The translations under genes were made by a program, and so were the position numbers. From NCBI GenBank assembly GCA_016748015.1, contig JAAOMT010000566.1, forward strand, positions 293,579 through 357,578: 64,000 nt of DNA, given 5' to 3'. Shown here one piece after another: positions 1-64,000 of the stretch. Positions within the stretch are counted from its first letter, which is position 1; each line of letters opens with the position of its first letter. A model generated the notes under the pieces. The model saw only the letters and a list, made by a program, of their open reading frames with translations, was not told the DNA's origin and searched no databases. This DNA is from Geosiphon pyriformis uo1. Its lineage: Eukaryota > Fungi > Glomeromycota.

Positions 1-392
1 GTTCGTTGTTAAATTACATCATGCTAAAGTATGGTTGTCTAGAGCCAGCCACCAGGTGGTAATGGAGAAAGCTGGTTTGGTCTGTGATGTTGGTATTGTT
101 TCTGGGCTCCCTTGTGGTGTGTCTTCGGTTTTGTCTGATGGTATTGTGAGATTGCTTGGTTTGGCCAATTCCTTTGCTGTTAGCTTTGGTCATCAGAAGT
201 CTTATTGTTTCTTTTCTGGTCTGGGTGGCAGTGTGTGGATAGTTATAGATGTGTAGTGTTGCCTTGTCTGGCCTGAATGGCTAGCCACATGTAGAAAGTG
301 TGTGAGTCACGTTTAGTTTGAGCCTTTTAGTTTGGTTCTATGTACTAGATAGCAATTGGGCTACACTTATTAAATGGGTTAATAAAAAAAAA
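1..392 (+). mobile_element. 3' end of a non-LTR (LINE) retrotransposon: ORF2 C-terminus, 3' UTR and poly(A)
   Basis: ORF 35-256 (..GIVRLLGLANSFAVSFG..FFSGLGG) is homologous to the ORF2 C-terminus at 26995-27387. It is followed by the shared ~125-nt 3' UTR and an A tail at ~384-392. Confidence 0.85.
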
Positions 393-778
393 ATAATTTT
401 TAATTAAATAACTTGATACTTAATATAATTTTAATATTATAATATGAAAATTATAATTTTAGATAAAAAAAATTCAAATTTATGTTTTTATATTAAAAAT
501 TATAATTTTAACAAGTTAATTAACTGTTTTATTAATTATTTTTTAAAATTTATTTATTATATAAAAAAACAAATATAACATAATAAAATTATATTTTTAA
601 CTTAACATAATTTTTAAATATTACAAAAACAATATTTTAAAAATAATAATTTAATTAAATAAATAAAAAATATTATAATTGAAAAATCAATTAAAAAATA
701 TTATTATTATTTAAAATAATACTAATATAATTGAAAACAACAATAATATAATTAAAAAATATAAATTTAAAAATTCCA

Positions 779-809
<31 letters not shown>

Positions 810-810
<1 letters not shown>

Positions 811-3020
811 GCTTTTTTTTTTAATTTTATAATTATAACTGGTATTTTTTCTTTGGTATTTTACAAAATATTAACCAAAAAAGTTTTTTTTATTGTAAAA
901 ACAATTAAACAGAATGTTTTAGAAGCTTTTTTTTAATTAATAATAGCAAAAAACTATTTTTGAAGACTATTGTATTATTATTTTTTCTTTAACTAATTTT
1001 TTACTGATTAAAGTTTTCTTAAAGAGATATACTTAAGTTAATTTTAATATAGTTTCTACTTTTTTTAAAGCCCAAAAGTGTTTAACAATAAGCCAATTAA
1101 CAAATTAGTTTTTTTTATTATAATTTTTATATCTAATACTATTAATATTATCTCTTTAAAAAATAATCAAAAAAATTAAAGATTCAAAAAAATAGAAGCA
1201 GTTACTTATTTTACTATTATTATACTGAACTTTTTTGTAATTTCTAATAAAATCTTAAATAAGATTTCTATTATATCATCTAATTTATTATTTAAATAAA
1301 CCAAAAATTAATCATTAATTGTGTTGTCAAAATATAATATCTTTTAGCAAATTATCACTAGTTTTAAAAGCAAAATAATAGTTTTTTATTAAATTATCTG
1401 TTTTTGGAAATTGAATTGACCAGATAAAAATTGAATTAAATTCTTTACTGGTTTTTGGTTCTATTATTAATAGTGTTTAAGAAATTATTACAAATTGTTA
1501 AAAACTTTCTAAGTAAATAGTCTTTATTTTAATACTTAATATTACTTTTAAGATTAAATTAACTTATATTAAAGCTGTTTTTCGATCTGTACATGGTTTT
1601 TTAGATGCAAAATTAGTATTAAAAGACAATATAAAGCTTTTTTGTATAGAATTTGCTTCTTAAAAGTCTTTAAAAACTGCTTTTTTAGTTGAGCTTATAA
1701 GCTTTATTTGTTTAGTTATTTTTAAAATTGCCAAGTTTTTGGTGGTTTTTAAGACTGATTTTTTTTTGTTGCTATTATAATACATAATGTGTCTTTAAGT
1801 GTATTTGCTGCTAATATTAAAACAATACTTAGTAAATTTAATAAGATTACTTATATTATGTTAAAGTTTATTAATGTTTGGCAATATATTATTGTTTATT
1901 TTAAAGAGTTAAATATTACTATATTTGTTTTGAATTATTAATTAATATTAGTGAGTAAAAATAGTATTAGAATTTTTTTTTTGATAAATCAAAATAAGAT
2001 TATTTTATTTTGTAATAGATTTAAGACCAAGTTAGTTAATCTTTCTTTTGATTATACTGTCTTTAAAATCAATAATATAATCTCTTAGATTAATAATCAG
2101 ACATGTTTTATTTTTTGTTCTTTTAATTTTGGTTATTGTTTCTGATTTGTTTTGGTTATGTTTAAATTTTAGACTGATTTAAATATAACAATAATCAAAA
2201 CTGGTACATTATAAAAGTGTTATATTTGGTAAAAAACTTCTAATTGTTAATGCTGTTTTAAGTATTAAAAATAGATTATTTAATTGTAGACTGTAAAATG
2301 TTCTTACCTTTTCCTTTCAAAATTCCCAAAATATTTACATTACATTTTGTAAATGCTAAGCCTTATGTTAAAGCTTCTGTTTATTTGAGCTTTTCCAAAT
2401 TTTTACCTTTAATGATTCTTGTTTTTCCTTTTGTGATTGTTGGAAATCCTTTGGTTTCTTTGTAATTAACCTTTTTAAAAGCTGATTTGGCCAAATTAAC
2501 TATATTAATTGGATCTATTATTGAATCTGTTGATTTTTTGTTATTGTTTTTGAACAATTTATTAAAAAAAACCTCATTTCGAGCAGTGTTCTTAGTCTTA
2601 AGATCAATAAGATTCTGGTATATATAGAAGTCTTTAACAAGACTGTTGATAAGTTGAAATGCATTAAAAGCTGAATGTGATTATGATAATATTGACATGT
2701 TTGGTCTTTACATGAGTTTGTCTGCTGTTGATGATGATATGTTCTATCACTTTGGAAACATGAATCTGCTGATATTAAAGCTAATGTCTTTAAGACTGCC
2801 ATTCTGTTTGAAATTGTTCAAAGGATGTCTTTTTTGGATAAGTTTTCTTCTAAAGTTGCAACGTAGTATAGCCTAAACTGGCTCGAATAGCTGGTTACAT
2901 GTAGAAATCGCATGAACCACATTTAGCAATGGAACACTTAGTTTGTTCCTAATTTCTAAATAGTGGTTGGACCGTACTCGTTAAACATATAATAAAATAA
3001 TAATAATAATAATAATAATA
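810..3020 (+). mobile_element. Degenerate ORF1-only non-autonomous LINE-like element with LINE-type 3' UTR and (TAA)n tail
   Basis: 850-2130 is colinear with 52921-54217. There is a degenerate CCHC-knuckle-like segment at ~2240-2295. The ORF ends at TAG 2864-2866, directly followed by the LINE-type 3' UTR and (TAA)n at 2990-3020. No endonuclease or RT sequence is present. Confidence 0.7.
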
Positions 3021-4379
3021 CTTTCTTAATCAAAACAAAATATATTTTCATTTTTATAATTAAATTAATGTAATCTAATTTAGTTGTTTCAAAATCTTCA
3101 CATTTCTTGCATGACTTCTAATTCTATTCTCTCAAGTTTAATATTTATCTCAAGACCAACGTGGTAAGAAATTCAAGAATGCTTTTGCATGTCAAAATGA
3201 AAAAAAAGCCAGATATAATAAGCCTAAATTTAACTATTCGAGAGATCTTCTGATTTGCTTACCTGGTTTACAGACTCTTTTCCTATGAAATTATTATCAT
3301 CCCAGTTGATGGTGTAATACTCCTTGTATTATTGGTAACAAGTGAAAGGGAACAATAGTTTTGAGCTAGATTGACTTTCCAAAGGAATGTTAAAAAATCT
3401 GATATTTGGCACATGTTTTTTAATTGTCAATGATGAACGATAGTAGTAAATACTACCAGAAATTCTCAATAAAAGAATTGTGAACTTAAATGATTGAATA
3501 CTCGTAAGCCAATTTATAATTGTAAAGAAAAATGCCAACGCGTGAAATAATGCGTACGTAGACAAGGGAATGAAAAAGTAGAAATTTTTAGGGTGTCGAA
3601 TACCTAGATCTTTGATTCCTGAATCAACATAAAATGAGAAATCAGTTTATTATCGAGTTCAAAAAAAAGCTGCTAGGAATTCAATGAAAAAATGGAGAAA
3701 CACCTCGCCTTGAAGTTTTTGTTGCAGATTAGTATCTGCTACAAATAGAATAAATCTTTTAGAAACTTTGCATTTGATCAAAACTTTGTGAAAATCTTGC
3801 TAATCACTCAGAGACTTGAATTGGTGATCACTTTTGGTCACTTGGTTTGCAAAAGGGTTATCATCCTCGTTAAATTAAGTACGCAGCTTAAAGTGACTGA
3901 AGAAAAAATTACCTCTGTTTTTTTCGCAATGGCCTTCGTTCCTAGCATGATTATATTTTTGTTTAAAAGACAAACTTTCTAGACTTTATTGGCACCAGTT
4001 GTAAACTAAAAAATTTTCATGCAGAAACTCGGCGATCATGACGTATAGTGTTAGGATCATGATGACTAATTTACTCCCAAAAAGATTTTCGAAAAATTAA
4101 ATTAATATACATGCTCTATTGAAAGCATTTAATAATAAATTCTAGCGGTGAAGTGCAACCTTCTCTACTTTGATGAATTGTCTATCTGTTCATATTAAAC
4201 GCTAATTTATAAATCATTAACAGTCCTTCAAAAAAGTGAACAGCCTTTGTATTGCTTCAAGGTGATAGCATTATTAAAATAAAAGTTTTCTTCAATGAAA
4301 TAGCGGCCGAATAGGTAATACCTCAAATAAATCGTCTATGCCTTCTAAAATCTGGCAATTCCTCACTTGTAATGAATCC

Positions 4380-7300
4380 CTATTCGGCACCAAAGTTATC
4401 TTCAAACTCTTCTTCATCTAGGGTTTCATCAGTCAAAAAGTGCAACAAAAAGTTCTTTTTTCTTTGTGCATGTGAATCTAACACACGCTCAGTAGACTTT
4501 GAACGCAGCAAAACCGACCCAAGAACTATTGCTAAATAAATAATCCAGTTATTTTCATATGAGAATAAAACCAGATTGGTCAAAATAATCGTTAATAATG
4601 TGATCATGAGTTAAAAATTACAGGCAATTACTTTTAGAAATTTGGCCTACCAAGCATTTCAATACGAGCAAAATCTTTTTTCTTATTTTGACAAATTACC
4701 TCTCGTAAAAACGAGGTCACGTATATGAACACGTTTGCATGAACGCTTGGTATTAACTCAATTACCTGTAAAATGTATATAATAAACATTGTAAATGAGA
4801 TGAGAAAATGTAATAGGATTCTTCAATGTAAGTTTTTGATACCTCATGAGCGGCCAGTCGATTAGTCACATTTAAGCATTGATCGTACAAATGGTATGGG
4901 ATCACAGGTTCTGGTAAGGACTCGAGAAATCGAATCAGCGATTCAGCCATTGAATGAACCCCAATATTTTCACCAAGCCCATCTTGCGGAGGTGTTGTTA
5001 AGTTCTCGGAATAGGCGGTCAATATGGAGATATCAGTCAAATGCTTTCCATGTTCATTAGGTGTAGCCTCGTCATCTTCATATCCGATAGGTGGGGGTGA
5101 TGGTGCCTTCGGTGGCTGCTGAAGAAGCAGTTTGAGATCAAACTCCTCCCCAGTGTCCAAGCATTCCCGAATGTGTTTCATCATTGGTTGATGACCAGAT
5201 ACCAAAAATAAATCGTCCTGTGGTGGTTTTTCAAAAAATTAGTAACTTTCGAGATGAGTTTAGATTGATTTGAGAAATGAAGCCTACCAAATTTAGGCCA
5301 TAGCGGCTGATAAAATCCAACATTCGCCATATTTCTCTTGGGACACTTATCTGATGTTCAATGGGATATAAAGGCAGATGCTCCTGGTGAGTCCGCTTTA
5401 TGGGCTTTGGCAGCCGCACTAGTCGTTCAAGGTTATTGGCAAAACATGTCGGCGTATAATTCCCATGTACTGATATGAAAAAGTCTTTGCCGTTTTCCAA
5501 ATGCATAATTAAGATATCCTCCACTTTGCTACCGGCATTAAGAGCTGGTGCTGATATGTTATCAATTGCGACAATCAATTTTATTGCCTCTTTCTCTCCT
5601 ATATGAATATAAGAAATCATTTTGAGAACATTAGGCCAAAAATTTGGCTATAAATTTAAGGTTTGTTTGATAGATTACCAGGAATGATGTATCCTTGTGC
5701 AGGCTCAATACTTAACCAAGGTTGACAAATGTGTCGTTCATCCATTTTAGGAACAAATTTGAACTTTAAAATTACCTGCCCAGTATTTTCTATTGTGACA
5801 ATTTTTGTCTGCGGTTCTCCAAAATATTGAAGGTCACCATAGTCAAATACCGAGCAAGAAATTTTTGCATCTGGCATATTATCATTTTCGAATTTATCTA
5901 GCTCCCGAACAATGCTACTATGGACCTCATTATACTTGTAGGGTATAATTTTTTTAATCTATAATTGAGGGAATCAATTAATAATTAATTTTGGTGCGAA
6001 TGCTTTTGTAATATAATCGGAAATTAAACTAATGTTGGCTAACCTTCATATTGAAGACAGCACTAACAGGTTTATGATCACTTTGTGTGATTTCCATGTG
6101 ACTTCGATATGCGAGTTGTTGAATGCCGTTATTTTCTTTACTTCGCCATAATATTCGGTCTGTCCATGCAGGAGCCCTGTTCTTCTCACTTGAGTAGAAG
6201 TACATGTAGAAATATTTAGAATGGCTGAAAAATATGACCTTTTCACTTTTTACATAGCTAAATTACCTTGAATCCCAATTATTTGTTCTAACATCATATT
6301 TATATGTTGGAGCAAAAGTAATTTGACCCTCTTCAAATTCATCAAAGGCCCATTTATTTTTCCTTTGAATCCCAAGCTATGTTAAGCCCAGAGTGAATTA
6401 AGATTTAGATCAATCTTAGAGTGGATAATCGAATTTGAGCAAAAAATTTACTCATAAAACACCTAGACATACCTGATCGAATTTGAGCAACACATCTATC
6501 TCTTTCTTTGACCAAAGATCCTTAATTTCATATTCAGGCAAAGCTTCAATACGATAATTCAAGTCACCCATCCAAATCAGATGGCTAATATTTACAGTTT
6601 GTTTTAGCTCACTTAATCAAATAAAATAGCGTATAATATTAAAAGTCAGTTTTGCGCATACTCTGAATCGAAAATCGAGAAAGCCTTTCCCTGAACAGCT
6701 CCATATGATCCACTCATGCCAACCATCCCTCCTATATTATTGACAGCTGCGGATAAGACACCCGGTGTTGAAGGTAAACCACCGGTCAGCCCAATATTTG
6801 AAGAGGTTGTTGAAGTTGAAGATATCGGTATTGGGTTTATGGGTGAGATTGGAGACGAAGGTAATGGATATAGAGGATTGATTGGAAAAGAAATTCGTCG
6901 ACAAATCTCAAGATAGTCTTGATTCCGTCGCTGAACTTGATTATCATCGGCTGCCAGATGACAATTAACAAAACATATCGTCGTATCATGAAATCTCATT
7001 CGAATTGAGACACCACCTTTATTTCCCTATAATTTGTTGAATTAATTAGTAATTTTATGACTGGTTAAAGTTAAGAGAAATTTGGCTTAACGGTAAATTG
7101 TCAAATACAGGCTAATCAGATTCAATAACGTAACTAATCCGTCAAATAAGGAGGGGTAACGCTTAAGGATGCTGATTCAACTTTCATAATCTTACCAAAA
7201 ATCATCATACCATCATGCCCATTATCCCAACTCCAGCAGAATCAGTTTGGATATCTTTGACAATAGTAAAATGTTCTTTCTTCACAAAAATCATAAGTAA

Positions 7301-7846
7301 CATTCCAATTAATTGTTTGGACATTATCTGTTAAAATATTTTATTAAAATTCATATATATAAAATTTCAAACCCCATTTTTCTTAAATAAATCTTGCCTT
7401 CCAATAATTATTCGCTCTACCTCCCAATCCATGAGCTACGGCGCTAGTCCAATCCTCCTCTCTTGTACTATCATAGAGGAGAAATGCCTCGGCACTTAAA
7501 TCTAACTCTTGAAAACTTTGTTCGTAAAATTTTATATGATCAGCGCCATGGAGAGAATTCACCAAAAAAAAAATTAAAGAAAATGTCTCTTATTCTCACC
7601 CTATTGCATAAATGTCTGGCTCTGTTTCACACGCAAGCCAGGTGTCAAGTATGTCTGATGCAAACTTGCCATTTACGTTCCAAGTCGCAGCAAATACACT
7701 TCGGGATATTATTTGATATGTTTTTGGAAAAGAAATTCTAAATGCAACTTTCAAACAAAAAGGATTTAAATTTCTTACGATATTGTTTGCTGTTCGATGA
7801 ACTCTGCTTCTCGCTCCAGCATACGCTTAGCCACATAGTCACTCAT
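4380..7846 (-). CDS. OCRL: OCRL/INPP5B-type inositol polyphosphate 5-phosphatase with ASH and RhoGAP-like domains (about 13 exons; 5' end uncertain)
   Basis: Spliced motifs in order: TWNVNG (exon 7600-7698), [60 protein letters not shown]. Then ASH ([13 protein letters not shown]) and RhoGAP-like ([29 protein letters not shown]). Stop at 4380. Splice sites keep the frame at the junctions checked. Confidence 0.9.
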
Positions 7847-10051
7847 AGTTGAAAATGGAAGGCTTAATGAAGTACTAGTCCACGGCAGCGAGAGGTAAAT
7901 ATCATAGTTTGATCATTTGGCTTATTGTACAGTTACATTAAAGAATTTCCTTTTTGCGATAAATCTTTCTGAGTGTGACGAAAATGTGGTACAATAATTT
8001 TGGGAAATTTATTAAAATTTAAAAATAAATATTTTATGTCAAGGTTTTATTAATTAATACTTAATAATTCAATTTGCTTTTGTTGTTAAAATTTTTGCTT
8101 CTGAAAATATTTAAAGATTATAACTATTTTTTCTTGGAAGTAAAATTTGTTCCAAAGCTATCCGAATTTTAATAATGACAGTTCTAATTTTGAAATCAAC
8201 CAATTTTAATAATATTGTTGGTCTTTAAATTAATTTCGGAAATTATTTTAAAAGAATTAATTCTGAACCTGACAAGATTATAATGATAAATTAGTTTCAA
8301 CTCGTAAAATTATTAATTTTAAACAAAAAATTAATTTCAAAAGTGATTTTGTTTTTTTTTATTTATAGTTTGAATAAAATAAATTTGAATAATTGCATTT
8401 ATTTTAAGTGTTAAAACTTTTCAACCATTAATTAATACATTTTTTGAAAAACGCCTTTTTTTATACTTTTTTAAAAAATATTGTTAAAGTTTAATATCAT
8501 TATTTTGACAAATTTTCAATTATTAAAGAAAGTATAATTTAATTATTATATTTAATTATGTAAATTATTACAAATTTGATTACCAATAAAGAAACAATTA
8601 ATAAAAAATTTGAAATAATATTATAATCCAAAGTTAATAGTAGAGATTAAGCATAATTTTATGATAATTTTTGGTTTAAATTTCAATTAATCACAGCATT
8701 TTAAGTCTAGATTTCTATTGAAAAAGAAGATAAATAAAAATACCCAAAATAAACAAATATAATTTATTTCCGTTTTTTGTTAATAATAATTTGGCTTCAA
8801 AGTGATTTTATGAGATTTTTTATTATAATTTTTTGTTTTGATTTACCAAAAAAATTTTCACTTGGTTATAAGTAAATAATTTTAAATTTATTATCAAATA
8901 TACAACCTAATTAAAATACTTAAATACTTTATTTTTTATATTTAACTTCTATTTAAAAAAATATAATAAAAAAATTTTTAATTTTATGTTTTAAATAATT
9001 ATTTAATATTGTTAAAAAAAATTTTTTTATGTTAATTGAATTATTTTTATTTTTTATTGTATTATCTATGTGTTTTGATTATTTTATTTTATTTTTATTT
9101 ATGCAATTGGACTACACTTTGTTAAAGCATAAAGAAAAAAATTTACATTAAAAGTTAAAAAAAATTTTATTTGTCTTAACTAAATATAGTTTTATTAAAA
9201 TCTATAACTTATGTTTTTCAGCAACATATAACTAACTTAAATCAATTTACTTATTTATTTTTTAAATTAATATTTAATACTTTAATCTTATCAAAATATT
9301 TGGTTTATTCTTTACAAGTTTTAATAATTATTTTTTAATTGTTTTTTTATTTAATTTTATTTTATTTTTATAATTAATAACAAATAATTTATAATTTTTA
9401 AAGTATTTTTAAGTCTTTTATTTGTTTTTAAATTGGTTAAAATTCTTAAGCATAATAGTACTAAATTAATAATATATTCAATTTAAATTTTTAAAGAAAC
9501 AAAACAATATTTAAATATTTATAGCAAAATTAACTTAAACAACCAAAAAAAAGCAACCAAATTTATAAAAAATTTAATTTTTGTAATTATAAATTTAATA
9601 ACAACAAATAAATTTTGCAACTTAAATTTAAAAAAACTAATTTAAATTTATAAGTTTTATTGGCAAAACAGCTAAAAAACTAGAATAAAACATTATTAAA
9701 AAAACAAAAATTAGCATAAAATATGAATTTAATAAAAAAAATTTAAATACAACAGAAAACTTGAAAATTTTTTAATAAAAACAACAAAAATAGTTTTACA
9801 AACAAAAATCAAATAATTTAGTATTAATATTAAAAGTTTTTTATCAAATATATCTTTTATATAAAGTATTAATATTATTAATAATTTTTTTATTTTAAAC
9901 TTTTTTAAAATTTAAAATAAAAATTATAAATTATTAATAATAATAAATATTAAAAAATTAAAAAATAAATCAAGTTTAATTACCAACTTAAAACATTAAA
10001 TTATTAATTTAAAAAACTATACAACCAAAAAAAATTAATTAATTTAGTCAT

Positions 10052-10846
10052 TGTTACAAGTAACTATTTCTGGTGTTGGATTAAGTAACAAATCCGTAAC
10101 TTGGTACTCAAATCTAGTTGTAGTTAATAGTAATCTGAAGGTTTGTGTCTGAAGGATTTGTATCCAAAGAGTTTGGTTGAGTTCTTTGTATAATAAACAG
10201 AGATTCAATGGTAATAGTTTTATCCATAGCTTCTCAAAACTGCAGTTTCATCAATTTCTTTCTCAGCTTAATGGCCGGTATTTCTCTTGATAAGCTATTC
10301 TCAATTAAGTGTTCTACTCTTATTTCTGGGTCTTTTACCAGTCACGTTTATCCTGATGTCAGTACCTCATGTGTTAATTCTCAATAGAATTAGTAAACAA
10401 CAATAAAATCAAAGCAAGAAATAAAAAAAATAAAAAAAAATAAAAAAAGAAAGAAATAAGCCAAGACAATTTGCAAGTTAGTATTCTGTTAATAGCCATG
10501 ATCAAGAGCTATTGTTCCAGTATAGTTAAGTATCAATTACTATCAACATGAAGTGTTGATAGTGGCAGCAGGTTTGAGATAACAAACAGTTATTTATTTG
10601 TGGTTTGGAAAGTTGTCTAGATGAAATTTAAATTGAGAGGTCTGTCTTTTTAGCTTCTAATCCTACTGCTATATATACATAATTGAGATTCCTCAATTCC
10701 TCAATTTTTTACAACAGGAATCCTGAGATTTCTGAAATTTTGCAATTTCTTTGAGAAAAATCCTGAAATTCTACATTTTACTATGTTTACTTCTGATTGG
10801 TTAATAACTATGCTAATATATATTCCCTATATTTCTATGAGTAATA
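10052..10846 (-). repeat. 3' LTR of element A (795 bp)
   Basis: Direct repeat of 19281-20151. PPT AAAAGGAGGGAA lies at 10850-10861 on the minus strand. Confidence 0.92.
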
Positions 10847-11519
10847 TTATTCCCTCCTTTTAATATTGAGCTCTGTCAAAATCTAACTCTGTTAATTCCC
10901 CTTCTTGAAGTATTTCCTGAATTTTATTTTCGAGAATTACTTATGTTATTTGAGTCTGTAATTCTTCAAATTGAGTGTTGGTAATCTTTCCTAATTGATT
11001 ACTGGTAATTGTATCCATTACTTTGTTGAGTAAGATTTCTGGTCGATCCTAAAATGCTGTGTGTATTCAGTATATGGCTCGGGCCTGTGTGAATAAGTTG
11101 TTCTTTTCCACAAAATGTTCTAATTGTTGTAGTATTCTTGTGTTGAATAATCGCTTTGTTTTATCTATATATAGATTCTGGATATTCACGTGTTGTCCCA
11201 AGTAAAAATAACAATAGTTTCTTGGAAATTGTTGTATCCACCAATTCCAAGTTTTTTTAGTCAACTCTTGGTATAGTGACTCTTTTGTCAACTCTTTTAT
11301 TGCTAATTTTACTTTTGCAATGATTTTGTTAATAGTATTTTCTGTTTTCTTCTGTGTTTTATGTGGTGATGTCTTTCTAGTGTCTTGATATCAGATGGTT
11401 TGTTAATTAATTGTAATTTCCATCTCTTGGTGTTGAATTAATTAAAAGAGTTGTTATGCTAGTAAGTAGATGTTGTCTGTAATTTCCATTTTTCTGATAT
11501 TTCTTGTCGCGTCTATCAT
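10827..11519 (-). pseudogene. ORF3 of element A (unknown soluble protein, env position)
   Basis: One reading frame without frameshifts, interrupted only by TAA/TGA/TAG codons consistent with C>T changes. Homologous to ORF3 of family B and overlaps the 3' LTR start. Confidence 0.75.
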
Positions 11520-11542
11520 GTCTTTATATATTTTTTGATGGA

Positions 11543-12924
11543 TTAATTTAACGTGTTGTTGTTAATGATGATGATTGGTTCCAGATCTCATGGAATTTTC
11601 TCTGGTTGGGCTAGTATCTTCTGTACTCCTAATTGTGGAATATTATTGGTGGATGTTGGTATAATGTTGTGGTATGGTTTTAGTCGATCTCTATGTGCTG
11701 TTTTGGTTAAGATTTTGTTATCCAGTCTTAATTTATAAGCTCTATTCTTTAGAATTTTTTCTATGTGAAATGGTCCATTCTATTTGGGGTCAAATTTTCC
11801 ACTCCATTGTTTTTTTGCTTTGGTATAATATAAGAGTACTTTGTCTTCAATCTTGAATTCAACTGGTTTGTCTGGTAGTTGATTATCATGTCTTTCTTTT
11901 TGTTTCTCTTGTGACTTTTGTATATTATCAGCTGCTCTTTTTCATTTGTTTTCCAATGTTTCCATTAAGTCATATGTCTTCTTAACAATGTTTCTTGAAA
12001 ATTTTCTTCTGTTATTGGTTCAGTTGGATATGTGTTAACCTTTATCTCAACTGGTAATATTGCTGTTCTACTATATATTAATTCAAATAATGTTGCTTGT
12101 ATGGTGTCTTACTTTATTGTCCGATAAGCAAATAATACTGATGGTATGAACAAATTCTATTCATTCTGGTTTTCTTGGCTGAGTTTTACTATTGCTTTAC
12201 ACAATATTCTATTAAATCTTTCAACTAATCCATTGGTTTGTGGATGGTATGGTGATGATAATAGTCTCTTAATTCCGAATTTTTGGCTTAGTTCTCCTAA
12301 TGTTCTATTCACAAAATAGGTTCCTTGGTCTAATAATAGTTCTTTTGAACATCCATGTCAACAAATCAGATCTTGATGGACAAATTCGGCAATGGATTCT
12401 ACATCCGCTCTTTGAATTGCTTTGGCTTCTGGTCTTTTAGTAAGATAGTCTATGGCTACTGCAATATATATGTTGCCTCTGCTAGTAATTGTCAATGGTC
12501 TAACTAAATCGATTTCAATATGGTCAAATGGTTGTCCCACTTTGATTGGTTTCAATGGTTCGCTGGGTCTTGTTCCTCTTCTTCTTTGACAAGCATCACA
12601 ATTTTGCACATATTAAATAATATCTGGATACATTAATGGCCAATAGTATCTCTTTCTGGTTCTTTCCATGGTTGCTTCTTTATGAAAATGTCCTGCAGTT
12701 GGATTTGAGTGTATGTTAAACAGTATTGTCTTCTTTTCTGGTTCTGTAATTACTCTGGTTGGTTGATCTGAATCTTTTCTATTTTTCCAATAAAGTATAT
12801 TTTGGTAAGTGATAAAATATTTGGATTGTTGTTTGATTCTCTTTTGTTCCAGTTGAGATAATTTCTTCTTGAACTGTTAAGTATCTATATAATGTTAAAG
12901 TTGTTGATATTTTTGTGTGTTCAT
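11543..12924 (-). pseudogene. Integrase ORF of element A (HHCC, DDE core, GPF motif)
   Basis: Starts MNTQKYQQL. Contains CDACQRR and IAVAIDYLTK, and the C-terminal GPF motif. No chromodomain is visible. Confidence 0.85.
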
Positions 12925-12985
12925 CTTTTGTTATATTTTCATGAGTATTGTTTTGGTTTTGTTATATTTTTGGGTTGAAATGTTC

Positions 12986-15900
12986 TTAAATTTGTTTCAT
13001 TCGTGACAAACTGTCAGCATTTCCATTGTCTTTTCCTTTTTTATAATGTATGATATAAATATATGACGCAAGTGCTATTTTCTATCTTGACTGTCTTCTG
13101 TCTCCAAATTCTTGTTTTTGGAATGATGTCAATCCTTTGTGATTTGTGTATACCTCAAACTTTTGGCTCAAGTATTCTTTCCATTTCATAACTGCCCAAT
13201 AGATTGCTAAATATTCTAATTCTGGTGTTCCATAGTTCTTTTTGGCTGGTGTTAAACCTCAGCTGACATATGTGACTGAATGTTCTCTTCTATCCAATCC
13301 TCTCTAAGATAGTACTGCTCCCAATGCTTGACCTGATGCATCAGTGGTAATAATAAATGGTTTACTATGATCTGAATAGATCAATACTGAAGCTTAAATA
13401 AGCTTTCTTCTTAAGATGTCCAATGCTTCTTGCTGGGTTTTAGTCTATTCATACTTTGTATTTTTGGTTTGAAGATCATTGAGTGGTTGTGCTATCTTTG
13501 AAAAGTTCTTTATGAAACATCTATAATAGTTTGCAAATCCCAAGAATGATTTCAGCTCAGTTATATTGGTTGGTATTGGAAAGTTTTTTACTATTTCTAT
13601 TTTCTCCAGATCTGTTTTTATGCTGTCTTTGCTAACTATGTGTTCTAAGAATTTTAGTTCTGTTTTGCCAAAAAAAACACTTTGTTGCATTCAATTTTAA
13701 TCCTGTTCATTGTAGTCTTTTGAACACTTGTTGGAGATGATGTAGATGATTATCAAATGTTTTTAAGAACACATTGGTGTCATCCAAGTATACAACTACT
13801 GATTTCCACAATAAGCCAGTGTACACGATTTCCATTAACTATTAAAATATAGCTGGAGTATTGGTTAAGCCGAATGGCATAACTTCAAACTCAAAGTTTC
13901 CCTCTCTTGAGGTAAACACCATTTTTTCTTTGTCAGCTGGATTCATGGCTACTTGCTAGTAACCACTATCCAAGTCTAACGTTGAGAACCATTTGTTTCC
14001 ACCGAAAGCATCAAATAGTTCTTGTATTCATGGAGTTAGATAGCTGTCTCCATAAGTTATATCATTGAGTTTCCTATAGTCTACACAAAATTGGATTTTT
14101 CCATTTTTCTTATAAATGAATACTACTGATAATGACCATGGGCTCATTGATGGCTGAATTAATTCATTGTCAAACATTTGGTTGATCTCTTGACAGATGA
14201 TTTCATGGCTGGCTGGTAGTACCCTATATGCTTGCTGTTTGATTGGTATTGTATCTCCAGTCTTGATCTGATGCTGGATAATATCAGTTCTGCCAAATTC
14301 ATTTTCACTGGTGAAGATGTCATTGAAATTATTGAGTAACATCTTTAATTGCATTTGTTGAAGTGAGTCTAGATTTCTCATGTTCATCTGTTCCAATTGT
14401 TTTGGCTGTAACAAATAACATTTGTTTCGTCTGTAGATGGTTTGTGATGTAATGTCCACATATCCACAAAGCTGTGGAAAATCTGGAATGCTGCTTGGTG
14501 CTTGATCTTCAATTTCCATGGTTAAATATCCAAGAGTGGTTCCTTCCAGTATTTCTACAATATTTCTGGTGTTGTTGTAAATGGGAATTTTGATATGGTT
14601 ATGGCTCTTGGCTGGTATATATAGATTGATAAGTCCAATTTCTCCTGATTCACAAAGGGTTGCTTCTGCTTCAAAAATCTGTTCTTGCTCCTTTTTTCTT
14701 CTTTTTATTGCTAACATGTATTGGCTATATGGTGGAATGAAAACTGTTTGACCAGTTGAGATAATTTCTCCTTGGCTAATAATTTTTTCCTCTACCATAT
14801 TGACTGGTACATCTATTCTACTTGTTGATCCAAATCTTTGTATCCCTTTTGCTGTTATCCTTAATTCTTCCCTATTTCCCACTGACATTAACTGAGCTAT
14901 TTTAACCAGAGGCAGGAATATTGTCTATGTTATCCTTTCATTTGGCTTTATAACATAAGCTTTTTCTGAGTTATTTTGTAGCATAACAATGATATTTCCT
15001 ACATATCCTGTATTAATTATTCCTCCTCTGATGTTTATCCCTCTTTTCACTAAACTACTTTTTGAAGTTAGTTGAACCATTGTTGTTGCTGGAATTCCCA
15101 AAGCTATTTTGAGATCTATGCAGGTATGCAAATGTGGTTCCAATTTAATAGCATTTTTTCCTGAATACCTTAGATCAAATCTGGTATTAGTATCATGTAT
15201 GCATTCTGGATTTTAGTTCCAATTTTCTGGTCAGATTAGGGATTGTAATATATTGTTCATATTTTAAATCAGAGTTTGAATCTGAGCTTGAATCATCGTC
15301 ATTGTTATTGCTATTTTGAATAGAGCTGGAACTGGTGTTTTTATCATTATCATTGTCGGAGTTTGAATCAAGATCAAATGGTGATTCTGATTCTGATGCA
15401 CAGCTGCTGATTGGTTCCTCTTTCTCTAGGATCGTGTGGATTATGCAGATTGGTGGATTGTAAATAAGGTCATACTCATTACAATATTAAAAGTCACATA
15501 AAATTAAACAGTAGTTACATAATTGAGTGTTTAGCTGTGCTAACTGCTCTTCCTGTTTCTTTTTGGTTGGTGCTAAATTTTGATAATGTTCATAGAAGTC
15601 TTTTGGGTTGGTCTCAATGTCAAAGAAAGCATCTGGGTTGGGAACTAAGATAATATTGACTGGTTCTGGAGGATTGTTCTTGATTTTCAAGATTTTACTG
15701 GACATGGTGCCTTCTACTTTGGTATTTGCCATCTGCCAGATTTTGTCTTCATTGTGTGGATATCCGTTTAAGCAAGAGATTGCTCAGTGCCAAGTGGCAG
15801 TTATTGGCATACCATGACTTACCCAGTCACTGATGAGAATCATGTACTAACACGAAGTGTCACACATTCTTTTTTGACCAGGAATATTGTTCCACATTCC

Positions 15901-18900
15901 TTTGTCGAGCAACTGTTTACTGCAAGTGAGACATGGTTTGTTGTTCTACTTGCTTTGTCTTTTTGAGTAGCCATATCATTTGCAGTGGCAAGACTTGCAA
16001 TAATAGTGGGTTTGCATCCAGTAATCTTCGTTTGGTGTGATCCAAGCTCCCATGAAAGAAAGTTTCTTTTCACAATCTTTACATTTGAGCAGTATGTGTG
16101 GTGGTTGTGGCAATGGTTCATAGATGGAGTACAAACTTGTCCAGCCACTGGTTACTTGAGGTGTGTTGGTGGTTTGTTCAGGTGACTTGTCTTTCTTTTT
16201 TTCTTTCCTCTTTTCTTCCCAGCTAGTTGTCAGTATGAATTCACTTTCGTCATCTTTATTTCAAGCATCAATAGTGGTTTTCCAAGTAGATTCTTCTCCC
16301 TGTTTCTTCTTTTCATTGTTGTTGTTATCCCAAATGAGTATTGGCAGCAATTTGTTGTGGTCAATATTGGCCCACAAGACTTGGTATGCTTCCTAAATAG
16401 GTTTCACTTTTTCATTCTCAAATTCAATAAGTGGTGTTGATGACATGGTAATGGGCTTGAAGTGGCCACATGTGGCTGGTACCCATATGTGTTAACTATT
16501 CTGGCTAAGCTGGAGCTTTTGGGTGTTCCAATCTAGTGTTGCGTTGGTTTTGGACAGCCATTCATTTCCAATGAGTGCTTGGTATTGAGTGGCTTTCATG
16601 ACGAGTACTTTAATTGGTACTATGATGCCATTGACTTCTATGGGGAAATCCTCAATCTTTCCAATAGGTGTTTTGGTCGCTCCATCAGCTGTAATAATCC
16701 TGGTGCTGGCAGCGCAATCAATTCGGTAACCTAATTGATCCATGAATTGTCTTGTGATGATACTGCCAGCTGATCTACTATTTAGGATCAGTTTGATAGA
16801 GTGACCATCAACTTTTGCATCAGTGTACATCATAGTGATGGGTTTCTCCTTGAGTGCTGCTCCACTGAACAAAGGTGGATTGATGGTTTCCTCCAATTTG
16901 AAAGAAAAGATGGCTGCGAGAAATTTGTTTTCAGTGACCATTACTGGTGGAATATTGTTAGGGAGTGTTGTTTGGGGTGGGTTGAATTCTGAGTTGTTGG
17001 TGATGGCATCTTCTGGGATAACCAGGAGACTTAAATAGTTCTGAGAATTCGGGTTTTGGGTGAAACCAGTACCCGGATTCCACTGTCGAGAGCCTGATAA
17101 TTGGTGAGAAGAGCTGGGGATCAGTTGATAAACAACCATTGCCGATCTCCAGTTTTGAGTGATTCTAGGTCTTGGGTTTCCTGATGTTATTTGAGTGGAG
17201 TTTTGGAGTGGTGTTTGAATTGGTTGTTGGGGCTGATAAATTATTTGGGGCTGTGACTGATAAATTACTGGTGGCTGTGATTGATAAATTGGAGGTTGAT
17301 ATATTGGTGGTGGATAAATTGGTTTCTGTGTTATTGGCAGGTAAGTGTTTTGATATTGGTCTTGATTTGGATAGTGATTCTGAGTCTGAAATCTGTAATC
17401 GGGGTTTCTATATTGATTTCCCAATCATGAATTGTTGCTATAAAATCAACAGTCAGCTCTAATATGACCTTGTTTACCACAATTGTGGCAAACACACATT
17501 TCTGGCTGCCACGGCTAATTGGTGGAGGATGATAGATGTAATTGATTTGGGAAACAATTTACATTTCTTGAATTATTGTGTCATTGAGATGGTTAATAGA
17601 TTGCATGATTGTTCACTAAGTATTTTTTTATTTTCTGATTGATTGTATCACTAAATTGTTTTAGTTTGAAATCCAAGTCAGATGATTCTTTCATTACTAA
17701 ATTAATGGCTTGAACATGGTTGGCTTCAGACTCAGCAGATTTGAAATCTCTGGCATGTGTAACTGTGTCTTGAAGGGTGTCTGGATGTGACAGACATATA
17801 TGTTGCAAGATGTTGCTGTGCAGACCACAGATAAACTGGTTGAGGATTTGTGGTGCTGTAAAATAGTTGGCATCAATTGCTTGGATTTGGCACAGATTTT
17901 GATAGAAACGTCTCAAGTAAGTAGTAACTGCTTCTGTTTCTCCTTGTTTCATAGTGCTAAATGTATTGGCTAACCAGTTGATACTGTTATTGTTGCTAAA
18001 GTATCTTAAAAATCCCACTTTGAAGGCATTGAAGTCTTGTGGTTTATTAATCAAGCTCTGATACTATGAATTGGCAGTATTCTTAAGAAAGTAGAGAATG
18101 ACTTGCATTGCTCAGACGTCATTCCATCCATTAGCTGCGATAGCTTTTTCTATGTCATTCAGCCATACCTGAGCATAGTTCTCTTCGCCAGTAAAATTGT
18201 CAAGTTTTGTGATTGGTGCATAAGCCATTGGATCTAAGTTGAGTTGTTGTGGTGGCTGTTGAAGCAGTTGTTGTTACATGAGTTGTTGAGATGGTAGTTG
18301 AAGTGGCTGCTGTATGGGTTTGGCTATTGGATTAATCAGTGGTTGATCAATAATGATTACTGGAGGTAAGTTTTGTTGATTTATTAAATCAGGGTTTCGA
18401 TTATCCTGAGTTGGCAGTGTCTGAATATTTGAAGTTTTGATTTCCAGATTTTTTGGATTTAGATTTTACTGTGTTTGAGAATTCAGAGTTTCAAATTCCA
18501 GATTTTCAGCAATCAGGTTCTGGTAAGTGAATTCTTGATCCTCAGCTTTTTCTTCTTCCTCTTCTTCTGATTCTGTTACTTTTTACAGATCAGAAATTCT
18601 GAAATCTGGGGGAGGTGGTGGCGATCAGAGTCCTGATAGCGTTGATGATCACGAATTAAATCCTTCAAAATACGTGCCATATGGTCCTAATAACTCTGCT
18701 TTCCTTTGCTTACTTTGAAATAAGAATCATCCAAATGCTGATGTCGTGTTTGATGTGGTCACACCAGTAGATGTAATATTAATGGCACTTCTGGGTGTAT
18801 AGTGATATGATGGATTAGTTGGGGACTCAACTTTTGTTTTCTTCCATGTAGGTGGTTGTATTTTTTTGGGTATTACTGCTGGTGTTTGCAGTTTTCCTTT

Positions 18901-19221
18901 GCCTTTGCTTGCATAAGTAATGGGGTATCTTTGTTGTGTATGATGTTTAATTTCTTTGTTGATTTTTGTGATGATGGAGGCCAAATTGTGATTTGTTAAC
19001 AGGTTGGTATTTAGAATTAATTCACTGTAAAAGGCTTTTCTTGCCAATTTAATATTTATTGGTGTTCCTAACAGATAGACAATTCTTTCATTGACATAGA
19101 AATTAAAAGCTGATTCCACTGATATGTGGTTGTGATTTAATCCCAAATGTTGACAGTAGTGTTGAAATAAGAATTTTGCAAATCCTAGATGGTTTGCTCC
19201 TATGTTTTCTGATTCTGCCAC
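12986..19221 (-). pseudogene. gag-PR-Cys-rich-dUTPase-RT-RNase H polyprotein of element A
   Basis: ORF fragments show capsid, zinc knuckle, protease (LIL(D)S(G)SAGS), dUTPase (GINIRGGII(D)TGYVG..(G)FGST), RT (FCVDYRKLN, YLDD) and RNase H. The frame ends NADSLSRMKQI-stop. Confidence 0.9.
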
Positions 19222-19262
19222 TTTTAGATTTGTGTTGGTGCTGGTTCTCTGTAAAATTATAT

Positions 19263-19280
19263 CTCACAGAGAGCACCAAA
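19263..19280 (-). promoter_or_regulatory. Primer binding site of element A (TTTGGTGCTCTCTGTGAG)
   Basis: TGG-starting sequence 2 nt after the 5' LTR end. The cognate tRNA was not identified. Confidence 0.8.
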
Positions 19281-20151
19281 TGTTACAGGTAACTATTTCT
19301 GGTGTTGGATTAAGTAACAAACCCATAACTTGGTGCTCAAATCTAGTTGCAATTGATAGTGATCTGAAGGTTTGTGTCTGAAGAGTTTGTATCTGAAGGG
19401 TTTGGTTGAGTTCTTTGTATAATGGACAGAAATTTAATGGTAATAGTTTTATCTGTAGCTTCCCGAAACCACAGTTTCATCAATTTCTTTCTCAGCTTGA
19501 TGGCTGGTATTCCTCCTGGTAAGCTATTCTTAATCGAGTGTTCTACTCTTATTTCTGGGTCTTTTACCAGTTATGTTTATCTTGACATCAGTACCCCATG
19601 CATTAATCCTTAATAGAGTTAGTAAACAACAATAAAATCAAAGCAAAAAATAAAGAAAAAAAAAGAAAATAAAGAAAGAAAAGAAATAAGCCAAGGCAAT
19701 TTGCAAGTTAGTATTCTGTTAATAGCCATGATCAAGAGCTATTGTTCCAGTATAGTTAAGTATCAATTACTATCAACATGAAATGTTGATAGTGGCAGCA
19801 GATTTGAGATAATAAACAGTTATTTATTTGTGGTTTGGAAAGTTGTTTAGATGAAATCTAAACTGAGAGATCTGTCTTTTTAGCTTCTAATCCTACTGCT
19901 ATATATACATAATTGAGATTCCTCAATTCCTCAATTCTTCACAACAGAAATTCTGGGATTCCTGGAATCTTGCAATTCCTTTGAGAAGAATCCTGAAATT
20001 CTGGAATCCTGTGATTCCTTGTGAGAATCCTGTAATTCCTGGAATCCTGCAATTCCTGAGAGGAATCCTGGAATTCCACATTTTACTACGTTTACTTTTG
20101 ATTGGTTAATAACTATGCTAATATATATTCCCTATATTTTTATGAATAACA
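19281..20151 (-). repeat. 5' LTR of element A (871 bp)
   Basis: Repeat of 10052-10846 with extra GGAATCCTG-type tandem units at ~19945-20080. Confidence 0.92.
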
Positions 20152-20645
20152 TCATAAATATATTTTAAAAAACAATAATTTTTCTTTAATTAACAAAAAA
20201 AAGAATTTTAAAATTATTTTTTATTATATATAATTAAATTTAAATTAAACACTATAATTAATATAATTATAACAAAAATAATATAAATATTAATAAAAAC
20301 AATTAAACAAATATCTTATTTTTAACAAAAAAAACAAGTCTTAAACCAAAAATAATGCTTTAAAAAATACCAAAAAAATATTTTTTTCTAATATTTTAAA
20401 AAATTAATATAAATAATAATAATAATAATAATAATAATTTACTTTTTGGTTTTCTTATTTATTTATTTAATAAAAAATCATAAAAAAAAGTAGCTTTATT
20501 ATTGATTTGCTAAAAAAAATTTTGGGTTTTTTTATAATAATAATAATTATATTAAAATTAATTTTAATTAATTACTTAAAAAACTTTAAATAAAAAATAA
20601 TTTTTATTTAAAGCCAAAAATAATAGTTTAATAATAATTAAAAAC

Positions 20646-20680
<35 letters not shown>

Positions 20681-20760
20681 AAAACATAACTTTTTTGGTT
20701 TTTATAATAAATAATAATTAATTAAAAATAATCATATTATTAAATATAATTAAATATAAA

Positions 20761-23700
20761 ACTTTTTTTTCTCTCTTTTATCCCAAATTCCTGAAAAAGA
20801 GTCAAAAAGTTTTTTGAAAGAAGTTTTTTACAATTCAGTATAATAAATCTAAACTCTTTATTCTTGACTATAAGACCACTATTGACTGTAGTATTGCTGT
20901 CATAAAAATGGTTGCTAAAATTTCTAGTTCTAATGATAACTTCAGGCCTGTTCTTCCAAAAAAAAGAGAAGAGGTGGCATTTTAGAAGATGGTTCTGGTG
21001 GTAAAAAAATTGGCCTTAAAGTTTAGAGTAGTTACTCATGGAATTTAGAGACTGGTGACACTACAGAATCTAATAGTATTAATATAAAGGAGGAGTGTTT
21101 AGTAGAGAAGACCAGCTTCAATTATGGTGAAAGCAGTGTTTTTGCTGGTAATAATCCTAATCAAATGCTCATAAGCTCAAAAGTCAAAACTAAAAAGACA
21201 TTGGATAAACCATTAAGAAAATTTAATTTTTCATTATGTAGTGATAATAGTAATGTTTTTTTGAATGGTTCTGTGGTTTTTCCCCCTTTCTCCTTTGAAA
21301 AACTTGGTCAATATTCTTGTCAGAAAGTTTTTTACTCTGAATATTGGTCTAGATAAAGTGATTGGCAAAACATTTCAAGAAAAATATGCTGTTATTAAGA
21401 AGTTATTTTCTGAAATCAATGGTTTTAGGGGGGGTCTCTACCTTCTCAAAATTTGCTGAGATAATTAGAGCAATGTTTACCTCCAAATTGGGCTTAATAA
21501 AAACCACTGAAAAGGCTACTAGTGTAAAAATTGTGGTAAATACCAATCTCAAAAAATTTACTGGATGTTCAGATTGGGCTGTGGTGTTGAAAAAAATTCC
21601 AATTGGAATATTGGCTAAGGCTGTACATGCCACACTATCCAAGTTTGATATAATTAAGTCGATCAAAATACAATTGGTAAGACTGTGACAAAAAGCATTG
21701 GTTGAGTTTAAACATTCAAATTATGCTAATTTGGTCACAGCAAAATAGTTTATCCTAATTGAAAAAGATGCAGTGCATGTTGCTAGATCTAATATGAACA
21801 AAGAATCTTGGGATGTGAGAAATATATATAAGGCTCTTTTATATACTCTGTAAATAGAAACCAATGCACATAATATTTGGAACTATGTTACTTTAGTGAG
21901 TGAAAAAATCTGTGTTATTGACTGTCATCCAGTTTCTTATGCTCAGACCAGGTGTACTGCTGTTTGTTTTGACTTGGCTGAATCATTAAATGCTATTATG
22001 GGAACCACACCAGTTCTAAGGAGTGTTAATTTGCACTGGTCTTGTCTCATCTTGGCTAAGTGTTTAAAGTGTAAGAACTTTGGCCATATATCTTTAAACT
22101 ATATGGCTGGTGAGAAGAGTGTTTCTTCTGGTGCCTCAACTTATAGAATTTTTTCGAACACAGATAAAAGCAGACTGTTCATCATTTATGCCAAACATTT
22201 AGCACCAGTTGCTCATCCAATTTCTTTTAGTGGTATCTCTTGGGTGAAAATAGTTGATGAATCTTCTTTCTCTCTTTTTCTTGTTTATAGTAGTTCTGCT
22301 TATTCTAGTTCTTTTTTGGAGATGAAACCTCTCTCACCTGTGTTTTTAGATTTGAATGTTAGGTTTGCTGTTCTTGAGTGTAGTCTTGCCAGCCTTGCAA
22401 AATATATTGATCAGTTGGTTAAGAGGTTGAATACATCTGGGCCAATAGTTTCCCAGTCTAGCCCTGAATGTCAGCCATTGATAATTTCTTCATCACAGAA
22501 TCAAGGAGCAAATATAGTGATGAGTGAGAGTTTAGATGTGGCCACTAGGGGTGAGACTATTGCAAAAGTGATGGTTTTTGATCTCTCAGCTATCTCAAAA
22601 ATAGAAAAAACTTTAAACAATCTGTCAATCACAGTTATGAATCTTTTGGCTAAAATAAACAATGCTGATTTGGTTCCTATTATTTTTTTTTCTTAATGAC
22701 TAATTTGATCTGAAAAATTGCTACATGCAATGTTAGAGGCATAAACAATCCTGCAAAGCAAGACAATATTGTGCATTGGCATAAGGACATGAACAATCTG
22801 ATTTCGATTTTTATGGAAACTAAGCTGAAAGAGAAAATACATTCATAGATTGTTAACAAATTTGGTGGTGTCTGTGTATTTACTTCTGGTTTGAACTCTA
22901 GTTACTTGGGGTCAGGTGTTGTTGTGGTCATGAACAATTTTTTGGCAAGGCATGTGTGTAAGATTTCTGAAGTACTTGGTTGGCTTCTTTTTATCAAGTT
23001 GTTTTTTAAAAATAAGCTTTCTGTTTTGATTTTGGGGCTTTACACTAGAGCTTCTCTTATAATCCATCTTTTTCAGGCTGATGAAATCAATTCACTCATG
23101 GCTAGAGCTGTGAATGAATCTTTTTTTATTGTTTTTGGTGGCAATTTCAATAAAAATGATTCTCATAGATGTACCAGCTTTAAAAAATGTCTTGATCTGG
23201 AGTTAGTTAATTCTTTGGTTGAGAGTTTGGCAGTGTGAGCATTTACTTGAACAAATTCTCAAAGAGTTGTAAAAATAATTGATTATGTGTTTGTTTCTTC
23301 AAATTTGGTCAGTGCATTGGTATATTATAATATTCTGAATGTTAGTAAACATTTTAACACTAATCATCAGACTGTTTCTGTGTCTGTGAGTTTGAGTAGA
23401 TTATTAAACACACAGTTGAACTCTCTTCACAAACAGGCAAATATGAATTGTTGAAAGTTTGATATCAAGAGTGTTGATGAGGTTAAGTAGTGTGAATTCA
23501 AAGTGTCAACAGCAGCAAATGCTGTTATGTTTTCTGATGAATTTGTTTCCTCTATGGTGTTTTCTAATCTGGATTCTATGTGGAATATTGTTTATAAGAT
23601 AATGGTTTTTTTGGCTAATGAAATGTTTAAAAAGAAATAGTTTAAGAGCTTTAATAGTGTCTTCACCAAGAGTTCTTTTAGGTTTCACAAATTGGAAATT

Positions 23701-26700
23701 TTGATTTCAAGAATTGTTAAGACATCTTGTAAAAAAGACTTTGTTAGACTTATATCTTTGATGGATCATTGGGCTTCTTTGGACTCTGATAAAGCCTTGG
23801 CAGTACAGGTTCTTTTGGATTCTGGTGTAAGTTTTGATTGTGTTAAATCTGCTTTTTTTGGTGTATGAAAGTCTTATTATGCTTCTAAACTTGCTGAATT
23901 TTTGAGAGCTCAAGAGTTAAATATTAAGTCTGCTATTAATAGGTGTATAGAGAGTTTTGCTTTTGATAAAAGTCATACTATCAGAAGTGTTTTGAAATAT
24001 TCTTTCCATAAAATAGAATTGGACTATCTGGTTGTTGGTAATAAATTAATTCTGGAGCCTAGTTTGGTTAAGACTAAGGTGAATGTGATTATGGAAGAAT
24101 GGACTAGGAGATACAAGGTAGTTGCTGATATCTTTAGTGAATGGTCTCATTAATACCAGTCTTTGGAGTATGTTTTTGATAGTGCATTCTCAGATGTGAT
24201 GCATTCAATTGATTTTAATGAATTGTTTGGTGTGATTTCTGATCTGCCTAATGACAAAGCTGCTGGTCTTTTCAGTATTCCCAATGAACTCTGAAAGCAC
24301 TGTAACAAGTCCATTTTGGGTATGCTTTTGGAGCTTTTGAACACTTGTTTGTTTTATGAATCAGTGCTTAGTTTTTGGAGAAAGGCTTGGGTCTCAATAA
24401 TCACTAAACCATATGAATAAGAGAGCATTTTCACAAACACCTATTCTATTGCTTTGATTGAAATGACTCATAAAATTCTCTCCAAGATTCTGTCTGATAG
24501 GATTTCTCTAATATGTAGCACCTTTGATGTTCTTTGTGGTAACAACTTCTCTGTTCTAAAAGGAATGACTACACAATCACCCATTTTTGCAGTTGGTTTG
24601 GTAATAGAGGATGCTTTGGAGAAGAACTGTAAACTCTAACTGGTTTTACAGAACATGCAAAAGGTATATGATTCTGTTGATTAAGAGCATCTTAAGAATA
24701 GTTTAATTAGGATTAAAATGTGTAGCAAGTTCATATGTTTTTTTGGTAGTATTCATTGCAATTGTGTTAACAAAGTTATGACTGACTTTAACTTAACTGA
24801 TGGTTATTATATTCATGATAGTTTAAATTAAAGAAAGATCTTCTTACCACTTTTCTGGCACATATTCTATGATTCTCTCCTTTGTGAAGTCAAAAAACAG
24901 GAAAGTATGTATGAGTACAAGTTAAATTCTTATTTCATCTCAAAAAATAGTCATCTAAAATCTAGTGCTAAGTTGTTTTCTTTCTTTGTTACTGGAGCTT
25001 TTGTCAATGATACAATTTGGGTTAACAGTAGTCAGAATATTATCCAGCATATTTTCAATATTGCCAGTAAATTTTTCCAGGTCAATAACATTTTCATTAA
25101 TACAGACAAGACTGTTGTTATCCCTATTAATTATAGAGTTAGTAATTCTTTTTTGTTTATTAGTGGTTCACTTATTGCTATTACCAAAAAAAGGAAATCG
25201 TATCATTATCTAAGCATTTTTTTTACAACTAAAAGTCTTTCAAAGCCTAGCTTGGCCAAAGCACAGTCTAATGTTCAGTTTTTCTCTAATCTTGTACTAA
25301 GAAAAGCCATTTCAGATAAGCAATTTTTGTATCTTGTTTCAGTAGTTTTCCATCTTATTGTAAGCTATAAAACTCAGTTCAGCTTCATTTCTCTCAATAT
25401 ATACAACAAATAGGATGCTCTAATTTAAAAAAGTTTTAAGTTGAAATCTGGTCTTTCTCTTAACTTCTTGAGTGATATGATCTATTACTCTTCCTTTTAT
25501 GGTTTGAAATCTTTCAAACAGATGCAAACTGAAGGTAAAATAGTGTTGTTTGTGAATTTTGTGAACTCTGGTGAGATTTTGGGTCATGTGTTCTTTCATA
25601 AATTTTATAATTTGCAGGTTTTGTGTTAGCATCCCATTTACTCTTTGAGTTTCTCAATTCGTATTCACATTAATCTTTTAAATAACTTTTTAGCTGGTGT
25701 GATTCATATTTTTTCAAAATACAATCTGTTTTTAAGTGGCTCTTCAAGCAATCTTTTTTGTCATCAGGGTGGGATCCCTATGTCAATAGTTTTTGGTGAA
25801 TCTAAATTCTGTATGTGTTCTTTTTCTCTCTATCATTATGGCATTGTCCACATAAATTAGCTTTGTAATTATTATGGTGCTATTTTTAATTAAAAAACTT
25901 TTAAGTACTGGAAGAGATTGAATCCTCATGGTCTGGTTTTTGATTGGTTCAGTCTTTCTGTTGTCTTCCTCAATAGTGTGGCTTTTATTTCTATTTATTC
26001 TTCTTTTCTTAAGGGTATTAATAGTTCTTTAAGCATTTTTGAGTCTCAGAAGTTTAAATTGGTATGTGATTGGTTGTTTTGTGTTAGTGTTGGTAGTCTG
26101 TTTGTCTATACAGATGGTTTTCTAAAGGATTTGAGCACCATACATAAGAAGGCTGGTGCTGCTGTCTTTTTTAAAGACATTGGTTTGTGTTTAAATGTAA
26201 AGATTTCTGGTTTATTGTCCTCTACTTTGATAGAGCTACAGGCCATAGCTCTAGCATTTGAGTGTGTTCCTTCTTTTAGCTCAGTATGTTTATATTTTGA
26301 TAGTCAGACTGCTTTGGATGTGTGCAAGTCGGAACTATATTTAGTTTGTTCAGATTTTTACAATTGGTGCTGGATGAAATGTTAGCATGTTGTGGACATT
26401 ATTTGTCACAAAAATTTAAGAATAAAGTGGCTTAAAGTGAAAGATTACTCAGATGTTGTGGAGAATGATTGTGTGGATGCTTTTGCTGTTATTGCTTCCC
26501 TTTCTGATTGGTTCCTTCCACCCTGTTTGAAAAAACATTGCCTTTTGGCTAATGGTAATCTTGTTTCTGGTAATTCTAGGCATTTTATTTGTGATATTTT
26601 TAGATTTGTTCATCATGCACATTAGAAGGTTGGTTTTGGTTCTAAGGTTTTAGTGAGTGATTTATTATCAGACATTGATTGGCTGAGTTTTTTCTTGGTG

Positions 26701-27520
26701 TGGCATTCTGATTTACATATGGCTGCAGATTTTATAAGCAAATCTTCTGTCAGCTTGTATATATATTTTATGAAGGCCTTATATTATTGGCTACCTGTTG
26801 CTGTTTAGAAGTGTTTCTATTCCAGACATTACCCTAGTATATTGTGTTTGTTCTGTAATAATGTAAAGGTTTTGGATCATGTTTTTTCTTGTAAAATTGA
26901 TTTTTTTATCTATTGTCAATTGTTAAATACCCATGTAGTTTTCTGAGAGCTAATTTTTGGTTTTTTTCATTCTTTTTCTTGTGTGTTTTAGCTTTTGTCA
27001 TTTTGTGCTTGTAATATCTCTGTATTTACAGTCCTTTACAAAGATTTTGTTTTTAAAGATTGGTTTCAAGAGACTGTGTTCATTTTTCATAATCCCAAAA
27101 TTGCAAGTCAGAGAATTGTGGATTTTATGTATGCTTTTAGTCTTACTTTCAAGAATTGCATCTGGTTAGTTCATGCTAAATATCATGCCTTTATAGAAAA
27201 AAATTGGCTAATTCCACTTGATAGTTCAATTCTTATTTCAATTTTTGGGATGTTTTCAGAGTTGTTTGCTAGTATTATCAGGTTGCTTGGTATTGCTGAT
27301 GCTTTTGGTGTTTGCTTTGGTTTTTGTAAATCATATTCATTCTTTTCAGGTGTTGGCAAAGATGTTTCAGTTCACATAGTTGCTTAGTGTTGTTCTGGTT
27401 AGTCTGAGTGACTGGTTACATATAGAAAAAGCATGATTTGTGTCTAGTTTAAATCATTTATTTGATGTATTATATTAGATAGTATTTGAATCTCACTCAT
27501 AAAGCATTAATAAAAAAAAA
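20761..27520 (+). mobile_element. Full-length degenerate non-LTR retrotransposon (ORF1; ORF2 APE-RT-RNase H)
   Basis: Pyrimidine-rich 5' end matches 42178. ORF1 runs to 22696. ORF2 starts ~22696 and shows KIATCNVRG (APE), GGNFN, RT AFV(D)DT and RNase H VYTDG..ELQAIALA, ending at 27387. 3' UTR and poly(A) follow. Confidence 0.9.
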
Positions 27521-27562
27521 ATTATTAACAATAAAATCTAATTATTATGTATTATAATATAA

Positions 27563-27712
27563 TTTGATCTCATTTTTTGCTGCTGGTACTTTTGTTGATG
27601 ATATAATTTGGGTTGGTAATAGCCAAACTACTATACAACACATTCTTAATGTTGCAAATAAATTTTTTAGGTTTAATGACATTTCCATCAATAATGACAA
27701 AACTGTGGCCAT
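27563..27712 (+). mobile_element. 5'-truncated LINE, left part (RT region), interrupted by element B1
   Basis: Encodes FFAAGTFVDDIIWVGNS..INNDKTVAI and continues at 37591 after the TSD CCAT. Confidence 0.85.
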
Positions 27713-28698
27713 TATTACCAGACAAAATTAGAGATATTATTTAGCATGAAATTATCTTATAATTCCTATCATTAATTAGCATATATTATCGTTTCAAATG
27801 ATCACTTATTACATTAGCAAAAAAAAAAATGTCCGAAATTATCATTTAATTAATAACCCAAATTGTACACAACACAAATGTAACCTAATTGCAATGATCA
27901 ATTATGCAATATCCCAAACTATGTAACATTCAAAAGTTCACCGAAATTTGTAGAAATTCACCGAAATAATTGATAGTTTACCGAAAAATTTAATAGTTCG
28001 CCGAAATAATTTGTAGTTCGCCGAAATGTATCTTTAGTTCAGTAAAATTGTAGAAAATAGCAAAGTTCAAGTTCATAAAATAGTGTTACGACAAGTTGTA
28101 TAAAAGAAGAGCTTTTCTCTTCGAGAAAATGTATTTTACTTTAGATTTATCTCTTAAAACCGTTCCTATACACACAAAAAGAAATAAATATCAAATAATT
28201 CAAAAAAACCAAATTCTTTAATTATTGTACTTGGAAAATCTCCAAAACCCAACTAATGTTTTGAAATTGATTAGCTACCAATTTCAGTAAACTGTTAGTG
28301 ACTCCAGGCCTGGATAGAAAACGTTTCCCTTAACAGAATTCTATTTCTTTTATATTTCTTTTATTTTCTTTTCTTTTTTTATTACAATTATTAGGGTAGC
28401 CTACAGACAAGATTCCTGTAGAAGAGTCGACTTTCACAGCAAAGTAACTACACATTTTTAGTGAGCTTCCAGATGAGCAATTCCTGGGAAAGAGTTGACA
28501 TTTACTACAACATAACTACATAAAGCAACTGGCATGGAATTGGCCATTCCACTTATAAGCCCAGCAAGTTCAAATTATAGGAGATAATTTGAAGATAAAT
28601 TCAGTTACTGAAGGTTCAACTACTTCCTGGAAACGTGAATTCACAACAAATCAACATTAACAACATTTAAGAAAAGAGACCAAAAACCTCTGGTAACA
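27713..28698 (+). repeat. 5' LTR of B1
   Basis: Direct repeat of 36601-37586, ends GGTAACA. TATA-like TATAAAA at ~28099. Confidence 0.95.
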
Positions 28699-28743
28699 TT
28701 TGGTGCTCTTCCACGGAAATAACACAGCAACAACAAATTCAAA

Positions 28744-31700
28744 GTGACGACCACATCAGACACAGCAACTCTAGAGTATTACCAGTCAATTTACACCCAC
28801 TGCAAACAAAGATTCAACATTCCAGACGGAATTGAAGTTGTCAAGAAATCAGTATATCAATACATTGAAAACCACATCAACAATTATCTTTTTGGAAATT
28901 ACAATATCTCAAAAGTTAGAAGCAACCTTTACAATAATTTAGCACACTATTCACAGTTGGGAACTGAAGACCTTAACAGTAAAACACTTGCCATTTACTT
29001 TCACAAACTTAATTTTAACATTATCAAGTACTGTAAAGAAACATATCTAGTGCAGTCTTAATACACTATTGATTTTGAATTGAAAACAGAAACAAGCAAC
29101 AAAGGCAAAAACAAATTGAAACAATATTCACAAACCACCCCAAATACTCTAATACTACCAAAAACAACTGCCATACATTTACAAACACCTGAACAAGGAA
29201 CCAGTTCAAAATTTCCACTTACTATCACATCTTTTCCAGCTTTACTTGCACAAGCACAAACACCTAATTTACCCTTAAATCAATTTACAAGACCAGAAGA
29301 TTTTACATCACTCAGAAGTCCCATTAGACAATGAAAACCCCTTCAAACTAGTTCCAATCTTCTTGACTTTCTAGCTGAAGATCAAAGTGAAAACTCTGAG
29401 ACAGCAGCAAACGAAGAAAACGAACCTGAAATATCTGAAGAAGAATCAATAGACAGTGAAAACGAAGAAGACGAAATGATAACATACATCACAAAAATCC
29501 CTAAATTTAATGGAGAAGACATTAAGACCAGTCCTCAAGAATGGCTCAACCAAGTTACTAAAGCCAGAGATGCAAATGGGTGGAATGCCACCAGAATGTT
29601 AAGAACAATTCCCTACTTTCTCAAAAGAACAGCAGGAGAATGGTTTGAAAACCTGGCCATCTCATTCAATGATTGGAATGCTTTTAAAGCAGCCTTCCTT
29701 GAACAGTTCACTGACAATAATACTTCTATCACCCTTCGTAATCGTTTTCAAAATATCAAACAAGAACCCTCCGAATTTGTTATGATTTATATTGGGAAAT
29801 TCAACAAACTTCTCAGACAAATTCGCCAACTCAAAACAAATGATTATTATTCCAATGCTCAAATCCTGGATCAATTTATCACTGATCTAAAAGATAAACT
29901 AATTAAAAAGATTCATCCACATGCTCCAGAAGATTTGAACTCTGCCATCCAACATGCAAAAAGATACGAAATGGCTATGGAAGAAGCCAATCATACAAAA
30001 CTTGTAAATTTGGCAATTGGAGAAACCAGCTCAGCAGCTGAGGAAAAAATTGACCAACTCACAAAGAAGGTCGAAAACTATTTTACCAACCAACAACAAC
30101 AACAATCCCAAAGATATCAACCACTCCAAAGACGAAATCAAAATAACTTTGCACTACTTTCCAATAACCAGCCCCAGAATTGCCATTACTGTGGAATCTC
30201 TGGCCACTGGAAAAGAGATTGCAGAAAGCTACAATGAGACCAACAAAATAGGAGTAATCAATGTTACTCTCCACCACAGCAATCTTATTATCAACCATCA
30301 CCACCAGCTTACTATCCACCAAGACCCCAATACCAAAATAACTATTATCAGTCTGCTCCACAGCCAATCCAACAGCAATACCAATAACCACCCACACAAC
30401 ATTATCAAGTGCCTGTTCGAAGACTAATTACACAAAATCAATTCATACCACAAAACTGATACCAAGTAAATAACAGTAGAATTAGTTCGAACAACCAATT
30501 GGTTCTCCAAAATTCCACTCAACCAAGACCCAACCACTATTATACTCAACCCAGTTATTTAACAATGTCAGAAGAACAGGATTTTTACTATACTGCACCC
30601 TTGGAAGATAGAGCTGCAGCACAATAACAAAACCCTTCTCATAACCACACCACTATTTCACCAGCCTGAATTGCTGAAAACGCCAATCTCTCTGATATCT
30701 TTCCTTTCGAATTTGAAGCAAATGAATCATCATTCTTGCTTAGCAATGTAGCAGTTAATGAGCAAAAAGCCATCACTGTAATGTACACAGAAGCTGAAGT
30801 AGAAAGAAAGCCAATTTGTTTGATCCTAGACAGTGGATCCACTGGAAGCATTGTCACACATCAATTGATGCAGCAGCTAAAGAAAAACATTGACCGACCA
30901 GCTCAGACAATTATTGTCACTGCTGATAGCATAAAAAAGACTCCAGTAGGAGAAATTGACAATTTTCCATTCACTCTTAATGGAATCACTATTCCAACCG
31001 AAATTCTTGTAATGGATGCTCCCCAATATCAAGCCCTTGTCAGAAATGACTGGCTTCAAAAAGCCAATGCAAAATTAGACTGGGAAACCCAAGAACTACA
31101 AATCTCTTACCAAGGACAACATGCCCAAGTACCTACCACTTGTGGTATATTTAACAAACACTCTGAAAAAGCCCTGGCTTTTGAATTTGAACCAGAAGAA
31201 GAAAAACCAATAATCGAAACATTTATGGCTCTTGGATCAATGTCCAACTGGGCCGATGAAACAGAACAAGAACATTTTACACCACACTCTAAACCCGAAA
31301 CCTCTGGATGGAATATCCCTTACTCAAAATCCGAACCAAGGAAACAATGCCCCTATATTCCCCTTAAATATAAGGACTGCCACAAGAAACTATTGTCAAT
31401 AGGAGCCTGCATTTCAACTGAAGAAGAATATGAAAATCATACTTGTTATTACTGCAAGGCTTGCCACAGAGAACAATGGAGCCATCTAATAAAAAGGAGT
31501 GGAAAATGGGACAACACCCCTTGTTTGACTTGTGGAGATATGCTACCGGAAAAATGCAATTGGATTGATGTAACAATGAGAGGAGGAGTCTGCGATCAGA
31601 CCTGCCAATATGCTTTATCAATTTCAAAAAAAGTAAAAAGAGGAACACCCTTTAATGCAGCATATAACAGTGCTCTCAACAAACTTTATCACTACCTTCA

Positions 31701-34360
31701 TGATGCCAAGATGATTTTCGACTTAGCAATAGCATTAATTAATGGAGCTACCAAAAAAAATGTTCGTCAAATGAAGGAAGCAGAATACATTGAATACATT
31801 ATGGAATTAGCTGGATTCGATTATGAAGATGAAGTAGAAGTCTACCACCAAATTGCAAGTCACACCTACCCGACCCAAGAAGCTCAAATTTAACAATTAG
31901 AGCAAATGAACATTAGGCTATGTGAAGAATGCATTATGCCTTGCAATAAACAGTAGTGTCCTGAATGCTATGCTCTTAATATCTCCTTGCCCAGCGAAAA
32001 TGATGAGAATGAAATTGAATTTGAAGAACTTGAAGAAACGGAAGAAATTGAAATAACACCCATCTATCTTATTAAAAATCAGCCTGCCTTACAACTTAAA
32101 TACTTCAACAACAATGGACAAGGAATAAAATCCAAAAAAACACACGAAATTGATGCTGGATATGACCTAAGATATCCAGACAAGGATACTCTTGTTCTCA
32201 AACTCAAATCTCTCACAAAAATCAACCTCAAAATTGCACTCGAAATCCCACCAGAAGCAATGGTTCAAATTGCCTCCCGGTCCTCTCTGGCAAGCAAAGG
32301 AATCAATGTTAGAGGAGGAATAATCAATGCTGGATATACTGGAGACATAACAGTGATGCTTTAAAATGAAACTGACAAACCATTCAAGATTGAACATGCT
32401 AAAAAAATTGCCCAAGCTATTTACCTACCCCTAATCAACATTTTGGGTTTGCAACTAGTCAATCAAAAAGAGCAATTAGGAAAAAGTGATAGAGGAACCC
32501 AAGGTTTTGGTTCAACTGGACGATTCACAGTTCCAGTTAATATAGCTCTTAACACACAGAATGAATTTCACCAGATTCTCAGACTTTCACAACCGATTAC
32601 TATCTCACCCTTTGGAGAACATCCAGAAATCTACACCTGTCCAAAGCCAACAACCACACAACAAATTTTTGAGTCCAATAAACAAGTCTGCTTGGAACAC
32701 AATATTTTGATCCCAAACATTTATATTCCAGAAGGAACAAAGAAAGTTCGAGTTACTTTTTACAACCCCAATAATTACTCCATAATTTTATTAAATAATT
32801 TAAAAATTGGAGTTATTCATAGTAATATATTTCAAAAAGAATTACCCCAAACAGTTCCTGATTTCTCTGAAATTATTAGACATTCACTACCAAAAATCAA
32901 TCCAAATCCCAGCTTTGAAAACTACCATATTGTTATGGAAAAACTATCTCGAATCAACATGGGACAACTTGAACCACAACAACAGACCCAGCTCAAAGAG
33001 CTAATTGCAGAATTTGCTGATATCTTTGCCGAAAACAACAATGACTTAGGAAGAACTGATTTGGTTCAACACCAAATCTATATAGGAGATGCCAAACCAA
33101 GGCGACAACAAGCCTACTGAGTTGCCCCAGAAAGTCACCAATTTATCCGAGAAGAAGTACAATAGATGCTTAACAATGGGCTTATTCAACCATCGATGAG
33201 CCCATGGGCTTCACTTGTGGTCCTAGTTAAAAAAAAATGGAAAAATATGATTTTGTGTTGATTATCGACAACTTAACAGTGTCACTATTGGAGATGCCTA
33301 CTCTCTTCTCTGAATTGATAACATGTTGGATGCCCTTGGAAAGTCCAAATACTTTTTGACATTAGATTTAGAGAGTGGATACTGGCAAGTTGCTATGGAT
33401 CCCAAAGACCGCCCCAAAACAGCATTCACCACTCAAGGAGGAAATTATGAGTTCAATGTAATGCCTTTCAGATTATGCAATACACCAGCAATATTCCAAA
33501 GACTCATGGATGTTGTTTACAAAGACCTCCTTTGAAAATCAGTAGTAGTTTATCTTGATGACATTGATGTTTATTTACCATCTTTCGAGTTATATTTAAT
33601 TCACCTGCAAGAAGTTTTTCAACAATTATGAAAAACAGGATTGAAACTGAACATTGAAAAATGCTACTTCGGAAAAACAAGTTTAGCTTTTCTTGGTCAC
33701 ATTGTTAGCAAAGATGGAATTAAACCAGACCCCAGAAAAATTAGTACTGTCAAGAACTTCAAGACTCCACAAAATACCACAGAATTAAGAGGATTCATTG
33801 GATTAGCATCCTATTACCGAAAATTCATTAAAGGATTCTCAGAAATTGCAAAACCCCTCAACCAGTTTACTACTAAAAATGTCAAATACAAATGGACAGA
33901 AGAACATCAAAATGTCTTTGAGATACTTAAGGAAAAACTCACAATAGCTCCAATTCTCACCTACCCAGATTTCAGTAACCAATTCCAGTTAGCAACTGAC
34001 GCCTCTTATACTGTCTTTGGTGCCATCCTATCACAGTTAGATGACAATGGAAATGAGCGAGTAATCACTTATACTAGTAGAACATTGAAGCCAGCCAAAA
34101 AGAACTACCCCACAACAGAATTAGAAACTGCAGCAGTAATCTGGGCCCTACATCACTTCAACCTTTACCTCAGACCCAAAGAATTCGATATTATCACTGA
34201 TAATATTAGACTTAAATGGCTTCAGAACAAAAACACCTAGCTAAATGCAAAACAAACCCGATGGACAAGATTTTTAGCTAACTACTGATACATTGTACAC
34301 CACAAACCAGGAAAACTCCATACCAATGTCAATTGTCTCTCAAGAATAAGGCAAGATTAG
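28744..34360 (+). pseudogene. gag-PR-Cys-rich-dUTPase-RT-RNase H polyprotein of B1
   Basis: Fragments share one frame up to a slip in an A-run at ~33230. Motifs: CHYCGISGHWKRDC knuckle, LILDSGS protease, AGYDL/RSSLA/GII(D)AGYTG/RGTQGFGSTG dUTPase, YLDD RT, TDAS RNase H. Confidence 0.92.
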
Positions 34361-34410
34361 AAAACAAAAACCAACACCTATTTGAATCAACAGTATCAAA
34401 ACAACAAACA

Positions 34411-35796
34411 ATGAACCCCGAAAACTACAACAATCTTAGACAATATCTGAAGACATTAACAATCCCAACAGATTGGTCTTCAGATGAAAAACATCAGTTA
34501 CAACAACAAGCCAAACAATACTTCTTACACAACAACATTATCTACTATCGAAACTTTAGAAACCCAGACAGTCCACTCAGATTAATACAAGAACATGAAA
34601 AAAAAACTATTTTATACAACATGCACTCAGACCTTTCATCAGCACACTTCGGAAAAGACAGCACCACCCAAAGAACACTAGAATACTACTTTTGGCCTCG
34701 AATGAAGAAGGACATTCACGAATATGTCGAATTTTGTGATAGTTGTCAAAGAAGAGGAAAAACTTGCCCTACAGAACCTTTAAATTCAATCAAAGTTGGA
34801 CAGCTTTTTGACAGAGTTGGTATCAATTTAGTCGGACCACTACCTATCACAAACCAAGGAAACCATTATATTGCAGTAGCTGTAGATTATCTCACCAAAT
34901 GGCCCGAAACCAGAGCCATCCAGTGAGCAGATGTGAAATCAGTAGCAAATTTCATCTACAAAGACATCATTTGTAGACATGAATGTCCAATTGAACTTTT
35001 ATCCGATCAAGGAACACATTTTGTGAACAATCTAATTCAAGAAATTTGTGAACAATTCAATGTCAAGAGACCTTTATCTTCACCCTACCATCCACAAACA
35101 AACAGACTTGTGGAACGTTTTAACAGAACATTGTGTGAGTCATTGGCCAAAGTTTCAACCAATTTTGAGCAAGAATGGGATATTTTTATTCTATCAGTGT
35201 TACTAGCATACAGAACACTAAAACAAGATACCACAAAATACACACCATTTGACTTAGCCTATGAAAGGACAGCAACATTACCAATCAATTTTACTGTAGA
35301 ACCATATCCAGTGCAATCAATCAACAAAGAAAACTTTCAGGAAACACTTCAACAAAGAGCTTACACTCTTCTCAGCACATTGGAAGAAAAATGACAAATA
35401 GCAACCACCCATATTAGACACTCCCAAACTCAACAAAAAGAATGGCATGACAACAAACTGCCACCAGTTACCAATGAATTTAAAGTTGGAAACAAAGTTC
35501 TCTTACACAGAACTAAAGCTGAAAAACAATGGAGTGGAAAATTTGAAAATAAATAGGATGGACCATTCTTTATCCATGAAGTCCTAGGCAATGGATCATA
35601 CAAGCTAAGACTTGATGACAAAATCCTAGCAAAAGTTGCACATGGAGATCGTTTGAAACACTATCATTTCAGAAACAATCCTAAACCATTAATTTCACAA
35701 ATTGGTACATATTCCCCTTTAGTCAACTCTGAAGATATTCCCCAAAACTTAGAACCAATAGTTTTCATTGAACAACCTTCCAACCTGAACACTTAA
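34411..35796 (+). pseudogene. Integrase ORF of B1
   Basis: MNPENYNNL start, H..H..CDSC zinc finger, LLSDQGTHF, VERFN, (W)DGPFFI. Confidence 0.9.
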
Positions 35797-35912
35797 TTTA
35801 ATTTTACTAGTTATTCTCTTATAATTTAGAAACAATCTCACAAAAACAAAACAAAAATAACATAAAAACTCATACACCAAAAATAATTTTTTTTTATTTT
35901 AAATCGCTTATA

Positions 35913-36632
35913 ATGACTATTCCTCAAAACATTTAACAATTATCCCAAAAACTAATGTTAGCTTTAAAAACAATACCCGAATTATCCATTACTGTTACTG
36001 GAAACCACATTAATTATACCCAAACAGAAGTAATTACAAATTTAGCCCCAAATTCACGAAAATATCATCCGTATAAGAAGAACACAAGAAGTTATACTGG
36101 AATTCACCTGCCAGAACTTTTAAAGCTTGCTTTAAGAGAAAACCTAATGCTCATCCCAATTAGTATTCTACCAAATACTACAATTTAACAAAGACTTCAA
36201 TTGTGTCTCAATAAAGAAAACACTGAATATCCTCCAATCTATAGATATTTTCACATTGGAAAAACACTCTACGAATAGAAACTGGAACTTACAACAGCAA
36301 ATCTTACAAAAGAAGCTATCCAGAAACAACTCCACAACAAATTCAAGACAACAGCGGGATCAACAAACAGTTATTACAGGCTCAGAGCTGCTCTTAGACT
36401 TTATGATCTATTCTACACCTGTGAAAACATACTACAAAACCCAATTTTTCAACCTTTGAAGATTCAATACATTGGAAAGCTCACAGAACTAAAATTTCAA
36501 CAATTTTCAGACCAAATTTCTTCAATAATTTTGGATTATTATCTGAAAATGACAGACAGTACTTGGACTTTGATGGAGCTTAGTCTTGAGGAGGAAGTTA
36601 TATTACCAAATGAAATTAGAGATATTATTTAG
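35913..36632 (+). pseudogene. ORF3 of B1 (239-codon unknown protein overlapping the 3' LTR)
   Basis: Single frame from ATG 35913 to TAG 36632. Its three internal stops are sense codons in copy B2. Confidence 0.85.
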
Positions 36633-37586
36633 CATGAAATTATCTTATAATTCCTATCATTAATTAGCATATATTATTGTTTCAAATGATCACTTATTAC
36701 ATTAGCAAAAAAAAAAATGTCTGAAATTATCATTTAATTAATAACCCAAATTGTACACAACACAAATGTAACCTAATTGCAATGATTAATTATGCAATAC
36801 CCCGAACTATGTAACATTCAAAAGTTTGCTGAAATTTGTAGAAATTTGCCAAAATAATTAATAGTTCACCAAAAAATTTAATAGTTCGCCAAAATAATTT
36901 GTAGTTCACCAAAATGTATCTTTAGTTCAGCGAAATTGTAGAAAATAGCAAAGTTCAAGTTCATAAAATAGTGTTATGACAAGTTGTATAAAAGAAGAGC
37001 TTCTTTCTTCGAGAAAATGTATCTTACTTTAGATTTATCTCTTAAAACCGTTCCTATATACACAAAAAGAAATAAATATCAAATAATTTGAAAAAACCAA
37101 ATTCTTTAATTATTGTACTTAGAAAATCCCCAAAACCCAACTAACGTTTTGAAATTGATTAGCTACCAATTTCAGTAAACTGTTAGTAACTTTAGGCCTA
37201 AATAGAAAACGTTTCCCTTGACAGAATTCTATTTCTTTTACATTTCTTTTATTTTCTTTTCTTTTTTTATTACAATTATTAGGGTAGCCTACAGACGAGA
37301 TTCCTGTAGAAGAGTTGACTTTCACAGCAAAGTAACTACACATTTTTAGTGAGCTTCCAGATGAGCAATTCCTGGGAAAGAGTTGATGTTTACTACAACA
37401 TAATTACATAAAGCAACTGGCACAGAATTGGCCATTCCACTCATAAGCCCAGCAAGTTCAAATTATAGGAGATAATTTGAAGATAAATTCAGTTACTGGA
37501 GGTCCAACTACTTCTTGGAAACATGAATTCACAACAAATCAACATTAACAACATTTAAGAAAAGAGACCAAAAACCTATGGTAACA
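36601..37586 (+). repeat. 3' LTR of B1
   Basis: Direct repeat of 27713-28698. Confidence 0.95.
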
Positions 37587-39980
37587 CCATCCCTATTAAC
37601 TGTCAAGTCAAGAACTCTTATCTAACTATTAGTAGTCTGCATATTTTTGTTGCCAAAAAAGAAAAATTACACTGCTATTTGGATATTTTTTTATCTTTTG
37701 AGAGTTTGTTAAAACTTAGCTTGACTAAGGTGCATTCGGATGTTCAAATTTTTGTCAACCTAGTTTTAAGGAAAGCAATCTCTAATAAATAGTTTGTGTA
37801 TTTGGTGTTTGCAGTTTTTTATCTGATTATTAGTTACAAAACCCAATGTAGTTTTATTTCTATCAGCATATATAATAAATGGGATGCTCTCATTTATAGA
37901 AGTTTGAAGTTTAAGTCTGGTCTGCTGCTTGATTTTTCCAATAATGTAATTCATCATTCTTCTCTGTATAGTTTGAAAATGTTTAAACAGATTTAAGTTA
38001 AAAGCAAATCGGCTTCAGCTGTTTCTTTTGCAAATTCAGTTAGTATCTTAAACAAGTTATTTTCTTACAGGTTACATAATCTTCAGATTTTTAGCTAGCA
38101 TCCTCTTTACTTTCTACAGTTTCCAGTTCATGTCAAAGTCAATTTTTCAAATAACTTTTTGGCAGGTATAGTGTGCATATTTTCTGAATATGATTTGTCT
38201 TTGGACAACTCTTTGGCCAGTGCTTTTTGTCTTTAAAAAAATACTCTTATGTCTTTTGTCCTTGATAAGTCAGTTTATCTTAAGTGTGTCTCTTCTTTTC
38301 AACATTATAAAATTGCTTTTATAAACCAGCTGCATGATCAGAATGGTGCTGTTTTTAATTGAATAATCTTCAAACAGTGGAAGTGGTTAGACTTCTGTGG
38401 CTCTGTTCCTATTTGGTTCAAGCTTTCTGTTTGATTTCTTGGTAATATTGTTCTTCTTTCTGTTAGTCTTTCATATTTGGGTGGTTATAATTCTTTGGAT
38501 ATATTTCAATCTTATAAGTTTGGTATTGTTAGAAACAATTTGTTGTGTGCTGATGCTGGCCACTTTTTTGCCTATACAGATGGATCTTTGAATGGTCTGG
38601 GAACTCTCAGTATAAAGACTAGTGCAGCTGTTTTTTTGAGAACATTAATTTGGATTTAAGTATGCAGGTTTCTGGTTTGTTGTCTTCCACCATAGTAGAA
38701 CTACAGGTTATTGCTTTGGCTCTTGAGTGTGTTCCCTTTTTTTGTTCTGTGGATCTGTTTATGGACAGCCAGGCTGCTTTAAATGCATGCAAGTCGAATT
38801 TGAAATTAGTTGATCCAGATTTCAGGAATCAGTATTGGATCAAATGTTACCACATTGTAAATGTTATTCATTGTAAAAATTTAGATGTCAGTTGGCATAA
38901 GATTAGGAGTTATGCTGGTGTTTCAGACAATGAACATGCTAATATGTTTGCCAAAGTGGCTGTTGTCTTCAATTGGCATCTACCTCATTTGGTCAGTAAA
39001 TATTACCTTAAGGCTGATAGTATTGCTGTTTTTGGTAATTCTAGACATTTTGTTTAAGGGGTTTTTCAGTCTATTTATCATACATATTGGAAAACTGGTT
39101 TTGGTTCTTAAGTGGTGACAGACAGTATGTTTGTCAATATTGATTAGTTCAGATTATTTTTGGTGTGGCATCTTGACTTCTACTTAGTGGCTGGTTTTAC
39201 TAGTAAACAGACTACTGGTTCCTAAACATATTTTATAAAAGCTCTTTATTATTGGCTTCCTGTTGTTGTACATAAGTGACTATATGATAGATGGTATTTC
39301 AATGTGGTTTATTTGTTCTATAGTGATGTTGAGGTCTCAGACCATGCCTTTTCTTGCCTGTTTAATACTGCTGGTCATGCTTAGTTGTTAAACATTTATG
39401 TGTCTGCTTGGGGTGTATGCTCTAATTTATTTTGTTCTTTTTCTTGTGTTTTGCAGTTGTCATCCACTTGTGTTTCTAATATTGTAGTTAATATGGCTTT
39501 GTTTAAAGGTTTTGTTTTTAATAATTGGTATTGTGAATCTGTTTTAGTTTTCAAAGATTCTAAGATTGCAAGTTAGTGTATTGTGGATTTTGTGCATAAG
39601 TTTTGCCTTGTATTCTGAAAAGATATCTGGTTGGTTTGTGTCAAGCACCAGGCTTTTATGGAAAAGAATAGTTTGATTTCATGTAATGGTTTTATTTCTG
39701 CTCAATTTTGGATTTTTCTTTGTTGTTTTTGGCTGGCATAGTTAAATTGTTGGGCATTGTTGAAACAGTAGGTGTGAGTTTTGGGTTTTGTAAACCTTGT
39801 TTGTTTTTTTCAAGTATAAAGGACACAGTTTCTGTTTATATAGATGTTTAATATTGTTCTGATTAGCCTAAATAACTAGTTACATGTAGGAATTGCATGA
39901 TTCACACCTAGTTTAGATCATTTGTATGATGTATTGTACTAAGCAGTATTTGAATTTTACTTATTAAACATTAAAAAAAA
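37587..39980 (+). mobile_element. 5'-truncated LINE, right part (RT end, RNase H, C-terminus, 3' UTR, poly(A))
   Basis: Continues 27563-27712. Shows AYTDGSL..ELQVIALALE (RNase H), the shared 3' UTR at ~39850-39970 and an A tail. Confidence 0.88.
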
Positions 39981-40619
39981 ATATATAATAATAAATATTT
40001 TAAAATAAACATAATTTATATAATAATTATATATTATTAATTATTTAAATCAGTCAAAATTATATTATGTTTTTATAATTACAAAATTATTTTTATATAT
40101 ATTTTAAAAAACAAATGTCTTTTTTTAAGATTAAAAACAATTAATAAATTATTTTAAATATCTAATAATTAAACAATACTTTTAAATAAAAAGCTAATAA
40201 ATTTATTTATAATATTAAATAAATATTATTATTAATTAACAAATTATGTTTTTTTTTAATTTAATCTAAATTTAATATATAATAATCACATATGTTTTTA
40301 ATAAATAATAATCAAATTTTAAACAAAAATTAACAATAATAATACATATATGTTTAATATTATTAAAAATTTTTAAAGTTTTCTTATATTAATTTTTAAA
40401 AATAATATTTTTATATAGAATTATATAAAGTTTATTATTAATAAAACAATATAAAAATTGTAAAAATTATAAAAAAATTAACAAAAACATTAAATAATAT
40501 TTTTTAATAATTAAAATAATTAAATATAATAGTATGTTTAATATATAAATACTATTACAAAAAAACACATAATTAAAATTTTTTATTTTATTATATTAAA
40601 TATATTTAATACTTAAATA

Positions 40620-40985
40620 TAAAGAGACATTAAAGTGAATTGTGGTTGTTTAAAGTAAAGTACAAGGTAAATATAAAGAAGATTGGTCTGATTAATAATA
40701 TAAAAAAAATCTCTGGTTTTTCTTATAGTAAATTTGGTCATTTGTCAGTAAAAATTACTTATTTGTTAGATATTAATAAAATGTTTGCTATAAGTTTTGG
40801 TTTGCATAAGGCCTGTTTTTTTTTTTGGTATTTGTAATAGTATAAGAGTATGTGTAAATACATAGTATTACTTTGATTAACTTGTATATATAGTAAGTAT
40901 ATGAGTCATATTTGGTCAGATTTACTTAATTTGTCTCTGTATTTTAAATAGTAGTTGGGCTGTATTTGTTAAATTGAATAATAAA
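40620..40985 (+). mobile_element. Highly eroded LINE 3'-end remnant
   Basis: IWLFKV..FAISFGLHKACFFF resembles the ORF2 C-terminus. It is followed by a degenerate 3' UTR (..ttgggctgtatttgttaaa). Confidence 0.6.
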
Positions 40986-42177
40986 ATTATATATAAAAAA
41001 TTATAAAACTGTTTACAAATAATAACTATTAATTTTTTATTAACTATATTTATAATATATTTAATCAATATATATAAATTAAAATATTATATTATAAATA
41101 TTAATTTTTAGTTAATGTTTTTAATAATTAATATATTAACAAATCTGGTTTTTAAAACAATTTTCTAAAAAACATAATTAATAAATTTATAATTAAAAAT
41201 AATATAAAATAAAAAAAATAAAAACTTTGTAGTTTTATTAGTTATAATATTAATAATTTTATTATAAAAACATTAAAATGTCTTTTTATCTTAATAGAAT
41301 TAACAAATAATTTCTTTTTTTTAATTATTAAAACAATATAATAATATTTTAATTAGTATTTATAATAAAAATAAACTTAAATTATCTAATTTAGACTTAT
41401 ATATCTTAATAATAATCTAATTATTTATATATATATTAATATAATAAGATATAAAAATTATTTTTAATATAAAAATAATAATCTAAAATTTAATTAACTT
41501 ATTAGTAAAAATATTATAATTTAATACAAAAACAATTATTAAAATAGAAAATAATATAAAAAATTCATTAAATAATCTAATATTTGTAAAAAAAATAAAT
41601 GTTTTAATATCTTATAAAATATAAAAGATAAAATCAGAAGTTTAAAAACTTAATATAAGACAAAAACTAAAAACTTAGTTTTTTTTATTTTTTAGAAATT
41701 ATTTATTTTAAAATACTAATAGATTTATTTAATAATTATTAAGTTTTAATGATTATAATAAACAGATTAATAATTTTTAAATAATAAATTTTATTTAATA
41801 TAAAAAATACAAAAATATTTAACATAAATTAAAAAAATTTAAAACTCAAAATTAACAAAAAATATTAGTGTTTAAAAGATTATAAATAATGTTTATTAAA
41901 AAACTAAAAATATTTAATTTTTTAATAAAAAATATTATATTTTATAAAAATATAGATTAATTAATAATTTAAAAACTAATTATAATTAATTTAAATAGTA
42001 TTATTTACAAAAACATTGGCAAAAAAATACAATAAAAAATAATATTATATTTAATTTTATTAATGTTATAATTAATTTATTTTAGCTTTATATAAGAAAA
42101 GTTATAAAAAATACATTACAGCAAAAAAAACTTTATTTTAATTTAAATTATAAATTTTATAACTACCAAAATATGTA

Positions 42178-45100
42178 AACTTCTTTCTCTTCTTCATTCA
42201 AAATTCTCGAAAAAGAGTCTATAGTTTTTTCGAAAGAAGTTTTTTACCATTCAATACAATAAATCAAAACTGTTTTTTGATTACAAGACCACTGTTGGTT
42301 CTGTTATTGCTGTTATGAAGAAGACCATTAAAGCTTCTGGTTCTGAGGGTGGTTTCAAGACTGTTGTATCAAGGAGGAAGAAGAAGAAGGGTGGTGTGTT
42401 GGAAAAGAGTATTGATAATAAAAAGATTACTGCCAAAGTTCTTGGCACTCGTTCATGGGGTTCTAAGACTGGTAACACTACAGAATCTGAAAGTATAGAC
42501 ATAGAGGAAAAATGCTTGGTTGAAAAAACCAGTGTAGACTATGATGATAATAGTACTTTTGCAGGAAGAAATCCTGATCAAACACCAAAGAGTTTGTATG
42601 TGAAGACCAAAAAAGTATTAGGGAAGCCACTGGGTGTGATTGATTATGATACTGTCAATGCAGAAGATGATGTGTTGGATGATTCTCTTCTTTTCCCACC
42701 TCCTCTTCCAGCCAAACTGTCCATTCAAGTACCTGTTCACAAATCTTTCACTTTAGATATTGATCTGGTAGTGGTGGCTGGAAAATCCTCTTATAAGAAA
42801 GTCAATTTTGTCAGAAGAATCTTTTTAGGAGTAAATGGTTTTGGGGGGGCCTCTACTCCCTCAAAATTTGGTGGAATCATCCAGGCATCTTTCACTTCTG
42901 AAAAGGCGATGATGGCAGTTGTACAATTGGCAAATAATCATGGTGTTGTGATAAACACCAATCTTAAGCGCCCCATCAACAATCGTATGAATCGGGCAAT
43001 TGTGTTAAAAGAAATTCCTGTGGGAACTTCTATTGAGACAGTGTATGCAGCCATTTCTGAATTTGGGGTTATTAAGTCGATCAAGATGCAGTTGGTGGGT
43101 CTATGGCAAAAGGCGATCATCAAATTAGAAGATCAAATTCAGGCTGATCTCTTGGCAGCTGAGTGGTCCATCCTTATTGGGAAAGATACAGTGCGTGTGG
43201 CCCAGGCCAATGTTGACAAACAAATGTGGGATGCCAGAGATGAGTTTAGGGCTTTACTTTATATTCTTTCCATGGACACCAATGCTTATGATCTTTGGGA
43301 CTTCATTGGTTTAGTTGGTTGGAAAACATGTGTTATTGAGTGCAGTTCTGTCAGTTATGTCCGAGCATGCTGTGCTACTGTGTGCTTTAATTCTGAGAGT
43401 AGTCTTATTCAGGCAATGGCAAACATTCCTGTTATAAAAAGTGTTGGTCTCCAATAGTCTCATTTAACCATTGCACTGTGCTCAATTTGCAAAACTTTCA
43501 GTCATACTTCTCTCGCTTGTTGTACTGCTGGTGTGTCTTCAAGTCCTAGGAGCAAGAAAGCTTCTTTCTCAGTTCAGGATTAGTTCCATTTGGCAAAGAT
43601 ATATGAAAAAAAGTCTGCCCCTGTTTCTTGTCTTTTGGCTTTCAGTGGAAAAACTTGGGCTTCCATGGTTGGTAAACCACTCCCAATAGTGTCTTTTGGT
43701 GGTTCAGCTCAATCTGGTTCCATATCTTATGGTAAATCTCTCCCGACTGTTAATGGTAAATCGGAAAATTGTTTGAAGAATATTGAAAGCAGTCTTGTCA
43801 GTCTTGCGAGACAAATTAATGAGTTGGCTAAGAGGTTGGACTCATTCATGTCAGCAGTTTTCCAGCCTAGCCCTGGATGTCAGCTGTCGGTGACCCCCCC
43901 ATCACAGAATCAAGAGGAGGATATAGTAATGGGAGTGAGTTTGGGTGATGCCACTAGTGACAAGACTGCTGCCATTTTTGGTTCAACTGCCTCACCTGAG
44001 GTTGTGAAATTGGAAAACATGTTGGAAGGTCTCTCTGCTTTGGTCATAAGCCTATCAGCGCGCTTGGATGGTTTGGCTTTGGCAGGTGGTGCTCTTCCTT
44101 TCCCTCTTTCTTAATAAATGGTCTAATATAGAAAATTGCTACATGTAATGTTCATGGGTTGAACAATCTTGTGAAGCAAGATGATGTTATTCATAGGCAT
44201 AAGGATATGGACAATTTGGTTTCTATTTTTATGAAGTCAAAGCTTAAAGGGAAAGTTTGCCCATGGTTGGCTGACAAATTTAATGGTGTTCGGGTTTTTA
44301 CTTCTGGTCTGAATTTTGGTTCTTCAGATGCTGAGGTGTTAATCATCGTGAATTCTTTTTTAGCAAAGCATGTTTACAAGATTTCTAAGGTGCCTGGTCG
44401 GCTCTTATCTATTAAGTTGCTTTTCAAAAATAAACTTTTGGTGTCTATTTTGGGGCTCTATGCTGGTGCCTCATCAGTGGCTTGATTTTCTTAGGCTGGT
44501 GAGATCAACTTTCTCATTGCTAAAGCCATTAATGAGTCTTCTTTTGTTATTCTTGGTGGTGATTTTAATGAGGATGATTCATACAAATATGCCAGCTTCA
44601 AAAAATATTTTAATTTGGGTTTGATTAACTCTCTGGAGGGGAGTTCTTTTGTAAAGTTACCTACTTGATAAAATTTTTGTGGTATCACTAAAACAATCAA
44701 CTATGTGTTTGTTTCTTCTAATTTGGTTGGTACAGTCATGGATCATGGTGTGGATGGTATTGTAAAATATTTTGATACCAATCACAAGGCCATTTATGTT
44801 TTTGTGGAACTGGGTGGCCTGTTCAATGTCTAGCTGAATTCACTGTGCAAACAAGCTAATAGAGATTGTTAGAAATATAATATCAAAAATGCCAGTGAGA
44901 TTAAGTAATTGGAATTCAGGAATGCTACAGCTGCTAATACTGTTATGTTTTCAGATGAGTTTGTTGCGGCTAAGCAGTTTTCTGATCTGGATGCAATGTG
45001 GAATATTGTTTGTAAGATTATAGTTCTTTCGGCTGGTAAAATGTTCAAGAAAAAATGGTTTAAGAGTTTTGATTGTGTTTTTAATAAGATATCTTCTTGG

Positions 45101-47076
45101 TTTCATAGACTGGAGCTACTTGTATTTAAACTGGTGAAGGCTTCTCGGTTGGTTTCTGGTGGAGATTTTGCCTTGTTGTGGGATACTTAGAACAGGCTTG
45201 ATTTTGTGAGTGCTTCATCAATAAAAGCTCTGTTTCTTTCTGGTGCCAGTTTTGATGCGATCTGTTCTGGGCTGGCTAAGGCAAGGAAGTCTTACTGCTC
45301 TTCTAAGTTATTGGAATCTAAGCATGCTGAAGAATCTCATATAAGGCAGGCTATTAAGAGGAGAATGGAGAGTTTTGAGGTGAATAAGGGTCACACCATT
45401 AGAAGTGTTTTGAAGTGTCCTTTTCATAAAGTGGTGTTAGATCATTTGGTAGATAATAGGGAGTTGGTCTTGGAGCCTGATTTGGTTAAATCTAAGGTGG
45501 ATGGGATCATAGAGGGTTGGACTAAGAAATATGTAGTGGCTTCTGATATCTTTGGTAATTGGGCAAGGCAGTTTTGGCCTTTGAATCATGTTTTCGATGA
45601 TGCCTTCTCTGATGTAATGCATTCAATCAGTTTTGATGAAATGTTTGGTGTTATTTCAAATTTGCCTAATAGGAAAGCGGCTGGTCTTTCTGGTATCACT
45701 AATGAACTTTGGAAACACTGTGACAAGTCAGTCTTGGATATGCTTTTGGTGCTCTTGAATTTTTGTTTAGATTGTGAGTTAGTGCCTGGACCTTGGAGGG
45801 AAGCCTGGGTCTCAATGATTCCTAAACCTTATGAGTGGGAAGGGGTTCTTACAAATACCTGCCCTATTGCTTTGATTGAAACAGCTCACAAGATCTTTTC
45901 CAAGATTCTTTCAGATCGGATCTCTTTGGCTTGTAGCACTTTTGATGTTCTCTGTGGGGACAATTTCTCTGTTCTGAAAGGTACGTCTACTCATTCACTT
46001 ATCTTTGCTATTGGTTCAGTGATTAAAGATGCTTTGGAAAAGGACTGAAAGTTGTGGCTGGTTTTACAGGATATGCACAAAGTCTATGATTCTGTTAGTT
46101 GAGAGCATTTCAAGAGGAGTTTGATCAGGGTCAAAATGTGTGACAAATTTATCAGATTTTTTAGTAGCATTCATAATGGTCACACTAACAGAGTGATGAC
46201 AGATTTTGGTTTAACTAATGAATATCATGTTCATAATGGATTGGATCAGGGAGAGGTTTTTTCACCACTTCTCTGGCACATATTTTATGACTTGCTTTTG
46301 TGTGAGGTTAAGAAACAGGAAAGCATTTGTGGTTACAAGTTGATTTCTTATTTCGTTTCTAAGACTGGCCAGGTAGAATCTCAAGTTGAGTTGACATTGT
46401 TTCTAGCCGCTAGTGCTTTTGTTGATAATACTATCTGGGTCAGTAGCAGCCAAGCTGCTACACAACACATCCTCAATGTTGCTAGTAAGTTCTTTTGTTT
46501 AAATGACATTTCGATAAACAATGACAAAACTGTGGTCATTCCTATCAACTGTCAGGTCACTGCTCCTTACCTAACTATCAGTGATATGCCAATTTCCATC
46601 ATTAAAAGAGGTGAATTTTATTATTATCTGGGTATTTTTTTATCTTCTGATAGTTTTTCGAAGTTTAGCTTGGTTAAGACGCATTTGAATGTTTGGTTTT
46701 TTGTCAATCTCATTTTGAGAAAAGTTATTTCGGATAAACAGTTTGCTTATTTGGTGTCTTTAGTTCTCTTTCTTATCGTCAGCTACAGAATTCAATTCAG
46801 TTTTATTCCTTTTAGTGTGTGTAATAAATGGGATGCTTTGATTCATAAGAGCCTGAAATCCAAATCTGAGTTGCCTTTGGACTTTCCCAATGATGTACTT
46901 TATCATTCTTCCTTGTACAATTTAAAGACTTTTGAGCAAATTCAGGCTGAAAGCAAGTTGGCTTCTGTTATTGCTTTTGCGAATTCGGTTGGTGTTTTGA
47001 GTTGCTTGTTTTCTCATAGGTCTCACAATCTTCAGGTTCTCAGCTGGCGTCCTTGTTATTCTTTGTTGTTTCCTGT
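42178..47076 (+). mobile_element. LINE (ORF1 plus APE-RT part of ORF2), interrupted by element C
   Basis: Homologous to 20761-25640. ORF1 ~42315-44114. APE motif LGGDFN. RT motifs KAAGLSG, GLDQGEVFSPLLW and AFVD(D)T. Confidence 0.9.
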
Positions 47077-50000
47077 TGTTACGGTTTAAGAATTTAGCAA
47101 AAAAAAGAATCATAAAAATAATACAAACTATTTAATCATAATATAGCACAGTAATAATCTTAGAAAGGTAATGATTAACATAGTAGCAAACACCATCTTG
47201 CAATAGTGGTAAGCACCAGTTCACAATAGCAGCCAATACCAACTGGTGATAGCAGCAAACACCAGGTTGAAATATCAAAAAAAAAGTATTACAATGTGTT
47301 TTTTCGTAGAACTACAAACATGTATATATACAGTAGTTTTAATATTGAGAAATAATCAATCAAGTAATAAAAATCATAACTTATTAAGTAATAGATCCAA
47401 TTTTATCCAACAAACTCTACTTTAAATCATACTTTCAAATTAAATATCCCAAAAAACCTTTAAAATCAAAAAAAAATGAAAAAGAATATTTAAAACTGAA
47501 CTATCACAACCCAAAGTATTAAGAAACTTATTTGTATTATTTATTGAATGAAACTATCATTCATCAACTGAATCCCTTGGAAGAATAATCTTTGATCAAG
47601 ATTATTCACGTTGTTACTAATTGATAAAAGCTTTATTGTAAGAATTAGAAAAGCGCTAAAGACCATTAACATTCTGTGTTTCTAGATTAGAGAAACATAC
47701 CAGGCAATTGCAAGGATAGCCTCAGAAAAGACCCCAAACAGTGAGTAGATTTCAGTTCAGCCTTTGAGAAAGAGTACATAAACACACACAACAATCAAAA
47801 ATTGAAGAATAACTTACATCGCAACAAAAAAAAAGCCTTTAGTATAACAGTGACATTATCACACAAATAGAATTGAGGAACTCACAAAAGACTGATTGCA
47901 ATTAAAATGGGATATCAGCAATTAAATATAACAAGAAAACCAGCCCATAACATTTGGTGAACCCTACGAAGAAAGAAAATCAAAAAAAAAAATAATAATT
48001 AACAATAATTCATTGCTAAAAAGGAAGAGACAAAAGTGGCAACAAAAACCCCTAATCTTACTGTTCTTGAATTTTGCTGTGCTATTTACACACAAAATCA
48101 AAGTGATCTTGGATTATCAGAAGGGTGTTGTCCAGCAGAATCTGTCCTTACTTATTATATTAACGCCAGAATAAATTATTATATAGGAAAGGAAAAAGAA
48201 CCACACGACGCAAAACTTGGATTGTATAGAGAATTATCACAATACACTACAAAAGAAGTAGCAGTAATAGCCACAACTATTGTCAAAATCCATCGAGAAA
48301 TTGAGCAATACACTAACAAAAATTTTCTAATATCCACAGGAAACACTAGGGAATGTGCCAACAAAACCAAAGAAAATTTAGAAACTAATCAGGAAAGTAA
48401 CCAGCAAAAACTAGAAACACCAGCTCAAACACCAAAGAAAACTGTCATTCAATCAATAAAGAAACAACGTATTTATTCACCAGAAGATAAATCATACCAT
48501 TTTTCACCAGAAAATAAGATACAAATTCCATTAGGAGCTGCATCATCATCAACATCAACTCCACAAACGCCAAGAACTCCTAGTTATACTGATAAAATTA
48601 AACAATGTAACTGGGGAGACATACCAATTACAAGAGGATATTCATTACTATTCGAAAACCCTCTTTTTCAGCCAAAATTTAGAATGGGGTTTGAAAACCA
48701 TGAAGAGGAGTCTGAATCGGAATCCGAAAAAGAGACCAGCAAAAAAACAATCACAAGACCAGTCACTAGAACAAGCAGCCAATCCAAAAACCAAGAAACT
48801 CGTGATCAAGAGGAAGAACCAGATATAAGGGAAGCCACCTTTAGGAACACTTAAGGAAATATCATCCCACCTCCTCTTAGACCAATAAACCCACCAGCAG
48901 AAAACGGCAACAAAATGACTACACCATACATTGCAAGACTAACAGATTTCTCAAGAGAGGAAGAAGAAACGGACATGTACATATGGCTCAGAGAAGCACA
49001 AAAAGCCATCCAGGCAAATAACTGGAATGACCAAAGAGCAATTCAAACATTACCTTTCTTCCTGAAAGGCACAGCTGACTCGTGGTATCAAAGCCTAGAA
49101 ACAAAACCCACGAGCTTCACCAAATTTAAAAATGCACTCCTGGAATATTTTAGCGACCCAAACGCCGTAATCCAATTACAGAACGAATTCAATACTATCA
49201 AGCAAAATACCAGTGAAACTGTCACCCAATATCTTGCTCGATTCAATCGAATTTGCCGTTAGATTGAAGCAATTGAACAAGGATACTACACTGATCCTTA
49301 GGTTTTAAATCAGTTTATTAGAGAATTAAAAAGCAGCATTTTAGGAAAAGTATGTCCTGCCCACCCTAATTCCTTATCAGAAGCTGTTACGCTTGCCAGA
49401 GCCCTTGAATTGGCTAAGAAAGAAGCTAACCATAGTTAAATGGTTAACATAGTAATGGAGGAAAATAAGACAGAAACATTAGAGAAAAGAGTAATGCAAT
49501 TAGGAGAGGAACTCTCTAAAAAAATAGAAAGTTACCTCATCCCGGATCCAAGAAAAAATACATACCAACCACCCCAAAGACGCAGCCAGGAAGTCAGTGA
49601 CAGTCGAAATAATTGCTCATTGCACCAGGAATTCAGAACAGAAACACGCGCCTGCCATTTTTGCAAATGCATAGGACATTTGATTAGTCAATGTCGAACA
49701 CGAATGATGCAGAAAGCACGTGAAAATAATTACTATGCACCACCCCAAATGCCCAGAAACCAGTACATGCCAATACCACGCCAATATCCCACCACATATC
49801 AAAATCAAAGAGCTTACCAGCAACAGCCCATGATAGCCAACCCAAATTGGCGTCCCGAGGCCCGAAATCAGCCCATGTGGAACCAGAATGCGTTGGTCCA
49901 GAGGAATCCAAACCATGCTGGAACCAATCAGCAAACCAATCCAAACTACCAAAATTATCAACAAACTTACTTTAATATACCAGAAAACCTGATTATCGGA

Positions 50001-50860
50001 AACAATGACAATAGAAACATAAACAGAACCAAGAATTCCTCCAAATTGAGCCAGACAATACCACCAGCAGTTGCCACTGAAGATAGCAGCCTCGCAGCTA
50101 TTTTTCCTTTTGAATTAGAGGAAAACGAGGCTATGTTCAGTGGAACAGCATTGAACAAAAAATGCCCAATCACTGCTATGTATACGGAAGCCACTGTAAA
50201 CAATACTCCAATCAAACTTATCTTAGACAGCGGATCCGCTGGAAGCATCGTAACACTTCAACTAGTAAACCAACTGGGTTTCAAAGTTGATCGTGCTGCG
50301 ACATCCCAAATCATAACAGCCAATGGAAGTACAAAGCTGCCTCATGGTGAAATTGACTCATTTCCTTTCAAAATTAATGGCATAATAATACCTACAAAAG
50401 TATTAATAATGGACGCTACATAATATCAAGCATTAGTAAGGAATGACTGGCTAACAAAAGCCAATACCACCTTAGACTGGACCACCCAAGAGCTTCTGAT
50501 CAATTATAATGGCCACCAGGCCAAAATTCCAGCCACCTGTGGCCACTTCCAAAAACCCAGCGCCAACCAAAGACCTACCTTTAAATTTGAAAAAAATCCA
50601 GCACTACCAGCCATTGAAACCTATTAGCTCTCTTGGGCTGATGACCAAAGAACAGGACTACCAGCCATACCAATGTGGACCAACGAAGAAAGATCTGAAT
50701 AAAACCAGGTAAGTTCACGAAGAAACCACCAGTAATGTAGACCAAAGCTAGAATGCTCGGTTTGTAAGAAGAAACTCTCGTCTATGACTACATGCAGTGC
50801 ACCAGATGAAGACCTAAGAAATCCCACCCACTACTATTGTAACCATTGTAACAAAGAAAA
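47077..50860 (+). mobile_element. Truncated Ty3/Gypsy element, family C (5' LTR, PBS, gag, protease)
   Basis: LTR 47077-47952 (TGTTACGG..CCATAACA), PBS TTTGGTGAACCCTACG at 47953, gag from GTG 48036, CHFCKCIGHLISQC knuckle, LILDSGS. Breaks off inside the Cys-rich domain. Confidence 0.9.
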
Positions 50861-51044
50861 ATGGTTTTTAACTATAGTGATCTATCCAGAATATCAATTT
50901 CAAATCTTGCATCTGTATTATGTGTATGTTCAGACATAATGCTCTCATTATTATCACTGAATTTAGTTAATTCCTGCTCTATTGTAAGATCTAGAAGCGT
51001 AATATATTGTTTGGTGTTTGAAGCGGCATTTGAATTTGTTGTTA

Positions 51045-51200
51045 ATGGAGTTTAAATTGTCATTGTCATTAGTGGAGTTTGAATCATTGTTGTCATCAGC
51101 AGAGTTTGAATTGTTGTTATCATCAGTGGAGTTTGAATCATTGCTGTCATTAATAGAGTTTGAATTATTGCTGTCATCAGTAGAGTTTGAATCAGGATTA
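51045..51200. repeat. 27-bp tandem repeat, about 5-6 copies (encodes SNSTDDNND-like units on the minus strand)
   Basis: gagtttgaatcattgttgtcatcagca-like units recur every 27 nt. Confidence 0.85.
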
Positions 51201-51515
51201 AGTTCCGATTCTGATTCCGATTTGTTTTTGCTTATTGGTTCTTCTTCGAATATATGATGCATGGAAGTGAATTGTGACTACATTCCAATATTCTGACTCA
51301 GGGCCGTCAAGTAAGTTTTGCTAATTTATTGGTACTGTGAGAATTAAGTTTTATTGGGCTATTGAAGCTAAGTTTCCTTGTATGATAGTAGAGTTTGGAA
51401 TTTATCGGACTTCAAATGTTCAGGTTTTTGGATAATTTCCAGAGTTTGCTAGAGATTTAACAAGTTTTATTGATGGTAAGTTTCTTTGTATAATAGTAGA
51501 GTTAGAATTATTGGG

Positions 51516-51832
51516 TTTCGAATGTTTAGGTTTTTGAATGATCAGGTCTTTAATAATCAGAGTTTTAACAAGTTTTAATGAATTTATCAAAGATAGGTTT
51601 CGAATGTTTGGGGTTTTAATGATCGAATTTTGAATAAACAGAGTTTTAATTTAACAAGTTTTAATGAATTTATCAATGGTAATTTTCGAATGTTCAGGGT
51701 TTTAATGATCGGGTCTTGAATAATCAGAGTTTTTAATTTAATGAGTTTTAACGAATTTATTAATGGTACATTTCAAATAGTCAGGGTTTTAATGATCAGA
51801 TCTTGAATAATCGGAGTTTTAATTTAACAAGG
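51516..51832. repeat. ~86-bp tandem repeat, about 3.7 copies
   Basis: Units start tttcgaatgtt at ~51516, 51598, 51684 and 51771. Confidence 0.85.
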
Positions 51833-52870
51833 TTTTCAAAGGTAATAATAAAATAAGAATTTCGCAAATTCTAAGTGATTTTCCCATGTTTTTTCTTGGT
51901 CTGTCACTTTCTTGCATGATTGTTGTTGGTACTGGTTCTCTGTTGGATTATACTTCACAGAGAGCACCAAATGTTACAGATGATTATTTGGGATCTTAAG
52001 TTAAATAACAAACCCATAACTTGGTGCTCAAAGGGCTGTACGCATTTGATATAATGTTGTTAGTAATATCTAAAGGTTTTGTAGTTTGAAAATTTTGTTA
52101 GAGTTCTTTGTATAATAGACAAAGATTCAATGGTTGTTCTATCCGTAGCTTCCCAGAATCACAATTCTGTCAATTTTTTTCTTGACATAGTGGCCGGCAA
52201 TCCTCTAATAAGTAATCCGTAATTTGCTTTATGTGTTCTACCCACTCACAGAGGTCTTTTACCAGGCAATCCTTGATGTCAGTAATCTAGCGCTTTTAAT
52301 CAATTAGTACACAACAATAAAATCAAAGAAAGAAATAAAGCAAAAATAGAAAAATAAAGAAAATAAAAAAATAAAAAAATAAGCCAAGACAATGTGCAGA
52401 TTAGTATTCGTTAATAGCCATAATTAAGAGCTATTGTTCTAGTGTGATTAAGTATTGATTGCTATCAACATGGAGTGTTGATAGTGAAAAGTAGATTTGG
52501 ATGGTAAATAATTTATTTATTTAATATTTTTGTGAAGGGAAGATTTCTAACTAAAAGATTCTTTTTTTTTTTGTATTTTTAATAATTATGATTTACAAGT
52601 CTAATTGATTTTATGAGTCTAATTGACTCCACAAATCAATTGATTTTGAGTCTTCTTGACTAATTTTATAACTTCTAATACTACTGCTATATATACATAA
52701 TTTGAGTTTTATGAGATTGCTCACATTTTCGAACAATATTCTATAATTTTTCAAGCAATGCTCACATTGCTGAGCAATGTGCCATGATTTCTGACATTGC
52801 TCCACATTGCTGAGCAATGTGCTTACATGCTAACTACTGCTCCCTTATTGGTCTACTGTTTTCCTATATT

Positions 52871-54217
52871 TGTTTTCTTTTTATGAATAAAAATGACCAA
52901 AGCAAAGAGTAAAAAAGTTGCACTTAATATTTTTTCTGAAATATCTAATAAAATTTCAATCAGAGGAGCTGTTGTAAAAGCAACTAAGCAAAATGTTTTA
53001 AAAGCCTTCTTTTTATTTAGTAATCGTGAAAAGCTGCCTTTAGTAGCCACTGAAGCAACTTTTTCTTCTTTGGCTGGTTTTTTATCAGTCAAAGTTCCTT
53101 CAAAGAAACACACTTGGGTTAGTTCCAGTGTTGTTTTCACTTCTACTAAGAGTTCAAAAGTGTTTAATAATAGACCAGTTAACAAGCTAGTATTTACCTC
53201 TATTGCTTTAATGTCTAATGCTTCTGGCACTTTCTTTTTAAAGAAAATAGTTAAAAAAACTAAAAGTTCAAAAAAGTGAGGGCAGTTACTTGCCTTTGCT
53301 ATTGTTACACTGAACCCCTTTGTGGTTCCAAATAAGATTTCAAATAAGATCTCTGTCATATCATCCAGTACATCATTCAAAATGGGCCAAGATTAACTAC
53401 TGGCTGTGTTGCCAAATGTGGTGTCTTTTAACAGATTATTGCCAGTCTTAGAAGCAAAACAATTATTTTTTGTGATGTCACCTGTTTTTGAGAACTGGGC
53501 TAACCAAATGGAAACTGAATTATCTCCTTCTCTGGTTTTTGGTACTGTTACTGGTAGTGCTTGGAAAACTATTATTAGTTGTCAAAGATTTGCTGGGTAG
53601 GTGGCCTCTACTTTAGTGTCTGGTGCTACTTTTAAGATCAAATTGGCTTATGTTAAAGCTGTTTTTCAGTCAGTATATGGTTTTTTGGATGCGAAGTTAG
53701 TATCAAAGAACAATGTGAAGCTGTTTTGTGTGGAGTTTGCTTCTTAAGTGTTTTTGAAAGCTGCATTTTTGGTTAAGCTTACAAGCTTTATACATTTAAT
53801 CACTCTTAAAATTGCCAAGTCTTTGGTGGTTTCTAAGTCTGGTTCCCTTTCTGCTGCTGTTGTGCTGCATAATATGCTCTTGGGTGTGTCTGTTGCTGAT
53901 ATTAAAACAGCTCTTAGTGTGTTTGGTAATGTCACTCATGTTATGCTAAAGCCTGTTGGCATTTGGCAATATGTAGTAGTTTATTTTGAGAAGTTGAACT
54001 CTGCTGTATCTGCTTTGAATTATTGATTAGTCTTAATAGGTAAGAATAGTATTAGAATTTTCCCTTTGGTAAATTAAAATGAGACTATTTTGTCTCATAA
54101 TAAGTTTAAGACCAAGTTGGTCAATCTTTTTTTTAAATGTACAGCTTTTGAAATTAGTAATATGATTTCTCAAGTTAATAGTAGAACATGTTTTATTCCT
54201 TGTTTTCTTGAGTCTGG
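52871..54217 (+). mobile_element. ORF1-only LINE-like element, 5' part, interrupted by B2
   Basis: ORF fragments MTKAKSKK..VADIKTALSVFG..WQYVVVYFE (RRM-like ORF1). Colinear with 850-2130. Confidence 0.75.
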
Positions 54218-55171
54218 TATTACTGAAGGTTTTTGGTCTTTTTTTTTTAATGTTGTTAATGTCTGTTTGCTGTGAATTCACGTTTTTTGGATGTAGTTGA
54301 ACCTCCAGCAACTGAATTTATCTTCAAATTATCTCCTATAATTTGAACTGCTGGACTTATAAGTGGAATGGCCAATTCCATACCAGTTACTTTATGTAGT
54401 TACGTTGTAGTAAACGTCAACTCTTTCCCAGAAATTGCTCATCTGGAAGCTCACTAAAAATGTGTAGTTACTTTGCTGTGAAAGTCAACTCTTCTACAGG
54501 AATCTTGTCTGTAGGCTACCCTAATGATTATAATAAGAAAAATAAAAAAAAATAAAAAAAATGTAAAAGAAATAGGATTTTATCAAAGGAAGCATTTTCT
54601 ATTCAGGCCTGAAGTCACTAACAGATTATTGAAATTGGTAGCTAATCAATTTCAAAACTTTAGTTGGGTTTTGAGGATTTTCCAAGTGCAATAATTAAGG
54701 AATTTGGTTTTTTTGAATTATTTAATATTTATTTCTTTTTGTGTGTGTAGGAATGGTTCTAAGTGATAAATCTAAAGTAAGATACATTTTTTCGAAGAGA
54801 GAAGCTCTTCTTTTATACAACTTGTCATAACACTATTCTATGAACTTGAACTTTGCTATTTTCTACAATTTCGCTGAACTAAAGATACATTTTGGCAAAC
54901 TACAAGTTATTTCTGTGAACTATTAGATATTTCAGTGAACTATCAATTATTTCTACAAATTTCTACAAATTTCAGCAAACTTTTAAATGTTACATAGTTC
55001 GGAGTATTGCATGATTAATCATTGCAATTAGGTTACATTTGTGTTGTGTATAATTTGGGTTATTAATTAAATGATAATTTCAGACATTTTTTTTTTTGCT
55101 AATGTAATAAGTGATCATTTGAAACAATAATATATGCTAATTAATGATAGGAATTATAAGATAATTTCATG

Positions 55172-55891
55172 CTAAATAATATCTCTAATTTCATTTGGTA
55201 ATATAACTTCCTCCTTAAGACTGAGCTCCGTCAAAATCCAAGTACTATCTATCATTTCCAGATAATAATCCAAAATTATTGAAGAAATTTGGTCTGAAAA
55301 TTGTTGAAATTTCAGTTCTGTGAGCTTTCCAATGTATTGAATCTTCAAAGATTGAAAAATTGGGTTTTGTAGTATGTTTTCACAGGTGTGGAATAGGTCA
55401 TAAAGTCTAAGAGCAGCTCTGAGCCTGTAGCGACTGTTTGTTGATTCCACTGTTGTCTTGAATTTGTTGTGGAGTTGTTTCTAGATAGCTTCTTTTGTAA
55501 AATTTGCTGTTGTAAGTTCCAGTTTCCATTCGTAGAGTGTTTTTCCAATGTGAAAATATCTATAGATTGGAGGATATTCAGTGTTTTCTTCATTGAGACA
55601 CAATTGAAGTCTTTGTTGAATTGTAGCATTTAGTGGAATACTAATCGGGATGAGCATTAGGTTTTCTCTTAAAGCAAGCTTTAAAAGTTCTGGCAGGTAA
55701 ATTCCAGTATAACTTCTTGTGTTCTTCTTATACGAGTAATATTTTCATGAATTTGGGACTAAATTTGTAACTACTTCTGTTTGGGTATAATTAATGTGGT
55801 TTCCAGTAACAGTAATAGATAATTCGGGTATTGTTTTTAAAGCTAACATTAGTTTTTGGGATAATTGTTGAATGTTTTGAGGAATAGTCAT
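55172..55891 (-). pseudogene. ORF3 of B2
   Basis: Same 720-nt frame as 35913-36632. Its stops are at different positions from those in B1. Confidence 0.85.
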
Positions 55892-56029
55892 TATAAGCAA
55901 TTTGAAATAAAAGAAAATTATTATTATTATTATTATTTTTTTTGTGTATGGGTTTTTATGTTATTTTTGTTTTGTTTTTGTGAGATTGTTTCTAAATTAT
56001 AAGAAGATAACTATAATAATAATTTTAAA

Positions 56030-57415
56030 TTAAGTGTTCAAGTTGGAAGACTGTTTAATGACAACTATTGGTTCTAAATTTCGGAGAATGTCTTCAGGAT
56101 TGATTAAAGGGGAATGTGTACCAATTTGTGGAATTAATGGTTCAGGATTGTTTCTGGAATTGTAGTGTTTCAAACGATCTTCATGTGCAACTTTTGTTAG
56201 AATTTTGTCATCAAGTTTTAGCTTGTATGATCCGTTGCCTAAAACTTCATGGATAAAGAATAGTTCATTCCATTTATTTTCAAATTTTCTACTCCATTGT
56301 TTTTCAGCTTTAGTTCTGTGTAAGAGAACTTTGTTTCCAATTTTAAATTCATTGGTGACTGGAGACAATTTGTCATCATGCCATTCTTTTTGTTTAGCTT
56401 GGGAGTGTTCAATATGGGTGACTGCTATTCATCATTTTTCTTCTAATGTGCTAAGCAGAGTGTAGGCTCTTTGTTGAAGCATTTCTTAGAAATTGTTTTC
56501 ATCAATTGGTTGTGCTGGGTATGTTTCCACTGTGAAACTAATTGGTAACATTGCCATCCTTCCGTAAGTTAAATCAAATGGTATGTGTTTTGTGGTATCT
56601 TGTTTTAGTGTCCTATATGCTAGTAACACTGATGGAATAAAGAGATCCCATTCTTGCTCAAAATTGGTTGAAACTTTGGCTAATGATTCACACAATGTTC
56701 TGTTGAACCGTTCTATCAGTCTATTTGTTTGTGGATGGTAAGGTGAAGATAATGGTCTTTTGACATTAAATCGTCCACAAATTTCCTGGATTAAATTGTT
56801 CACAAAATGTGTTCCTTGATCAGATAAAAGTTCTATTGGGCATCTATGTCTACAAATAATGTCTTCATAGATGAAGTTTGCTACTGATTTTGCATCTGCC
56901 CGTTGAATGGCTCTGGCTTCAGACTATTTGGTGAGATAGTTTACAGCTACTGCAATATAGTGGTTTTCTTGGTTTGTGATAGGTAGTGGTCTGACTAAAT
57001 CGATACCAACTCTGTCAAAAGGCTGTCCAACTTTGATTGGATTTAAAGGTTCTGTAAAGCGAGTTCTTTCTCTTCTTTGACAACTATCACAAGATTCGAC
57101 ATATTCGTAAATATCTTTTCTTATTTGAGGCCAAAAGTAGTATTCTAGTGTTCTTTAGGTGGTGCTGTTTTTTTTGAAGTGGGCTGATGAAGGATCTGAG
57201 TGTATGTTGTATAATATAGTCTCTTTTTTTTGTTCTTGTATTAATCTGAGTGGTTTGTCTGGGTTTTTGAAATTTTGATGATAGATAATGTTGTTGTGTA
57301 GAAAATATTGTTTGGCTTGTTGTTGTAGTCAATGTTTTTCATCTAGAGACCAATCTGTTGGGATTGTTAATGTTTCCAAATATTGTTTGAGACCATTGTA
57401 GTTTTCTGAATTCAT
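56030..57415 (-). pseudogene. Integrase ORF of B2
   Basis: Homologous to 34411-35796, with its own ATG at 57415. Confidence 0.9.
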
Positions 57416-57473
57416 TGTTTGTTGGCTCTTTTGGTTGGTTAATTTAAGTGTTGGTTTTTGTGTTTTTTTTTTT

Positions 57474-60400
57474 CTAATTTTGTCTCATTCTAAAGAGACA
57501 GTCAACATTGGTGTAGAGTTTTCCTGGTTTGTGATGTACTATGTATTGATAGTTTGCTAAAAATTCTGTCCATCAAGTTTGTTTTGCATTCAGCTGAGTA
57601 TTTTTGTTTTGAAGCCATTTGAGTCCAATATTATCAGTGATAATATCAAATTTTTTAGGCTTGAGATAAAGGTTGAAGTGGTGTAGAGCCCAAATTACAG
57701 CTGCTGTTTCTAGTTTTGTGGCAGGGTAGTTTCTCTCAGCTGGTTTTAATGTTCTGCTAGCATAAGCAATTATTTGCTCATTTCCATTGTCATCTAATTG
57801 TGATAAGATGGCACCAAAAGCAGTATACGAAGCATCTGTAGCTAGTCGAAATCAGTTGCTGAAATCCAAGTAGGCGAGAATTGGAGCTGTTGTCAGTTTT
57901 TCCTTGAGAATTTCAAAAGCTTTTTGGTGTTCGGTAGTCTATTCGTATTTGATGTTTTTGATGGTGAGCTGGTTGAAGGGTTTTGCAATTTCTGAGAATC
58001 CTTTGATAAACTTCTGATAGTAGGATGCTAATTCTATGAATCCTCTTAGTTCTGTAGTGTTTCGAAGAGTTTTGAAATTTTTGACAATGCTGATTTTTCC
58101 AGAGTCTGGTTTGATTCTATCTTTACTAACAATATGACCAAGGAAGATTAGGCTTGTTTTTCCAAAGTAGCATTTTTCGATATTGAGTTTTAGTCCTGCT
58201 TTTTGTAATCGTTGAAAAACTTCTTGCAAGTGTTTTAAGTGTAATTCGAATGATGGAGAATAAACATCAGTATTGTCAAGATAAACAACTACTGACTTCC
58301 AAAGAAGTCTTTGGTACACAACATCCATTAATTTCTGAAACATTGCTAGTGCATTGCATAATCCAAAAGGCATTACATTGAACTCGTAATTTCCGCCTTG
58401 GGTGGTGAATACTGTTTTGGGGCAATTTTTGAGATTCATAGCAACTTGCCAGTAACTGCTTTCTAAATCTAGTGTTGAAAAGTATTTGGATTTTCCAAGG
58501 GCATCTAACATGGCATCAATCCGAGGAAAAGGGTAGACGTCTCCAATTGTAATACTGTTAAGTTGTCGATAGTCAACACAAAATCAGATCTTTCCATTTT
58601 TCTTTTTAACTAATACTACAGGTAAAGCCCAAGAACTCATGGAGGGTTGGATAAGCCCATTGTTAAGCATTTGTTGTACTTCTTTTCAAATGAATTGGTG
58701 GCTTTCTGGAGCAACTTGATATGCTTGTTGTCTTCTTGGTTTGGCATCTCCTGTATAAATTTGGTGTTGGACCAAATTGGTTCTTCCTAAGTTATTGTTG
58801 TTTTCAGCAAAGATGTTGGCAAATTCTGCAATTAGCTCTTTGAGCTGAGTCTGTTGTTGTGGTTCAAATTGTCCCATGTTGATTCGAGATAGTTTTTCCA
58901 TGATAACATAGTAGTTTTTGGAGCTGGGGTTTGAGTTGGTTTTTGGTATTAAATGTCCAATAATTTCAGAGAAATTGGGAACTGTTTGGGGTAATTCTTG
59001 TTGAAATATATTACTGTGAATAACTCCAATTTCTAAATTATTTAATAAAATATGGGGTAATTATTGGGGTTGTAAAAAGTAACTCAGACTTTCTTTGTTC
59101 CTTCTGGAATATAAATGTTTGGGATCAAAATATTATGTTCCAAGCAGACTTGTTCATTGAACTCAAAAATTTGTTGTGTGGTTGTTGGCTTTGGGCAGGT
59201 GTAGATTTCCGAATGTTCTCCAAAGGGTAAGATAGTAATCGGTTGTGGAAGTCTGAAAATCTAGTGGGATTTGTTCTGTGTGTTAAGAACTATATTAACT
59301 GGAACTGTGAATCGTCCAGTTGAACCAAAACCTTAGGTTTCTCTATCACTTTTTTCTAATTGTTCTCTTTGATTGACTAGTTGCAAACCCGAAATGTTGA
59401 TTAAGGGTAGGTAAATAGCTTGGACAATTTTTTCAGCATGTTCAATCTTGAATAGTTTGTCAGTTTCATTTTGAAGCATTACTGTAATGTCTCTAGTATA
59501 TCCAGCATCAATTATTCCTCCTCTGACATTGATTCCTTTGCTTGTCAGAGAGGACTGGGAGGTGATTTGAACCATTGCTCCTGGTGGGATTTCGAGTGCA
59601 ATTTTGAGGTTAATTTTTGTGAGAGATTTGGGTTTGAGAACAAGAGTATCCTTGCCTGGATATCTTAGATTATATTCAGCATCAATTTCGTGTGCTTTTT
59701 CAGGTTTTATTCCTTGTCCATTGTTGTTGAAGTATTTAAGTTGTAAGACAGGCTGATTTTCGATAAGGTAGATAGGTGTTGTTTCAATTTTTTCCATTGC
59801 TTCAGGTTCTCCAAATTCAATTTTGTTCTCATCATTTTCATTGGGCAAGGGGATACTAAGAGCATAGCATTCAGGACACTACTGTTCATCGCAAGGCATA
59901 ATGCATTCTTTACATAGCCTAATGTTCATTTGTTCTAATTGTTGAATTTGAGCTTCTTGAGTTGGGTAGATGTGACTTGCAATTTGGTGGTAAACTTCTA
60001 CTTCGTCTTCGTAATTGAATCCAGCTAATTCCATGGTGTATTCAATGTATTTTGCTTCCTTCATTTGGCAAACATCTTCTTTGGTAGCTCCATTAATTAA
60101 TGCCATTGCTAGGTCGAAAATCATCTCAGCATCATGGAGGTAGTGATAAAGTTTGTTGAGAGCACTGTTGTATGCCACATTAAAGGGTGTTTCTCTTTTT
60201 ACTTTTTCTGAAATTGATAAAGCATATTGGCAGGTCTGATCACAGACTTCTCCTTTCATGGTTACATCAATCCAATTGCATTCTTCTGGTAGCATATCTT
60301 CACAAGTCAAACAAGGGGTGTTGTTTCATTTGCCGCTCCTTTTTATTAGATGGCCCCATCATTCTCTGTGGCAAGTCTTGCAGTAATAACAAGTATGATT

Positions 60401-63091
60401 TTCATATTCTTCTTCAGGTGAAATGCAGACTCCCATTGACGATAGTTTTTTGTGGCAGTTGTTATATTTAAGGGGAATATAGGGGCATTGTTTTCTTGGT
60501 TCAGGTTTTGAGTAAGGAATATTCCATCCAGAGGTTTCAGGTTCAGAGTGTGGGGTAAAATGTTCTTGTTCTGTTTCATTGGCCCAGTTGGACGTTGATC
60601 CAAGAGCCATAAATGTTTCAATGAGGGGTTTTTCCTTTTTCAGTTCGAATTTAAAAGCTGGGGTTTTTTCAGAGTGTTTGTTGAATATACCACAAGTGCC
60701 AGGTATCCGGGCATGTTGTTCTTGGTAAGAGATTGTTAACTTTTGTGTTTCCCAATTCAGATTAGCATTGGCTTTTTGAAGCCAATCATTTCCGATGAGA
60801 GCTTGGTACTGGGGTGTGTTCATTACAAGAACTTTGACTGAAATAGTAATTCTATCAAGAGTGAATGGAAAATTGTCAATTTCTCCTACTGGGGTCTTTT
60901 TCATGCCATCGGTAGTGACGATTATTATTTGAGCTGGTCAGTCGACATTTCTTTTCAACTGTTGCATTAACTGGTAGGTAATAATGCTTCTGGTGGATCC
61001 ACTGTCTAGGATCAATCAAATTGTCTTTTCTTCAACTTTTGCTTTGGTGTACATAGCCATAATTGCTTTTTGTTCATTGGCGGCTGCATTGCTAAGCAGG
61101 AATAGTAACTTATTTGCTTCGAACTCAAAAGGGAATATATCTAAAAGGTTAGTGTTTTCAGCAATTCTAGCTGGTGAGATTGTAGTAAGAGTATAGGAAG
61201 GGTTTTGTTGTTGTGCTGCAGCTCTACCTTTCGAGAGTGCAGTATGGTAAAAATCCTGTTCTTCTGGCATTGTTAAATAACTGGGTTGAGTGTGGTAGTG
61301 ATTGGGTCTTAGTTGAGTGGAATTTCAGGGAACCAATTGGTTATTCGAACTGATTCTATTGTTGTTTACTTGGTATCGGTTTTGTGGTGTGAATTGATTT
61401 TGTGTAAGCAGTCTTCGAACAGATACTGGATAATGTTGTGTGAGCAGTTGTTGGTATTGCTGTTGGATTGGCTGTGGGGCGGACTGATAATAGTTATTTT
61501 GGTATTGGGGTCTTGGTGGATAGTAAGCTGGTGGTGGCAGTTGATAATAAGATTGCTGTGGTGGAGGGTAACGTTGATTACTCCTATTTTATTGGTCTTG
61601 TTGTAGCTTTCTGCAATTTCTTTTCCAGTGGCCAAAGATTCCACAGTAATGGCAATTTTAAGACTGGTTATTGGAAAGTGGTGCAAAGTTATTTTGATTT
61701 CATCTTTGGGGTGGTTGATATCTTTGGGGTTGCTGTTGTTGTTAATTGGTGAAATAGTTTTCAACCTTTTTTGTGAGTTGGTCAATTTTTTCCTCAGCTG
61801 CTGAGCTGGTTTTTCCAATTGCCAAATTTACAAGTTTTGTGCAATTGGCTTCTTCCATGGCCATTTCGTATCTTTTCGCATGCTGTATAGCAGAGTTTAA
61901 ATCTTCTGGTGCATGTGGACAAATCTTTTTAATTAATTTATCTTTTAGACCAGCGATAAATTGATCCAAGATTTGAGCATCGGAATAATAATCATTTGTT
62001 TCAAGTTGGCGAATTCATCTGAGAAGTTTGTTGAATTTCCCAATATAAGTCATAACAAATTCAGAGGGTTCTTGTTTGATATTTCGAAAACAATTACAAA
62101 GAATGATAGAGGTATTATTGTCAGTGAACTGTTCAAGAAAGGCTGCTTTGAAAGCGTTCCAATCATTGAATGGGGCAGCCAAGTTTTCAAACCATTCTTC
62201 TGCTGTTCCTTTGAAAAAGTAGGAAATTGTTCTTAACATTCTGGCAGCATTCCATCTATTTGCATCTCCAACTTTAGTAACTTGGTTGAGCCATTCTTGG
62301 AGACTGGTCTCAATATCTTCTCCATTGAATTCAGAGATTTTTGCAATGTATGTTGTCATTTTGTCTTCTTCGTTTTCACTGTCTATTGATTTTTCTTCAG
62401 TTATTTCAGAGTTGTTTTCTTCATTTGCTGCTGTCTTAGAGTGTTTACTTTGATTTTCAGCTAGAAAATCAAGGAGATTGGAACTAGTTTGAAGGAGTTC
62501 TTGTTGTCTGGTAGGACTTCTGAGTGATGTAAAATCTTCTGGTCTTGCAAATTGATTCAAAGGTAAATTAGATGTTTGTGCCTGTATAAGTGAAGCTGGA
62601 AAAGGTGTGATAGTAAGTGAAAGTTTTGAACTGATTCCTTGTTCAGGTATTTGTAAATGATTGGCAGTTGTTTTTGGTAGTGTTGGAGTATTTGGGATGG
62701 TTCTTGAGTATTGCTTCAATTTGTTTTTGCCTTTGTTGCTTGTTTCTGTTTCCGATTCAAAATCAATAGTGTATTGAGACTGCACTGGATATGTTTTTTC
62801 ACAGTATTTGATAATGTTAAAATTAAGTTCGTGAAAGTAAGTGACAAGTGTTTTACTGTTAAGGTCTTCAGTTTCCAACTGTGAATAGTATGCTAAATTA
62901 TTGTAAAGGTTGCTTCTAACTTCTGAAATATTATAATTTCCAAAAAGATAATTGTTGATGCGGTTTTCAATATATTGGTATACTGATTTCTTAACAACTT
63001 CAATTCCGTCTGGAATGTTGAATCTTTGCTTGCAGTGGATGTAAATTGACTGGTAATACTCTAGAGTTGTTGTGTCTGGTGTGGTCGCCAC
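57474..63091 (-). pseudogene. gag-PR-Cys-rich-dUTPase-RT-RNase H polyprotein of B2
   Basis: Homologous to 28744-34360. GTG start at 63091, TAG at 57474-57476. Confidence 0.92.
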
Positions 63092-64000
63092 TTTGAAGTT
63101 GTTTTTGCTGTGTTGTTTCTGTGGAAGAGCACCAAATGTTACTGGAGGTTTTTGGTCTCTTTTCTTTAATGTTGTTAATGTCTGTTTGCTGTGAATTCAC
63201 ATTTTCTAGATGTGGTTGAACCTCCAGCAACTGAATTTATCTTCAAATTATCTCCTATAATTTGAACTGCTGGGCTTATAAGTGGAATGACCAATTCTGT
63301 GCCAGTTACTTTATGTAGTTATGTTGTAGTAAATGTCAACTCTTTCCCAAGAATTACTTGTCTGGAAGCTCACTAAAAATGTGTAGTTACTTTGCTGTGA
63401 AAGTCAACTCTTCTACAGGAATCCCGTCTATAGGCTACCCTAATGATTATAATAAGAAAAATAAAAGAAAATAAAAGAAATGTAAAAGAAATAAGATTTT
63501 ATCAAGGGAAGCATTTTCTATCCAGGCCTGGAATCACTAACAGATTATTGAAATTGGTAGCTAATCAATTTCAAAACTTTAGTTGGGTTTTAAGGATTTT
63601 CCAAGTGCAATAATTAAGGAATTTGGTTTTTTTAAATTATTTAATATTTATTTTTTTTTGTGTGTGTAGGAATGGTTCTAAGTGATAAATCTAAAGTAAG
63701 ATACATTTTCTCGAAGAGAGAAGCTCTTCTTTTATACAACTTGTCATAACACTATTCTATGAACTTGAACTTTGCTATTTTCTACAATTTTGCTGAACTA
63801 AAAATACATTTCGGCAAACTACAAGTTATTTCTGCAAACTATTAGATATTTCGGTGAACTATCAATTATTTTGGCAAATTTCTATAAATTTCGGCAAACT
63901 TTTAAATGTTACATAGTTTGGGGTATTGCATAATTGATCATTGCAATTAGGTTACATTTGTGTTGTGTACAATTTGGGTTATTAATTAAATGATAATTTC

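Follow-up and report, generated by a model that had tools for sequence, protein, structure and literature searches.

A conserved GUG codon and an ATG-depleted stretch ahead of the capsid in Ty3/gypsy retrotransposons of Geosiphon pyriformis

Retroelements of the window and the layout of their 5' ends

The window, i.e. the whole stretch of 64,000 nucleotides of Geosiphon pyriformis DNA that was analysed, is densely filled with decayed Ty3/gypsy elements, which are copies of several related LTR retrotransposon families of this fungus. They display an LTR pair with an adjoining primer-binding site, a Ty3-type capsid, a CCHC motif and the pol order of Ty3/gypsy (Metaviridae) elements; gag and pol form a single long frame, env is absent, and the top matches of the element proteins all come from G. 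pyriformis, at 88% identity. In the copy termed B1, Pfam recovers PF03732, RVP_2, RT_RNaseH_2 and Integrase_H2C2 in the order gag, protease, RT-RNase H, integrase (frames broken by stops were searched as separate pieces), a CCHC knuckle can be read in the translation, and PF19259 is detected on genomic copies of the element proteins. The capsid is further marked by a Retrotrans_gag domain starting 45 codons past the B1 capsid ATG (Pfam) and by weak dArc capsid similarity from residue 10 on.

Five elements of the window (A, C, D and the two family B copies, B1 and B2) share a common order, whereby the LTR end ...TAACA is followed by TT, by a primer-binding site beginning TGGTG and then by the motif AAAGTG(G/A)C, which the earlier note had described and which we read in the sequence at each of the five sites (Table 1); its GTG is placed 43-81 nt past the primer-binding site. 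LTR pairs are 91-95% identical (self-BLAST of the window). No part of the window resembles human DNA. Because every copy looked at is decayed, the activity of the families is judged from copy number and LTR identity, and ancestral states were argued solely from per-column counts over natural copies. B1 is dead, its frame being broken by two stops between the GTG and the capsid; the B2 frame is uninterrupted for 358 codons.

Table 1. Coordinates of the features discussed, in positions of the window.
Feature	Position	Strand	Remarks
B1 5' LTR	27713-28698	+	986 nt, end ...GGTAACA; 3' LTR 36601-37586; 94.7% identity between LTRs (self-BLAST)
Putative TATA box TATAAG	28554-28559	+	190 nt 5' of B1 GTG; read from sequence
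B1 primer-binding site TGGTGCTCTTCCAC	28701-28714	+	two bases past LTR end; TGGTG 43 nt 5' of GTG in B copies
In-frame TAA, B1	28720-28722	+	24 nt 5' of GTG; same TAA in copy L006
AAA-GTG-AC, proposed B1 GUG start	28741-28748	+	GTG 28744-28746, A at -3
Predicted four-helix domain of long Gag, B1	28744-29058	+	105 codons; in-frame TAA 29059-29061 directly after
Predicted disordered linker, B1	29062-29475	+	acidic stretch at end; private out-of-frame ATG 29331, in-frame TGA 29332-29334
B1 capsid ATG, proposed second start	29476-29478	+	first ATG common to copies
B1 capsid and CCHC nucleocapsid ORF piece	29476-30237	+	same frame as GTG
B2 open frame	62015-63091	-	358 codons; GTG 63091-63089, extension 62360-63091, capsid ATG 62359-62357, private ATG 62424-62422
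ATG followed immediately by TGA (one-codon ORF)	63200-63202	-	111 nt 5' of B2 GTG; ACG in B1
Family A extension	18229-19221	-	331 codons, 4 stops in this copy; GTG 19221-19219, capsid ATG 18228-18226
Family C extension	48036-48914	+	293 codons, 1 stop; GTG 48036-48038, capsid ATG 48915-48917, shared ATG-TAA 48605
GTG of element D (truncated, A-like)	51905-51907	-	sequence and self-BLAST

The GTG codon and the extension that it opens

Conservation of the GTG between copies and between families bears out the expectation of the earlier note: among annotated genomic copies, which number more than 200 and represent five sub-lineages, about 85% have GTG here. The residue at this site is V in 95, M in 11, L in 3 and I in 2 of 111 aligned family B protein copies; V and M number 107 and 12 when family B protein copies are tallied for these two residues, and 88 and 19 in family A, and C-like representatives carry V almost throughout. 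GTG is likewise found in 8/8 DNA copies chosen without a gene model, namely the five of the window and three that had been brought in by chance with fetched loci. GTG makes up only 10% of the Val codons of the elements, and an ordinary Val codon would not persist as GTG across lineages whose proteins are some 20% identical. The 11 M-bearing B copies require 11 changes on the B tree, thereby indicating independent G-to-A hits, and their frequency lies within the 1-13% range of G-to-A change at other Val codons; if anything M is over-counted, because gene prediction favours ATG-bearing copies. On the A tree the M copies are weakly clustered (15 changes, a number reached or undercut in 8/200 label shuffles), and one A sub-lineage frequently has ATG, preceded by AAC, in place of GTG, so that an ATG start may be tolerated there.

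The spacer before the codon varies in length and sequence while A at -3 (all copies) and G at +4 (all except B1 and D) stay. This context is favourable for a near-cognate start, the nine flanking gene models being too small in number and too uncertain to derive the host's own preference from them. A search for a stable hairpin 3' of the GTG that could boost initiation returned none (z -1.9 to +1.4, no common structure). An in-frame stop lies 24-111 nt 5' of the GTG in 14/14 copies (at -27 to -111 in those other than B1 and L006), and neither an ATG nor any other conserved near-cognate codon intervenes between stop and GTG in these 14; as the stop closes the frame, the ORF cannot begin further 5' on unspliced RNA. 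The possibility of an upstream AUG, raised in the earlier note, is in this way answered for the LTR, which supplies no in-frame ATG between the nearest stop and the GTG; a spliced AUG exon could still provide one, though this seems unlikely. The LTR ATGs that some copies do carry fall on sites reading ACG or ACA in others, e.g. at -111 in family B, where three of six copies have ATG and the rest ACG, and the six B copies share no ATG from about -610 to the GTG.

Ahead of the capsid the GTG opens an extension of 244-331 codons that aligns between families A, B and C from the first codon on. The N-terminal ~105 residues of the extension make up a conserved domain modelled as four helices (AlphaFold on the B2 orthologue, pLDDT 86, pTM 0.79), and residues 105-244 are predicted to be disordered (pLDDT <50). 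The 244 open codons of B2, the protein alignment across families and the confidently modelled domain together indicate that the extension is coding. Pfam returned no match on the extension, and Foldseek searches with two AlphaFold models of the N-terminal domain against PDB and BFVD matched nothing (best E-value 0.34), so that neither a matrix-like nor any other fold can be assigned; a retroviral matrix (MA) fold in particular was not recognised, nothing falling below E=0.3 in either collection. A signal peptide or membrane anchor was discarded, the maximal 19-residue hydropathy being <1.0 and the domain being modelled as soluble and helical, and myristoylation is not expected because residue 2 is Ala or Thr rather than Gly. 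When 1.84 billion representatives were searched with a profile, 203 matches came up; of the ten weakest, which were checked for relatives outside Geosiphon, nine belonged to Geosiphon and the tenth, from an insect, was a spurious match of low complexity; in a search with the capsid, Geosiphon stood alone among the best 120 matches.

Depletion of ATG up to the capsid start

As stated in the earlier note, the first in-frame ATG of B1 and of B2 lies 244 codons 3' of the GTG, each copy has a single ATG in any frame within these 732 nt, and the two do not coincide: the one in B1 is ACA in B2 and the one in B2 is ACG in B1. Families A and C carry a Met at the capsid start as well. Whether so few ATGs could be a matter of composition was a concern of the same note, and the depletion turns out to be significant, local and specific. 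None of 2000 dinucleotide-preserving shuffles of B1 and B2 was as low as the single observed ATG (7.7 expected), codon shuffles gave an expectation of 5.5 (P=0.013), and shuffles for family A and family C gave 17.2 against 7 observed (P=0.0015) and 10.7 against 4 observed (P=0.002), respectively. These counts exclude chance. Moreover, no other of the 64 trinucleotides is as depleted as ATG in any of the four copies of families A, B and C (z -2.9 to -3.4), and depletion is limited to the stretch running from U5, within the LTR, up to the capsid ATG, the ratio of observed to expected being about 1 elsewhere in the elements.

Among six B copies no ATG is common to four or more from about -610 to +731, and eight shared ATGs follow in the next 122 nt. 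At 11 of the 12 ATG-bearing columns of the zone other copies read ACG or ACA, and the ATGs private to single copies are nearly all at such sites, a product of CpG decay. The protein alignment tells the same story, no column of residues 2-244 having Met in more than three of ~100 copies, with a Met frequency of 1.4-1.9% downstream of the extension. Copies of A and C, of which just three to four DNA copies per family were looked at, are depleted of ATG yet not free of it; most of the ATGs left in them fall on ACG/ACA sites or are immediately followed by a stop. The only recurrent ATGs of the zone are of this AUG-stop kind, at -111 in B and at +569 in C, the latter being the one shared ATG of family C. 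The Met at the capsid start is conserved in the three families and the ATG-poor zone stops exactly there; the frame from GTG to capsid AUG runs without a stop in B2 as well as in many genomic copies.

Two putative Gag isoforms and competing explanations

Two Gag(-Pol) isoforms, as proposed in the earlier note, find support on comparative grounds, namely an ATG-free zone that runs up to a conserved Met and dense conserved ATGs beyond it. We suggest, with a probability of about 0.6, that a weak GUG start gives rise to a long Gag(-Pol) and that ribosomes bypassing it reach the capsid AUG and make a shorter product. The scanning 40S subunit on unspliced genomic RNA would first meet the GUG in its favourable context, with A at -3 and mostly G at +4, where a minority would begin the long form with its 244-331 extra residues, i.e. 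the four-helix domain and then the disordered acidic linker. The majority would pass the GUG, scan 0.7-1 kb that selection would hold AUG-free in all frames, and initiate at the capsid-opening AUG, yielding the canonical Gag(-Pol). This reading presumes decoding of the GUG as a start, use of the capsid AUG and the proportion in which the long and the short product arise.

The most serious competitor, which we nonetheless deem unlikely, is that only one product exists: either the GUG-started long Gag, the capsid Met being an ordinary residue, or the capsid-started form, the extension being rarely translated. Initiation at near-cognate codons can be very weak in certain fungi, which favours this account, and the capsid Met could be kept for structural reasons; however, avoidance of ATG in all three frames before that Met would be purposeless unless ribosomes must get there, and so would the retention of a foldable domain over ~80% sequence divergence unless it is translated. 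Slightly less probable still is a start in a spliced or otherwise upstream AUG exon, with AAAG/TG as splice acceptor or as the first codons of exon 2. GT-AG pairs are available upstream, and GenBank models for many copies do splice LTR ATGs (e.g. at 28535) or other exons to the gag frame, one of them generating A/TG exactly at the GTG site. Yet these upstream exons and junctions vary from copy to copy, some of the introns would be ~24 nt long, and the ACG or ACA found elsewhere at the sites of LTR ATGs argues against a conserved spliced start; there is no pyrimidine tract 5' of the GTG site in B or C, and a gag mRNA spliced to it would lack the primer-binding site. The acceptor variant was rejected, since the A sub-lineage with AAC-GTG or AAC-ATG lacks the AG before TG and still keeps the codon.

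That the extension is a non-coding long leader in active elements, its frame and GTG being due to RNA constraints or A-rich composition, appears highly improbable. Retroelements commonly have long leaders and the sense strand is indeed A-rich and G-poor, but this account has to contend with 244 codons without a stop in sequence of 33% GC, with three families that can be aligned as protein and no longer as DNA, with a confidently modelled fold, and with the lack of an Rfam family match or outstanding structure (neither Rfam nor tRNA scans gave a match anywhere in the window). Least credible of all is the decay of an ancestral ATG to GTG, which was rejected: ATG is present in about 10-18% of copies and the copies are all old by their LTR identities, but GTG clearly predominates in each family and occupies the site in 8/8 DNA copies picked without a gene model, the M copies lie dispersed over the B tree, and the mutation bias is G-to-A and C-to-T, not A-to-G.

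By analogy, a GUG-started long Gag would be a variation on a known strategy, that of MLV glyco-Gag, PEG10 and RTBV. The glyco-Gag of MLV (gPr80gag) starts at a CUG upstream of and in frame with Gag on unspliced genomic RNA (PMC3042739), and thus resembles the Geosiphon elements in having an upstream near-cognate codon that yields an N-terminally extended Gag beside the AUG-started one. In MLV, however, 88 residues with a signal-anchor are added, whereas the Geosiphon extension follows a GUG, comprises 244-331 residues and has no hydrophobic segment; the host is moreover a fungus, env is missing and gag-pol is one frame. In RTBV an AUU start is used by about 10% of ribosomes, ~900 nt of AUG-free coding sequence follows, and one short uORF within it does no harm (PMC5902531). 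RTBV and the badnaviruses are reverse-transcribing relatives of Ty3/gypsy and likewise combine a non-AUG start with an AUG-free coding stretch up to the next start, a pattern that family B reproduces in having no shared ATG among six DNA copies and no Met column among ~100 protein copies. The later starts of RTBV open separate ORFs to which ribosomes come by shunting, whereas the second start of the Geosiphon elements shares the frame of the GUG, so that their products would be N-terminal isoforms. PEG10, whose capsid is of Ty3/gypsy origin, uses both an AUG and a CUG 34 codons upstream, as established by mutagenesis (PMC2800197); it is a mammalian host gene and not mobile, its extension is short, and neither a long AUG-free zone nor an extra folded domain has been described for it. 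The predicted order of helical N-terminal domain, disordered linker, capsid and CCHC nucleocapsid matches the MA-linker-CA-NC order of retroviral Gag, although the N-terminal domain has no Foldseek match to any matrix protein.

A broader statement, on which the odds seem to us even, is that a clade of fungal Ty3/gypsy elements has fixed GUG as the first start of gag and polices ~1 kb against AUG for the sake of two isoforms, the long one bearing at the position of retroviral MA a lineage-specific four-helix domain seen so far in Geosiphon only. Should this hold, the elements would be the first LTR retrotransposons with obligate non-AUG initiation to be described, and would offer a natural system for near-cognate start use in early-diverging fungi. 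Our literature search found no report of non-AUG gag starts in active LTR retrotransposons. Were the two-isoform reading true, the logic of glyco-Gag and RTBV (a weak non-AUG start followed by an AUG-free stretch) would reach LTR retrotransposons and Glomeromycotina, and a single gag-pol frame could still fix the ratio of two structural isoforms at initiation. The new Gag N-terminal domain defined here has targeting, assembly control and copy-number control as candidate roles. Lastly, because gene predictors required an ATG, the N-termini of hundreds of GenBank "hypothetical proteins" of G. pyriformis are probably invented, and transposable-element annotation in such genomes calls for models that are aware of non-AUG starts.

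Start-site architecture of gag

A weak GUG combined with leaky scanning, as put forward in the earlier note, is the simplest account of the gag start in these Ty3/gypsy elements, and as a reading of the sequence it is supported. Precedents are found in MLV glyco-gag, where a CUG start provides 88 additional residues that include a signal anchor (PMC3042739), in PEG10, a gene of Ty3/gypsy origin for which mutagenesis showed that a CUG 34 codons upstream is used as well as the AUG (PMC2800197), and in RTBV and badnaviruses, where ~10% of ribosomes use an AUU start and the ORFs behind it lack AUG over 900 nt (PMC5902531). Among active LTR retrotransposons, our literature search retrieved no described instance of gag starting at a non-AUG codon.

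The AAA-GTG-(G/A)C motif is present, as previously described, in all five LTR elements of the window (A, B1, B2, C and D, of which B1 and B2 form family B), and the order is the same in each, namely an LTR end in ...TAACA, TT, a TGGTG... primer-binding site, a spacer whose length up to the GTG varies between families (43-81 nt), and the motif itself. The primer-binding site starts with TGGTGCTCT in families A and B and reads TGGTGAACCC in family C, a difference that probably reflects different primer tRNAs despite the common gag design; a tRNA scan of the window returned no tRNA gene. The first in-frame ATG is indeed codon 245 in both B1 and B2, and A and C likewise have a Met at the capsid start (Met-Ala-Tyr-Ala-Pro... 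and Met-Thr-Thr-Pro-Tyr..., respectively) after extensions, i.e. coding stretches from the GTG to the capsid ATG, of 331 and 293 codons. The B2 frame is open for 358 codons from the GTG; the B1 extension carries two in-frame stops (TAA 29059 and TGA 29332), with further stops downstream, and B1 is therefore a dead copy.

Features of the gag start and of the surrounding elements
Feature	Position	Strand	Remark
Proposed gag start (GTG), B1; C	28744; 48036	+	
Proposed gag start (GTG), A; D; B2	19221; 51907; 63091	-	
Primer-binding sites	28701-28714; 19164-19150 (-); 47955-47971		
B1 LTRs	27713-28698 and 36601-37586	+	94.7% identity, window self-comparison
B2 LTRs	54220-55203 and 63137 to window end	-	window self-comparison
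A LTRs	10052-10772 and 19281-20002	-	90.9% identity, window self-comparison
D			truncated fragment, A-like; window self-comparison
ATG-TGA	-111 from GTG; 63197-63202	-	half of B copies
ATG-TAA	+569 from GTG; 48605-48610		3/3 C copies
AAC sub-lineage of A	DNA loci L003 10001; L004 10001		proteins P0350, P0304, P0267, P0232, P0295, P0279
Second retroelement, two copies	21896-27712 + 37588-38104; 42315-47089		71-77% identical
dUTPase-bearing pol regions	DNA loci L001 13054-14628; L002 13196-14329; L006 13042-14418; L009 13076-17729 and 18429-19445		

In all 14 DNA copies an in-frame stop lies 24-111 nt upstream of the GTG, and the intervening interval contains no ATG and no near-cognate codon common to the families other than the GTG, so that on an unspliced RNA the frame could be entered only at or just before it. 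The main rival is that a spliced AUG exon supplies the real start, as in the GenBank models that join LTR ATGs to the gag frame by splicing; the upstream parts and junctions of these models, however, vary copy by copy, some of their introns would be ~24 nt, the LTR ATGs they use are decay products, and one sub-lineage is without the AG that an AAAG/TG acceptor requires.

Hundreds of annotated 'hypothetical proteins' with G9A89_ identifiers (our P0001-P0120 and P0262-P0363) are gag fragments, their N-termini built from LTR ATGs (e.g. one 18 nt upstream of TATAAG, a possible TATA box in the B1 5' LTR) and from small or inconsistent stop-skipping introns. Since an ATG is missing at the gag start, these N-termini are likely gene-prediction artefacts.

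Avoidance of ATG and conservation of GTG

Under leaky scanning, the near-cognate GUG, being in good context, would capture a fraction of the scanning subunits to give a long Gag(-Pol), and the remaining subunits would scan the AUG-free extension and start at the capsid AUG. The need for this second start would keep AUG out of the extension in every frame; the need for the long form would keep the extension open and its domain conserved. Two further rivals are that only a single product is made and that the extension is a non-coding leader.

Within 732 nt, B1 and B2 hold a single ATG each, with ACA or ACG at the same site in the other copy, and the depletion claimed on these grounds withstands shuffling (1 each vs 7.7 expected from dinucleotide and 5.5 from codon shuffles); the extensions of A (7 vs 17.2 expected) and C (4 vs 10.7) are depleted as well. 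In all four copies, none of the other 64 trinucleotides, TAA included, is as strongly depleted as ATG. In 366-nt windows its observed/expected ratio lies at 0-0.3 for B and 0.4-0.5 for A between the last LTR part and the capsid ATG, and at ~1 elsewhere in the elements. Between about -610 and +731 relative to the GTG, no ATG is common to at least four of the six B DNA copies; eight common ATGs follow within 122 nt after +731, and common ATGs recur in U3. At the protein level (~100 B copies), Met occurs in at most three copies at any of residues 2-244, is the majority residue at the capsid start and has a frequency of 1.4-1.9% downstream.

The zone has 12 columns in which an ATG occurs; in 11 of them other copies show ACG or ACA, and stray ATGs at such sites (e.g. 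28535, 29331, 62424, 63202) are, judging from the aligned copies, products of two-way CpG decay; the LTR ATG at 28535, a frequent start in GenBank models, is one of them. This strong CpG-to-TpG/CpA signature suggests that the elements are or were cytosine-methylated. The only ATGs that recur in the zone stand directly before a stop, and one-codon ORFs of this type detain ribosomes only briefly. They are comparable to the short uORF tolerated in RTBV (PMC5902531).

Conservation of the GTG over copies and families is borne out by the protein models, in which V predominates at the start codon in family B (V 107, M 12, L 4, I 2; 126 models reaching the codon), in family A (V 88, M 19, L 4; three sub-lineages) and, almost throughout, in C-like representatives. 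GTG also stands in all three DNA copies met by chance inside retrieved loci, as well as in the DNA of two apparent exceptions (protein models P0157, 'M', and P0201, 'L'). Only 10% of the Val codons of these elements are GTG; an ordinary Val codon would therefore not be expected to stay GTG in lineages whose synonymous sites are saturated. Its context has an invariant A at -3, a nearly invariant G at +4 and variable -2/-1 positions (AAA, AAC, ACA).

A last rival, that the GTG is a decay product of an ancestral ATG, has the distribution of M copies in B against it. On the B tree (106 copies) 11 M copies need 11 changes and are thus scattered, at a frequency (10%) inside the 1-13% G-to-A range of other Val codons, and gene prediction is biased towards copies with ATG; if leaky scanning operates, a copy whose GTG became ATG would be starved of the short form, in keeping with such scattered, dead-end copies. 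On the A tree the 19 M copies call for 15 changes, a weak clustering (8 of 200 label shuffles equal or lower) centred on an AAC-preceded sub-lineage mixing ATG and GTG copies, which represents either a tolerated switch to ATG in progress or segmentally duplicated dead copies.

Putative long and short products

Families A, B and C retain no DNA alignment, and their proteins align from the first codon over ~105 residues at 14-26% identity. AlphaFold predicts four helices in the N-terminal part of B2 (7-23, 31-50, 56-69 and 79-100; pLDDT 86, pTM 0.79) and disorder over residues 105-244, with an acidic run at the end. Foldseek found no relative of the N-terminal domain model in PDB and BFVD, and the extension contains neither a hydrophobic segment nor Gly2. 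A domain profile run against 1.84 billion cluster representatives matched no more than 203 of them; of the ten weakest matches inspected, nine were Geosiphon and one was a spurious low-complexity insect match.

Retrotrans_gag starts 45 codons past the capsid ATG, and the best structural-sequence match of the capsid part is the Drosophila Arc capsid (weak, from residue 10), so the short product would be a canonical Ty3-type Gag. The capsid ATG contexts are AAA-ATG-A (B2, C), GAA-ATG-A (B1) and CCA-ATG-G (A). Given that nearly every long ORF piece of B1 is in the frame of the GTG and that gag and protease belong to the same protein in some genomic models, gag-pol most likely forms a single frame.

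Elements of the window

The window has ~33% GC, in strand-asymmetric blocks. The domain order in translated block pieces (Retrotrans_gag, retroviral protease, RT-RNase H, integrase zinc-binding), together with the protein matches of the 358-codon B2 frame (62015-63091, minus strand), which are hundreds of Geosiphon pyriformis 'hypothetical proteins' at up to 88% identity and no other taxon, identifies it by homology as fungal DNA (Glomeromycotina) in which decayed Ty3/gypsy LTR retrotransposons abound, and neither as human DNA nor as that of an animal or crop virus. All DNA loci retrieved via matching proteins are from assembly GCA_016748015.1. B1 and B2 are 88.5% identical by self-comparison. 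Inter-element blocks at 8001-10000 and 40001-42000 have an extremely low GC (10-14%).

One copy of a second retroelement (21896-27712 / 37588-38104) was apparently interrupted by the insertion of B1, as both flanks of B1 match the continuous copy at 46391-47053; a sub-threshold RVT_1 (reverse transcriptase) match lies at 46121-47089 in that element. In the Geosiphon Ty3/gypsy copies at loci L001, L002, L006 and L009, pol carries a dUTPase domain (PF00692; DCD is often named beside it), which is unusual in LTR retrotransposons outside some retroviruses.
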